From assembly GCA_001002325.1 (NCBI GenBank), contig LCNZ01000008.1, positions 1-40,009 of the forward strand: a DNA stretch of 40,009 nt. The letters are read 5' to 3'. The position numbers and the translations under genes are program-made. Below, one piece after another: positions 1 to 40,009 of the stretch; the first letter of the stretch is position 1, and the number at the start of each line of letters is the position of its first letter. Source of the DNA: Candidatus Amesbacteria bacterium GW2011_GWB1_47_19 (GTDB lineage Bacteria > Patescibacteriota > Microgenomatia > CAZETR01 > Amesbacteraceae). The notes under the pieces are model-generated. The model did no database searches and was not told the DNA's origin. It saw only the letters and a list, made by a program, of their open reading frames with translations.

Positions 1-315
1 CTGGGAGAATTTGGCAAGTGAGGGATTGTAATAACGGGCGTTATAGTAATAAAGACCGGTGGTATCCACATCAGATATTTGGCCGGTGTATTGTTTTTCC
101 GTGGGCAGACTGTCGGAAGCGCTGCGGGTGGTACCGTAGGGATAGTAACTTTGTTTAGACACCAGTCGCCCTTGGGTGTCCGTTACCCTGCTGGTACTCC
201 CTAAATGGTCCGGGTGGATAAAGTAGAGGGTATCGGACGCCTGGGAATTGGATGCCTGAAGGAAAAACCCCACGATGAAACTTCCATAAAGGATTATTGA
301 TTTTTTTGCACCCAC
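1..315 (-). CDS. Rhs-associated core module with signal-peptide-like N-terminus (partial, runs off the window; not in the ORF track)
   Basis: Manual translation from GTG at 315: MGAKKSIILYGSFIVGFFLQASNSQASDTLYFIHPDHLGSTSRVTDTQGRLVSKQSYYPYGTTRSASDSLPTEKQYTGQISDVDTTGLYYYNARYYNPSLAKFSQ. It has the DHLGS, YxPYG, YTGQ and GLYYYNARYY Rhs-core motifs. An in-frame TAG lies just upstream of the GTG. Confidence 0.8.
   Translation of the reverse strand, partial: MGAKKSIILYGSFIVGFFLQASNSQASDTLYFIHPDHLGSTSRVTDTQGRLVSKQSYYPYGTTRSASDSLPTEKQYTGQISDVDTTGLYYYNARYYNPSLAKFSQ
8..148. repeat. Direct repeat copy A of the Rhs-core DNA
   Basis: 8-62 is identical to 1600-1654 (55 bp) and 80-148 is identical to 1672-1740 (69 bp). 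The 17 bp between them carry 7 mismatches. Confidence 0.95.
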
Positions 316-377
316 CCTGTTCTATGCTAGAGCATGTAAACAGGGAATACAACTATGCCCAGTAGTTATATAGATAT

Positions 378-587
378 TTAAAGCGCATTTTCCTCCAAGT
401 CTTTCCTGTGCAGCTCTTTGGCGAGGGATAAGTAGATTTCAGTGTTCCTAACGTCTTTGTGGCCCATCACTTCCTGGATGGTCTTGATATTCGTTCCTTT
501 TGCGGCGTGATGCGCTCCGAAGGTGTGTCTCAGACTATGCACCGAAGCCCCAATTATTCCGGTTTGGGTAAGATATTTTCTCAGCAT
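378..587 (-). pseudogene. Tyrosine recombinase/integrase C-terminal fragment (XerC/D-like)
   Basis: Contains HSLRHTF (HxxR), MGH and catalytic Tyr in NTEIY. Only 69 aa, with an in-frame TAA immediately before the ATG. The N-terminal domain and first catalytic Arg are absent. Confidence 0.8.
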
Positions 588-698
588 TTAGCTTACCTGG
601 ATGAGGGTTATAAGAAAATTACAAGGACTGAGGTAATGAATGTATTAAAAGTCTGGGAGTGAAGATGGTCTTTCCAATTATTTAAAACCTGTTCATAT

Positions 699-1874
699 TC
701 ACTGCGCGACATTCTTACCAGCCCATAACTCCATTCGTCTTTGCTCAATAATTCCATAATTAAACCAGGGGTCTGCTAAATATCCTGTTTGAACATGCTG
801 AAATTGTTCGGTGTACATAATTCGGTAGTCTGAAAACCCAGACTCCGTTAACCTCCATGTCATGTATTCCGGCGGTACAATAATGGTTTTGTCCATTTGA
901 TTTGAAGCTCCTCTATATATATAGGATCCCCCCGGCTTTACCACTCTGCTAACTTCGTCATAATAGCTTGGTTCGAACAACAAATCTGCGGGTAAACATG
1001 AAGAGCAGGCAAAATCCACCGAGTTTGACGCAAAAGGCAGGTTTAATGCGTCTGCAACTACATCCGGTTTTGCTCCTATATCAATATTTACCGTGGTGCG
1101 CGGAGGAAGGTCAGGAAATTGATAATAACCCGAGGCATTTCCTCCACCAATGTCAATTAGTACAGGCGCGTTAGATGCTGAATCGGCGTCATCGATTGCT
1201 CTTCCCAGGCTATTTGTAACATTCGGCCCAGCCGCTTGTGCCGCAACTGCACACATTCCCGGATCCCCTGCGAATGCGCACAAGGTCGTATCTAACGCTT
1301 CAGCTACTTGCGGGCCAGCTACATACATTGCCCCCCAATAAGCTGCTACCTGTGGCGCAACGGTTAATACTGTTTGCGCGGCTTTTTGAGTAAAACCTTC
1401 AGGATCATTTACCCAGTACGATGCTAAATTATTTGCGAATTTCCTAATTCCATTAAAGTCATGAGAAATAGCCTCTTTCCAGCAATTGGGATTCCAAGGA
1501 ACACAAGCTTCTCTTCCAGTGGGGTCAACTAAGGAAGAGGGATTATTTTTTACATAAGCATAGAGATTGAGGCCGTTAAGGGCAGAATCAGCTTGGGTAA
1601 ATTTGGCAAGTGAGGGATTGTAATAACGGGCGTTATAGTAATAAAGACCGGTGGAATCGGTATCAGAAACCTGGCCGGTGTATTGTTTTTCCGTGGGCAG
1701 ACTGTCGGAAGCGCTGCGGGTGGTACCGTAGGGATAGTAATTCTGTTTTGAAACCAGCCTTCCGGAAGTATCCGTAGCCAGAGCGGTACTACCCAAATGA
1801 TCGGAGTGAATATAGACAAGTGACTGCGCGGATACAAATTGCTGGCGGTTACCGGCTAATGGTGATGTTGTCAA
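699..1874 (-). CDS. Rhs-associated core + DPxG cleavage site + C-terminal class I SAM-dependent methyltransferase-like tip
   Basis: YIHSDHLGS...GLYYYNARYY...NLYAYVKNNPSSLVDPTG (DPTG at 1515-1526), then VLIDIGGG, NIDI, ADALNLPFASNSVD and SRVVKPGG (Methyltransf_11-type motifs). The TTG start is uncertain and overlaps the upstream ORF in another frame. Confidence 0.85.
   Translation of the reverse strand: MTTSPLAGNRQQFVSAQSLVYIHSDHLGSTALATDTSGRLVSKQNYYPYGTTRSASDSLPTEKQYTGQVSDTDSTGLYYYNARYYNPSLAKFTQADSALNGLNLYAYVKNNPSSLVDPTGREACVPWNPNCWKEAISHDFNGIRKFANNLASYWVNDPEGFTQKAAQTVLTVAPQVAAYWGAMYVAGPQVAEALDTTLCAFAGDPGMCAVAAQAAGPNVTNSLGRAIDDADSASNAPVLIDIGGGNASGYYQFPDLPPRTTVNIDIGAKPDVVADALNLPFASNSVDFACSSCLPADLLFEPSYYDEVSRVVKPGGSYIYRGASNQMDKTIIVPPEYMTWRLTESGFSDYRIMYTEQFQHVQTGYLADPWFNYGIIEQRRMELWAGKNVAQ
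1600..1740. repeat. Direct repeat copy B of the Rhs-core DNA
   Basis: Partner of 8-148 (offset 1592). Confidence 0.95.
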
Positions 1875-4800
1875 AAGTCCGGCCGGAGATATAGGCTTCG
1901 TTTAAGGCGTCCGCGAAGAGACGGATGGTATCCACCCCAAGAATGTTGGAGAAGGGAATGCCGGATTTGACAACGGTGTCGTTGACTGCCACGAAGTAAG
2001 TATGAGTTGAAAAATCCATGGTAATTTTCAAATTCTTGGCACCGGTAATGGTAGTAATCGAGGTATCAACTCCTCCTTTACGGGAAGCTAGTGTTTCCTG
2101 GACTCCATTTAAGTTTTCCCAAACCAGGCTAATGGCCACCCCGGTATTCTGGTCGGTGTCGGAAAGAGTGGCGCTGTCTCCCAGCTGCATAAACAGGCGG
2201 TAAGTATTTTCAGTAGTAGTCCTGGTCCAGTTGAAATCCATACTCCAGATAAGCTGGCCTGTAGTAACTTTGGTAAAAGTGTGCTTGACGAAAGGCAGAT
2301 TTACCTGATCGGTAGTTTTACTGAAATATAACTGGTTGTTGTAGACTTCGACCAGGGCGTTAACATTTTCTTTTTCGATCCAGGAATTGCCGACAATACC
2401 ACTGTTGGCCCGGGTGAAAGCGTCGGAAAAGATGACAGACGCCGAAGGCGTAGGCGACGGGGTGGGGGTGCGGGTAGGTCCGGGTGTAGGTGTACGGGAA
2501 GGTCCCGGAGTGGGAGTACGGATGGGAGTGGAGGAAGGTGCGGGAGCGGATGTCCCGCTATCTCTAACGGCTACCAGTTTTCCGACAAAGTAATAGTTTT
2601 TGCGCCAACCGAGGCTGTTCCCGGGCTGAGAGGTGAGCTCGAGATAGGGGCTGAAATACAAAGTGGCCGGTCCCGAAGTGACAAGTTTGGCCAGCCGCTG
2701 GCCGGATGCATCATAATAAAAGGAAGTGTTTTTGTACTGAGCGCCCAGGGGGGTAACTTTGGCCAGGCGGTTGTCTTTGTCGTAGGTGTAGGTACGCAAG
2801 TCATCACGGGTCAGGTTACCCACGACGTCGTAAGTATTTGCCATACCGGAAGAACCTCCGATGCTGACAAACTGCGGGCGATGATAGAAGCCGCCGGCCG
2901 CGCTACCGTACTGCAAGATTACAGACTGGGGGCCTTCGGTTTTGGTAAGTATGTTGCCGATGTCGTCATAGGTATAAGAAGCGGTATAGGCCCCGGAGGT
3001 ATTGGTGAGCCGGTTTAGGGGATCATAAGTAAAGTTCTGAGTCAGGTAAAAAGCCGAGCCGGGAGCTGACAAGGGATTGTCGTCGGTGATTTTGGTGATG
3101 CTTCCCAGGGGGTTGTAACTGTAAGACAGAAGAAGTTCGTCGGTATCCGCCAGGTTCGGGCCGGTAACCGACAATGAACCCAGACGGTTGTTTGAAGCGT
3201 CATATGAATAACTATTGATAACGCCATTTCCGGATGTGAAGCGGGTCATTTGGCCATCCTTATTGTATCTGGCCTGAGAGACATACGACGAAGTACCCCC
3301 GGTAGAGTAGAGATACGGCCGGTTGTACGTGTAATTAATTGTTTCCTGAGGAACTGAGTAGACGGTGACAGCTGAATGGTTTTCGGATAATGGCCTGCCA
3401 CCTGAGTCGTATGCATAGGTCACAGTTTCAGACAGAGCAGGTGCGGTCGAACCAGGCGGGATACCTGCCTGGGTGATAATTGTTTTTGAGGCCCTGCCCC
3501 GGTTATCGTATTCATTTTTTACCGTCCGGATTTCCACGGAACTTCCCGGGTCGTAGGAGTGGACTTCACAGGCTCTGCCGATACCTCCGGGGCAGGTGTC
3601 ATAGACGTTTTTTAATAGTTGCGTACCGGCGACGGATTTCGTCAAAAGCCGATTTAGTCCGTCGTAGGTGAGAGTAGATATTTCAGCTTTGGGATTAGTT
3701 TGTTTGACCAGGCTGTCCGACTTGTCATATTCGTACCTCCAGGAGTTGGCATCCCCGCTCATCTGGGGACTCATATCGACATTCCATAACTTGATTTTCC
3801 GTCCGAGAGTATCGTATTCAGTAATGTTTACCGGATTGCCCAACGTGTCCCTGGTTTTGGTTTCCGTACCCAGGACGGGTTGGTATTCATGGGTGGTAGT
3901 ATAAGTTTTTGAGGGTGCAACCTCCTCAGTTTTAAGTATCCGGCCGAAAGCGTCCGCTGTGGAAATGCTTTCGGCGCACGGGGTGGCGGAATTCCCGTCG
4001 GTACAATTTGGGCTGAGGGATTTGGTTTTGAGGGGATTCCCGCCGACATCATATTCAGTCCGGGCTGATGAGCCGTCCGGATAATTGACTGCGGTAAGCC
4101 TGCCGAAACCGTCAAAGGTATTTTTTATCTTTTTGATATCCGCGGTGGTTAAAAAGTTACGGGTGTCGTAAATATTGGTGCCGGGAGGGAGATAGGGGGC
4201 GGCGGTGTAACTCAGACTTTGGTATTCAACCTGACCCAGGCTGGTATAACTCTGGGAAGTCAATATGTCATTGAGATCGGTGCCGACAGGAATGCCGGCT
4301 GCGGACCATTCGTTTTCGTACCAGGAACTCCGGGTTTGGACTGTCTGACCCAGGCCGTTGGTAAAAATGTATGTCCCGGAAACCTTACCGACAGTGCCGG
4401 CATCGGCAAACCTGTTTCCCCGAAATACCAGTAATTTCGGGCCGGTATTGTTGACCTGGCGACCCAATCCGGTGAAACAATTGTTGGCTTCAGTGCAGGG
4501 GGAAATTTCGGTCTCATTGAAGTAATAATATTTGGAGAAGGCGTCGGGTTTGATACCGGTCCCCGGTTTTTTGCCGGGAAGATATGATTCAACCAAACGG
4601 CCAAAGGAGTCGTAAACAGAGGTGGCTGCAGAACCGTTGGGGTCGGTTACTTTTACCGGCAGTCCCCGAACCCCAGAATAATTCGGGTGAGAGGTATCGG
4701 TGATATTGAAGTCATAAGCGATCTGGGAAACCTGGCCGAGGTGGTTGGTGGTTTTGACCGGATAGATGCGGAAAACCGTATCGTATTCCGTCGAAGTAAT

Positions 4801-7383
4801 CCTACCCAGGGGGTCGGTGGACTTTACAGCCAACCAAGGATAAGTTGAATCGTAAGTGGTGGAGGTGCCGGCGTATGCCGCGCCGTTGACTAGGGAGGTG
4901 ATTTTGGTAATCCGGCCGAAGTCCCCCAGGGCGCCCAAGGTTTTGCCGTCATAATAAGTCTGGGTGTGACGGTATTTGGTACCGGAGGAGGAGTTGCTGA
5001 TCCAGGTTTCCTTGGGCAGGGGCAGAATACCTTTGGCGGTATTGGCAGCGGTATAATCGGTGATGCTGTAGAGGGGAGAATCGGAGGTGTCGTCAACGTT
5101 GGCATCAAGGCAGTTGACCTTGCCCCAGTCAACTACTGTGTGGGGCAGGGCGTACGGATCGCTGGTGCCGTCAAGGTGATTGTAGTTGGTGGTTGACCGG
5201 GTACACAGCTGGGGACCGGGCATGAGGGATTGGGTTCTGGATTCCACGGGCATGACCAGAGTAACGGTGCCCGACGGAAGGTACGAAACGCAATAGGAAG
5301 CGAGATCACCGGAGGTCTTTTCCACAACAGGGGTGCCGAACATATCTCCGAAACGAACTTTGTAATCCTGGACGGTCTGGATATAACTGGTGGTGTTTTT
5401 GGCGTCAAAGACGATGGTTCGAGAAGGCAATCCTTTGAGAGGATTGGGCTTAAAACAATTCGGGGTCTCAATTTTCTGGAAATAGATCTTTTTGGTTTTT
5501 GAGGCTAAAACGGTTTTGCTGTTTTGGGCATAGACAGAGGTAGTAACTTCCGGGTAACCCAGGAACTGGAATTCGGCCAGGGTGGCGTAGTTTTCGACCG
5601 ACGCCAAACCCTGAGATGCTCCGTCTCCGGTATAGGCATAGGAAGTCAGGAAAAAATTACCCATGCCGTCTTCAATAATTTTTGCGGCAATGCGGTGCTG
5701 CTGGGCGTTTTTGGCATGGTCGGTCCGGCAACCTTCCCCTGCCTCCATAATGTCGGGGTCACAATATCTGGTATTCAGGGCGTTTTTGGCATTGGCGTCC
5801 TGCCAATATTCGTAAGTAACTCTAGCGCTGTAGCCGTTTTCGACCGATTTCAGGAAAAAATCATTGGGGGTTATTTCCTGGACATTTGATCCACCGCGAT
5901 CCGTGAATGAAGTCAGCTGAGTGTATGAGAATTTGGATGAAGGCAGGCGTTTGGCAGATGCGTTTCCTGCCCGATCACTGTCATATACCCTGATTTCAGA
6001 CAGGAGAGAATGGATGGTTTTGTAATTGACAACTTCCGACTGGGAGTCGGGGATGCCGTTATTGTTGGCGTCATTGTGCTGTGCCGGATTCCAGCCGTAT
6101 TTGTAACTAAATTCATAAGCTCCGACCGATTTGCCGGAAGTTTTTATGGAAATTCTTAAAAGTCTGTCTTTGGATCGAAAGTATTGTTTTTGGAGAGTGG
6201 TGTCTCCACCGATTGCGGTGTAGTAGTCAAACCGGGGTTCCCGGATGAAATTCACCTCGTTTTTGCCGTAAGTGATTTTTAACGGATAGGCGGATGAGAC
6301 GTAATAATTGGAGTGAAAAGCACCTAATTCGATCCTGTACGAATAGTTAATTACAGCCGGGGTGCCGGAATTGACATTAAACGGACTTTCGACTTTGGAT
6401 AAATGCCATTTATAGGTATTTGAAACATAAGTGTTGCTTTCCTTGACCAACTTCCAGGCGATGGGACTATCTGCGCCGGAGGCAGTCTGGGTATATAACG
6501 GATACCAGTCATTACCCGTGCCTTCGGGTAAATTATCTCCTTCGGGGTCGTACTGTGTTTTCCAGTTGGTAACGGTGGTGGGATAGCCAAAGTAGTATTT
6601 GGTGCCGTCGGCACCGGTCACCAGCCAGTGATAGCGGCAGACGCTCAGTTCGCGGTTGGTACCTTCTTCGGCAATAATTTTGCATCTGGCCCACCTTTCG
6701 GCTTTTATCTTTAGGTTAGGGACTGTCCTCCAGACGCTGTAAAAACCGTCATCGGTCTCGTTGGACAATTTGGCTGATCCACCGGGAAAAACCAGAGTAT
6801 AACCCGAAGCCGATTTGGCGATATAGCTGATGCCTCCCAAGTCCCAGCCTAAACCTACAAAACCGGCCTGGTTCTGATACGGGACATTAATATCGTTGCG
6901 CCAGAGAGTGCTGGTACCTAATTGCAGGTTATCAACTGAAGCGGAGGAGTATCCGATATTCAGAGAGGGGGTCAGGCCGGCCGGCCCCGGAGGCAGGCTA
7001 ACGGGAACAGAAGCGGTAACCGCCCCGTTGAACTCGTCACTGCCGAATCCGTTGATGGAAGGGACAATTTGTTTACCTGTATCCCCTTCGGCGAGGGTTT
7101 CGGTGGCGGCTTGAAGAACCCGGACATCGGAAGGTGATGACCGGGAAACCTCCAGCCGGTTTACCAGAGGGGTATAGTCCTCACCTGTTACCTGGCCGTC
7201 GCGATTCAGATCGTAACGCAAGTCTCCGGTGCCCAGAGATGTAAAAAATTCAGGTACGGAAAGACCAGAGGGTGATTTGTTTACAACTGACTTCAGAGAG
7301 ACAATTACCAGAAGGGGGAGAAAAACGGCAGCAAGCAGCAATAGGAGCGGAAGACGGGGGTGTGCAGAATTAAAGCGGGACAT
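1849..7383 (-). CDS. Large Rhs/YD-repeat shell protein: N-terminal TM anchor, dockerin/EF-hand-like motif, SpvB/TcB-like region, YD repeats, Pro/Thr linker, C-terminal lectin-like beta-sandwich; lacks the Rhs core
   Basis: TM segment LPLLLLLAAVFLPLLVIVSL; YDLNRDGQVTGEDY; SpvB-like VPVSLPPGPAGLTPSLNIGYSS..GLGWDLGG; many YDxxGR repeats; (RTPTPGP)n; FSDAFTR...FDNITIS domain. ATG at 7383 is preferred over TTG at 7416. Confidence 0.85.
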   Translation of the reverse strand: MSRFNSAHPRLPLLLLLAAVFLPLLVIVSLKSVVNKSPSGLSVPEFFTSLGTGDLRYDLNRDGQVTGEDYTPLVNRLEVSRSSPSDVRVLQAATETLAEGDTGKQIVPSINGFGSDEFNGAVTASVPVSLPPGPAGLTPSLNIGYSSASVDNLQLGTSTLWRNDINVPYQNQAGFVGLGWDLGGISYIAKSASGYTLVFPGGSAKLSNETDDGFYSVWRTVPNLKIKAERWARCKIIAEEGTNRELSVCRYHWLVTGADGTKYYFGYPTTVTNWKTQYDPEGDNLPEGTGNDWYPLYTQTASGADSPIAWKLVKESNTYVSNTYKWHLSKVESPFNVNSGTPAVINYSYRIELGAFHSNYYVSSAYPLKITYGKNEVNFIREPRFDYYTAIGGDTTLQKQYFRSKDRLLRISIKTSGKSVGAYEFSYKYGWNPAQHNDANNNGIPDSQSEVVNYKTIHSLLSEIRVYDSDRAGNASAKRLPSSKFSYTQLTSFTDRGGSNVQEITPNDFFLKSVENGYSARVTYEYWQDANAKNALNTRYCDPDIMEAGEGCRTDHAKNAQQHRIAAKIIEDGMGNFFLTSYAYTGDGASQGLASVENYATLAEFQFLGYPEVTTSVYAQNSKTVLASKTKKIYFQKIETPNCFKPNPLKGLPSRTIVFDAKNTTSYIQTVQDYKVRFGDMFGTPVVEKTSGDLASYCVSYLPSGTVTLVMPVESRTQSLMPGPQLCTRSTTNYNHLDGTSDPYALPHTVVDWGKVNCLDANVDDTSDSPLYSITDYTAANTAKGILPLPKETWISNSSSGTKYRHTQTYYDGKTLGALGDFGRITKITSLVNGAAYAGTSTTYDSTYPWLAVKSTDPLGRITSTEYDTVFRIYPVKTTNHLGQVSQIAYDFNITDTSHPNYSGVRGLPVKVTDPNGSAATSVYDSFGRLVESYLPGKKPGTGIKPDAFSKYYYFNETEISPCTEANNCFTGLGRQVNNTGPKLLVFRGNRFADAGTVGKVSGTYIFTNGLGQTVQTRSSWYENEWSAAGIPVGTDLNDILTSQSYTSLGQVEYQSLSYTAAPYLPPGTNIYDTRNFLTTADIKKIKNTFDGFGRLTAVNYPDGSSARTEYDVGGNPLKTKSLSPNCTDGNSATPCAESISTADAFGRILKTEEVAPSKTYTTTHEYQPVLGTETKTRDTLGNPVNITEYDTLGRKIKLWNVDMSPQMSGDANSWRYEYDKSDSLVKQTNPKAEISTLTYDGLNRLLTKSVAGTQLLKNVYDTCPGGIGRACEVHSYDPGSSVEIRTVKNEYDNRGRASKTIITQAGIPPGSTAPALSETVTYAYDSGGRPLSENHSAVTVYSVPQETINYTYNRPYLYSTGGTSSYVSQARYNKDGQMTRFTSGNGVINSYSYDASNNRLGSLSVTGPNLADTDELLLSYSYNPLGSITKITDDNPLSAPGSAFYLTQNFTYDPLNRLTNTSGAYTASYTYDDIGNILTKTEGPQSVILQYGSAAGGFYHRPQFVSIGGSSGMANTYDVVGNLTRDDLRTYTYDKDNRLAKVTPLGAQYKNTSFYYDASGQRLAKLVTSGPATLYFSPYLELTSQPGNSLGWRKNYYFVGKLVAVRDSGTSAPAPSSTPIRTPTPGPSRTPTPGPTRTPTPSPTPSASVIFSDAFTRANSGIVGNSWIEKENVNALVEVYNNQLYFSKTTDQVNLPFVKHTFTKVTTGQLIWSMDFNWTRTTTENTYRLFMQLGDSATLSDTDQNTGVAISLVWENLNGVQETLASRKGGVDTSITTITGAKNLKITMDFSTHTYFVAVNDTVVKSGIPFSNILGVDTIRLFADALNEAYISGRTFDNITISR
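2437..2560 (-). repeat. Pro/Thr-rich coding linker (RTPTPGP-like units)
   Basis: SAPAPSSTPIRTPTPGPSRTPTPGPTRTPTPSPTPSAS. Confidence 0.85.
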
Positions 7384-7434
7384 AAAATCTCGGTATCCGG
7401 AATAAGTGTATATCAAACAAGCTGAATTTGCATC

Positions 7435-7446
7435 AGTCGGGGAGCG
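7435..7446 (-). repeat. Short third copy of the tRNA-Pro 3' end (att-like scar)
   Basis: agtcggggagcg is identical to 16070-16081, and 11 of these bases match 7841-7851. It lies about 400 bp from the long copy. Confidence 0.6.
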
Positions 7447-7502
7447 AAGCTTTTAGCCCGATTAAGAAGAACTACCGTAAACCGCATAAATCCGTAGAAA
7501 GA

Positions 7503-7526
7503 TGATATAATCCCACGATAAAGGAG
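7503..7526 (+). promoter_or_regulatory. Extended -10 promoter and SD-like site for the 7537 ORF
   Basis: TGaTATAAT at 7503-7511; AAGGAG at 7521-7526, 10 nt before GTG 7537. Confidence 0.55.
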
Positions 7527-7536
7527 TGAAAAATCA

Positions 7537-7860
7537 GTGGGCAAAGAAGATAATAGTGTTGTAATATCCGAAAAACTAGCTGAAGACCCCAATTTCATAG
7601 CGTACCTGCAAGCTCAAGCGTCAGGTGAATTCGATAAAATGGAAGCGGGAACATTTGTTGCTTATCATGGGGGACGTTTAGTCGGAACTGGTATGGATAG
7701 GGACAAACTATTTCAAAAGCTTCACGAAAAAGGCATTGAAGGGTTCTTCTTCCACCAGGTGGGTGTACCAGAGCAAGTTGTCCATCTTCGTTCACCGCAT
7801 GTTGCAAGAAGAACTAGTCGTAGAAATGTTTTAGTACCTGGTCGGGGAGCGGGGAATTGA
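7537..7860 (+). CDS. Small hypothetical protein, DUF5678-like
   Basis: GTFVAYHGGRLVGTGMDRDKLFQKL resembles the DUF5678 pattern from memory. It has a promoter and SD. The stop codon lies inside the antisense tRNA fragment. Confidence 0.6.
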   Translation: MGKEDNSVVISEKLAEDPNFIAYLQAQASGEFDKMEAGTFVAYHGGRLVGTGMDRDKLFQKLHEKGIEGFFFHQVGVPEQVVHLRSPHVARRTSRRNVLVPGRGAGN

Positions 7861-7879
7861 ACCCCGTCCTTTCGCACCC
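7839..7879 (-). repeat. Duplicated tRNA-Pro 3' half with encoded CCA (distal att site)
   Basis: 7841-7879 is identical to 16071-16109 (39 bp), starting at anticodon base G35. CCA is at 7841-7839. Confidence 0.95.
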
Positions 7880-7975
7880 TGCCAAAACCCTAGTGGTGCT
7901 GACGTCTCCGGGGGTCACGGGTAAGAAACCTGGCGGGACGCAGTTCATCCCGATCATTTCTGATCAACATCCCCG
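7839..7975 (-). ncRNA. Candidate oversized tRNA-like RNA (137 nt)
   Basis: CGGGGA (7975-7970) can pair with TCCCCG-A-CCA. It is followed by hairpins GATCA-GAAA-TGATC and GGGATG-AACTG-CGTCCC, a long GCCA...TGGC arm, and a canonical T arm. Manual folding only. Confidence 0.3.
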
Positions 7976-8035
7976 CGTTGGCGTTATCACATTTCTTAGT
8001 CATCGCCATTTTATGCCTTTTGTTTAATAAGCCAT

Positions 8036-8770
8036 TTAATCAGCTAACAATTCCTCAAGTGCGGCTGTATATGTTAAATCGCGTGTCCTATTTCTGTTTT
8101 CGGTTGCGTTTTTAAAGTTACCATGCAGGGCTGTCTCTTTTATTATGAGGTTATCTGCAATAATTAAGATTGCTGTTGCTGGAACATTAAAATGCCTAGA
8201 TACAGCAAAAACTGTAGAGGTTTCCATTTCAACACCCAGATAACCTTTCCTGGACCAGTTTTGTATATCTTCCCAGCTTTCAAACATCATTGCCTGACAA
8301 GTAACTACAGGTCCTTCATAAACTCTGATTTTAGATCCTAAACGTCGTTTCAAAGATTTACTTAGTTTCTCCTCAGAAAGATGCATATTACCACCTGAGT
8401 TAGGGTTGTACATTCTCGTCGTACTCTCGTCTCCATGGGAGTAAGTCGGTATTACAACACCTCCCATCTTTCCATCTTTAATCAATCCACCACACGTTCC
8501 TAGAACAATGTTTTTCTTCGATCCCAGCATACACCTGAAATGAAATATTTCGGAAATATAGGCACCACCATAACTAGTCTCGAACCAAAATCTTTTACCA
8601 TTGATTTTGAAAACAAGGACTTCACCTACAAAACTCTTACCCAGATGTTCATATTCCACGTCATATCCTTGCTCTTTAATTATCTCTTTAAGTAATCTCT
8701 TATCAACTTTATACTCCTTTGGTAAACCAAAATACTTTTTAAAATCTTCTACAGTGTGGCTTTTGTACAT
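8036..8770 (-). CDS. Nucleoside phosphorylase family (PNP_UDP_1) protein
   Basis: LGTCGGL, GDESTTRMY, GVEMETSTVFAVS and IIADNL motifs. Confidence 0.8.
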   Translation of the reverse strand: MYKSHTVEDFKKYFGLPKEYKVDKRLLKEIIKEQGYDVEYEHLGKSFVGEVLVFKINGKRFWFETSYGGAYISEIFHFRCMLGSKKNIVLGTCGGLIKDGKMGGVVIPTYSHGDESTTRMYNPNSGGNMHLSEEKLSKSLKRRLGSKIRVYEGPVVTCQAMMFESWEDIQNWSRKGYLGVEMETSTVFAVSRHFNVPATAILIIADNLIIKETALHGNFKNATENRNRTRDLTYTAALEELLAD

Positions 8771-8779
8771 ACTTTTGAT

Positions 8780-9919
8780 TTAATGATAACCATTAGCAGT
8801 AAGGATATGTTTTATTTTATCAGCCGTAGCATATGCTCCATTACCACCAAGCGAGTCAATGAATCTTTTACCATTGGCCACAAATTCATTTGACCAATTA
8901 TCTCTATTTCCTATTAATTTATTTAGCCGTCCACCTACACGCTTTTGTGTTTCGGGCGACTGCTCAAATTCTTTGAGTTGTTTTAATACCATCTGAGTGC
9001 TATCACATAAAGGTACTCCTTTAAGTTCTAGCCTTGGCATGAAGTTTGATAGATGTGTGTGTGCAGGAGCCAGATCCTGCTCAATGAATTGATCCAGTTG
9101 CAGATATTGGCTGTTGTTTGAGGGTGGTAAAAATATGGTTGGTGTGCCAGACTCAAAAGCGAGTTCCGCGGTTACGAGGCCCGGGGTTATAAGAATAACT
9201 TCAGAATGTGATAGCTCATCTAGAAATTTATCATGGGCTAGAATTTTGAATTCAAATGGGGTATCAGGAAATTTATCAGATAATTCTTTGGCTATCCGTT
9301 CACTTGTTGTAACAATCACTTTATCAAATTTACTCCAATCAATACTCTTAAGAAGTAGATTTGTCATCACAGAAGGATAGTTAGTATCTCGGCCTTCCTT
9401 ATACCAATAAGGTGCTTCTCCTCCACCATAAGAAATTAAAACCTGATTTTTCCTACTACCCCCACTCATCCTACCTATTATTGGTCCAACCTTGAACAAA
9501 TTTTTTATTTTGCTTGCGTATTTTTGTTCGTTGGCTTTGTCGTTCATTAGACGCTCTGTTACATACAAATCAACATTTAATACTTCATCTGGAATAGAAT
9601 CCCAAAACCAAAACAAACAATCTATCCAAGTAGTCAACTTTCCTATCTGTTGCGCAATTTTCACGCTAGGAATATCCATCGTACTAATAAGCATATCTGC
9701 CTTAGAAATAATTCCTTCGAGTTTAGAGTCTGACTCTGGATTATCCGTGTCTATCTCGTGAATTGTGTCAAACGGATAATTCTTAGCCAGTTGAAGAGAC
9801 GTGCCAAATCCAGCGAAAGTTAGTTCGTGTCCCTGTTCTTTAAGAAGGTCCACTACATCAAGAAGTTTTCCTATCGGGCCAAAAGCAAAATTCTCAGCTG
9901 TTAAGACAAGTTTAGCCAT
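8780..9919 (-). CDS. GT-B fold glycosyltransferase, reminiscent of cytosylglucuronate (CGA) synthase-related proteins
   Basis: N-terminal ENFAFGP loop, GHELTFAG, VGPII, LISYGG and TPGLVTAELAFESGTPTIFLPP..SQ. The CGA-synthase resemblance is from memory, not a search. Confidence 0.6.
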   Translation of the reverse strand: MAKLVLTAENFAFGPIGKLLDVVDLLKEQGHELTFAGFGTSLQLAKNYPFDTIHEIDTDNPESDSKLEGIISKADMLISTMDIPSVKIAQQIGKLTTWIDCLFWFWDSIPDEVLNVDLYVTERLMNDKANEQKYASKIKNLFKVGPIIGRMSGGSRKNQVLISYGGGEAPYWYKEGRDTNYPSVMTNLLLKSIDWSKFDKVIVTTSERIAKELSDKFPDTPFEFKILAHDKFLDELSHSEVILITPGLVTAELAFESGTPTIFLPPSNNSQYLQLDQFIEQDLAPAHTHLSNFMPRLELKGVPLCDSTQMVLKQLKEFEQSPETQKRVGGRLNKLIGNRDNWSNEFVANGKRFIDSLGGNGAYATADKIKHILTANGYH

Positions 9920-9928
9920 AATTGCTTA

Positions 9929-10978
9929 TTATGCAAACCCTAAAAGTTGGGTGAGTCTTTTTTCGTATGAATGTTTCGTGTTTAAGGTCTCTCGTATATC
10001 TTTCGTAAGTTTTCTATACTTGTCATAATTATCAAGAATATTCATTATTTTGCAGGCAGGATTATCAGACAACGTCAATTTATCAATTTCGTTTCCATAA
10101 AGTTCTTTTGCGTGCGTGAAATATTTTAAGATAAATGGTATTGTATCGGCTGTAAAAGTTTCAAACATTCTTGGTGTTACAAAACGAAGATCGTTTAATA
10201 TCGGTCGAATTAAAATCGGATGAAGCAAACCTCTACTCATAGTTTCTTCGACGTGTCCATAAGGCGCAGAATCAAGAATCTGGATATGATTTCTCCTAAG
10301 CAAAGCTGGTTCAGAATATGTTGCTTCTTCATAGCCCTCCATAACTTTACCTGACCAATATTGTCCAATAAGTGCAACTCTCTTAAGTCTTTTTCTAATG
10401 GGCTCAGTGACTTTTACAAGCCACCGAATATCATTCCATCTGTACCAATTATTACCCACGTATAGTAAATCGAAATCTTTCCGTGATTGCTCCGTCTCTA
10501 GTATTGCGCTTCTCATTCCAAAATACAGAAAAGGTGTTACGTTCTTTGATGTTGTTGATCCAAGAAAAGGTTGCAAAATAGTATCCGATAAGGAGTTGTA
10601 TAGTTCCGTCCAATGATAATAGGAATCTAGGCTCTTGTGGTTCGTATCGTCTTTAGAATGAATAGGTTTTGAATACTTTCCATCTGGATCTATTACAATA
10701 CGTTTGGATCTTGGAATCTGTTTATATATTTGGTGCAGATCTTCAATAGAGAGAAACTGATAAGACTCATAAACTATTACGAATAAATCGGGTTGCCACT
10801 GCCTATTTGCTACAGGAACCGTTGATCGGATGATATTATCAATATACCCAAATTCTGACACTCTAATATCGTAACCAAGTTTTTTACCAGCTTGGTAATA
10901 TCCAAGTATAGTATTGCTTGACCCACAGTTATATTGGAAATTTGCTACAAAAGCCACTTTTGCTTTTTTTGTAGGCAT
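9929..10978 (-). CDS. CgeB/Glyco_trans_1_2-like glycosyltransferase
   Basis: DLLYVGN, TPRMFE and terminal HSYEKRL motifs. ATG at 10978 (TTG at 10984 is an alternative). Confidence 0.75.
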   Translation of the reverse strand: MPTKKAKVAFVANFQYNCGSSNTILGYYQAGKKLGYDIRVSEFGYIDNIIRSTVPVANRQWQPDLFVIVYESYQFLSIEDLHQIYKQIPRSKRIVIDPDGKYSKPIHSKDDTNHKSLDSYYHWTELYNSLSDTILQPFLGSTTSKNVTPFLYFGMRSAILETEQSRKDFDLLYVGNNWYRWNDIRWLVKVTEPIRKRLKRVALIGQYWSGKVMEGYEEATYSEPALLRRNHIQILDSAPYGHVEETMSRGLLHPILIRPILNDLRFVTPRMFETFTADTIPFILKYFTHAKELYGNEIDKLTLSDNPACKIMNILDNYDKYRKLTKDIRETLNTKHSYEKRLTQLLGFA

Positions 10979-11008
10979 TTTCAATTCATTATGGGGATAA
11001 ACGATCGG

Positions 11009-11024
11009 ATTATATTGCTATAAT
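11009..11024. promoter_or_regulatory. Back-to-back divergent -10 elements
   Basis: TATAAT on the minus strand at 11009-11014. TGcTATAAT on the plus strand at 11016-11024, 8 nt before ATG 11033. Confidence 0.6.
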
Positions 11025-11032
11025 ATACCAAC

Positions 11033-12274
11033 ATGTCAAAAGGTTGTGTTCATGCAAAAAGTGAAGACGATATCGACGTCTTTTATAAGAAAACAATTTC
11101 TTATTGCTACCATAACCACAACTTAAACTTCCATGTATCGCAGACTCTTTTTAGCTCCCAAGATGTTGATATCGGTACACGTCGACTTTTATCAAACCTA
11201 ACTTCGGAAGATTACACCTATTCGAAAGTTCTTGATCTTGGATGTGGTTATGGAGTTATAGGCATTTCGTTAAAAAGTGTGAATCCGGAAGGTACCGTAC
11301 ACATGGTTGATAGAGATTCCCTTGCACTTGACTATACTCGCAAAAATTTAGAACTTAACCACTTTGAAGCATCAGTATACGCCAGCTTAGGATACGATCG
11401 AGTTTCGGATGCGGATTTTGATCTAATTGTTTCCAACATACCCGCAAAGATAGGAAAGCCAGTTCTCTCATATTTGCTTACTGCGGCAAGATTGCATTTA
11501 AAACCGAACGGGCGAGTAGCAATTGTCGTAATTGATGCGATCGCAGATTATATTACAGGAGTTATTTCGGATCTTGGAGTTAATATCCTTATCCAAAAGA
11601 AATATCCTGGACATATGGTATTTGTGTACGAATTCTCAGAGGGATCTTCAACCAAAAGGCCCATTCATGAATCCTTCGAAAAATATATTTATAATCGCGA
11701 AGAAAAACTCTTTACGGTGGATCATCATAGCCTCTCCATTCTTACAGCGTACGGATTACCTGAATTTGATACCTTAAGTTATGAAACTCAAATGGTTATT
11801 GAGTCTTTAAAAATAACTAAGTGCAAACAAGAAAATAAAGCTGTAGTATTCAACCCAACTCAAGGAATACTCCCCGTGGTCTTAACTCAATTTGTGACAG
11901 TTAAGGAAATCGCTTTAGTAGATCGCGATCTTTTGGCGCTTGAGGTGTCAAAAAGGAACCTCATTTTAAATGGCTTTGAAAAGGATCGTATTTCTTTGCA
12001 TCATCAAGCTGATTTAAAGATTATCAACACTGGTAATATCAACTGCATTATTGGAGTCTTTGATGAAAAAGACGGTCAGGCAGTTCATGCAAGGCTTTTC
12101 AATCAAGCAGCACAGCAACTTTCCCCCGAGGGAGTAATCGTGGTTGCATCAGGATCAACACCAATTACCCGAATTGAGGCAATTGCCCATGCAGATAAAT
12201 CTTTGGAAATACTTGGGCGCAAGAAAGCTAAAGGTAAAAGCGTTATAGTCTTAAGGAAGAAATCGAGATTTTGA
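11033..12274 (+). CDS. RsmC/RlmG-like tandem-domain (MTS) methyltransferase
   Basis: LFSSQDVDIGTRRL, VLDLGCGYGVIG, MVDRDSLAL and DLIVSNIP. The second repeat is degenerate (VVFNPTQG, LVDRDLLAL). Confidence 0.8.
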   Translation: MSKGCVHAKSEDDIDVFYKKTISYCYHNHNLNFHVSQTLFSSQDVDIGTRRLLSNLTSEDYTYSKVLDLGCGYGVIGISLKSVNPEGTVHMVDRDSLALDYTRKNLELNHFEASVYASLGYDRVSDADFDLIVSNIPAKIGKPVLSYLLTAARLHLKPNGRVAIVVIDAIADYITGVISDLGVNILIQKKYPGHMVFVYEFSEGSSTKRPIHESFEKYIYNREEKLFTVDHHSLSILTAYGLPEFDTLSYETQMVIESLKITKCKQENKAVVFNPTQGILPVVLTQFVTVKEIALVDRDLLALEVSKRNLILNGFEKDRISLHHQADLKIINTGNINCIIGVFDEKDGQAVHARLFNQAAQQLSPEGVIVVASGSTPITRIEAIAHADKSLEILGRKKAKGKSVIVLRKKSRF

Positions 12275-12285
12275 TCGGACAAGAG

Positions 12286-12294
12286 TGATACTAT
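12286..12294 (+). promoter_or_regulatory. Extended -10, leaderless spacing
   Basis: TGaTACTAT, 7 nt before ATG 12302. Confidence 0.55.
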
Positions 12295-12301
12295 TTTCCA
12301 T

Positions 12302-13132
12302 ATGACATCTTCAAAACAACACGAGATAGGCATGGCCGGATTAGCGTTATTGAGAAGTTGGTTGGTCGGTGACAAGGCGGTCGTAAAATCTATCATCAAA
12401 GAAGTCCGGGGGCTCGCAAAAGAAATAAAAGACGAATCCTCTGTAACTTTATTTAGTGTATCGGAGGGTTACAAGGCATGGGCAGATACATACGATAATA
12501 TGCCTAATCTTTTACTTGAAGTTGAGGAACCAGTAGTCAAAACATTATTAAACAAATTTTCGCCTGGAATTGCGCTTGATGCTGCATGTGGAACTGGAAG
12601 ATATAGTGAATTATTAAATTCTCTTGGTTATAAAGTGACTGGTATGGATCTCTCGCCAGCAATGTTATTCAAAGCAAGAAAAACTCGAAATAACAAAATT
12701 AATTTTATTGAAGGCGACCTAACAGCTATACCTTTAAAAGATGCATGTATAGATCTAACAATCTGTGCACTTGCTCTTACACATTTGCCCAACATAGAGA
12801 TAGCATTATCCGAGCTTAAAAGAGTAACTCACCCAAGCGGCCATATTATCATATCTGATATTCATCCTTGGCTAGTAATGTTGGGAGGACAGGCAGAATT
12901 TTTTGATAAAAAAGGTAAACATGGTTATATTCTTAACTATATCCATTGGCACAATGATTATCTCAAATCTTTTCAACAACTTCATTTACAAGTAATTGAA
13001 TGCTTAGAGCCAACCATGGAATCAAAACATGTAAAATTGGCCAAAAATAGATTTGATTTAAAAGAAAAAACTATTGTAACAGCGCTTCAAGGATTACCAA
13101 TCGCGCTCATATGGGTGCTAGAACGATCGTGA
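12302..13132 (+). CDS. Class I SAM-dependent methyltransferase (Methyltransf_11, BioC-like)
   Basis: ALDAACGTG, GMDLSPAML, GDLTAIPL, LALTH and RVTHPSG. Confidence 0.9.
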   Translation: MTSSKQHEIGMAGLALLRSWLVGDKAVVKSIIKEVRGLAKEIKDESSVTLFSVSEGYKAWADTYDNMPNLLLEVEEPVVKTLLNKFSPGIALDAACGTGRYSELLNSLGYKVTGMDLSPAMLFKARKTRNNKINFIEGDLTAIPLKDACIDLTICALALTHLPNIEIALSELKRVTHPSGHIIISDIHPWLVMLGGQAEFFDKKGKHGYILNYIHWHNDYLKSFQQLHLQVIECLEPTMESKHVKLAKNRFDLKEKTIVTALQGLPIALIWVLERS

Positions 13133-14676
13133 CCGCAAAAACTCTAAAAAAAATAATTACAGAAAAGAGTAACGATTACACTCCGCTCGAAGAAAAATAT
13201 AAAATAAATACAGGAAATTCTTTATTCGATCCAAACGCCATACCCTTTAAAACAAATTTAAAAAAGCCTTTTACGGTCTCAGTTGTTATACCGGCTTACA
13301 ATACTCAATTCTCAATCCTCGCTTGTTTGGCATCTATAGAACAAAGCAGTTTTAACGTCAATCACCAAGACAAGATTCAAGTGATAGTAGTCGATGATGG
13401 CTCAAAAGATAATACATGGAAACTCATTAAAAATTCTGATTTTTCATTAAACCTTACACTTATTCGACAAACAAATCATGGTCAAGCTCAAGCGCTGAAT
13501 ACCGGCATTTGCATTGCAGAAGGAGACATAATTATTTCCTGTGACTCAGACATGGTACTTGGATATTATACAATTGAACATTTTGTCACATGTCATCAAC
13601 AAATACCCAATGTTCTGCTAGCAGGCTTTCGAAGAGATACTCCTGAATCCGATCCCAGGGTAAATTCCGGCCTTATTAGGAAATACGGCAGTCATCTTGA
13701 CTCCTTTTTTACAAACGATGAAAGAATTTTTTTCCCGATTCCGGGTTGGCCAAGTAACATGTGCTTAATAAGCAACCACTTTAAAAATTTAGGAGAAGCA
13801 CATTGTTTATGGATGCCGGATAACGACGCTTGGCTTCTACAAGACATGGTAATTGGAGCGCTTTTTAGTCTTTCAAGGTCAGTTTATCTCGAGGTTGGTG
13901 GGTTTGACGAACGACTGGTGGGTTGGGGTTGCACGGATGGATATCTTGCTGCAAAAGCGATTGGTGCGAGCCAGTATATTGTGCCACTGTATGCAGCCTC
14001 TGGTCTGCACATAAATCATCAAATACGCCTTGAAAATAAACAACTGCAATATGAGGCAAACAGAGAATTATTTTTAAAGTTTATCGAAACAACTAAAGTT
14101 GATAACCACCCCGATTGGTTAAAACATGCAAAGGATCGAATTGTTGAATCATTCATACATACTCCAAAAAAAAAATTATATAGGCTGAAAACCAATTCCA
14201 TTGGAACGGATAATTTAGAATCTTACTTAAACAAGATTGATAGTTTGCTTGCAATCGGTGAATATACTCAAGCACTTGAAACAATTACAGACAAATCTAA
14301 AAAAAATAACAACTCAAAGTTATCTTTAAGACTTGGAAAGGTCTTTATTGGTATGAGTCTGTATAAAGAAGCTATCAAGGTTTTGAGTGAGATTTCTTCG
14401 TCTCCAGAAGTAGCAATTGAGTTGGTTGTTGCACTGGCTGCAGATGGTCAATTCAAACTTGCTAAGGAAGCGTTACAAAAACTAGCTCAAACTCATCCGG
14501 AAACACCAGAGCTTTCATATTGGTACAGGAGCTCCTCAGAAAAACACATTCAACAAGGAGAAAAATTTCTTAGCGAAGGGTTTTATAAAGTTGCTCTCCG
14601 ATGTTTTGAGGCAGCTCTTGTTGTAAATCCAATAGATAAATTGGCTTTAAAATATAGAAATCAATGCATTTCTTGA
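13129..14676 (+). CDS. GT2 family glycosyltransferase with C-terminal TPR region
   Basis: VSVVIPAYN, VVDDGSKD, ALNTG, DSD and VGGFDERLVGWG, then a helical TPR-like tail. GTG 13129 overlaps the upstream TGA (ATG 13111 is an alternative). Confidence 0.85.
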   Translation: MTAKTLKKIITEKSNDYTPLEEKYKINTGNSLFDPNAIPFKTNLKKPFTVSVVIPAYNTQFSILACLASIEQSSFNVNHQDKIQVIVVDDGSKDNTWKLIKNSDFSLNLTLIRQTNHGQAQALNTGICIAEGDIIISCDSDMVLGYYTIEHFVTCHQQIPNVLLAGFRRDTPESDPRVNSGLIRKYGSHLDSFFTNDERIFFPIPGWPSNMCLISNHFKNLGEAHCLWMPDNDAWLLQDMVIGALFSLSRSVYLEVGGFDERLVGWGCTDGYLAAKAIGASQYIVPLYAASGLHINHQIRLENKQLQYEANRELFLKFIETTKVDNHPDWLKHAKDRIVESFIHTPKKKLYRLKTNSIGTDNLESYLNKIDSLLAIGEYTQALETITDKSKKNNNSKLSLRLGKVFIGMSLYKEAIKVLSEISSSPEVAIELVVALAADGQFKLAKEALQKLAQTHPETPELSYWYRSSSEKHIQQGEKFLSEGFYKVALRCFEAALVVNPIDKLALKYRNQCIS

Positions 14677-14733
14677 CCCAATCATTCAAAGGTGATCAGC
14701 GTTCCAATAAGTTTCTTTATACTCTCTAGTATT

Positions 14734-14742
14734 TGATACAAT
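14734..14742 (+). promoter_or_regulatory. Extended -10, leaderless spacing
   Basis: TGaTACAAT, 7 nt before ATG 14750. Confidence 0.6.
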
Positions 14743-14749
14743 TCCAGGT

Positions 14750-15820
14750 ATGTCAGAACTTGCACAATCCAAGGGGATTTTTTCGGGAGATAACTTGCCC
14801 ATAGGCTGGAAGGACCAACGATCCAAATTGGACAGTTATTTGCATCATCTGAGTGTCGTCTGTCCAGATATGAAATTGATAGGTCAGATAACAAGAGGTG
14901 CAAATAGTACAACCTTTGTCTTAAAAGGAGCAGACGGTCTATGTATATGTCAGTTTAGTGGATCTCTAAAAGTAAACTTGAATTTTAACAACCCCTTTTT
15001 TCAAGAAGATCAGTCCGCATACAAATTCCGAGGAGTAAAAGAGAGAATGGCCTATCTCCGAAGTCAAAACATCGCCGTACCGGAGGTTTTTTCAACTGGA
15101 ACTGTAATTGTAGACGATAATCAAGAGGAGTTCGTCATTATGAATTTTGTTAAGGGAATAAGCGTTGATAGCTTTCTTTCTAGTCATCCTCATAAAAGAC
15201 AGCAGGTTTATGAACGAGTTGGAGTATTGCTTGCCCAACTACAATCAGTTCAACTTTTAGAATCTCACTCTTCTGCAAACGATTTAGTTATGAGAAAAGT
15301 GGAAAATGCTAGTACCTATCTGGTTAGAAACCAGATTTTGGCCTCAGAACATGGCAGACAACTAATGGGGGTGCTTAGTCGGAGAGTAGACCAGCTAGGT
15401 GACTTTCAAACAACATATGTCCATCTCGATCCAACTCCAGTAAATATGCAGGTAACCGGATCTATTGATAATTATGTGCTAACACTGCTAGATGTCGAAG
15501 CAATCAATCCTGGCCATCCGCTAATAGATGGTCTGGGCAGAAGTATAAAATGGGGAATACATGACTGGAACTACGTTTCTGGCGGAGAACTGACCAGTGT
15601 TTCTTCAACAGTGGATGCATTTCTTCGCGGCTATTCACAATTTGTGCCAGAGGCAACAAAATATATAATAGAACCTGAATTACTTCAACCACTAATGGTT
15701 ACGACAGAATTAGTATTGCTCCCCTTGTCAATAATGAAGGAAAACATGAAAGAGGAACCGGGAGAATATTACGATTGGAGCAAAAATAGGTTATTACAAC
15801 TGATTGAAGGTTGTGAATAA
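14750..15820 (+). CDS. Aminoglycoside phosphotransferase/choline kinase-like (APH) protein
   Basis: RGANSTTF Gly-loop, VPEV, MNFVKG, HLDPTPVN (HxDxxxxN) and LDVE. Confidence 0.8.
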   Translation: MSELAQSKGIFSGDNLPIGWKDQRSKLDSYLHHLSVVCPDMKLIGQITRGANSTTFVLKGADGLCICQFSGSLKVNLNFNNPFFQEDQSAYKFRGVKERMAYLRSQNIAVPEVFSTGTVIVDDNQEEFVIMNFVKGISVDSFLSSHPHKRQQVYERVGVLLAQLQSVQLLESHSSANDLVMRKVENASTYLVRNQILASEHGRQLMGVLSRRVDQLGDFQTTYVHLDPTPVNMQVTGSIDNYVLTLLDVEAINPGHPLIDGLGRSIKWGIHDWNYVSGGELTSVSSTVDAFLRGYSQFVPEATKYIIEPELLQPLMVTTELVLLPLSIMKENMKEEPGEYYDWSKNRLLQLIEGCE

Positions 15821-16029
15821 TTTTTTTGCTCGACAAACTTTATTAATTCCTTCAAGGCCATGAAGCTCTCAACTGTTGATTATGGGTGGTCTACGGAAGT
15901 AGTACCAGTTAGTCATCTTGTAACCAGAAAATAAAATCTTGCCCTCAAACTAGTTTTTAAAGTTCCTTAAAATTATTACATTTGCGTGATTTGTTCTTAC
16001 CCTGCTCCCTGCAAATTTCGGCGGTGCAT

Positions 16030-16059
16030 AAAAAGCCGGTATCCTGATTGCGGCCGACT
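16030..16059 (-). terminator. Possible intrinsic terminator downstream of tRNA-Pro
   Basis: AGTCGG...CCGGCT stem followed by TTTT on the minus strand. Confidence 0.4.
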
Positions 16060-16071
16060 CCTCTCTGTTAG

Positions 16072-16142
16072 TCGGGGAGCGGGGAATTGAACCCCGTCCT
16101 TTCGCACCCCATGCGAAAATTCTACCGTCAAACTCCTCCCCG
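16072..16142 (-). tRNA. tRNA-Pro(GGG)
   Basis: Acceptor stem CGGGGAG/CTCCCCG with A73; anticodon arm TTCGC-ATGGGGT-GCGAA; T arm CGGGG-TTCAATT-CCCCG. Followed by CTA, not CCA. Confidence 0.92.
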
Positions 16143-16151
16143 AATGGAATG

Positions 16152-16160
16152 ATTTTACCA
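16152..16160 (-). promoter_or_regulatory. Extended -10 for tRNA-Pro
   Basis: TGgTAAAAT, 9 nt upstream of tRNA base 1. Confidence 0.55.
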
Positions 16161-16174
16161 AAAAAACAGAAGGT

Positions 16175-16579
16175 TTAGCGCTTGGGGCTTTGCTTTTTCC
16201 GGCGGGATTTACCTCCCATACCGACCATGCGGCGCTGACGCTTTCTGGAGTCGCGAGTCAAAAGACCGGCGGTGCGTAAAGCCGACCGGTAATCTGTTTT
16301 GAGAGCCGCCAGGGATCTGGCCAGGCCCAAAACCAGGGCGTCCAGCTGGCCGTTTGGTCCGCCTCCGTGGACTTTGACCGTAGCGGAATATTTTTGTAAA
16401 GACAGAAGGGAAAAGGGTAGCTGATACTTGGTTTTGGCAATCATCCCGGGAAAGTAGACAGAGACGGGTTTGTCATTGACGGAAATTTCCCCGCTACCGG
16501 AAATCAGGCGAACGGAAGCGATGGCTTGCTTGCGACGGCCTACGGCGCGGGATAATATTTTGGTTTTAGTTTCAGGCAT
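16175..16579 (-). CDS. rpsI: 30S ribosomal protein S9
   Basis: GRRKQAIASVRL, GGGPNGQ, LTRDSR, QSPKR. Confidence 0.97.
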   Translation of the reverse strand: MPETKTKILSRAVGRRKQAIASVRLISGSGEISVNDKPVSVYFPGMIAKTKYQLPFSLLSLQKYSATVKVHGGGPNGQLDALVLGLARSLAALKTDYRSALRTAGLLTRDSRKRQRRMVGMGGKSRRKKQSPKR

Positions 16580-16582
16580 GGG

Positions 16583-17002
16583 TTAGGATGTTTTAAATTG
16601 GCTGGTATAAGGGTGGTCGGCTTCGGGATATACGTGGAGATGTTTTAGGATATCGGCTTTGAGCTTGTTGTCCGGCAACATGCCGGAAACCGCGTGGATG
16701 ATAACCTGCTCCGGACGGGTTTGGATAAGCCGGAAGAGAGGGGTAACGGTCATGCCGCCCGGATAGCCGGAGTGGCGATGATAGAGTTTTTGATCCATCT
16801 TGCGGCCGGTAACTTTGACTTTGGCAGCATTAACCACGACCACGTGATCCCCTATGTCCAGGTGGCGGACAAACTGAGGTTTGTGTTTACCCATGAGAAC
16901 GGCGGATATCCTGGTGGCCAGGCGACCGAGAATCTGACCTTCGGCATCGAAAAAATGCCAGTGCCTGGTAATTTGACGGGTGGAAAGAGAAAAAGTCTTC
17001 AT
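16583..17002 (-). CDS. rplM: 50S ribosomal protein L13
   Basis: DAEGQILGRLAT, GKHKP, HSGYPGG, AVSGMLP. Confidence 0.97.
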   Translation of the reverse strand: MKTFSLSTRQITRHWHFFDAEGQILGRLATRISAVLMGKHKPQFVRHLDIGDHVVVVNAAKVKVTGRKMDQKLYHRHSGYPGGMTVTPLFRLIQTRPEQVIIHAVSGMLPDNKLKADILKHLHVYPEADHPYTSQFKTS

Positions 17003-17017
17003 GGCAGAGGAGAAATA

Positions 17018-17428
17018 TTATTTTCCGGTCTTTTTGACGGGTTTGGGTTCCGGTGTGACCGGGACCGGAGTAGCAGGTGCAGTAAATTCCATCCTGACCA
17101 TCGGAGCGTTGTCTCCCATCCGATTACCCAATTTAATCAAACGCAGGAAACCACCGGGGCGGATTTTGAAACGGGGAGCTAACTCATGAACCAATTTCTG
17201 GACCAGTTCCCGGTCAGGAATAACAGACTCGATCTGGCGGATGTCGCTTAAACGGGCACGCCGAGCCTGAGTGATGAGTTTTTCTATCAGAGGAACAGCT
17301 GCTTTAGCTTTGGCTTCGGTAGTCTCGATAGCTTCGGAACGGATCAGGGCTCCGGCCAAGCCTTTTAACAGTGCCTGACGCTGACCGGTGTCCCGGTTAA
17401 GTTTCTTGCCAAAAACATTGTGCGGCAT
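17018..17428 (-). CDS. rplQ: 50S ribosomal protein L17
   Basis: IETTEAKAK, RPGGFLR, RMGDNAPM. Confidence 0.96.
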   Translation of the reverse strand: MPHNVFGKKLNRDTGQRQALLKGLAGALIRSEAIETTEAKAKAAVPLIEKLITQARRARLSDIRQIESVIPDRELVQKLVHELAPRFKIRPGGFLRLIKLGNRMGDNAPMVRMEFTAPATPVPVTPEPKPVKKTGK

Positions 17429-17434
17429 GTAACC

Positions 17435-18352
17435 TTAGGTGAGCTGAAAACCCCGCTGGGCAAGAGCGGCTTCGATAATTTTGACCGATTTTCCACCCAA
17501 GTTCTTGACTTTGGACAATTCAGTCTTGGGGACAGTCAAGAGATCGGCTACATTCTCGAATCCGGCCTTTTGCAAAGCGTTGGCAATCCGGGTCGGCAGA
17601 TCCAGTTCTTCGACAGCGACGTGGCTGCCGGAAGCTGTCCTGGCTGGAGAATCCTGGGAAACTATGTCCTGGCTGGCTGACTGAGGTTGAACTATGCTCT
17701 GGAAATAATCGACCAGGGTCTGGGCTGCGGCTTTGAGTGCGGACTCGGGGGAAACAGTTCCGTCTGTGGTGATATCCAGAATCAGCTTGTCAAAGTTGGT
17801 TACCCGACCTACACGGGTAGCCATGATTTCATAATTGACCCTGACGACGGGCGTAAAAGTGGCATCCGTGGGAATAACACCGACAGTGTTGCTTTTGCGG
17901 TCATCTGCGGGGGAATAGCCGTATCCTGATTCGACGTAAGCCTCGATTTCCAATTTACTGGCTTTGTCAGCCAGATTGGCTATGACCAAGTCGGGATTGG
18001 CAATAGTTACATCCGGAGGAGTCTCGAATTTCCCGGCGGTGACAGGTCCGGGGCCTTTGGCGGATAAATAAATCCGGGCAGGCTTGTCTCCGACATAAGT
18101 CGTACGGATCTGTTTTAGAGCCAAAACAAGCTGCACAATATCCTCCTTGACTCCGGGAAGAGAGGTAAACTGGTGACTGGCACCGGGAATGGAGACATGG
18201 GTAATGGCGGCACCCGGGATGGAGGTATACAAGACCCGGCGCAGGGCGTTGCCTAAAGTGTGGCCAAAACCCTGGGGTAAAGGTTCGATGATGAACCTAC
18301 CCGAGTGGGTTGAGGCAGATTCTGCTGTAATAGTAAATTGAGGTTGAGTCAT
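17435..18352 (-). CDS. rpoA: RNA polymerase alpha subunit
   Basis: EPLPQGFGHTLGNALRR, PGVKED; CTD LDLPTRIANAL...NLGGKS. Confidence 0.97.
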   Translation of the reverse strand: MTQPQFTITAESASTHSGRFIIEPLPQGFGHTLGNALRRVLYTSIPGAAITHVSIPGASHQFTSLPGVKEDIVQLVLALKQIRTTYVGDKPARIYLSAKGPGPVTAGKFETPPDVTIANPDLVIANLADKASKLEIEAYVESGYGYSPADDRKSNTVGVIPTDATFTPVVRVNYEIMATRVGRVTNFDKLILDITTDGTVSPESALKAAAQTLVDYFQSIVQPQSASQDIVSQDSPARTASGSHVAVEELDLPTRIANALQKAGFENVADLLTVPKTELSKVKNLGGKSVKIIEAALAQRGFQLT

Positions 18353-18353
18353 A

Positions 18354-18953
18354 TCAGCGGGAGTAGAACTCCACTATTAGTTGTTCATTAACCGGACTGT
18401 CAATTTCGGCTCTTTCGGGTAGGTGGACAATCTGTCCGACGACAGCCTTGCGTTTGAGCCAGGCAGGAGGGTTGAATTCGGCAGTATCAAGATGAGCCTT
18501 AATGTGAGGTATGGCAACCGCTTTGGGACCGAGGGCAACGGTCTGACCAGCTCTTGCCTGGTAGGAAGGGATCGTCACCCGCTTGCCGTCGACCAGGATA
18601 TGGCCGTGGGAAACGAGTTGACGAGCCATGGCACGGGTCGGGGAAAAACCCAGCCGGTAAACAACGTTGTCGAGGCGGGTTTCCAAAAAGCGGAGCAGGA
18701 CCTCACCAGTCTTGCCTCTCACTTTCTTAGCCTTGTTAAAGTACCCACGAAATTGCCTCTCAATTATAGCATAAGTTCTCTTGGTTTTCTGCTTTTCCCG
18801 AAGCTGGATCCCGTAATCCGACGGGCGCCTGGTACTTTTTGCGCCATGCTGACCCGGAGGCTGCGTGGGGCGACGAAGCTTGTTACCCTTGCCAAACAAG
18901 TCGAATCCCTCGCGGCGCGAGAGACGGTTCTTTGGTCCAGTATAGCGTGACAT
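18354..18953 (-). CDS. rpsD: 30S ribosomal protein S4
   Basis: MSRYTGP, LREKQK, LETRLDNVVYRLG, ARQLVSHGH, IVEFYSR. Confidence 0.98.
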   Translation of the reverse strand: MSRYTGPKNRLSRREGFDLFGKGNKLRRPTQPPGQHGAKSTRRPSDYGIQLREKQKTKRTYAIIERQFRGYFNKAKKVRGKTGEVLLRFLETRLDNVVYRLGFSPTRAMARQLVSHGHILVDGKRVTIPSYQARAGQTVALGPKAVAIPHIKAHLDTAEFNPPAWLKRKAVVGQIVHLPERAEIDSPVNEQLIVEFYSR

Positions 18954-18959
18954 AATTTG

Positions 18960-19436
18960 TTACCAGCGGAAATGGGCGAAGGCTTTATTGGCTTCGGCCA
19001 TACGGTGAGTATCATTTTTCTTTTTGACAGCTCCCCCGGCATTATTCAGGGCGTCGATAATTTCTGCGGACAGTTTTTCGGCAAACGTATGAAACTGAGA
19101 ATTGGAGCGTTCACGGGCGGCGATAATTAACCAACGAATGGCCAATGCATCCCGACGCGGTCCCCTGACCGGCGAGGGAACCTGATAGGCGGCTCCTCCG
19201 ATTCTGCGGGAACGGACTTCCATCTGAGGCTTAATATTTTCCAGTGCTGTCAAAAATCCTGCCAGAGGGTCCGATCCGGTTTGAGAGCGGATCAGATCAA
19301 AACACTTGTAGACCTGGGCGGCGGCAACAGACTTTTTCCCGTCCTGCATGACCCCGTTGATTAATTTTGAAATCAGCGGTGAACCGTACACGGAATCGGG
19401 AATAACGGGTCTGATGATAGCGGGTTTACTGCGCAT
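18960..19436 (-). CDS. rpsG: 30S ribosomal protein S7
   Basis: DGKKSVA, SRRIGGAAYQVP, HRMAEANKAFAHFRW. Confidence 0.98.
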   Translation of the reverse strand: MRSKPAIIRPVIPDSVYGSPLISKLINGVMQDGKKSVAAAQVYKCFDLIRSQTGSDPLAGFLTALENIKPQMEVRSRRIGGAAYQVPSPVRGPRRDALAIRWLIIAARERSNSQFHTFAEKLSAEIIDALNNAGGAVKKKNDTHRMAEANKAFAHFRW

Positions 19437-19441
19437 AAGAA

Positions 19442-19876
19442 TCAGCTGGCGGCGGCAACTTTAGGACCGGATGTGGTTTTGGTTCCGTAACGGGAACGCC
19501 CTTGTTTGCGGTTTTCCACCCCTCCGGCGTCAAATTTACCCCGGACGATATGATATTTAACTCCAGGTAGGTCCTTTACCCGACCGCCTCTGACGAGAAC
19601 AATGGCATGTTCAGCGATGTTGTGACCGATGCCCGGGATGTAGGCGGTGACTTCAGTTTTGTTGGACAAACGGACACGGGCGACTTTACGTAAGGCCGAG
19701 TTGGGCTTTCTGGGAGTCATAGTTCTAACCAGAGTCACTACTCCACGCTTGAATGGGTTGGGAACATCCGAAAAGTGCCTGTCCTTGGCATTGAAACTTC
19801 GCCGCAGACCGGTAGCCCTGACTTTTTTGGATTTGGCTGTACGACCTTTTTTGATGAGCTGGTTAATAGTCGGCAT
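19442..19876 (-). CDS. rpsL: 30S ribosomal protein S12
   Basis: [31 protein letters not shown]. Confidence 0.98.
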
Positions 19877-19882
19877 ATGGAA

Positions 19883-22800
19883 TTAAATTATAGCTGCTCT
19901 CTCGGGAGAGGTGGGAATCAGGCGGCCGATGATAACATTTTCCTTTAGTCCGATTAAAGGGTCAATGCGACCTTCGACAGCAGCGTCTGCAAGCTGCGAA
20001 GTGGTTTCAATAAACGAAGCCGCTGACAACCAAGAAGCGGTTTTGAGGGCGGCACGTGTAATACCCAAAACAACAACCTGGGCAGAGGCGGGTTCGCCTC
20101 CGGCGGCCAGAACTTTGGTGTTTTCTGTTTCAAAAGCCGCCCGGTCGAGAATGTCTCCGGGGAGTAGGGCAGTATCACCCTGGGAAAGCACACGGACCCG
20201 GTCACTCATGCGGCGGACTATAACTTCAAAATGCTTGTCGTGGATCGGTACCCCCTGGGATTCATAAACCAGCTGAATTTCCTCGATCAGATATTCCTGG
20301 GATCCCCGAAGTCCGCGGACTTCCAGGACTTCCTTGATGTCCAGAGAACCGGTGGCGAGTTGGGAGCCGGAGGTAATGAGCTGTCCGTCTTCAACCCGGA
20401 GTTCAGCGGTCAGAGGGATCAGGTATTCGCGTTCCTCGATGGGTTTGACAGATGTGTTGCGGATGCGGACTTTGTAACCAGCTTCGGTTTCGGTGACTTC
20501 GGTTTTGCCAGATATTTCTGCCAACGGAGAAACCATTTTAGGCGTCCGGGCTTCAAATAATTCCTCGACCCGGGGTAACCCTTGGGTAACGTCAATACTG
20601 CCTACGGACAGACCTCCCCGTTTACCATGTAGGGTCATCTGGGTGCCGGGTTCTCCGATGCTTTGGGCGGCGATAACTCCCACCGGGTCGCCAATCTGGG
20701 TCAGATCCATGGTACTCAGATTCCAACCATAACAGTGCGCGCAAATACCATATTTGGAATTGCAGGTCAGGGGAGACCGGACATTGGCTTCGGAAATCTG
20801 ATGCCGTTCGATTTCTGCTATTTTTTCCTCGTCCAGCATAGTTCCGGCAGGATAAAGTACTTTGCGGGATTTAGGAACCTGCAGGTCAGCAGCCAAGAAC
20901 CGTCCGAACAGACGAGCCAGAAATGCCTTCGGACGTCTACCGGAACGGGTAATCGTCAACCCGGGTGAGGCCTGACAATCTTCCTGACGGACTATTACAT
21001 CATGAGCAACATCAACCAATCTGCGAGTTAAATAACCAGCGTCGGCGGTTCTGATAGCCGTATCAGATAGACCTTTGCGCTCGCCTCGGGCAGCGGAGAC
21101 GTATTCGAAAGTAGAAAATCCCTCGCGATAATTACTCTTCAGAGGTAGATCAACTATTCGTCCCATCGGGTCAACTACCAGACCCCGCATAGCGGAGAGC
21201 ATCCGGACCTGTTCCCGAGAGGCTTTTCCTGCTCCGGCATCGATAATAACGCGGATGGGATTGTTGGAATCAAACAAACTCCAAGTAGCGTCAGCCAGCT
21301 GTTCCGCCGTTTCCAACCAAACTTCCTGAGCCAGGCGTTTTTTCTCCTCAGCAGTAATAAGCCCCATGGAGAAATTGGATTCAATTTCGGCAACACGTCC
21401 GTTAGCCCGGGTAATAAATTCTGTTTTTTGGGTGGAAATGACACAGTCGGTGATACTGACTGAGAGACCGGACAAGGTACCTGCCCAAAAGCCGAGAGTC
21501 TTAATATCATCAATCAGTTTGACGATGGTGCTGGTATCGTAAAGTTTGAAGGCGCGGCTGAAAAGTCGCACCATGACTGAGCGGCTGACAGATTCGTTGA
21601 CAAACCGCAACGCTTCGGGAAGTATTTCGTTGAATAGCAGGCGGCCAGGTGTGGATTCGATAATCTGTCCGTCGAGCTGTACTTTTATCGACTGACGTAA
21701 CGCCACAAACCCAGAACTGTGGGCCAAAATCGCTTCCTGGGGAGACGCAAATACCGACGGATAAGCCTGGGTCCGGGAATCTACCGAGGTAAGATAGTAA
21801 TTTCCGAGGGCGATTTCCTTGGTGGAGGGGATGGAAATAGGCATACCATCTGCGGGTTTTCTGAGGTTTTGTTCCGGCATCATTAGTTGTTTGACTTCGG
21901 TAATAGCTTCTTGGCTGAGAGGAACGTGGACCGCCATCTGGTCGCCGTCAAAATCGGCGTTAAAACCAGCGCAAATACAGGGGTGAATCTGGATAGCCGA
22001 ACCCTCAATAAGCAGAGGGTAAAAAGCCTGGATAGAGAGCTTGTGCAAGGTGGGGGCCCGGTTTAAAAGAATGGGGTGGGAGCGAGTAATGTCTTCCAGA
22101 ATATCGAAAACTTCGGGGGGGCGGGTTTCGAGGAGATTTTTCGCTGACTTAACGTTGGGGGCCAAACCCTGGACTATCATCTGGCGTAGGACAAATGGTT
22201 TGAACATTTCCAGAGCCATATCCTTTGGCAACCCACACTGATTGATCTTGAGCTCGGGACCTACGACAATGACTGAACGGCCGGAATAATCCACTCTTTT
22301 ACCTAAAAGATTTTGGCGGAAACGGCCTTGTTTGCCGCGGAGAATATCGGAAAGCGATTTGGAATGGGCAGATGCGGGCAAACGAGTGGAGCGGGTAGAG
22401 CGCTGAGTGGAATCAATAAGCGCGTCGACAGCCTCCTGAAGCATTCTCTTTTCGTTTCTAAGGATGATTTCCGGAGCTCCCAGATCGATAAGATGCTTTA
22501 AACGGTTGTTGCGGTTGATGACCCGACGGTAAAGGTCATTGAGATCTGAAGTGGCAAATCTACCTCCCGAAAGCTGAACCATGGGTCGCAAATCGGGTGG
22601 AATTACAGGCAGAATCTTTAAAACCATCCAGGACGGACTAATACCCGCCCGGCGCAGACCATCAACCACCCGCAAGCGTTTGGTGGCTTTGATATGACGT
22701 TGACCGGAAGTAGCAGCCACTTCCTGGCGGAGGGAATTGGAGAGATTGTCCAGGTCCAGATGTTTGATGACATCCAGTATTGCCTCGGCTCCCATGCCGA

Positions 22801-23617
22801 CGGTGGCAAAGCTCAAAGCGTCGTACTCTACTAGCTTAGTGTACTCGTCCTCGGTGATGATACTGGCCGGCCGGACACCTTCTGCAATATCCGAAAGCCG
22901 GTCATAAAGACTGGTAATTTTTTCCATCTCGGACGTTTCCTGATCTATGAGTGTTTGAAGAGATTGTTTGGCCTTTAGCTGTAATTGATCCAATGCCAGG
23001 GCGGAGGCGTCCTCGTTTAAGGCCTGGTCTCTGACGTCTTTCTCCTGTTCGCGGGAAGCTTTCTCGATTTCCTGTCTGCGGGCAGAATAGTCTGATTTGG
23101 CGGCTTCTTTTTTATCCACTCCTTCACGATGTAAGTGTTCCAAAGTTTTTATCCGGGCAGATTCGTCCACAGAAGTGACGACATACTGCGCGAAATAGAT
23201 CACTGACTCCAAGGCTTTGGGTGGAACATCCAGAAGTAGTGATAACCGGGAGGGTGCACCTTTGAAATACCAGACATGGGTAACAGGTGAGGCCAGAGTG
23301 ATATGTCCCATGCGCTCGCGACGGACGCGGGAATGGGTCACTTCAACACCACATTTATCACACACGATACCCTTATAACGGATGCGCTTATACTTACCAC
23401 AATAGCATTCCCAATCTTTTACGGGGCCAAATATGCGTTCGTCAAAGAGGCCATCTTTTTCGGGGCGGAGCGTCCGGTAATTTATCGTTTCGGGCTTAGT
23501 AACTTCACCGTGAGACCAGGTTTTGATGACTTCGGGTGAAGCCAGTTTGAGTTGGAGAGACGTGAAATCGTAAATATTTTTAAATGTATCCTGATGATTG
23601 TCGGTTTTTTGACTCAT
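19883..23617 (-). CDS. rpoC: RNA polymerase beta' subunit
   Basis: CYCGKYK..CDKC Zn finger, [29 protein letters not shown] 23617 is preferred (TTG 23632 is an alternative). Confidence 0.99.
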
Positions 23618-23634
23618 ATTTATAGTAGCCAATT

Positions 23635-26600
23635 TTAGAGGTTTTCCTCAGGAGCTGACTCAGACAACTGGTTGGATTGGGGTACTAATACTGCCGCTTC
23701 ATCAGTGACTGCAGAAACAACCGATTCCTCAGCGGGTTTGACTTTAACACCGATGGGTATCACCTGAAGACCCAGACTCTGGAGCTCCTTGACCAAGACG
23801 TTGAAGGATTCTGGAACGGAGCTTGTGGGAATTTCGAGTCCTTTAACAATTGCCTCAAAGGCTTTTGCCCGGCCGACTACGTCGTCTGATTTGATTGTTA
23901 ACATTTCCTGAAGGGTATGGGCTGCCTTATGAGCTTCCAAAGCCCAGACTTCCATCTCTCCCAAGCGCTGGCCTCCCATTTGGGCTTTGCCACCCAAAGG
24001 CTGTTGGGTAACCAGAGAATAGGGACCTGTGGATCTGGCGTGGGTTTTATCTTCCACCATATGGTGAAGTTTGAGAATGTATCCGATACCAACGACTGTG
24101 GGTTCCTGAAACGGCAGTCCGGTGCGACCATCGATGAGAACCGATTTACCGTTGACGGGTAGTCCGGCTGCCTCCATCTGAGTAGCTATTTGATCCTCGG
24201 TAACCTGTTCGAAGGCGGGGACAGCGACCTTACGGCCAAGTTTGGTCATTGCCCAACCAAGACGGGCTTCCAGAAGCTGACCCAAATTCATACGGGCAAG
24301 AACTGAAATCGGCGAAATCATAACGTCTACCGGGGTTCCATCAGCCAAGTGGGGCATATCCGCTACGGGAATGATGCGGCTGATGACACCCTTATTGCCG
24401 TGCCGTCCGGCTAATTTGTCGCCGACACTGATTTTGCGCACCTGGGCGACTTTGACAATTACCCGTTTATTGACACCTGGAGGCAATTCATCCCCGACTT
24501 CACGGTCCAGCATCTGGATGTCGACGACTATTCCCCGTTCTCCGTGGGGCATACGCAGTGAGGTATCCCGCACATCACGAGCTTTTTCGCCGAATATTGC
24601 CCGGAGAAGTCTTTCCTCCGCCGAGAGTTCAGTCTCTCCTTTAGGGGCAATTTTTCCTACCAAAATGTCATTGGGACTGACTTCGGAGCCGACGGCGACT
24701 ATACCCTCTGAATCCAGGTTGGCAAGATATATTTCACCAACGTTGGGAATGTCCCGGGTTAATTCCTCAGGACCGAGTTTGGTGTCTACCACATCGGCTT
24801 CATATTCCTCGACATGGATGGAAGTCAAAATATCCTCCCGAACGAGACGGTCGGAAATGACGATAGCGTCTTCGTAACCTAATCCCTCAAACGAAGTATA
24901 GGCAATTACCAGGTTCTGGCCGAGGGCAAGTTCACCAGCCTGGGATGCGGGACCGTCGATAATAAGCTGGCCCTTGGTGACTTTCTGCCCCAGAGAGACG
25001 GTGGGCTGTTGGTTGTAGCAGGAGCTCTGGGAAGTGCGCTTGAATTTGATCAAATTATATGTTTCTAGGTCTCCTTTGAGAGAAATATACTCCGCCGATT
25101 CGGCTTTCTCCGGCTTTTTATCAAGTTTGAAAACTATTTTTTGGGAATCCACGTAAGTTACAGTACCTGAATGGCGAGCGTAAACACACCAACCCATAGC
25201 GGATGAGACTTCCTTTTCCATACCCGTACCCACTACCGGACTCTCGGGTTTCAGTAGCGGAACGGCCTGTGTTTGCATATTGGCACCCATAAGCGCCCGA
25301 TTGGCAGCATCGTTGGCCAGGAAGGGGATGAGAGAAGCTGACGTACCGACCACCTGACGGGGAACAGCATCGATCAAATCAGCCGATTCTACAGGTCCTT
25401 CCGAAAACGATCCGCGGTAACGGATAGGAAGCCAGGTTTCTTGAATATATCCGTCGCGGTCCAAGTGGATATCGCTGTGGGAGATGTGGTAATTTTCCTC
25501 ATCATCGGCCGTTAAATAAATGATATCGTTACTGATTTTGGTTCTAACTTTGCCGCCGGATTTTTCCTTTATAACTTTGCGGTACGGAACCTCTAAAAAG
25601 CCATAATCGTTAACCCGGGTATAAAGGGCCAGATAAGTTACCAGACCGATATTTGCTCCTTCAGGAGAACGGACCGGGTCAATCCGACCGTATTGACTGG
25701 AATTGACATCTCGGATGCTGAAAGAAGCTCTTTCCCGGGTAATACCACCACGACCCATAACGGTCAGGCGGCGGAGATGATCAATTTCAGACAATGGATT
25801 GGTCTGCTCCAGTATCTGGGAAAGTTGGGAACTACGGAAAAATTCGTTGACGGCGGCGATGACGGGACGGGCATTGACGAGCATACCCGGATGGACCAGA
25901 TCATCTGTGGAAACCAGGCTCATTTTTTCTTTGATTGCGCGTTCCAGACGAAGCAGACCATCCCGGAATGCGGTCTGACCTACCAGTTCACCGACCCGCC
26001 GGATACGACGGTTGGCCAGATGATCTATATCGTCGATTTTTCCCTGACCATTTTGCAAACGGATAAGATAGGAGACCGTGGATACCAGGTCGTCCCGGGT
26101 CAGAACCTGGCTTTCGGAAGAAAGTTCCAGCCGCTTATTTAATTTGTAACGGCCAACCCGACCCAGATCATAACGCCGGGGGTTGAAAAAGAGGTCGTAG
26201 AGTAAACGCTGGGCGTTCTCAAGAACTATTGGTTCACCCGGGCGCATTTTCTTGTAGATTTCCACCAATGCTTCCTGAGTGGATTTGGTGGTATCCTTGG
26301 CCAGACTACTTTCTAGGTAATGATGGCTTTCATCGGAGTCGCTGGCGGAGAATAATTCCTGCAGTTGTTCGTCCTGGGAAAAACCCATTGCCCGTAAGAG
26401 GGCGGTAACCACAAACTTGCGGCGACGATCCACCCTGACAGAAATGACATCTGAACGTGAAATTTCAAATTCCAGCCAAGTACCGCGGATAGGACGCAAT
26501 TCGGCGGTATGGAGCAGCCTGCCTGAGGCTGCATCCAGTTCGGCTCCGAAATAGACACCGGGTGATCTGACAAGCTGATTGATGACCGCCCGCTCGACAC

Positions 26601-26964
26601 CATTTATTATAAAGCTGCCCTGATCGGTCATCTGGGGAATATCCCCCAGAAATACTTCCTGTGAAGAGGACTTCCCTGTTTGTTTGTTGGTGAGTTTGGC
26701 CTGAACCCGCAACGGAGAGGAAAAAGTCAAACCTTTATACAAAGCCTGCTGAGGGGTGAGGTTGGGCTTTTCCACAGAGTGGTCGAGAAATACCAACGAC
26801 CAGTTTTTGCCGGTAAAATCATCTATGGGGTTTATTTCCGACAGACTTACCGAAATACCAGTTGCCAGAAATTCATGCCAAGAGTCCCGCTGGATTTGAT
26901 TCAAATTCAGAGGTGGAAGATTGGAATACGATTTTCCCCAGTAAAGACGATTAGCTGATGACAT
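23635..26964 (-). CDS. rpoB: RNA polymerase beta subunit
   Basis: [53 protein letters not shown]. Confidence 0.99.
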
Positions 26965-26987
26965 CGGGGTTTTTCGGGCGGGAAATG

Positions 26988-27041
26988 AAAAAAGCCCTCT
27001 GGGCGCAAAAAAGGCGGGCTGATGTTAAATTCAGCCTGCTT
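26988..27041 (-). terminator. Two tandem hairpin + U-tract structures in the mltG-rpoB spacer
   Basis: GCAGGCTGA-8nt-TCAGCCCGC-C-TTTTTT (27039-27007) and GCCC-AGA-GGGC-TTTTTT (27004-26988). Confidence 0.6.
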
Positions 27042-27059
27042 GAGATTTGGTTTCTTATA

Positions 27060-28034
27060 TCAGAGGCGAAGATATTTGTCAATATTGGAATTGTGTTCGG
27101 ACAGATCCCGGGCATACCGGGTGACACCGTCATTCCCGGTGAGGTAATACCAGTAAGGTGAGTCCTGGGGATGGAGGGAGGCATTGATGGCGGCCAGCCC
27201 GGGATTGGCTATGGGGGTCGGGGGAAGTCCGGAATGGAGATAGGTATTGTAACTTGATGGTACCCGAGTGGAAGTTACCGGCTGCCACCAGTCACAAACC
27301 AGAGGACGGGTCAGGCAACGGGTTAGATCCTGAGCGTACTGGATACTGGCGTCGACCTGGAGGGGCATACCATCGTCCAGACGTTTTTTCAGAATGCCGG
27401 AGATGAGCAGCCGATCAGCCGGAGATTTTGCTTCCCTCTCGATGAGAGATGCCATAATCAGATCGGGGTAGTTTTCCGGCAGGACAAGGTCGGATTTACG
27501 GGAAAAGTTGCCGGTCATAAGAGTAATGACTTGCGTAGCATCAGCAGACTGGGGAACAAGATAAGTGTCCGGGAATAATTGGCCTTCAAGACCGACCGTC
27601 TTCATCATAAATTCTCCAGGGTCGAAGCTGCTTCCTGATCCGGTGAGAGACCGTGATAATAGTCCGGCTATCTGTTCACGGCGCCAGCCTTCGGGAATGG
27701 TAACCCAGATATCACCGGGGCCGCTGATAAGATGAGAGATTATGTCCGGGGCGGAGAGCCGGGCGGATAGGAGGAACCCACCGGGGCGAAGGGAGTTGTC
27801 GAGATGATGAAGACGAAGGTGAATCTTGGCAGCCAAGGCGGAGCGAATGAGGCCGGATTTCTCCAACTCCTGAAGTACCGATCCGGCGGATTGATTTTTA
27901 TTTACTACAAAAGTGACCTGACCGCCTGAGGCCGGCGAAAGAGGAGACAACAGGTATCGCCAGTAAAAAAAGACACCAGCGGAGGCGGCAAAAATCAAGA
28001 ACAAGGAAATGATTAAAATCCAGAAAAGTTTCAC
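27060..28034 (-). CDS. mltG: Endolytic transglycosylase MltG (YceG)
   Basis: N-terminal TM, TIPEGW, EGQLFPDTY, ASLIERE, LQVDAS, GLPPTPIANPG. Confidence 0.93.
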   Translation of the reverse strand: MKLFWILIISLFLIFAASAGVFFYWRYLLSPLSPASGGQVTFVVNKNQSAGSVLQELEKSGLIRSALAAKIHLRLHHLDNSLRPGGFLLSARLSAPDIISHLISGPGDIWVTIPEGWRREQIAGLLSRSLTGSGSSFDPGEFMMKTVGLEGQLFPDTYLVPQSADATQVITLMTGNFSRKSDLVLPENYPDLIMASLIEREAKSPADRLLISGILKKRLDDGMPLQVDASIQYAQDLTRCLTRPLVCDWWQPVTSTRVPSSYNTYLHSGLPPTPIANPGLAAINASLHPQDSPYWYYLTGNDGVTRYARDLSEHNSNIDKYLRL

Positions 28035-28231
28035 ACTTCTTCAAAGAGGGCGCGACGGAATTTACCTGAATCAATTTCCCTGATAAAAATCCGGTGGCAC
28101 TTGAGGCAGGTTATCTTTTCACCGTTGGGGTGGGATTCCTTTTTACCTGCAGACAAATCGCTACCACAACCGACGCACCGACCCTGAGATAATAACCAAG
28201 CCTGAACCGGGGCGATAACATTCTTAAACAT
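28031..28231 (-). CDS. Small zinc-ribbon hypothetical protein
   Basis: CVGC...CLKC; has its own promoter; 4-bp overlap with mltG. Confidence 0.75.
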   Translation of the reverse strand: MFKNVIAPVQAWLLSQGRCVGCGSDLSAGKKESHPNGEKITCLKCHRIFIREIDSGKFRRALFEEV

Positions 28232-28240
28232 ATTGGTTTG

Positions 28241-28269
28241 ACTTTACTATGCCCCCAAACGGCAGTCAA
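28241..28269 (-). promoter_or_regulatory. sigma70-type promoter
   Basis: TTGACT (28269-28264)-17 bp-TAAAGT (28246-28241), 9 nt before ATG 28231. Confidence 0.65.
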
Positions 28270-28270
28270 G

Positions 28271-28807
28271 TTATTTTTTGGGGCGATTGAAGAATAATTT
28301 TTCCTCTATTTTTTCGACTAATTCACTAATTACCAAGGGTGTGGGTTCCAGTTCCTTTTGAATACTGGTCTGGATTTTTTGGGGATTGACGGGGCTGAGC
28401 ATCCGTTCCAGTTCCGGGTCTGGCGGGGTTTTGGGGAAATGGGCTGCATGGATTTCCGATAACAGCTTGAGGCATTTAGTAATTTCCCGTTCCGCTACTT
28501 CGTTGATCTGAAGGTGAATTTCTTCCCGAAGGGTATCGATTGTTGACTGGCGATTTTGGCTGATGAGAACAAAAATCGAGAGAACAATAGCTTCCAAGGA
28601 AACCATCATGGTGAGAAAGGTGAACGGATAAGGGTCAATCACCGGGAGTCCGGGGAGCCTCCCGCTATTGATCAGAATCCAGGCGGCAAACAGGAGGATA
28701 TTCAGAATGAAAAAGAAGAAACTGCCGGAGGCGCGGTTTACGTCGTCGGCCAGGCGCTCAGTGAAACTGCGGCTTTTCTGGAGTTTGGCTTCGATAGAAT
28801 GAGCCAT
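28271..28807 (-). CDS. DUF1003 membrane protein
   Basis: DPYPFTFLTMMVSLEAIVLSIFVLISQNRQ. Confidence 0.9.
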   Translation of the reverse strand: MAHSIEAKLQKSRSFTERLADDVNRASGSFFFFILNILLFAAWILINSGRLPGLPVIDPYPFTFLTMMVSLEAIVLSIFVLISQNRQSTIDTLREEIHLQINEVAEREITKCLKLLSEIHAAHFPKTPPDPELERMLSPVNPQKIQTSIQKELEPTPLVISELVEKIEEKLFFNRPKK

Positions 28808-28810
28808 GAC

Positions 28811-29194
28811 TTAAGTGTGCCCCGACACCTGCTGTGAGTCAAGCCAGCTTTGGAGAATGATAGCTGCTGCAACGGCATGCTCTCGGGATTGGCGCCTGGT
28901 CAGAGAGGTGTGAGACAAAGACTGTCTGGCATCATGGGAAGAAAGAGTTTCTTCGACCACAATAATTTGACAGCCCAGACTTTGAAGCCCGTCAACAAAT
29001 TTTTGAACCCGGCTGCGAACCGGACCGTCGGGTATGCCGATAATTATGGCTTTGACGGAATGTTTTTCCACTAAACGGGAGATAAATTCAAATGCCTTGC
29101 CGGTGTCCACTGAAGCCAAAGGCTCGGCCAGGGGACCGGTGGCCAAAGCCAAACCGGTTTGCTTCAAGCCATAATCAATACCGAGATAGTTCAT
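28811..29194 (-). CDS. ruvX: YqgF/RuvX family nuclease
   Basis: LGIDYGLKQTGLA, IIGIP, EETLSS, AAAIILQSWL. Confidence 0.9.
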   Translation of the reverse strand: MNYLGIDYGLKQTGLALATGPLAEPLASVDTGKAFEFISRLVEKHSVKAIIIGIPDGPVRSRVQKFVDGLQSLGCQIIVVEETLSSHDARQSLSHTSLTRRQSREHAVAAAIILQSWLDSQQVSGHT

Positions 29195-29496
29195 TTTTTG
29201 GTAAAACGGTGAGCGTCTCTGGATGAATATTTGTCTATGGTATTTCTAAAACTCTTATCCAAATCTATCCTCAGGGAATTTGCCAGACAAACAATAGTAA
29301 AGATAATATCCCCTAATTCTTCTGAAATTTCTTTGGTTTCTTCCGAGGGTTTTTTCTTTTTCGGGCCGAAACGGTGATTTAATTCCCGGGCTAATTCTCC
29401 CGTTTCCTCAACCAATCTGGCAAGAATTTCCAGAGGTTTGAAGTAACCATTATTCTGGCCAACCCAATTGTCAACCTGTTTTTGGATTAGTTTCAT
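29191..29496 (-). CDS. MazG-like nucleotide pyrophosphohydrolase (YpjD-like)
   Basis: LVEETGELARE, EELGDIIF, RDAHRF; TATAAT at 29510-29505. Confidence 0.9.
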   Translation of the reverse strand: MKLIQKQVDNWVGQNNGYFKPLEILARLVEETGELARELNHRFGPKKKKPSEETKEISEELGDIIFTIVCLANSLRIDLDKSFRNTIDKYSSRDAHRFTKK

Positions 29497-29533
29497 GTAT
29501 TTTGATTATAAGCTTTATGTTTTGCTCAAACAG

Positions 29534-30214
29534 TTAGTTGGCCAATTCGGCGATGGCGACGAAGCGGCGCCAGTAGGTGCCCAGGGGAACACAGGTAACA
29601 AGTGTAAGCTGGTATTTATCGAAATGCTGGCTTAAAACTTCTATTTGCTGGGGGCGGACTTCCTGGGTTTTCCTGACCAGGTAGCGGTAAGTAATGCCGT
29701 CATATCTGATAATTACGTCGTCACCAGTTTTAATTTTTGGCAATAAATTAAAAATAGTCAGGGGATAACCCGGGCGATACATTTGGGGTAAAGAGGAATG
29801 GCCAAAAATAACGGAATTACCAAAATTGCCGGGGAGGGAGGTGCCGGGGAAATGGATGGCATTTTTTTTCAGGTCAGAACCATTTATTTCCACCGGAATA
29901 TCTACCAGGTCCAGTGCAGGGGCAGATAGAGTAAAGTAGGTTACTTTGGTCGGAGGCGGGGTGGGAACTGAAACGGGAACCGAGGAGAACCAGTTGGAGG
30001 CCAGAGTGTAATCAACTGAGGCCAAACCGAAAGCGTTCACCACAAATGTGGCCGGACGACCGGAGGTGGCGGAAGGGTCCATCAACTGAGGCTGGGGATA
30101 GAGAAGAAAACGCAGGTAAGAGGTGGTAACAGGGACCAGGACTACGGCCAGGAAAATCAGACCGGTAAAAATCAAGACAACAGAAAGGAGACGGGTTTGA
30201 CGCTTGGCTATCAC
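29534..30214 (-). CDS. Sortase
   Basis: N-terminal TM, FGHSS, LTLVTCVPLGTYWRR (His-Cys-Arg triad). Confidence 0.9.
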   Translation of the reverse strand: MIAKRQTRLLSVVLIFTGLIFLAVVLVPVTTSYLRFLLYPQPQLMDPSATSGRPATFVVNAFGLASVDYTLASNWFSSVPVSVPTPPPTKVTYFTLSAPALDLVDIPVEINGSDLKKNAIHFPGTSLPGNFGNSVIFGHSSLPQMYRPGYPLTIFNLLPKIKTGDDVIIRYDGITYRYLVRKTQEVRPQQIEVLSQHFDKYQLTLVTCVPLGTYWRRFVAIAELAN

Positions 30215-32325
30215 GGAACAGGCTGGACGACAATATTAATGCGGTCAGGAATGTGAGGCAAAGTTAATATCCGGGAAGGGAAATGCGGGAAAAATTTAAA
30301 ATCTACCGAGGAGACAGACTGCAGGCTCTGTAAATAGTCCCGGGCCTGGGCCGGAAATTTGCCAGCCAGGTCCCGGGCTACCCGGGTTGAATCGAAATCG
30401 GGTAGAAGATCTGCCCTAACGGAAACATCAAAACTGGCAGAATCTTTGGTGGTTTCTTTGACCTGAAAGCTGTGGCGGACGTCTCCAGTGGAATTAAATC
30501 CTTCTGGGATAAGCGGCTCGACTTGACCCGAAATGAGCTCGTCCAGGTCTTGTTTGGCCAGAACCAGACCTTTTGCTTTGACAGTCAGACGAAGTGTCAG
30601 TTCGTCAGCTACTTCGTCAACTTTATGACTGGCTTCTTCGGAAACCGTCTGAAGTTCGACAGATTCGGGGATAAGAATCTGCGCGTCGGTAATCTGACCT
30701 GCCAGATCATCCTTGGCCTGGTCTTTAAGAGAGGAGGAAAGTTCGGTGCGTAAACCTGCCAGATCATCCTTGGCCACGGCTTTGACCTGTTGGCTGGATC
30801 CCCCGGAAAAGGCAGCGTCGTTTTTGGCTACGAAATCCAGAGCCGCGAAAGTGCCGATTTTAAACTGAGTGCCAGCTGAGATATTGCTATCGCTACCGAT
30901 TTGTGAGGCAGTAACTTTAACGGCGGATTTACCCGGCTGGTAGGAATTGGGGTCAGCGGTGCCGGAAGCGGAGGCTATGGCAACATCGGCGTCCAACACA
31001 AACTTGAGACCCGAAGGTGAAGATATGACGGTACCTGAAGGAAAAGTGCGCGGGACTGAAGTACCATTGATGACAGTTACCGAACCCGTGGCTTTATCGC
31101 CGATGAGTTTAGTCCCGGTAGCGGGATTGGATTTATCATCGGATACAGTGGCTTCTATGGTACGAGCGGGAAGTAGTGCTTTTCCGACGTCGACCACGGT
31201 TGTGGAAGCGGATGCAGTTAGAATAAACTGATGTTCCAGCGTCCGGGGGGCAACCGACAGACTGACGGTGGCTTTCGGCAGATACCAATAGGATGTAAAA
31301 AGACCGACTGCAACCAATATTAACGCTATCAAAAACAGGAGGGGAGATGCGGGGAGCCGGGGCAAGCGGATACGCGGTAATGACAGCCGGCGATGACCGG
31401 ACGGACCACGGGCAGGAGGAACCTGGTGATCAGGGCGGAAGGTCTCTTCCGAAGGAGCGGGGACCGGATCGGCTACGACATCCTCGTTTAAAGAAAAACC
31501 CAAGTCCCGGGGAGTTACCGGGGCAGGCCGGACTGGTGAGACGGTTGAAGGAATTAGTCCCATAGCCTCGGCTACCTCCTCCCCACTGGCCAGGGCGATG
31601 GCTTTGACAGTGAAGTCCTGAGGCAATACGTCTATCTTGGGAAAGTGGAGAAATGGCAGACGCGTCTGCGGAGCCTGCCAGGGATGAGACAGAAGAGTCT
31701 GCCTGACTTCCTCCAGATCCAGACCGGAATCGTAAAGAAATATTCGGGAGGGAAGCATATCCACATGACTGAACCGGGATAAACCCTCAATGACATCGGC
31801 AATTATCTGAGAACTGCGAGTCACAAAAACGGTATGGTCTATTTTTCCTAGACGTACCAGGGTGACTTCCAACATCCGGGGCCAAACTCCGAGGAGAATG
31901 GCAGTAATCGGTACACCTTCGGTGCTCTGGATATATCGGGACAGGGCTTGGGGGGTGACTACGTATCCGACTGCGGTGAGGGATAATTTTTCCGTTAAAG
32001 TCCTGAGCAGCTTGAGACGGAGCGGAGAGACTTTTTCTTCACCGACCCAATCCGGCGGCAGTCCGAAAATTACTTTTTGGGGCTGAACCGATCCCGACGG
32101 ATCGAGATGTTGTGACGAGTCTGTCAGAGACCGGTCACAGGCCTGAATCAGGCTATGATCCTGCTGACCGTCCCAGTCATAACGATTACTGACCGCCAGA
32201 ACCTGGGGCTTTCCGTTGGCAACTGTCCAGACGGCACTTTTGACGGTGAGGGCATCTATCTGCAGGACGAAAAAATATTCGCGGGCCGGAGCGGAGGAAT
32301 TTTTTTTAAAAAAAGGCAGCAACAT
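30211..32325 (-). CDS. Membrane protein: FtsA/actin-like N-terminus, TM, baseplate-J/gp47-like extracellular domain
   Basis: YFFVLQIDALTVKSAVW; TM at about aa 328-348; KATGSVTVING..FPSGT..VTASQIGSDSNI..FSGG pattern recalled from CPR proteins. Confidence 0.65.
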   Translation of the reverse strand: MLLPFFKKNSSAPAREYFFVLQIDALTVKSAVWTVANGKPQVLAVSNRYDWDGQQDHSLIQACDRSLTDSSQHLDPSGSVQPQKVIFGLPPDWVGEEKVSPLRLKLLRTLTEKLSLTAVGYVVTPQALSRYIQSTEGVPITAILLGVWPRMLEVTLVRLGKIDHTVFVTRSSQIIADVIEGLSRFSHVDMLPSRIFLYDSGLDLEEVRQTLLSHPWQAPQTRLPFLHFPKIDVLPQDFTVKAIALASGEEVAEAMGLIPSTVSPVRPAPVTPRDLGFSLNEDVVADPVPAPSEETFRPDHQVPPARGPSGHRRLSLPRIRLPRLPASPLLFLIALILVAVGLFTSYWYLPKATVSLSVAPRTLEHQFILTASASTTVVDVGKALLPARTIEATVSDDKSNPATGTKLIGDKATGSVTVINGTSVPRTFPSGTVISSPSGLKFVLDADVAIASASGTADPNSYQPGKSAVKVTASQIGSDSNISAGTQFKIGTFAALDFVAKNDAAFSGGSSQQVKAVAKDDLAGLRTELSSSLKDQAKDDLAGQITDAQILIPESVELQTVSEEASHKVDEVADELTLRLTVKAKGLVLAKQDLDELISGQVEPLIPEGFNSTGDVRHSFQVKETTKDSASFDVSVRADLLPDFDSTRVARDLAGKFPAQARDYLQSLQSVSSVDFKFFPHFPSRILTLPHIPDRINIVVQPVP

Positions 32326-32330
32326 AGATA

Positions 32331-32365
32331 AAAACTCAAAATTTAAAAGTCAAAATTCAAAAAAA
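32331..32365. repeat. Degenerate 7-bp AT-rich tandem repeat
   Basis: aaaactc aaaattt aaaagtc aaaattc aaaaaaa. Confidence 0.6.
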
Positions 32366-32370
32366 GAATA

Positions 32371-34119
32371 TTACTTTTCCAATTGAGCATAGATGCGGCG
32401 AATACCGGAGCCGGCGGACTCCTCCTTGACTATCTTAATACGGCCGATCTGTCCAGTCGAGCTGACATGCGGTCCACCGCACAATTCTAATGAATAATCT
32501 CCTATCTGATATACAGAAGTTGTTTCCGGATATTTTTCCGGGAAAAAAGCCAGAGCGCCCTGGGCTAAAGCCTGATCTTTGGGCATTTCGGTACGAGTGA
32601 CCGGCAGATCGACGGAGATTTTTTGATTGACTTTTTCTTCAATCCGGATTAATTCCTCCGGGGTTATTCTGGCTGAATGGGAAAAGTCAAATCGCAGCCT
32701 GGCCGAGGTAATGTTGCTCCCTTTTTGATGTACATGATCTCCCAAAACATCCCGCAGGGCCTGATGTAGCAAATGAGTAGCAGTATGATATTTAACTACA
32801 GTGCCCGACTGATCCTGAAGTCCGCCTTTGAACATCCCGGCTGAAGCCGTATGCGACATTTCCTGGTGTTTTTTGAATTCAGAGGTAAATTCCCGAGTGT
32901 CAATGTTATATCCTTTGGCGGATGCTAACTCGGCGGTAATCTCTAAAGGAAACCCGTAAGTTTGAAACAAATCAAAAGCGGTTTTTCCGTCTATTTTTTC
33001 GATCTTTTCAAACTCCCTTAATCCCTTATCCAATGTTTTTAAAAATCGCGATATTTCATCCGCTAATGTTTGTTGGGTAAGAGCGGAATTAACGGCCAAT
33101 TCGGGATAAACGGGTGACATTTGATCAACATAAAGGAGGCTGAGTCGGGACGCAGTCGTAGTGATGTCAGGAGTTAAGGATTTGAGTTTGACGGCTACGC
33201 GGCGTATGAGACGGCGCAGAATATATCCCCGTTCCTTGTTTGACGGCTGGACTCCGTCAGAAATAATAAAAACTGCAGCGCGGAGATGGTCCGCAATTAT
33301 CCGAAAATCACGAAAACGGGTAGAGTAGGAGTTACCGGTTAGTTTTTCCAGCAAGGAAATGGCCGGCTGCCATAAATGGGTCAGATAATCATCGGCATAA
33401 CCGTTGATTACGGCCAAAGTCCTTTCAACCCCCATACCGGTGTCAACGTTGGGAAACGGCAGCTTTTCAAATTTACCTGGACCGGTTTTGTTGTATTCCA
33501 TAAATACGTTATTCCATATCTCGCTAAACCGACTGCAGTTATCACCGGGAAAGCAGTCGGGTCCACAAGGAGTTTGAGTAATGTCATAAAACATTTCTGA
33601 ATCAGGACCACAAGGGCCGGTCAGGCCTGCCGGACCCCACCAATTATCTTTTTTACCATAGAAAAAAATCCGATCGGCAGGGATTCCCAATGATTGCCAA
33701 ACAGCAGCGGATTCTTCGTCTTTGGGGGCATCCTCGTCACCGGCAAAACAACTTATATATAGCCTGCCGGAGTCAAGTTTTAATTCCCGGGTGAGAAACT
33801 CGTAGGACCAGGTTATGGACTCCTTTTTAAAATAATCCCCTAGCGACCAATTTCCGAGCATTTCGAAAAAAGTATGGTGGAAAGTATCACCCACTTCGTC
33901 GATATCATCCGTTCGCATACATTTCTGAATATCCACTAAACGCTTTCCCAGGGGATGAGGCTGGCCTAAAAGATACGGCACGAGAGGATGCATACCGGCA
34001 GTGGTATACAGGACGGAGGGGTCGTTTTCGGGAACGAGAGGGGCGGAGGGGATGATTTTGTGTCCCCGGGCAACAAAAAAATCTAAATATTTCTGGCGTA
34101 ATTGATCGGCGGTAATCAT
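32371..34119 (-). CDS. alaS: Alanine--tRNA ligase (short form, no C-Ala domain)
   Basis: HHTFFEMLGNWS, GPCGPDSE, DTGMGVER, HTATHLLH, ELCGGPH, GIRRI. Confidence 0.97.
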   Translation of the reverse strand: MITADQLRQKYLDFFVARGHKIIPSAPLVPENDPSVLYTTAGMHPLVPYLLGQPHPLGKRLVDIQKCMRTDDIDEVGDTFHHTFFEMLGNWSLGDYFKKESITWSYEFLTRELKLDSGRLYISCFAGDEDAPKDEESAAVWQSLGIPADRIFFYGKKDNWWGPAGLTGPCGPDSEMFYDITQTPCGPDCFPGDNCSRFSEIWNNVFMEYNKTGPGKFEKLPFPNVDTGMGVERTLAVINGYADDYLTHLWQPAISLLEKLTGNSYSTRFRDFRIIADHLRAAVFIISDGVQPSNKERGYILRRLIRRVAVKLKSLTPDITTTASRLSLLYVDQMSPVYPELAVNSALTQQTLADEISRFLKTLDKGLREFEKIEKIDGKTAFDLFQTYGFPLEITAELASAKGYNIDTREFTSEFKKHQEMSHTASAGMFKGGLQDQSGTVVKYHTATHLLHQALRDVLGDHVHQKGSNITSARLRFDFSHSARITPEELIRIEEKVNQKISVDLPVTRTEMPKDQALAQGALAFFPEKYPETTSVYQIGDYSLELCGGPHVSSTGQIGRIKIVKEESAGSGIRRIYAQLEK

Positions 34120-34125
34120 GGGCTA

Positions 34126-34163
34126 ATTTTAGCATTGGTTGCCAGAGCATATTCATGTAGAAT
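34126..34163. promoter_or_regulatory. Divergent leaderless-type -10 elements
   Basis: TGcTAAAAT (minus, 34134-34126) 6 nt before the alaS ATG; TAGAAT (plus, 34158-34163) 7 nt before GTG 34171. Confidence 0.6.
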
Positions 34164-34170
34164 ATATTAA

Positions 34171-35067
34171 GTGGTTGAAGTTAAGAATACTGGGATGAAG
34201 GACTGGGTGAAACTGGGAATCCTGTTTATTTTCGGAGGAGTTCTATTTCTACTAGGAATAGCCGTAGAAAGGTATAAACAAACAAAGAATGGGCTGGTCG
34301 TCTATCCGACTCAAGCTTCACAACCAACCGGAAAGCCAGATGCAATATTCACCTGCAACCAAGATGCTGATTGCCAAGAAGTAATTGATAAAAGCAAGCC
34401 CTGTGCTTGTACCGAAGCAGTGAATAAAGAATACGTGGGGAAATATGGATTTTCTGCTTTTGACCAAACCACAGGTGTTACAGAGGAGAATATCGCTTGC
34501 AATAGATGCTTTTCTTTTGGTACACCAGCTTGTGTTGACAATCGGTGCGGTTTAGTCTTCCAAGGAAACAGCGCGGATACAAGTTCATGGAAAACTTACT
34601 ATGAAAAACAATCGAATTTGAAGTTTCTTCATCCTCCTAATTGGAAGGTTGTCAGTAATTCAAAAAGTGTTCGCTTGTGGCCTGACTATCCGGAATCTAC
34701 TTTCTGGTTCATGGATGTAATGGTGGCGAATGAAAAAGGAGACAAATTGTTAATATTCCGGGATGGAGAACCTGAAATGGGTAGCCCGATTACTGCAACC
34801 AGGGCAGATCTGTTTATTTGGTTGCCTGACCGGAAAATTGCCCGGGGGGTACTGGGACTTAGTAACCACTTATATTACCAGAGAGTGCTTAATGAATGCG
34901 ACAAAATTACAATTGGAAATAATGTTATCAAAAACGGGGATCAGGGGTGGTATTGTTTAGATGATAGTTGGGATAATGAATATTATGTTTATGTTACGTA
35001 TAATGGTTTATTAGATATAGATACACAAGCGATATTAGATACTATTGTGATGTCACATTCGAGGTGA
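34171..35067 (+). CDS. Membrane-anchored Cys-rich hypothetical surface protein
   Basis: N-terminal TM; CNQDADC..CAC..CNRC..CVDNRC module; DTSSWKTY..FLHPPNW motif; AT-richer than neighbours. Confidence 0.8.
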   Translation: MVEVKNTGMKDWVKLGILFIFGGVLFLLGIAVERYKQTKNGLVVYPTQASQPTGKPDAIFTCNQDADCQEVIDKSKPCACTEAVNKEYVGKYGFSAFDQTTGVTEENIACNRCFSFGTPACVDNRCGLVFQGNSADTSSWKTYYEKQSNLKFLHPPNWKVVSNSKSVRLWPDYPESTFWFMDVMVANEKGDKLLIFRDGEPEMGSPITATRADLFIWLPDRKIARGVLGLSNHLYYQRVLNECDKITIGNNVIKNGDQGWYCLDDSWDNEYYVYVTYNGLLDIDTQAILDTIVMSHSR

Positions 35068-35078
35068 GGATATGGTTA

Positions 35079-35426
35079 TTATGAGGGGCGGATGGGGATA
35101 CCGGCGCGACGGAAGAGATGGGGGCGGAGACGGGAAGAACGATGCTGGTGTTTGGGAGCGATAACCCGGTCGGGTGTGTGAGCGATTATCTGGTCCTGGG
35201 TTTGATTTACCAGGTCTTTGACTTCGGTATAAAACTCATTGACAGCGGCAACAGGGCGGGCGGCAGTTTCCGAAAGAGATTGGGTGTGCCCCAGTATGCG
35301 GTTAAGCTTCTGCAAAGCCAGACGGAACTCGTGCAGGATGTGAAAAACCTGAATGGCGGCAAAAGCCATCAGGAAAGTCAGAGTGGTGATGACGACAGCC
35401 AGTAACAGCTGGACAAATGTAGTCAT
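35079..35426 (-). CDS. Hypothetical membrane protein
   Basis: N-terminal TM and coiled-coil; promoter TTGACA (35466-35461)-17-TAACGT (35443-35438). Confidence 0.75.
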   Translation of the reverse strand: MTTFVQLLLAVVITTLTFLMAFAAIQVFHILHEFRLALQKLNRILGHTQSLSETAARPVAAVNEFYTEVKDLVNQTQDQIIAHTPDRVIAPKHQHRSSRLRPHLFRRAGIPIRPS

Positions 35427-35452
35427 AATTTGGTTCTACGTTACGTTTTAAG

Positions 35453-36094
35453 TTAAAGGTTGTCAACCCTATTGACGTCCCGGGTCACAACAGTTTTTTT
35501 GCCGGATTTGGCGGTGGCTGTAATAGTAATCATGTTGGGCCCGGGGATGAGGGATACCCTGAGGAAAAACTCTCCTCCTTTGTCGAGAGCGACCAATTCT
35601 CCATTGACGGAGAGGGTGGCTTCGGGATCTGTTTTGCCCGTGATTTCGACTGTATTTTCTGCAACAGTCGTAGAAACGGCGGGAGCAGTGACTTCCAATA
35701 CAGGCGGACCTGTAAGCAATTGATACTGATACAGAAGGTAGGCGGTAAAGACGGTGAAAATCAGGGAGACCACAGCAATAACTGTAGTCCGGGGAGTCCA
35801 AAAACTAATTTTGTTTACCGGTTCCACCATTCCCCGGGGAACAATCTGGCCCTGGCGATTTTCCACAAAATCCCGGCGAAATACAGCCAAAAGGTGCAGA
35901 GGGTTGAGATTTAAAAATTCGGCATAGTTGCGGACGAAACCCCGGGTGACTGTAGCGTTCGGGAGACGTCCGTAATCATCCGCTTCCAGGGAACGGAGAA
36001 ATTGTGACCGGATCTTGGTTATCCGGGTGACATCTTCGATATCCAATCTGGCTGCTTCTCTGGCAGTTTGTAAAATCTGTCCGGCGGTTTTCAT
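35453..36094 (-). CDS. RodZ-like HTH protein with TM and Ig-like domain
   Basis: GQILQTARE..TKIR..LEADDY..GFVRNYAEFL; TM; ITGKTDPEATLSVNG. Confidence 0.85.
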   Translation of the reverse strand: MKTAGQILQTAREAARLDIEDVTRITKIRSQFLRSLEADDYGRLPNATVTRGFVRNYAEFLNLNPLHLLAVFRRDFVENRQGQIVPRGMVEPVNKISFWTPRTTVIAVVSLIFTVFTAYLLYQYQLLTGPPVLEVTAPAVSTTVAENTVEITGKTDPEATLSVNGELVALDKGGEFFLRVSLIPGPNMITITATAKSGKKTVVTRDVNRVDNL

Positions 36095-38199
36095 GAAACA
36101 GAGTTTTCAGCAGGAAGCTGACGCAGGAGAATTTCCCGGGGTTTTGATCCATCAGCCGGACCGACAACCCCGGCCTGCTGCAACTCGTCCAGGATTCTGG
36201 CTGCCCGAGCGTAACCTATGGATAATTTGCGTTGGAGGAAAGAGGCGGAAGCATTGTCGTGCCGGATAATAAGTTCGAATGCCGCCTCAAACAAAGTATC
36301 CCGTTCTGTTCCTTCGGAAGGACCGGGGACTGAACCTTTGCCTAGCCGGCGGGAAGTTACGGGGGTGGTGGTTACTTCCTGGGTGTAGTGCGGGGCAATC
36401 CCCTGTTTTTTCAGAAAATCTATTAACTGGCGGATTTCCCGGTCTGAGACGAAAGCTCCCTGGATACGCGAAGGCTTGGCCTGGTCGGGAGGTATATATA
36501 ACATATCCCCGCGTCCGAGCAGTTTTTCCGCTCCCGGTCCGTCAATGATAACCCGGGAATCTATCATCGATGATACGGCAAAGGCGATACGGGCGGGAAT
36601 ATTGGCTTTTATAAGACCGGTAATAATATCTACGGAAGGACGCTGGGTGGAAATAACCAGATGGATGCCGGTAGCCCGGGCCATTTGGGCGATACGGGTA
36701 ATGGCGTCCTCAACTTCGACGGGGGCAAATAACATGATATCCGCTAATTCGTCGACAAAGATAATAATATACGGTTCTGACTGAAAACCGGCCAGTTCGT
36801 TGTAGGCTTCAAGGTTTCTGACTCCGACCTCGGCGAATTTTTTGTAACGGTTATCCATTTCCATCATCGCCCAGTTAAGCGCCGAGAGAACCTGACGGGG
36901 TTCTACAATCACCGGCGACAGGAGGTGGGGAATGCCGTTGTAACCCGTAAGTTCAACACGCTTGGGATCGACCATGATGAGTTTTAATTCCTGCGGACTG
37001 GCCCGGAAGAGAAGTGAGGCAATAAAAGCATTGATACAGACAGACTTACCCGAACCGGTGGCACCAGCGATGAGAATGTGAGGCATGCGGCCGATATCCG
37101 AAACTACCGGTGATCCGGAAACATCCAATCCCATGGCAACCGCCAGTTTACTCTTATGATTTTTCATGGTATCGGATTCTAGAATTTTTCGAAGACTGAC
37201 AAATTCCGGCGACCGGTTTGGAAGTTCTATACCTACCATGGCGCGACCGGGTATGGGTGCTTCGATGCGGATTTGGCCGGTAGGAGCAGCCAGAGCCAAG
37301 GCCAAGTCGCTACCCAAGGCGCTTATTTTTGAGAGCTTGGTTCCAATGGCGACCTCAAGTGCATATTGGGTAACCGCCGGACCCAGGTTGACTTCGACCA
37401 CTTTGGCAGTAATACCGAAAGCCTCCAATGTTTTTTCGATGGTAGCGGCATTAGTGTTGACGTTTCCGCGATCGGCTTTACCGGAGATGTTTTCCGACAA
37501 TAATGATAACGGCGGATAGTGCCAAGGGGCAGTGGCGGCCGAAGCGGGCGGAGCCGGAGGCGAAGCAAAAGCCGGTGGGGACTTGGAAGTATCGGATCTA
37601 CCTACGAGTCCCGTAGTTTTTAAGGGAGAAAAGTTTTTTGGCGGGGATGAAGTATCCGCCATGCCTCCGATTTTGACCATTGAAGGAACTGGGTTCCGGC
37701 TGCCAATGCGTGACGAAACCGCAGCAAAGAATTTGACCAGGTAATTGAGCAGGTCCTCAAAGGGAATATTGAGCATGATGATCAACCCAATACCCAAACC
37801 GGTAAGTAAAAAAAGGTAAGCTCCGGGAACGGAGAGGAAGAGACTGATATTGGCCAGCATTTCCCGACCGGCAAGACTTCCGGGTGAAAGTCCGGCAATA
37901 GCAGTGATGAGGATCAGACTACCGATAAAGACGTGAGGCTGACTGAGGGCGGCTTTTATTTTGGTGATCATTAATCCTCCTGTGAGAAGCGGGAAGGGAA
38001 GAAGAAAAACGGCCGGCAGTCCCAGATGGGTAATCAGAAAGCTGTTAAGTCGGGTAAGAATGATGCCTTGTTTGAGAAAGGAAACCCATATCAGACCGGC
38101 AACCGAAAATAGTAGTACGGCCGTGATGGAATACACTGTAGATTTTTTCAGTTTGACGCGAAAGTTTTTCCGCCCCAAAAAAGAGTGTCTGCGTGCCAT
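36091..38199 (-). CDS. ftsK: DNA translocase FtsK/SpoIIIE
   Basis: 4 TM segments, GATGSGKS, VDELAD, TQRPS, GAEKLLGRGDML, gamma domain LQRKLSIGYARAAR; TATAAT at 38213-38208. Confidence 0.97.
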   Translation of the reverse strand: MARRHSFLGRKNFRVKLKKSTVYSITAVLLFSVAGLIWVSFLKQGIILTRLNSFLITHLGLPAVFLLPFPLLTGGLMITKIKAALSQPHVFIGSLILITAIAGLSPGSLAGREMLANISLFLSVPGAYLFLLTGLGIGLIIMLNIPFEDLLNYLVKFFAAVSSRIGSRNPVPSMVKIGGMADTSSPPKNFSPLKTTGLVGRSDTSKSPPAFASPPAPPASAATAPWHYPPLSLLSENISGKADRGNVNTNAATIEKTLEAFGITAKVVEVNLGPAVTQYALEVAIGTKLSKISALGSDLALALAAPTGQIRIEAPIPGRAMVGIELPNRSPEFVSLRKILESDTMKNHKSKLAVAMGLDVSGSPVVSDIGRMPHILIAGATGSGKSVCINAFIASLLFRASPQELKLIMVDPKRVELTGYNGIPHLLSPVIVEPRQVLSALNWAMMEMDNRYKKFAEVGVRNLEAYNELAGFQSEPYIIIFVDELADIMLFAPVEVEDAITRIAQMARATGIHLVISTQRPSVDIITGLIKANIPARIAFAVSSMIDSRVIIDGPGAEKLLGRGDMLYIPPDQAKPSRIQGAFVSDREIRQLIDFLKKQGIAPHYTQEVTTTPVTSRRLGKGSVPGPSEGTERDTLFEAAFELIIRHDNASASFLQRKLSIGYARAARILDELQQAGVVGPADGSKPREILLRQLPAENSVS

Positions 38200-38223
38200 G
38201 TCAAATCATTATATCCTGTCGGA

Positions 38224-39906
38224 CTAGACTTCGACCACCACCGGCAGAATCATCGGCCGGCGATGGGTGCGGTCAAAAAAGAATCTCTCCAAAACGTCTG
38301 TGACAAGTTGGCGAAGGTGGCGGTCCGACTCGATTTTGCCTGTTTTAGCTGCGACCGCCTGTCGGATTTTGTCCGAAGCCTGATTCAGAAGGGAGGCATT
38401 TTGCTTATCGAATACAAAACCACGGCTGACTAGTTCAAGATTTATCAAGCGGGAAAGGTCGTTTTGGTCTGTTTCCAAGACGACGACTACGACGCCTTCC
38501 TCTGCCAGAACCCGACGGTCCCGAAGTACGACATGACCCACATCGCCAATACCCAAGCCGTCGACCATGATGTTTTTTACTTCGACTGTTGGTCCCAGAC
38601 GGACATTCTGGGGAGTTATCTCTATACTTTGATTAATTGAAGGAAGCAGTATGGATTCCGGGGTATACCCCATTTGTTGCGCCAGATGAGAATACTGGAC
38701 CATATGGCGGTATGTACCCCCGATGGGGAGCAGAAAACCCGGGCGGGTAAGAGCCATCATCAGCAATAAATCCTGCTGACTGCCGTGTCCGGAAACGTGC
38801 AGGTTATCTGTCAATCCTGAATAGACCACCGTAGCTCCCAGCCGGGCCAGGGAATCGATTAAAGACTGGACGGCGCTTTCATTTCCGGGAATGTAATCTG
38901 AAGAAAAAACCACTTTATCACCCGGAGTAATCACCAGGTCTTTGTGATCCCGCGTAGCCAGACGTTCCAGTGCCGAACCGGCTTGGGCTTGTGAGCCGGC
39001 GATCAGGACACAGACATTTTTCGGAGGCAGCTTTTTTACATCCTTGAGATCCGCAAAGGCATTTTTGGGTATCCGGAAATATCCCAGACGGGAGGCAACA
39101 TCAAGATTTCTTTCTATGGAACGTCCGGAAACTGCGATGCGGCGGCCATGGCGGATAGCGGCCTGAGCCGCCTGATACCAGCGGCTGATATTACTACTCA
39201 TGGTGGTAACGATAAATTTTCCTGAACAGGAAGACATTTCTTTTTCCAGTGTTTCCTCCAGAGTTTTTTCCGAAGGGGTGTGTCCCCGGCGTTCGCTACC
39301 TAAGCAGTCCGATACAAGTAATGTAACGCCTTCGGTGCCCGCACGGGCGATGCGGCGAATGTCCGGTTGGACACCGTCCACGGGAGTGAAATCGAACTTG
39401 AAATCACTGCCATGATAGACGGTTCCCACCGGAGTACCAATAATGAGGTTGGTGGCATCCGGTATGGAATGGGAAACGCGGACTGATTCTACCCGGAAAG
39501 AGCCGAGATTTAATACCGTCCCGGGATCCAGGATATTTACCTGGCGGGGAAGGTTTTCGTATTCGGCCAGTTTGTCCATGATGAGGTGGGCTGTAAGTTT
39601 GGACCCGTATATCGGAGTCCGACCCAATTGGGGAAGGATATAAGGCAGGGCACCAGTATGATCTTCGTGACCATGGGTAATTACCAATCCCCGGATTTTG
39701 TCAATTTTATTTTTCAGATAAGAGACATCGGGTACCAGGATGTCTACTCCCAGCATGTCTTGGGTCGGAAAGCCCATACCACAATCCACGAGAAGAATAT
39801 CCGGTCCGTATTCGTAAACAAACATGTTGGTGGTAACTTTTCCAAACCCGCCCAACGACACAATCTTTAGTAACTGGGGTTGAGATGTACCCGATGTAAA
39901 TTTCAT
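38224..39906 (-). CDS. rnj: Ribonuclease J
   Basis: THGHEDHTG, HSIPD, DFKFD, HVSGH, RRPMILPV. Confidence 0.96.
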   Translation of the reverse strand: MKFTSGTSQPQLLKIVSLGGFGKVTTNMFVYEYGPDILLVDCGMGFPTQDMLGVDILVPDVSYLKNKIDKIRGLVITHGHEDHTGALPYILPQLGRTPIYGSKLTAHLIMDKLAEYENLPRQVNILDPGTVLNLGSFRVESVRVSHSIPDATNLIIGTPVGTVYHGSDFKFDFTPVDGVQPDIRRIARAGTEGVTLLVSDCLGSERRGHTPSEKTLEETLEKEMSSCSGKFIVTTMSSNISRWYQAAQAAIRHGRRIAVSGRSIERNLDVASRLGYFRIPKNAFADLKDVKKLPPKNVCVLIAGSQAQAGSALERLATRDHKDLVITPGDKVVFSSDYIPGNESAVQSLIDSLARLGATVVYSGLTDNLHVSGHGSQQDLLLMMALTRPGFLLPIGGTYRHMVQYSHLAQQMGYTPESILLPSINQSIEITPQNVRLGPTVEVKNIMVDGLGIGDVGHVVLRDRRVLAEEGVVVVVLETDQNDLSRLINLELVSRGFVFDKQNASLLNQASDKIRQAVAAKTGKIESDRHLRQLVTDVLERFFFDRTHRRPMILPVVVEV

Positions 39907-39909
39907 TGG

Positions 39910-40008
39910 TTAAAAGAGGCTGGTTTGAATATTTAAAGCGTCCGGTGTAATTTCCGGAAGACTTTTTCCGACTGGTGTAATCAACATGTCATTCAGCTTG
40001 CGAAAATC
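39910..40008 (-). CDS. 3' end of an upstream gene (partial; possibly uracil-DNA glycosylase)
   Basis: Open frame DFRKLNDMLITPVGKSLPEITPDALNIQTSLF* ending 3 nt before rnj. The product is a guess from the DFxKL tail. Confidence 0.45.
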   Translation of the reverse strand, partial: DFRKLNDMLITPVGKSLPEITPDALNIQTSLF

Positions 40009-40009
40009 C

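What the first reader, a model, noticed from the sequence alone, without database searches (positions are those of the whole stretch)
699..1514. Rhs cargo is a SAM-dependent methyltransferase
Seen: after the PxxxxDPxG autocleavage motif (NPSSLVDPTG) come about 115 aa of Ala-rich, partly hydrophobic spacer. These are followed by a class I methyltransferase signature in the right order: VLIDIGGG (motif I), VNIDI (acidic motif II), VADALNLPFASNSVD and EVSRVVKPGG. The tip DNA is AT-richer than the shell. Known: characterised Rhs tips are mostly nucleases, deaminases, ADP-ribosyltransferases, peptidases or pore formers. Methyltransferase effectors are known from other secretion routes (NleE, SET-domain RomA/LegAS4). 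Inference: this is an Rhs-encapsulated methylating effector, acting on RNA, protein, a small molecule or the SAM pool, delivered by a CPR cell. I do not know of a characterised example.
Basis: partly seen in the sequence, partly recalled or inferred. Interest (0 to 1): 0.8.

Follow-up and report, generated by a model that had tools for sequence, protein, structure and literature searches.

The report
Methyltransferase tip on split Rhs toxin
A tiny groundwater bacterium carries, next to a large toxin-cocoon gene, a separate secreted protein whose end looks like a methyl-transferring enzyme, which would be a new kind of payload for this toxin family if experiments confirm it.

Summary
On the minus strand, NPSSLVDPTG is followed by a 271-aa tip: a ~105-aa Ala-rich, Cys-containing helical module, then a ~165-aa class I SAM-methyltransferase-fold domain. 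Support: Pfam Methyltransf_11 at 26.8 bits against a 21.2 cut-off; AlphaFold pLDDT 76; best structural match Z 13.3.

The "Rhs cargo" reading needs correction. The tip is not part of the 1855-aa YD-shell ORF, which stops at 1849-1851 in another frame and has no Rhs core. Contigs of 4 of 4 public runs carry 52 extra bases at 1842/1843. With them, the gene is a separate 398-aa protein with its own ATG and signal peptide (P0156).

Shells without a core, followed by signal-peptide + core + tip genes, recur in three relatives of the same class.

The domain is rare but not a one-off. Relatives sit at the C-terminus of a second Rhs-type fragment, of a 3306-aa non-Rhs protein and of two other proteins. 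No immunity gene is adjacent.

Best reading: a secreted polymorphic-toxin-type methylating effector with unknown target. Encapsulation is unproven.

The parts
699..1202 (-). Class I SAM-methyltransferase-fold domain (tip residues 105-271) plus the stop codon at 699-701
   Evidence: Pfam PF08241 at 26.8 bits, above the 21.2 cut-off. AlphaFold2 on a 137-row alignment: pLDDT 76.3, pTM 0.73. Foldseek PDB: 476 matches at E <= 1e-3. VIA-align: top Z 13.3, rmsd 3.1 over 141 residues, 909 of 1000 chains at Z >= 8.
1203..1514 (-). Conserved Ala-rich helical module with two Cys pairs (tip residues 1-104), lying between the DPTG site and the enzyme domain; pre-toxin or translocation-like
   Evidence: It is shared at 35-64% identity with P0003, P0004, P0006, P0008 and P0009, which carry other C-terminal domains. 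It is predicted helical, with pLDDT 65-77 over its first 50 residues only. No Pfam family matches. Atlas leads all score below 0.9.
1515..1840 (-). Rhs/TcC-type core, from the LVYIHSDHLGS stretch to NPSSLVDPTG
   Evidence: TIGR03696 E 3.1e-22. The best PDB match is TcdB2-TccC3, E 4.1e-18. Both Asp of QAD and VDPTG are invariant in 13 of 13 aligned homologues.
1842..1843 (.). Point where the window lacks 52 bases that are present in public contigs. The missing bases encode the start and signal peptide of the 398-aa form.
   Evidence: The joint '1842 to 1843, 52 letters between' appears in X1, X5, X10 and X12, which come from four studies. P0156 and P0002 begin with an ATG and a hydrophobic signal-like peptide, and read as the window does from QFVSAQS onward.
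1841..1874 (-). Remnant 5' end of the tip ORF as assembled in the window. It has only a TTG start, overlaps the shell ORF by 26 nt and has no signal peptide.
2548..7416 (-). YD-repeat shell protein (residues 1-1623) with a hydrophobic N-terminal segment. It ends at ...KLVAVRDSGTS, exactly where a core would begin.
   Evidence: RHS_repeat E 2.6e-24; YD_repeat_2x E 3.3e-15. It is the only RHS_repeat-bearing frame in the genome. It aligns with the shell proteins of relatives.
2437..2547 (-). Pro/Thr-rich linker (37 aa) of the shell ORF
   Evidence: Read directly from the translation. GC is about 0.66 in this stretch (measured on approximate bounds).
1849..2436 (-). Beta-rich C-terminal domain of the shell ORF (195 aa) plus the TAA stop; possibly lectin- or CBM-like
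   Evidence: No Pfam hit and no PDB sequence hit. Atlas feature leads are DUF6645 (0.96), DUF6772 and a sialidase-like CBM; these are leads only.
378..757 (-). Tyrosine-recombinase remnant that fills the space where an immunity gene would be expected (69-aa C-terminal fragment at 378-587 and a 49-aa ORF at 608-757)
   Evidence: PF00589 E 3.3e-11, covering profile positions 114-170 of 172 only. ORFs.
1..315 (-). Start of the next signal-peptide + core + tip gene (tip 2). It runs off the contig and continues in contig C13.
   Evidence: The core is 80-83% identical to core 1, and there is a 99-nt identical overlap with C13:1-99.

Best explanation
The region encodes the C-terminal effector of a small, separately encoded polymorphic-toxin protein.

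In its usual form (398 aa) the protein has four parts:
- a Sec-type signal peptide;
- a TcC/Rhs-type core with the Asp dyad and PxxxxDPxG autocleavage site;
- a conserved, disulfide-capable helical module;
- a minimal, acidic class I SAM-dependent methyltransferase domain.

Proposed sequence of events (inferred):
1. The protein is exported.
2. The core cuts at DPTG and frees the 271-aa tip.
3. The helical module takes the enzyme across a target-cell membrane.
4. The enzyme uses the target's own SAM to methylate a cytoplasmic molecule, and this harms or reprograms the target, most likely the host or a neighbour of this ultra-small bacterium.

I commit to a small-molecule, lipid or protein substrate rather than naked RNA.

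In the window's assembly a 52-nt gap removes the start and signal peptide, so this particular copy is either disabled or mis-assembled.

Shown: domain identities, gene separation, recurrence and lack of an immunity gene. Inferred: export, cleavage, entry, catalysis and toxicity.
For: Methyltransferase identity:
- Pfam hit above the cut-off.
- All four SAM-binding motifs are present.
- A profile built from the four toxin-context sequences alone still finds PDB methyltransferases (LahSB 1.3e-5, 1vl5 8.8e-5; 2 hits at E <= 1e-3).
- The wider profile finds 51 PDB sequences, best 2.1e-17.
- The model has pLDDT 76, with class I methyltransferase-fold neighbours.

Separate secreted gene:
- The shell ORF stops in another frame.
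- 52 extra bases are present in 4 of 4 runs.
- P0002 and P0156 have an ATG and a signal-like peptide.
- 13 of 13 aligned homologues have a hydrophobic segment before the core (mean Kyte-Doolittle hydropathy at or above 2.0 over the best 12-aa window).

Polymorphic-toxin logic:
- The same core + helical module carries other C-terminal domains, including HExxH-like ones and a transglutaminase-like DUF553.
- Three core+tip genes follow the single shell gene.
- The tip differs in GC3 from the shell.

Mobile effector domain:
- Relatives of the methyltransferase domain lie at the extreme C-terminus of P0007 (3306 aa, not Rhs; 44% identity).
- They also occur in P0005 (49% identity, preceded by the end of the same helical module), in P0033 and in L003.
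- These five group together on a tree of 137 domains (SH-like support 99).

Need for a cytoplasm: SAM is an intracellular cofactor (established knowledge).

Substrate class:
- The domain has pI 4.3.
- The nearest named families are mostly small-molecule or lipid methyltransferases.
Against: - No activity, SAM binding, export, cleavage or toxicity has been shown.
- The Pfam match covers only half the model. Single-sequence PDB hits are weak (best 0.014) and mixed with unrelated proteins at similar E-values.
- The good AlphaFold model rests on an alignment dominated by ordinary methyltransferases, so the fold result is partly circular. The whole-tip model was poor (pLDDT 54.8).
- By Pfam alone the relatives do not pass: P0007 scores 21.0 bits and P0005 19.5 bits, both below the 21.2 cut-off, and P0033 has no hit.
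- No immunity gene follows the tip, only a recombinase remnant. None follows P0007 either. That is unusual for an antibacterial toxin.
- The window's own copy lacks a start and signal peptide.
- The four cluster members have identical tips, so they say nothing about selection.
- The tip was found in none of 60 relatives and none of 400 sampled genomes of the phylum.
- Minimal rRNA methyltransferases (Kmr, KamB and the A1408 enzyme) are also among the structural neighbours, so RNA is not excluded.
- The tree group was chosen from the top search hits and sits on long branches.
Confidence: 0.5

Rival explanations
1. Split cocoon with true encapsulation. The upstream core-less YD shell and the small signal-peptide + core + tip protein are both exported and assemble in trans. 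The core plugs the shell and the methyltransferase tip is held inside, as TcB and TcC jointly form a cocoon. The first reader's 'Rhs-encapsulated' idea would then hold at the protein level although the genes are separate.
For: - The shell stops at ...KLVAVRDSGTS, and the tip proteins begin, after the signal peptide, at LVYIHSDHLGS, which is exactly the complementary point.
- The same design is found in the same genus (G001: a 1725-aa shell ending ...KLVAVRKK, then three back-to-back signal-peptide + core + tip genes).
- It also occurs in two further relatives of the class: G046 and G366.
- The genome has one shell and three cores.
- The core is closest to TccC3, TccC2 and YenC2.
- Shells of relatives show the TcB-type SpvB N-terminal domain (G047 7.8e-9; G001 1.3e-4, under the cut-off).
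Against: - No binding evidence exists; the complex prediction could not be run.
- In solved Rhs and Tc cocoons the cargo is part of the polypeptide that builds the shell around it (established knowledge). Loading a separately exported 271-aa tip into a pre-made shell has no precedent that I know of.
- The window's shell carries a linker and an extra domain at the very point where the core would dock.
- SpvB was not detected in the window's own shell.
Confidence: 0.2
2. Silent orphan cassette or decaying remnant. The core+tip is a stored module kept for recombination with other cores, or a pseudogene. It is not expressed in this genome and the methyltransferase has no current role.
For: - In the window the start and signal peptide are missing.
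- A recombinase remnant lies directly downstream.
- Cores 1 and 2 share 84% DNA identity with a 69-nt identical run.
- One contig of run X10 joins position 99 to 1537 (a single contig with only 38 letters on the shorter side).
- Tip 3 is frameshifted.
- Classical orphans without a signal peptide exist in another class of the phylum (G259).
Against: - 4 of 4 public runs and P0002/P0156 have the intact 398-aa form.
- Signal-like peptides are conserved in 13 of 13 divergent homologues.
- Shells of this class have no core of their own to be displaced.
- The 271-aa tip reading frame is intact, with all motifs.
Confidence: 0.15
3. The methyltransferase-fold domain is not a catalytic toxin. It is a degenerate or binding-only module (for example a SAM/SAH or ligand binder, or an adaptor), or an ordinary methyltransferase gene captured by chance recombination.
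For: - Only half of the Pfam model is matched.
- The 'VLEH' stretch conserved after strand 4 in the stand-alone relatives is replaced by CLP, and this position varies among the five toxin-context members.
- In P0007 the post-I acid is Asn, and in P0033 the motif II Asp is Asn.
- There is no immunity gene.
Against: - In the window's protein, motif I, the post-I Asp, the motif II Asp and motif III are all present.
- The domain recurs at the C-terminus of three kinds of secreted scaffold, which chance capture does not explain.
- 18 columns are invariant across the four toxin-context sequences.
Confidence: 0.1

Closest known systems
Tc toxin TcB-TcC cocoons (TcdB2-TccC3, YenB-YenC2) and their TcC hypervariable-region effectors
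   Same: The core is most similar to TccC3, TccC2 and YenC2 (E 4e-18 to 1e-14). The PxxxxDPxG site and both Asp align with TccC3's SSD...LLDPDG. The cocoon is encoded by more than one gene, and the variable enzyme lies after the cleavage site.
   Different: The split here lies at the shell/core boundary, so the small protein has almost no shell. The small protein has its own signal peptide. No TcA was found, although that search was uninformative because its control was silent. Known TcC effectors are ADP-ribosyltransferases (recalled), not methyltransferases; a text search for Tc toxin, hypervariable region and methyltransferase found 3 papers and no such report (listing only).
Rhs polymorphic toxins with orphan rhs-CT cassettes (T6SS-linked Rhs; WapA of Gram-positives)
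   Same: YD shell, Rhs-associated core, variable C-terminal toxins, tandem arrays of core+tip modules downstream of the shell gene, and cores similar enough to recombine.
   Different: The shell gene has no core or toxin of its own. The downstream modules have ATG starts and signal peptides, so they are not silent. No immunity genes lie between them. Classical orphans without signal peptides were seen only in another class of the phylum.
Sec-secreted bacterial teneurin-like proteins (BiTLP; PMC13018210; passages read)
   Same: YD-shell toxins of monoderm-type cells, exported by Sec signal peptides, with small polymorphic C-terminal domains.
   Different: Those are single polypeptides with FN-plug and NHL domains and a ~15-kDa membrane-active C-terminal domain. 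The word 'methyltransferase' occurs 0 times in that text.
Stand-alone Methyltransf_11 class I methyltransferases of ~210-240 aa (hits P0010-P0035; PDB 1vl5, 1xxl, LahSB 6uak, UbiE/Coq5-type)
   Same: Fold and SAM-binding motifs, including the distinctive short strand 2 to strand 3 link ('NID....PDVvADA..LPF').
   Different: The tip domain is shorter and acidic, lacks the VLEH stretch, and sits at the end of secreted scaffold proteins. Its substrate, and that of its stand-alone relatives, is unknown.
   Same: The concept of a delivered enzyme that methylates a target-cell molecule using the target's SAM.
   Different: They have unrelated folds (NleE fold, SET domain) and unrelated delivery routes (T3SS, T4SS), and they act on eukaryotic hosts. 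I tested no homology.

Membership tests
Class I SAM-dependent methyltransferase (Pfam Methyltransf_11, PF08241) | Family HMM match above the curated gathering score | tested here: met
   26.8 bits against 21.2, E 8.5e-6, but only model positions 47-94 of 95 are aligned. Related models Methyltransf_25 and Methyltransf_31 fall below their cut-offs.
Class I SAM-dependent methyltransferase (Pfam Methyltransf_11, PF08241) | SAM-binding motifs: Gly-rich motif I, an acidic residue at the end of strand 2, the Asp of motif II, and motif III | tested here: met
   VLIDIGGG, VNIDI, VADALNLPF and RVVKPGG are present and aligned with homologues. The assignment of roles to these residues rests on general knowledge of the fold.
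Class I SAM-dependent methyltransferase (Pfam Methyltransf_11, PF08241) | Rossmann-like seven-stranded alpha/beta fold | tested here: met
   Predicted model only: pLDDT 76.3. Foldseek gives 476 matches at E <= 1e-3, top 1.2e-7 with TM 0.55. VIA-align gives top Z 13.3, rmsd 3.1 over 141 residues. The input alignment was dominated by methyltransferases.
Class I SAM-dependent methyltransferase (Pfam Methyltransf_11, PF08241) | Binds SAM and transfers a methyl group | not testable with these tools
   Needs biochemistry.
Rhs / TcC core-bearing toxin | Rhs-associated core domain (TIGR03696) ending in PxxxxDPxG with the Asp dyad | tested here: met
   E 3.1e-22. NPSSLVDPTG is present. D103 and D124 (P0156 numbering) are invariant in 13 of 13 sequences and align with TccC3. 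That these two Asp are the catalytic dyad is recalled from the Tc literature.
Rhs / TcC core-bearing toxin | YD-repeat shell in the same polypeptide as the core and tip | tested here: not met
   The shell ORF ends with TAA at 1849-1851 in another frame. The tip gene has its own ATG and signal peptide in 4 of 4 runs and in P0156.
Rhs / TcC core-bearing toxin | Autoproteolytic release and encapsulation of the tip | not testable with these tools
   The complex prediction could not be run. Needs expression and structure work.
Polymorphic toxin system (sense of PMC3482391) | A conserved N-terminal part carrying alternative C-terminal toxin domains; arrays of cassettes | tested here: met
   The same core + helical module carries other C-terminal domains in P0003, P0004, P0006, P0008 and P0009. 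There are three core+tip genes in a row.
Polymorphic toxin system (sense of PMC3482391) | Cognate immunity gene directly downstream of the toxin | tested here: not met
   Only a recombinase remnant lies between 699 and 315. In G001 the three tip genes abut, with no room between them. No co-oriented gene follows P0007.
Classical silent orphan rhs-CT cassette | No own translation start or export signal; expressed only after recombination into the main gene | tested here: not met
   The intact form has an ATG and a signal-like peptide. The window's copy alone lacks them.
Tc toxin BC subcomplex | TcB-type SpvB N-terminal domain on the shell and a TcA partner | tested here: inconclusive
   SpvB is not reported for the window's shell. 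It is found in the G047 shell (7.8e-9) and weakly in G001 (1.3e-4). The TcA_TcB_BD search of the genome found nothing, but it also rang in none of the control genomes.

The most novel reading that the evidence does not exclude
Microgenomates-type CPR bacteria use a modular, split YD cocoon. One exported, core-less shell protein is completed after export by any of several interchangeable, separately secreted 'core plug + entry module + enzyme' proteins. One of these plugs delivers the first methylating polymorphic toxin, an acidic minimal SAM methyltransferase. It acts in the host cell's cytoplasm and needs no immunity protein because the producer lacks the target or the entry route.
Probability: 0.15. 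Interest if true: 0.85.

Novelty: new variant of a known kind. Interest (0 to 1): 0.6.

Why it matters
Known payloads of Rhs, Tc and CDI-type polymorphic toxins cut, deaminate, ADP-ribosylate, AMPylate or permeabilise. The large 2012 survey of these systems has no methyltransferase toxin domain in the text held, and my other searches found none.

A delivered SAM-dependent methyltransferase would add a new chemistry to interbacterial or symbiont-host conflict. It would also give a tractable handle (express the tip, then find the methylated target) on how ultra-small episymbiotic bacteria manipulate their partners.

The conserved arrangement of a core-less shell followed by signal-peptide + core + tip genes is not, to my knowledge, described. 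It raises a testable question about whether YD cocoons can be assembled from separately exported parts.

Tried and rejected
There is no result either way.
- **Word-based search for longer fused forms of the tip**: 0 of 3075 candidates of 476-2000 aa. This is weak evidence, and the 3306-aa P0007 lay outside that range.
- **Word-based search at similar length**: only P0002 among 182 candidates.
- **Pattern scan of species-representative genomes**: 20 stretches matched and none was confirmed.
- **Whole-tip AlphaFold model**: pLDDT 54.8, not used for fold claims.
- **Metagenome loci L004-L006**: these matched only the PDVVADA..LPF stretch and carry a DPPF-type motif in ~235-315-aa frames. I set them aside as a different methyltransferase group and did not count them as relatives in toxin context.
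- **Atlas leads for the helical module**: PT-TG and MafB at 0.83. These are below the 0.9 level and remain leads only.
- **Beta domain of the shell**: no Pfam hit and no PDB sequence hit.
- **TcA search of the genome**: silent, but also silent in all control genomes, so it is uninformative.
- **Programmed +1 frameshift joining the shell ORF to the tip ORF**: I considered this and dropped it. The 52 missing bases explain the frame offset, and the intact form has a stop, 5 nt and then an ATG (inferred; the 52 letters themselves were not shown to me).
- **Literature searches**: searches gave no report of a methyltransferase Rhs/Tc tip or of a split shell/core. I saw listings and abstracts only, apart from the passages read. 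Supplementary tables of these papers were not available and could list such domains.
Full report
**What is in the sequence**

On the minus strand the window holds a 1855-aa ORF (7416..1849) with RHS/YD repeats (RHS_repeat E 2.6e-24; YD_repeat_2x E 3.3e-15). A 391-aa ORF (1874..699) overlaps its end by 26 nt in another frame.

The 391-aa ORF contains three parts:
- the Rhs-associated core (TIGR03696, residues 46-120, E 3.1e-22), ending in NPSSLVDPTG;
- a tip of 271 aa (P0001) that begins with about 105 aa of Ala-rich, partly hydrophobic sequence containing two Cys pairs;
- within the same tip, the motif series VLIDIGGG / VNIDI / VADALNLPF / RVVKPGG.

The tip is also AT-richer than the shell: GC 0.455 against 0.507, and GC3 0.35-0.38 against 0.57.

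**Is the last domain a methyltransferase?**

Sequence evidence:
- Pfam Methyltransf_11 passes its gathering score (26.8 against 21.2 bits, E 8.5e-6), but only the second half of the model is aligned.
- NCBIfam gives only weak sub-threshold matches, all to small-molecule or lipid methyltransferases.
- A single-sequence search of PDB is weak: LahSB 0.014 and RlmA 0.033, with an antibody chain and Bud32 at similar E-values.
- phmmer against 1.84 billion representatives finds 34 proteins at E <= 1e-3. Most of those that match tip residues ~95-250 are 210-240-aa stand-alone class I methyltransferases. A profile search gave 3391 further proteins at E <= 1e-5 among 8000 scored.
- A profile of the tip domain plus 24 relatives hits 51 PDB sequences at E <= 1e-3, best 2.1e-17. 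All that carry a functional name are methyltransferases or proteins with a methyltransferase fold.
- A profile of only the four toxin-context sequences still hits LahSB (1.3e-5) and 1vl5 (8.8e-5), 2 hits in all.

Structure evidence:
- AlphaFold2 on the whole tip was poor (pLDDT 54.8).
- On the domain alone, with 137 rows, it gave pLDDT 76.3 and pTM 0.73, with blocks of 86-97 over residues 11-100.
- Foldseek against PDB gave 476 matches at E <= 1e-3. The rows shown are class I methyltransferase-fold proteins (top 2p8j, 1.2e-7, TM 0.55).
- VIA-align gave Z 13.3 (1vl5, rmsd 3.1 over 141 residues), with 909 of 1000 chains at Z >= 8.

The alignment fed to AlphaFold is dominated by methyltransferases, so the fold result is supportive but not independent. 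I put the methyltransferase-fold assignment at about 0.85-0.9. Catalysis is untested.

**Is it an Rhs cargo?**

Not in the simple sense. The shell ORF ends with ...KLVAVRDSGTS, then a 37-aa Pro/Thr linker, a 195-aa beta-rich domain and TAA. That domain has no Pfam or PDB sequence match; the atlas offers only the leads DUF6645 and a CBM-like family. The shell ORF has no core.

In the window, the tip ORF has only a TTG start and no signal peptide. However, when contigs of four public runs from four studies were laid on the window, all four showed 52 extra letters between 1842 and 1843. Two members of the tip's own 90% cluster, P0002 and P0156 (398 aa), begin with an ATG and a hydrophobic signal-like peptide that ends ...QFVSA, followed by QSLVYIHSDHLGS.

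The arithmetic fits this arrangement: shell stop, 5 nt, then the ATG of a separate 398-aa gene. The 52 letters themselves were not shown to me, so this is an inference. The window's copy is thus either a deletion variant or an assembly error. The normal gene is separate and probably Sec-exported. No signal-peptide predictor was available; this rests on inspection and a hydropathy scan.

**A conserved split design**

The genome has one YD shell and three cores. Tip 1 is in the window. Tip 2 starts at 315..1 and continues in contig C13. Tip 3 is in C13, has an HExxH motif and is frameshifted.

Among 60 relatives:
- 6 have cores, giving 11 matches; 10 of these lie in open frames of 106-440 aa and one in an 1805-aa frame.
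- In the same genus (G001), a 1725-aa shell ends ...KLVAVRKK and is followed by three abutting genes of 415, 368 and 381 aa. Each has a signal-like peptide, a core and a different tip.
- G046 and G366, of the same class, show the same design.

Across 400 sampled genomes of the phylum:
- 29 have cores.
- Of the 43 matches outside the window's genome, 24 lie in frames over 1000 aa (ordinary fused Rhs) and 19 in frames under 700 aa.
- One checked case from another class (G259) has a fused 2654-aa Rhs followed by three classical orphans without signal peptides.

The arrangement of a core-less shell plus signal-peptide + core + tip genes therefore looks like a lineage-specific, conserved variant and not decay.

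The core is closest to TccC3, TccC2 and YenC2 (E 4e-18 to 1e-14). Its QAD and VDPTG Asp residues are invariant in 13 of 13 homologues and align with the two Asp of TccC3 that I recall as the autoprotease dyad. Whether shell and core proteins assemble in trans is open, because the complex prediction never got into the queue.

**Is the methyltransferase fusion a one-off?**

No, but it is rare. The tip has two modules with separate histories.

- The helical module (residues 1-105) is shared, at 35-64% identity, with five other clusters of 417-473-aa signal-peptide + core proteins. These end in other domains, such as HEYLH-type motifs and a transglutaminase-like DUF553. One of them is labelled Candidatus Woesebacteria by its source.
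- The methyltransferase module is shared with four other proteins:
  - P0005, a 132-aa fragment at 49% identity that starts with the end of the same helical module;
  - P0007, a 3306-aa non-Rhs giant protein with the domain at its extreme C-terminus (44% identity); its locus L002 lies on a 99-kb contig;
  - P0033, a 393-aa Gly/Ala-rich protein;
  - L003, a fragment on a 1.1-kb contig.

By Pfam alone these relatives do not pass: 21.0 and 19.5 bits, and none for P0033. On a FastTree of 137 domains the five form one group (SH-like support 99). The caveats are long branches and the fact that I picked the group from the top hits.

No close relative of the tip was found in 60 relatives (7 weak hits to the generic motif region only). 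None was found in 400 genomes of the phylum either (only the window's genome at 229 bits, and 14 others at 35-47 bits in frames of stand-alone size).

**How it most likely works**

Shown: the domain order, the separate gene, the polymorphic context, and the absence of an adjacent immunity gene. Only a tyrosine-recombinase remnant lies between 699 and 315. There is no room between the tip genes of G001, and nothing co-oriented follows P0007.

Inferred:
1. Export by Sec.
2. Self-cleavage at DPTG.
3. Entry into a target cell by way of the helical module. Its Cys pairs suit an extracellular life, and the same module precedes different enzymes, as entry domains do in CdiA-CT.
4. SAM-dependent methylation of a cytoplasmic target.

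The need for SAM argues that the enzyme acts inside a cell and not outside.

The domain is acidic (pI 4.3; 11 basic against 21 acidic residues) and minimal. Its named neighbours are mainly small-molecule or lipid methyltransferases (UbiE/Coq5-type, phospholipid N-methyltransferases, TleD, GtmA/TmtA). Minimal rRNA enzymes (Kmr, KamB, Bud23) also appear. I therefore favour a small-molecule, lipid or protein target over RNA, with low confidence.

The missing immunity gene fits an effector aimed at a host or an unrelated neighbour rather than at kin. It is equally what one would expect if the domain were not toxic.

**Novelty and literature**

- The 2012 survey of polymorphic toxins (PMC3482391, first 300,000 characters held) contains 'methyltransferase' 0 times and 'methylase' once, in a passage on restriction-modification.
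- The 2026 paper on Sec-secreted teneurin-like YD toxins (PMC13018210) has 0 occurrences.
- Searches combining Rhs, Tc, polymorphic toxin or antibacterial effector with methyltransferase returned no such effector (passages checked).
- Searches on CPR + Rhs and on orphan + signal peptide gave nothing on a split shell/core.
- Earlier notes of this scan hold nothing on this locus. One note led me to the teneurin-like paper. Another labels the genome Candidatus Amesbacteria; I did not check that label.

**Verdict**

This is a new variant of a known kind: a polymorphic Rhs/Tc-type toxin module with an undescribed (methyltransferase-fold) payload and an unusual split, signal-peptide-bearing gene design in CPR bacteria. 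Activity, target, export, cleavage and encapsulation are all untested, and the copy in this assembly lacks its start.

Noticed in passing
window 1842-1843: The window lacks 52 bases that are present in contigs of all four public runs laid (four studies). The gap removes the ATG and signal peptide of the tip gene. It is either a strain variant or an assembly error in the source record.
   Followed up: partly
window 378-757 (-): There is an internally deleted tyrosine-recombinase remnant directly behind the methyltransferase tip, where an immunity gene would normally sit. It consists of a 69-aa C-terminal catalytic fragment (PF00589, E 3.3e-11) and a 49-aa ORF upstream of it.
   Followed up: partly
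window 1-315 (-) and L001 (G000:C13) 1-2318: The toxin array continues across a contig break, with a 99-nt identical overlap. Tip 2 (about 245 aa) matches no family. The next ORF has a 110-aa N-terminal extension that could be a fused immunity-like gene, followed by a signal-like segment and core 3. Tip 3 has an HExxH motif and is in another frame. DUF1189, recA, recX and RNase Y genes follow.
   Followed up: partly
window 1849-2547 (-): The shell protein ends in a Pro/Thr linker plus a 195-aa beta-rich domain that the same-genus shell (G001) lacks. The G046 shell ends in a Pro/Thr-rich tail only. The domain may be a surface-binding (lectin/CBM-like) add-on.
   Followed up: partly
L002 1-6525 (+): P0007 is a 3306-aa Ser/Thr/Asn-rich giant protein with an HExxH motif and a stretch that looks like a cell-wall hydrolase (by eye). 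A ~45-aa linker motif occurs twice, the second copy directly before the C-terminal methyltransferase domain. Downstream genes are convergent: SIMPL/DUF541, an M23 peptidase with LysM domains, and Rho.
   Followed up: partly
window 99 and 1537 (run X10): One contig of a soil-metagenome run joins position 99 (core of tip 2) to 1537 (core of tip 1), skipping 1437 bases. Cores 1 and 2 share an identical 69-nt run. This hints at recombination between cores, or at an assembly collapse of the repeat.
   Followed up: no
L046 (G259:C2) 739-13956: Another class of the phylum shows the classical layout: a fused 2654-aa Rhs followed by three ~430-444-aa open frames that begin inside YD repeats and have no signal peptide (orphan cassettes). 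This contrasts with the signal-peptide-bearing genes of the window's class.
   Followed up: partly
L004-L006 (metagenome contigs): A separate group of ~235-315-aa frames shares the PDVVADARRLPFASDSFD stretch with the tip, but follows it with a DPPF-type motif typical of amino-methyltransferases. They probably belong to a different methyltransferase family.
   Followed up: no

What the first reader, a model, noticed from the sequence alone, without database searches (positions are those of the whole stretch)
1800..2600. Split Rhs: shell ends in linker + lectin-like domain, and core-plus-tip is a separate reading frame
Seen: the shell reads ..RKNYYFVGKLVAVRD, where Rhs proteins normally continue within a few residues to YxHxDHLGS. 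Here a Pro/Thr linker (2437-2560) and a ~195-aa beta-sandwich follow, ending FDNITISR-TAA. The missing strand LVYIHSDHLGS resumes about 30 nt later in the +1 frame, preceded by FVSA|Q, which resembles a signal-peptidase site. The second module (1-315) starts at the same place. Inference A: a natural two-part Rhs in which one surface-anchored, glycan-binding shell accepts interchangeable, separately made core/tip plugs. Inference B: one ~2,230-aa protein with a looped-out adhesin domain, broken by a 1-nt indel or read by +1 frameshifting (removing one C from AGC CGG TAA fuses the frames). Either architecture is unusual.
Basis: partly seen in the sequence, partly recalled or inferred. Interest (0 to 1): 0.75.

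Follow-up and report, generated by a model that had tools for sequence, protein, structure and literature searches.

The report
Split Rhs toxin with secreted plugs
In this tiny groundwater bacterium the large Rhs toxin cage and its toxin-carrying end pieces are separate genes, each with its own export signal, and the odd frame jump seen in the window comes from a 52-base gap in this assembly.

Summary
The sequence features are there as described. The "+1 frame, about 30 nt later" geometry is not what other data show. Contigs from 4 of 4 public runs and one JGI contig carry 52 extra bases at 1842|1843. The shell's TAA stays. Five bases after it comes an ATG and a textbook Sec signal peptide (MKQIVSLVLPGLTILLLPQFVSA|QSL...) heading module 1. 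A database protein of 398 aa is exactly this gene.

So inference B (one protein, indel or frameshift) is rejected. Inference A (a natural two-part Rhs) is supported and holds well beyond this locus. In nine other Microgenomates loci a core-less YD-repeat shell, with an N-terminal hydrophobic signal or anchor where its start is in view, is followed by 1-3 core-plus-tip genes that each start with a signal peptide. At least four different split points occur. At each one the shell stops where the module's mature end begins. Two relatives are single ORFs with an accessory domain looped in at such a point.

The 195-aa domain folds as a concanavalin-A-like sandwich (pLDDT 97). Other shells carry different domains, or none, in that slot.

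Assembly of the parts outside the cell is inferred, not shown. I found nothing on this arrangement in the papers searched. I rate it a new variant of a known kind.

The parts
1849..7383 (-). Rhs/YD-repeat shell gene (1844 aa from the ATG; the open frame reaches back to a TTG at 7416). It has no Rhs core.
   Evidence: ORF. Pfam RHS_repeat E 2.6e-24. NCBIfam YD_repeat_2x E 3.3e-15 and no Rhs_assc_core hit. An identical 1844-aa protein, P0002, is on record.
7294..7383 (-). N-terminal hydrophobic signal or anchor of the shell (MSRFNSAHPRLPLLLLLAAVFLPLLVIVSL)
   Evidence: Read. Shells of relatives start in the same way. No signal-peptide predictor was available.
2560..2604 (-). Last shell strand pair, RKNYYFVGKLVAVRD. 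This is split point 'd'.
   Evidence: The same motif ends the Rhs part of P0004-P0008, L006, L007, L009 and L122.
2437..2559 (-). Pro/Thr-rich linker
   Evidence: Translation.
1852..2436 (-). 195-aa accessory domain with a concanavalin-A-like beta-sandwich fold, followed by TAA at 1849-1851
   Evidence: No Pfam or NCBIfam hit, even at E 10. 256 representatives at E<=1e-3. AlphaFold2 pLDDT 97.1. Foldseek hits to the calreticulin lectin domain, Emp46/47 CRD, legume lectins, CBM66 and a BT_1020 domain.
1842..1843 (.). Place where this assembly lacks 52 bases that other assemblies have. Those bases hold the start codon and most of the signal peptide of module 1.
   Evidence: 4 of 4 runs; L082; P0176, P0183 and P0185 all begin MKQIVSLVLPGLTILLLPQFVSA.
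1827..1842 (-). Remnant of the module-1 signal peptide (c-region, ..QFVSA)
1515..1826 (-). Module 1, mature N-terminus and Rhs-associated core (QSLVYIHSDHLGS ... LVDPTG)
   Evidence: NCBIfam TIGR03696 E 3.1e-22. Alignment A3 with invariant D101, P102 and G104.
699..1514 (-). Module 1 variable tip (271 aa plus stop). The C-terminal part is methyltransferase-like.
   Evidence: Pfam Methyltransf_11 E 8e-6, 26.8 bits against a cut-off of 21.2. Weak PDB hits to SAM methyltransferases, E 0.014-0.2. Atlas leads at 0.76-0.78.
1..315 (-). Module 2 start: GTG, signal peptide MGAKKSIILYGSFIVGFFLQASNSQA|SD, then the core. It runs off the contig and continues on contig C13.
   Evidence: TIGR03696 E 6.4e-10. 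Exact 99-nt overlap of the window's start with the start of C13.

Best explanation
This is a natural multi-gene Rhs system, not a broken gene. One gene makes the YD-repeat shell. The shell has an N-terminal hydrophobic signal or anchor and ends right after its last strand. From there a Pro/Thr linker carries a concanavalin-A-like accessory domain. Downstream lie several small genes. Each encodes a Sec signal peptide, the strand(s) the shell lacks, the Rhs-associated core (the self-cleaving closing piece, ending DPxG) and a different C-terminal tip. Shown here: the gene boundaries, the signal-peptide-like starts, the recurrence of this layout in relatives, and the exact fit of the two parts at four split points. 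Inferred: both parts are exported unfolded through Sec, and outside the cell a module completes the cage by adding its strands to the shell's open end, with its tip taken inside. One 5.5-kb shell could then be armed with any of several payloads, which would save space in a 1-Mb genome. The accessory domain would bind a sugar-bearing surface. The frame jump in the window is a 52-base gap of this assembly, or a rare deletion variant, that removes the start and signal peptide of module 1.
For: (1) The junction. 4 of 4 runs have 52 extra letters at 1842|1843. L082 shows TAA, 5 nt, then ATG and MKQIVSLVLPGLTILLLPQFVSA|QSLVYIHSDHLGS. P0176 (398 aa, 99% identical) is this signal peptide plus the window's module 1, tip included. 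(2) The shell stop is a feature of the lineage. 5 of the 6 Microgenomates shells found (P0004-P0008) reach the ..AVR strand and none of them continues into a core. All 13 of 13 more distant Rhs proteins in the same search do. (3) Locus layout. A core-less shell is followed by signal-peptide-bearing modules in L006 (3 modules), L007 (2), L010, L119 (3), L120 (3), L122, L123 (2), L124 (2) and G216. (4) Four split points, each complementary: (a) L010, (b) G216, (c) L119/L120/L123/L124, (d) window/L006/L007/L122. Where the shell stops earlier, the module's mature end starts earlier. Nothing is missing and nothing is duplicated. (5) Survey of 300 other genomes of the class. 45 core matches lie in 21 genomes. 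Only 5 sit in open frames above 1500 aa, 2 in frames of 660-695 aa, and 38 in frames of 218-499 aa. (6) Of the 120 best database relatives of module 1 (from 1335), 100 have a signal-peptide-like start by a simple hydrophobicity rule. Their source names are Woese-, Ames-, Gottesman- and Roizmanbacteria, Microgenomates and Patescibacteria. (7) Full-length Sec-exported Rhs proteins (WapA) are established, so folding of such cages outside the membrane has a precedent (passages of PMC12704120).
Against: No experiment or structure shows that shell and module bind. The complex predictor was not available. Signal peptides were judged by eye and by a crude rule, not by a trained predictor, and cleavage is not shown. 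In every solved Rhs or Tc cage that I recall, the toxin is enclosed by a chain that also contributes the closing core. Loading a pre-made shell in trans after Sec export has no precedent. Some short modules in the class lack a signal peptide (L095, L098, L104), so ordinary orphan fragments exist there too. Some short frames are cut by contig ends. The order of modules and tips at this locus is uncertain. The roughly 190-300-nt core is repeated, contigs break in it, and the same signal-peptide-plus-core head occurs with three different tips in different assemblies (P0176, P0183, P0185). That could be real recombination or chimeric assembly. If the 52-base deletion is real in the strain behind this window, module 1 is dead there.
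Confidence: 0.7

Rival explanations
1. Inference B: one protein of about 2,230 aa with a looped-out domain, interrupted by a 1-nt sequencing error or read by +1 frameshifting.
For: In the window as assembled, the core resumes about 30 nt after the stop in another frame. Two distant relatives do carry an accessory domain looped into one continuous ORF (L088 with a frame of 1805 aa, L089 with 2065 aa).
Against: The only indel found is 52 bases. It keeps the TAA and adds an out-of-frame ATG and a signal peptide. P0176, P0183 and P0185 are called as separate genes of 369-398 aa in other assemblies. Five related shells stop at the same point with different or no C-terminal domains.
Confidence: 0.03
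2. The modules are classical silent orphan rhs-CT cassettes. They are not expressed on their own and serve only to recombine into a full-length gene.
For: The modules share a near-identical core stretch. The same head is found with three tips, and L082 has a different tip behind the shell than the window does. So recombination, or assembly through the repeat, does shuffle tips. Reviews define orphans as lacking trafficking modules and recombining with the main gene (passages of PMC4436062).
Against: No full-length gene with a core of its own is available to recombine into. The shell lacks any core here and in nine other loci. Modules have their own start codons and signal peptides, whereas an orphan described in a WapA locus lacked a signal sequence and had an incomplete core (passage of PMC12704120).
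Confidence: 0.07
3. Shell and modules do not assemble. The modules are stand-alone secreted toxins that use the Rhs core only as a self-cleaving pro-domain. The core-less shell is an adhesin or a decayed gene.
For: Each module has its own export signal and a complete core with the DPxG end. G036 shows three modules with no shell in the 16.5 kb fetched. No binding evidence exists.
Against: The exact fit at four different split points is hard to explain unless the two parts form one fold. The shells are long intact ORFs of 1659-2179 aa kept in roughly 1-Mb genomes and always sit directly upstream of the modules. Modules of split types a-c begin with 30-120 aa of shell repeats that would have no partner alone.
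Confidence: 0.17
4. The 52-base difference is a real deletion in the strain behind this window, so module 1 there is a dead gene. It is not an assembly error.
For: The window's assembly reads cleanly through the place. The 52 bases were not found elsewhere in the same genome with an 86-nt query (an empty answer of little weight). L082 has its own private 14-nt gap relative to the window and to the Logan contigs (window 3001-3014), so small indels do differ between assemblies of this population.
Against: None of the 4 runs laid shows the shorter form. These are contigs, though, which drop rare variants.
Confidence: 0.2

Closest known systems
WapA-type Rhs proteins of Gram-positive bacteria (Sec-exported, wall-associated)
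   Same: A YD-repeat cage, an Rhs core and a variable C-terminal toxin, exported by an N-terminal Sec signal peptide from cells without an outer membrane (passages of PMC12704120).
   Different: WapA is one polypeptide with one signal peptide. Here the cage and the core-plus-toxin are separate genes, each with its own signal peptide. Most modules seen have no immunity gene behind them.
Orphan rhs-CT / immunity modules downstream of rhs genes
   Same: Tandem alternative tips that share a conserved core stretch with one another, and signs of tip shuffling.
   Different: Classical orphans lack trafficking signals and depend on recombination into a complete main gene (passages of PMC4436062; PMC12704120). 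These modules have start codons, signal peptides and a complete core, and the main gene has no core at all.
ABC (Tc) toxin B and C subunits (TcB/TcC, YenB/YenC) - from my own recall, not from a call
   Same: A YD-repeat cocoon built from two separately made proteins. Several interchangeable C subunits with different payloads share one B subunit. Natural fused forms also exist.
   Different: There the split lies mid-cocoon, both parts fold in the cytoplasm without signal peptides, and a TcA translocator is the partner. Here the split lies 0-120 aa before the core, all parts carry Sec signals, and Pfam detected no SpvB/TcB N-terminal family on the shell. The name 'TccC7, partial' on P0008 is a source's own label.
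T6SS-associated Rhs effectors (RhsA, Rhs1, Tse15)
   Same: Cage plus self-cleaving core plus enclosed toxin (titles and abstracts listed).
   Different: Those are single chains with PAAR or clade domains and are fired by the T6SS. No such N-terminal parts or secretion system were seen here.
Concanavalin-A-like lectin/glucanase fold (calreticulin lectin domain, Emp46/47 CRD, legume lectins, CBM66)
   Same: The fold of the 195-aa domain: Foldseek probability 1.00, TM-score (query) 0.5-0.71.
   Different: Sequence identity is 9-18%. There is no Pfam match. Sugar-binding residues were not examined. The domain family is otherwise found on non-Rhs multidomain proteins.

Membership tests
Rhs / YD-repeat polymorphic toxin | YD (RHS) repeats that form the shell | tested here: met
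   Pfam RHS_repeat E 2.6e-24 and NCBIfam YD_repeat_2x E 3.3e-15 on the shell.
Rhs / YD-repeat polymorphic toxin | Rhs repeat-associated core domain (TIGR03696) ending in the DPxG-type self-cleavage motif | tested here: met
   Module 1 E 3.1e-22; module 2 E 6.4e-10. D, P and G of ..DPTG are invariant in 13 of 13 aligned cores. Cleavage itself is not testable here.
Rhs / YD-repeat polymorphic toxin | Shell, core and toxin on one polypeptide | tested here: not met
   A TAA ends the shell before the core. The core starts a separate gene with an ATG and a signal peptide. The same holds in nine related loci.
Rhs / YD-repeat polymorphic toxin | Cognate immunity gene directly after the toxin tip | tested here: inconclusive
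   Most modules abut the next module with no room for a gene. After module 1 there is only a recombinase fragment. After module 2 a reading frame of about 90 aa could be an immunity gene.
Classical orphan rhs-CT module | No start codon or trafficking signal of its own; incomplete core | tested here: not met
   ATG, GTG or TTG starts, signal-peptide-like N-termini and a full core.
Sec signal peptide (on shell and modules) | Positively charged n-region, hydrophobic h-region, small residues at -3/-1 before the mature end | tested here: inconclusive
   All three regions are visible by eye in modules of the window, L006, L007, L010, L082 and L119-L124. 100 of 120 relatives pass a hydrophobicity rule. 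No trained predictor was available and there is no cleavage evidence.
ABC toxin B/C subunits | SpvB/TcB-type N-terminal domain and an adjacent TcA gene | tested here: not met
   There is no such Pfam hit on the shell at E<=0.01. The N-terminal 628 aa gave only a sub-threshold dockerin hit (E 0.083) in a Pfam scan run with max_evalue 10. A TcA gene was not looked for specifically.
Concanavalin-A-like lectin/glucanase superfamily (accessory domain) | Two-sheet jelly-roll sandwich | tested here: met
   15 strands, pLDDT 97.1. Foldseek top hits are all of this fold.
Concanavalin-A-like lectin/glucanase superfamily (accessory domain) | Carbohydrate-binding site | not tested
   No residue-level comparison was made. 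Binding is an inference from the fold.

The most novel reading that the evidence does not exclude
Microgenomates build Rhs toxin cages outside the cell from separately Sec-exported pieces. A membrane-tethered, core-less shell with a variable accessory domain at its open end is closed in trans by any one of several small plug proteins (missing strands, self-cleaving core, payload). The payload would be threaded into the cage after export. The split has arisen, or moved, at least four times at hairpin boundaries that also take domain insertions. In some lineages the N-terminal third of the shell is a further separate exported gene (L010). This would be a combinatorial, genome-saving weapon of episymbiotic bacteria against their hosts or rivals.
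Probability: 0.45. Interest if true: 0.85.

Novelty: new variant of a known kind. Interest (0 to 1): 0.7.

Why it matters
Rhs and Tc cages are thought to enclose their toxin while one chain folds around it in the cytoplasm. This is a whole bacterial class in which the cage and the closing piece with its payload are separate, individually exported proteins, cut at several different but always complementary places. If the parts do assemble, loading can happen in trans and outside the cell, and one cage can serve many payloads. That bears on how these cages fold, on how toxin repertoires diversify in very small genomes, and on how CPR bacteria deal with host cells. It also offers small, naturally separated parts for structural and biochemical study. 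For genome annotation it matters too. These genes are labelled 'hypothetical' or 'RHS repeat domain-containing' and look like fragments, but they are probably complete. The case also shows that an apparent frameshift in a metagenome-assembled genome should be checked against other assemblies first.

Tried and rejected
- Complex prediction (shell aa 900-1622 with the core alignment) was not available. No binding prediction was obtained.
- RNA evidence: no RNA holder was listed among the 18 runs.
- Own-genome search for the 52-base stretch, with an 86-nt query, gave no match. This is an empty answer of little weight.
- Pfam and NCBIfam gave nothing for the 195-aa domain, even at E 10.
- Pfam gave no family for 18 of the 24 module proteins scanned. 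The tip-region hits were one methyltransferase-like, one GNAT, one trypsin-like and two weak HMG-box. One further module hit only the Pfam RHS core family.
- Idea rejected: that 'KKSIILYGSFIVGFF' of module 2 is a relic of the shell strand 'RKNYYFVGKLVAVRD'. The many other modules show ordinary, unrelated signal peptides at that place.
- Idea rejected: that other Rhs shells carry the same ConA-like domain. 15 long proteins with the domain were checked and all have 0-1 YD motifs.
- Literature: four searches found no paper describing a core-less shell with signal-peptide-bearing core modules. They were Rhs + signal peptide + Candidate Phyla Radiation; Rhs/orphan/signal peptide/core domain/YD repeat; Rhs + Patescibacteria; and 'split/bipartite/two-component Rhs', 'Rhs shell', 'truncated Rhs', 'Rhs cage'. 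The phrases 'split Rhs', 'bipartite Rhs' and 'two-component Rhs' had 0 occurrences in the 20 papers listed out of 35. Subscription journals are not covered.
- Earlier findings of this scan: two look-ups returned nothing.
- A second structure prediction, of a fused relative, was not run. The tool returns no coordinates, so loop exposure could not have been read from it.
Full report
**What the window holds.** The window is the first 40,009 bases of contig C8 of a 998-kb genome in 15 contigs. On the minus strand an ORF runs from 7383 (ATG; the open frame reaches back to a TTG at 7416) to a TAA at 1851-1849. It has RHS/YD repeats (Pfam E 2.6e-24; NCBIfam E 3.3e-15) but no Rhs-associated core. It starts with a hydrophobic stretch (MSRFNSAHPRLPLLLLLAAVFLPLLVIVSL). 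In another frame...FVSAQSLVYIHSDHLGS... opens a 391-aa frame (1874..699). This frame holds the Rhs-associated core (TIGR03696, E 3.1e-22) and a 271-aa tip whose end is methyltransferase-like (Pfam Methyltransf_11, E 8e-6). A second module starts at 315..1 with MGAKKSIILYGSFIVGFFLQASNSQA|SDTLYFIHPDHLGS and runs off the contig.

**The junction is not as assembled.** I laid Logan contigs of four runs from four studies on window 1-3200. In all 4 of 4, a contig bridges 1842|1843 with 52 letters that the window lacks. No other insertion or deletion was reported. A JGI metagenome contig, L082, was found with a 30-base pattern from the shell's end. It is identical to window 3000..1843 (0 mismatches in 1158 bases) and has exactly 52 extra bases at that spot. 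Read on the minus strand it gives ...ISR-TAA, five bases, then ATG: MKQIVSLVLPGLTILLLPQFVSA|QSLVYIHSDHLGS. That start has a charged residue, a hydrophobic run and a small-residue cleavage region. The TAA stays, and the ATG is not in the shell's frame. 52 mod 3 = 1, which explains the "+1 frame". A database protein from other assemblies, P0176 (398 aa, 99% identical), is this signal peptide plus the whole of module 1, with the same tip. It separates the genes more clearly instead of fusing them. Whether the window's shorter form is an assembly error or a rare real variant cannot be told from contigs. L082 has its own private 14-base gap at window 3001-3014, where the Logan contigs agree with the window.

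**The shell's stop is a property of the lineage.** A search with shell residues 1400-1855 found 25 proteins. Six are Microgenomates shells, and five of them reach the ..AVR strand. P0004 stops two residues later. P0005 and P0008 go on into a linker and dockerin-like repeats. P0006 and P0007 go on into another domain of about 190 aa. None continues into a core. The sixth, P0009, ends earlier. All 13 of 13 more distant Rhs proteins in the same list run straight through YxxxDHLGS and the core.

**Related loci show what follows the shell.**
- An Amesbacteria MAG (L006) has a shell ending GKLVAVRKK-stop. Three tandem modules follow, each starting with a signal peptide that ends ..AAE(T/S)L just before xF(I/V)HxDHLGS.
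- A Gottesmanbacteria MAG (L007) has a shell with a 188-aa extension and two such modules.
- L009 has a shell with an extension that runs to the contig's end.
- L011 is a single fused ORF (...SAVRIGQAGSESKSFIHSDHLGS).
- L012 ends too early to tell.

**Other split points, always complementary.**
- In a Woesebacteria MAG (L010) the shell's Rhs part ends ...YTYDADNRLTNVVPKEQ and goes on into dockerin-like, Pro/Thr and Cys-rich parts. The modules read signal peptide | QTSSNTVDFLYDGSGQRIYK...GKLVAVRDNSGGTGQVNYIHQDHLGS, so they carry the last 70 or so shell residues themselves.
- In G216 the shell ends ...FAYDGDGNRVMKKT plus a Cys-rich part, and the module starts signal peptide | SITTLYFGPFEKT....
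- In four genomes of another family (L119, L120, L123, L124) shells of 1659-2083 aa end ...IYYFGAYEDEYSEE-stop (L119, L120) or in the equivalent diverged stretch (L123, L124). They are followed at once by two or three modules that start signal peptide | (Q)SRTTRFRVPVNKTIIQVEKK...LIQDYLSS.
- In G020 (L122) a 2179-aa shell ends ...GKLVAVR plus a short Pro/Thr tail and is followed by a module with a signal peptide.
- That makes four cut positions within the last 120 or so residues of the canonical shell. At each, the shell's end and the module's mature start fit with nothing lost or doubled.
- Two relatives (L088, L089) are continuous ORFs of 1805 and 2065 aa with a Pro/Thr-plus-Cys-rich insert at such positions. 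So the looped-out layout of inference B exists, but not here.

**How common it is.** In 300 other genomes of the class, 21 had core matches, 45 in all. Five lie in open frames above 1500 aa, two in frames of 660-695 aa, and 38 in frames of 218-499 aa. With the shell's last 223 residues as query, only 6 of the 300 matched, so most shells are too diverged for that query. Of six regions fetched around module arrays, five showed a core-less YD-repeat ORF directly upstream. One (G036) showed three modules and no shell within 16.5 kb. Among the 120 best of 1335 database relatives of module 1, 100 pass a simple rule for a signal peptide: they start with M, and a 10-residue window of mean hydropathy 2.0 or more begins within the first 30 residues. 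The core motif starts within 45 residues in 57 of them, at 46-80 in 11 and at 81-140 in 26. This is a heuristic, because no trained predictor was on hand. A few modules without a signal peptide also exist (L095, L098, L104).

**The accessory domain.** It has no Pfam or NCBIfam match. It does belong to a family with 256 representatives at E<=1e-3, mostly on other multidomain proteins and in up to three copies. None of the 15 long carriers I checked is an Rhs shell. With a 23-row alignment, AlphaFold2 gives an all-beta sandwich (pLDDT 97.1, pTM 0.92). Foldseek places it with the calreticulin lectin domain, Emp46/47 carbohydrate-recognition domains, legume lectins, CBM66 and a domain of sialidase BT_1020 (probability 1.00, TM 0.5-0.71, identity 9-18%). 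The fold is lectin-like. Sugar binding is an inference. The specific domain is a local acquisition, but the slot at the shell's C-terminal end is used again and again for different domains.

**The rest of the locus.** The reverse complement of the window's first 99 bases equals the first 99 bases of contig C13. There module 2 continues. It is followed by a frame of about 90 aa that might encode an immunity protein, and that frame runs without a stop into the signal peptide and core of a third module. The third module's tip (HEMGH motif) lies in another frame. The same signal-peptide-plus-core head occurs with three different tips in other assemblies (P0176, P0183, P0185), and L082 has the module-2 tip behind the shell. 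So either tips are shuffled by recombination in the repeated core, or assemblies are chimeric there. The order of tips at this locus should not be trusted.

**Mechanism.** Shown: separate genes, export-signal-like starts on shell and modules, complete cores on the modules, complementary split points, and conservation across several families of the class. Inferred: both parts cross the membrane unfolded by Sec, as the single-chain WapA proteins are believed to do (passages of PMC12704120), and a module then completes the shell's sheet and closes the cage with its payload inside. This is a step beyond anything shown for Rhs or Tc cages. The complex predictor was unavailable. The main rival is that the modules act alone, which I put at 0.17. 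The frameshift reading gets 0.03 and the silent-orphan reading 0.07.

**Comparison and novelty.** It works most like a WapA-type, Sec-exported Rhs crossed with the B/C subunit logic of Tc toxins (one cage part, several interchangeable payload parts; recalled, not from a call). It fails the 'single polypeptide' feature of Rhs proteins and the 'no trafficking signal' feature of orphan modules (passages of PMC4436062). Four literature searches found no description of it. I rate it a new variant of a known kind, with interest 0.7.

Noticed in passing
window 378-587 (-): A 69-aa frame matches only the C-terminal end of a tyrosine recombinase (Pfam Phage_integrase, profile positions 114-170 of 172, E 3.3e-11). 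It lies between module 1 and module 2, and only about 110 bases lie upstream of it, so it is a remnant.
   Followed up: partly
window 1-99 and L005 (contig C13) 1-2318: The window's start overlaps the start of contig C13 by exactly 99 bases. Module 2 continues on C13 (1-906). A frame of about 90 aa follows (from 911) and could be an immunity gene. It runs without a stop into the signal peptide and core of a third module, whose HEMGH-containing tip (1533-2318) is in a different frame. That could be another small assembly indel or a real frameshift.
   Followed up: partly
window 3001-3014 vs L082: JGI contig L082 lacks 14 bases that the window and the Logan contigs have, which breaks the shell's frame in L082. 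Small private indels therefore differ between assemblies of this population in both directions.
   Followed up: partly
window 699-1514 (-): The payload of module 1 ends in a class-I SAM-methyltransferase-like region (GxGxG-like VLIDIGGGNASG; Pfam Methyltransf_11 above its cut-off; weak PDB and Atlas leads). As far as I recall this is an unusual kind of Rhs tip. A GNAT-like tip and a trypsin-like tip occur in related modules (L119, L124).
   Followed up: partly
P0176, P0183, P0185 (database proteins): The identical signal peptide and near-identical core head are joined to three different tips in different assemblies. This is either recombination within the repeated core or chimeric assembly.
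   Followed up: partly
L010 9908-21114: In a Woesebacteria MAG the N-terminal third of the shell is a further separate ORF (804 aa, with its own hydrophobic start and a PA14-like end), so the Rhs is in three exported pieces. A nucleotidyltransferase/HEPN-like gene pair lies between its two modules. L011's fused ORF also starts with a signal peptide at the equivalent of shell residue 490 or so.
   Followed up: partly
window 1810 (loose ends): In three runs, 100-nt contigs leave the window sequence at 1810 and read ..AAETLEFIHSDHLGS on the minus strand. This is a further module with another signal-peptide end in the same communities.
   Followed up: no
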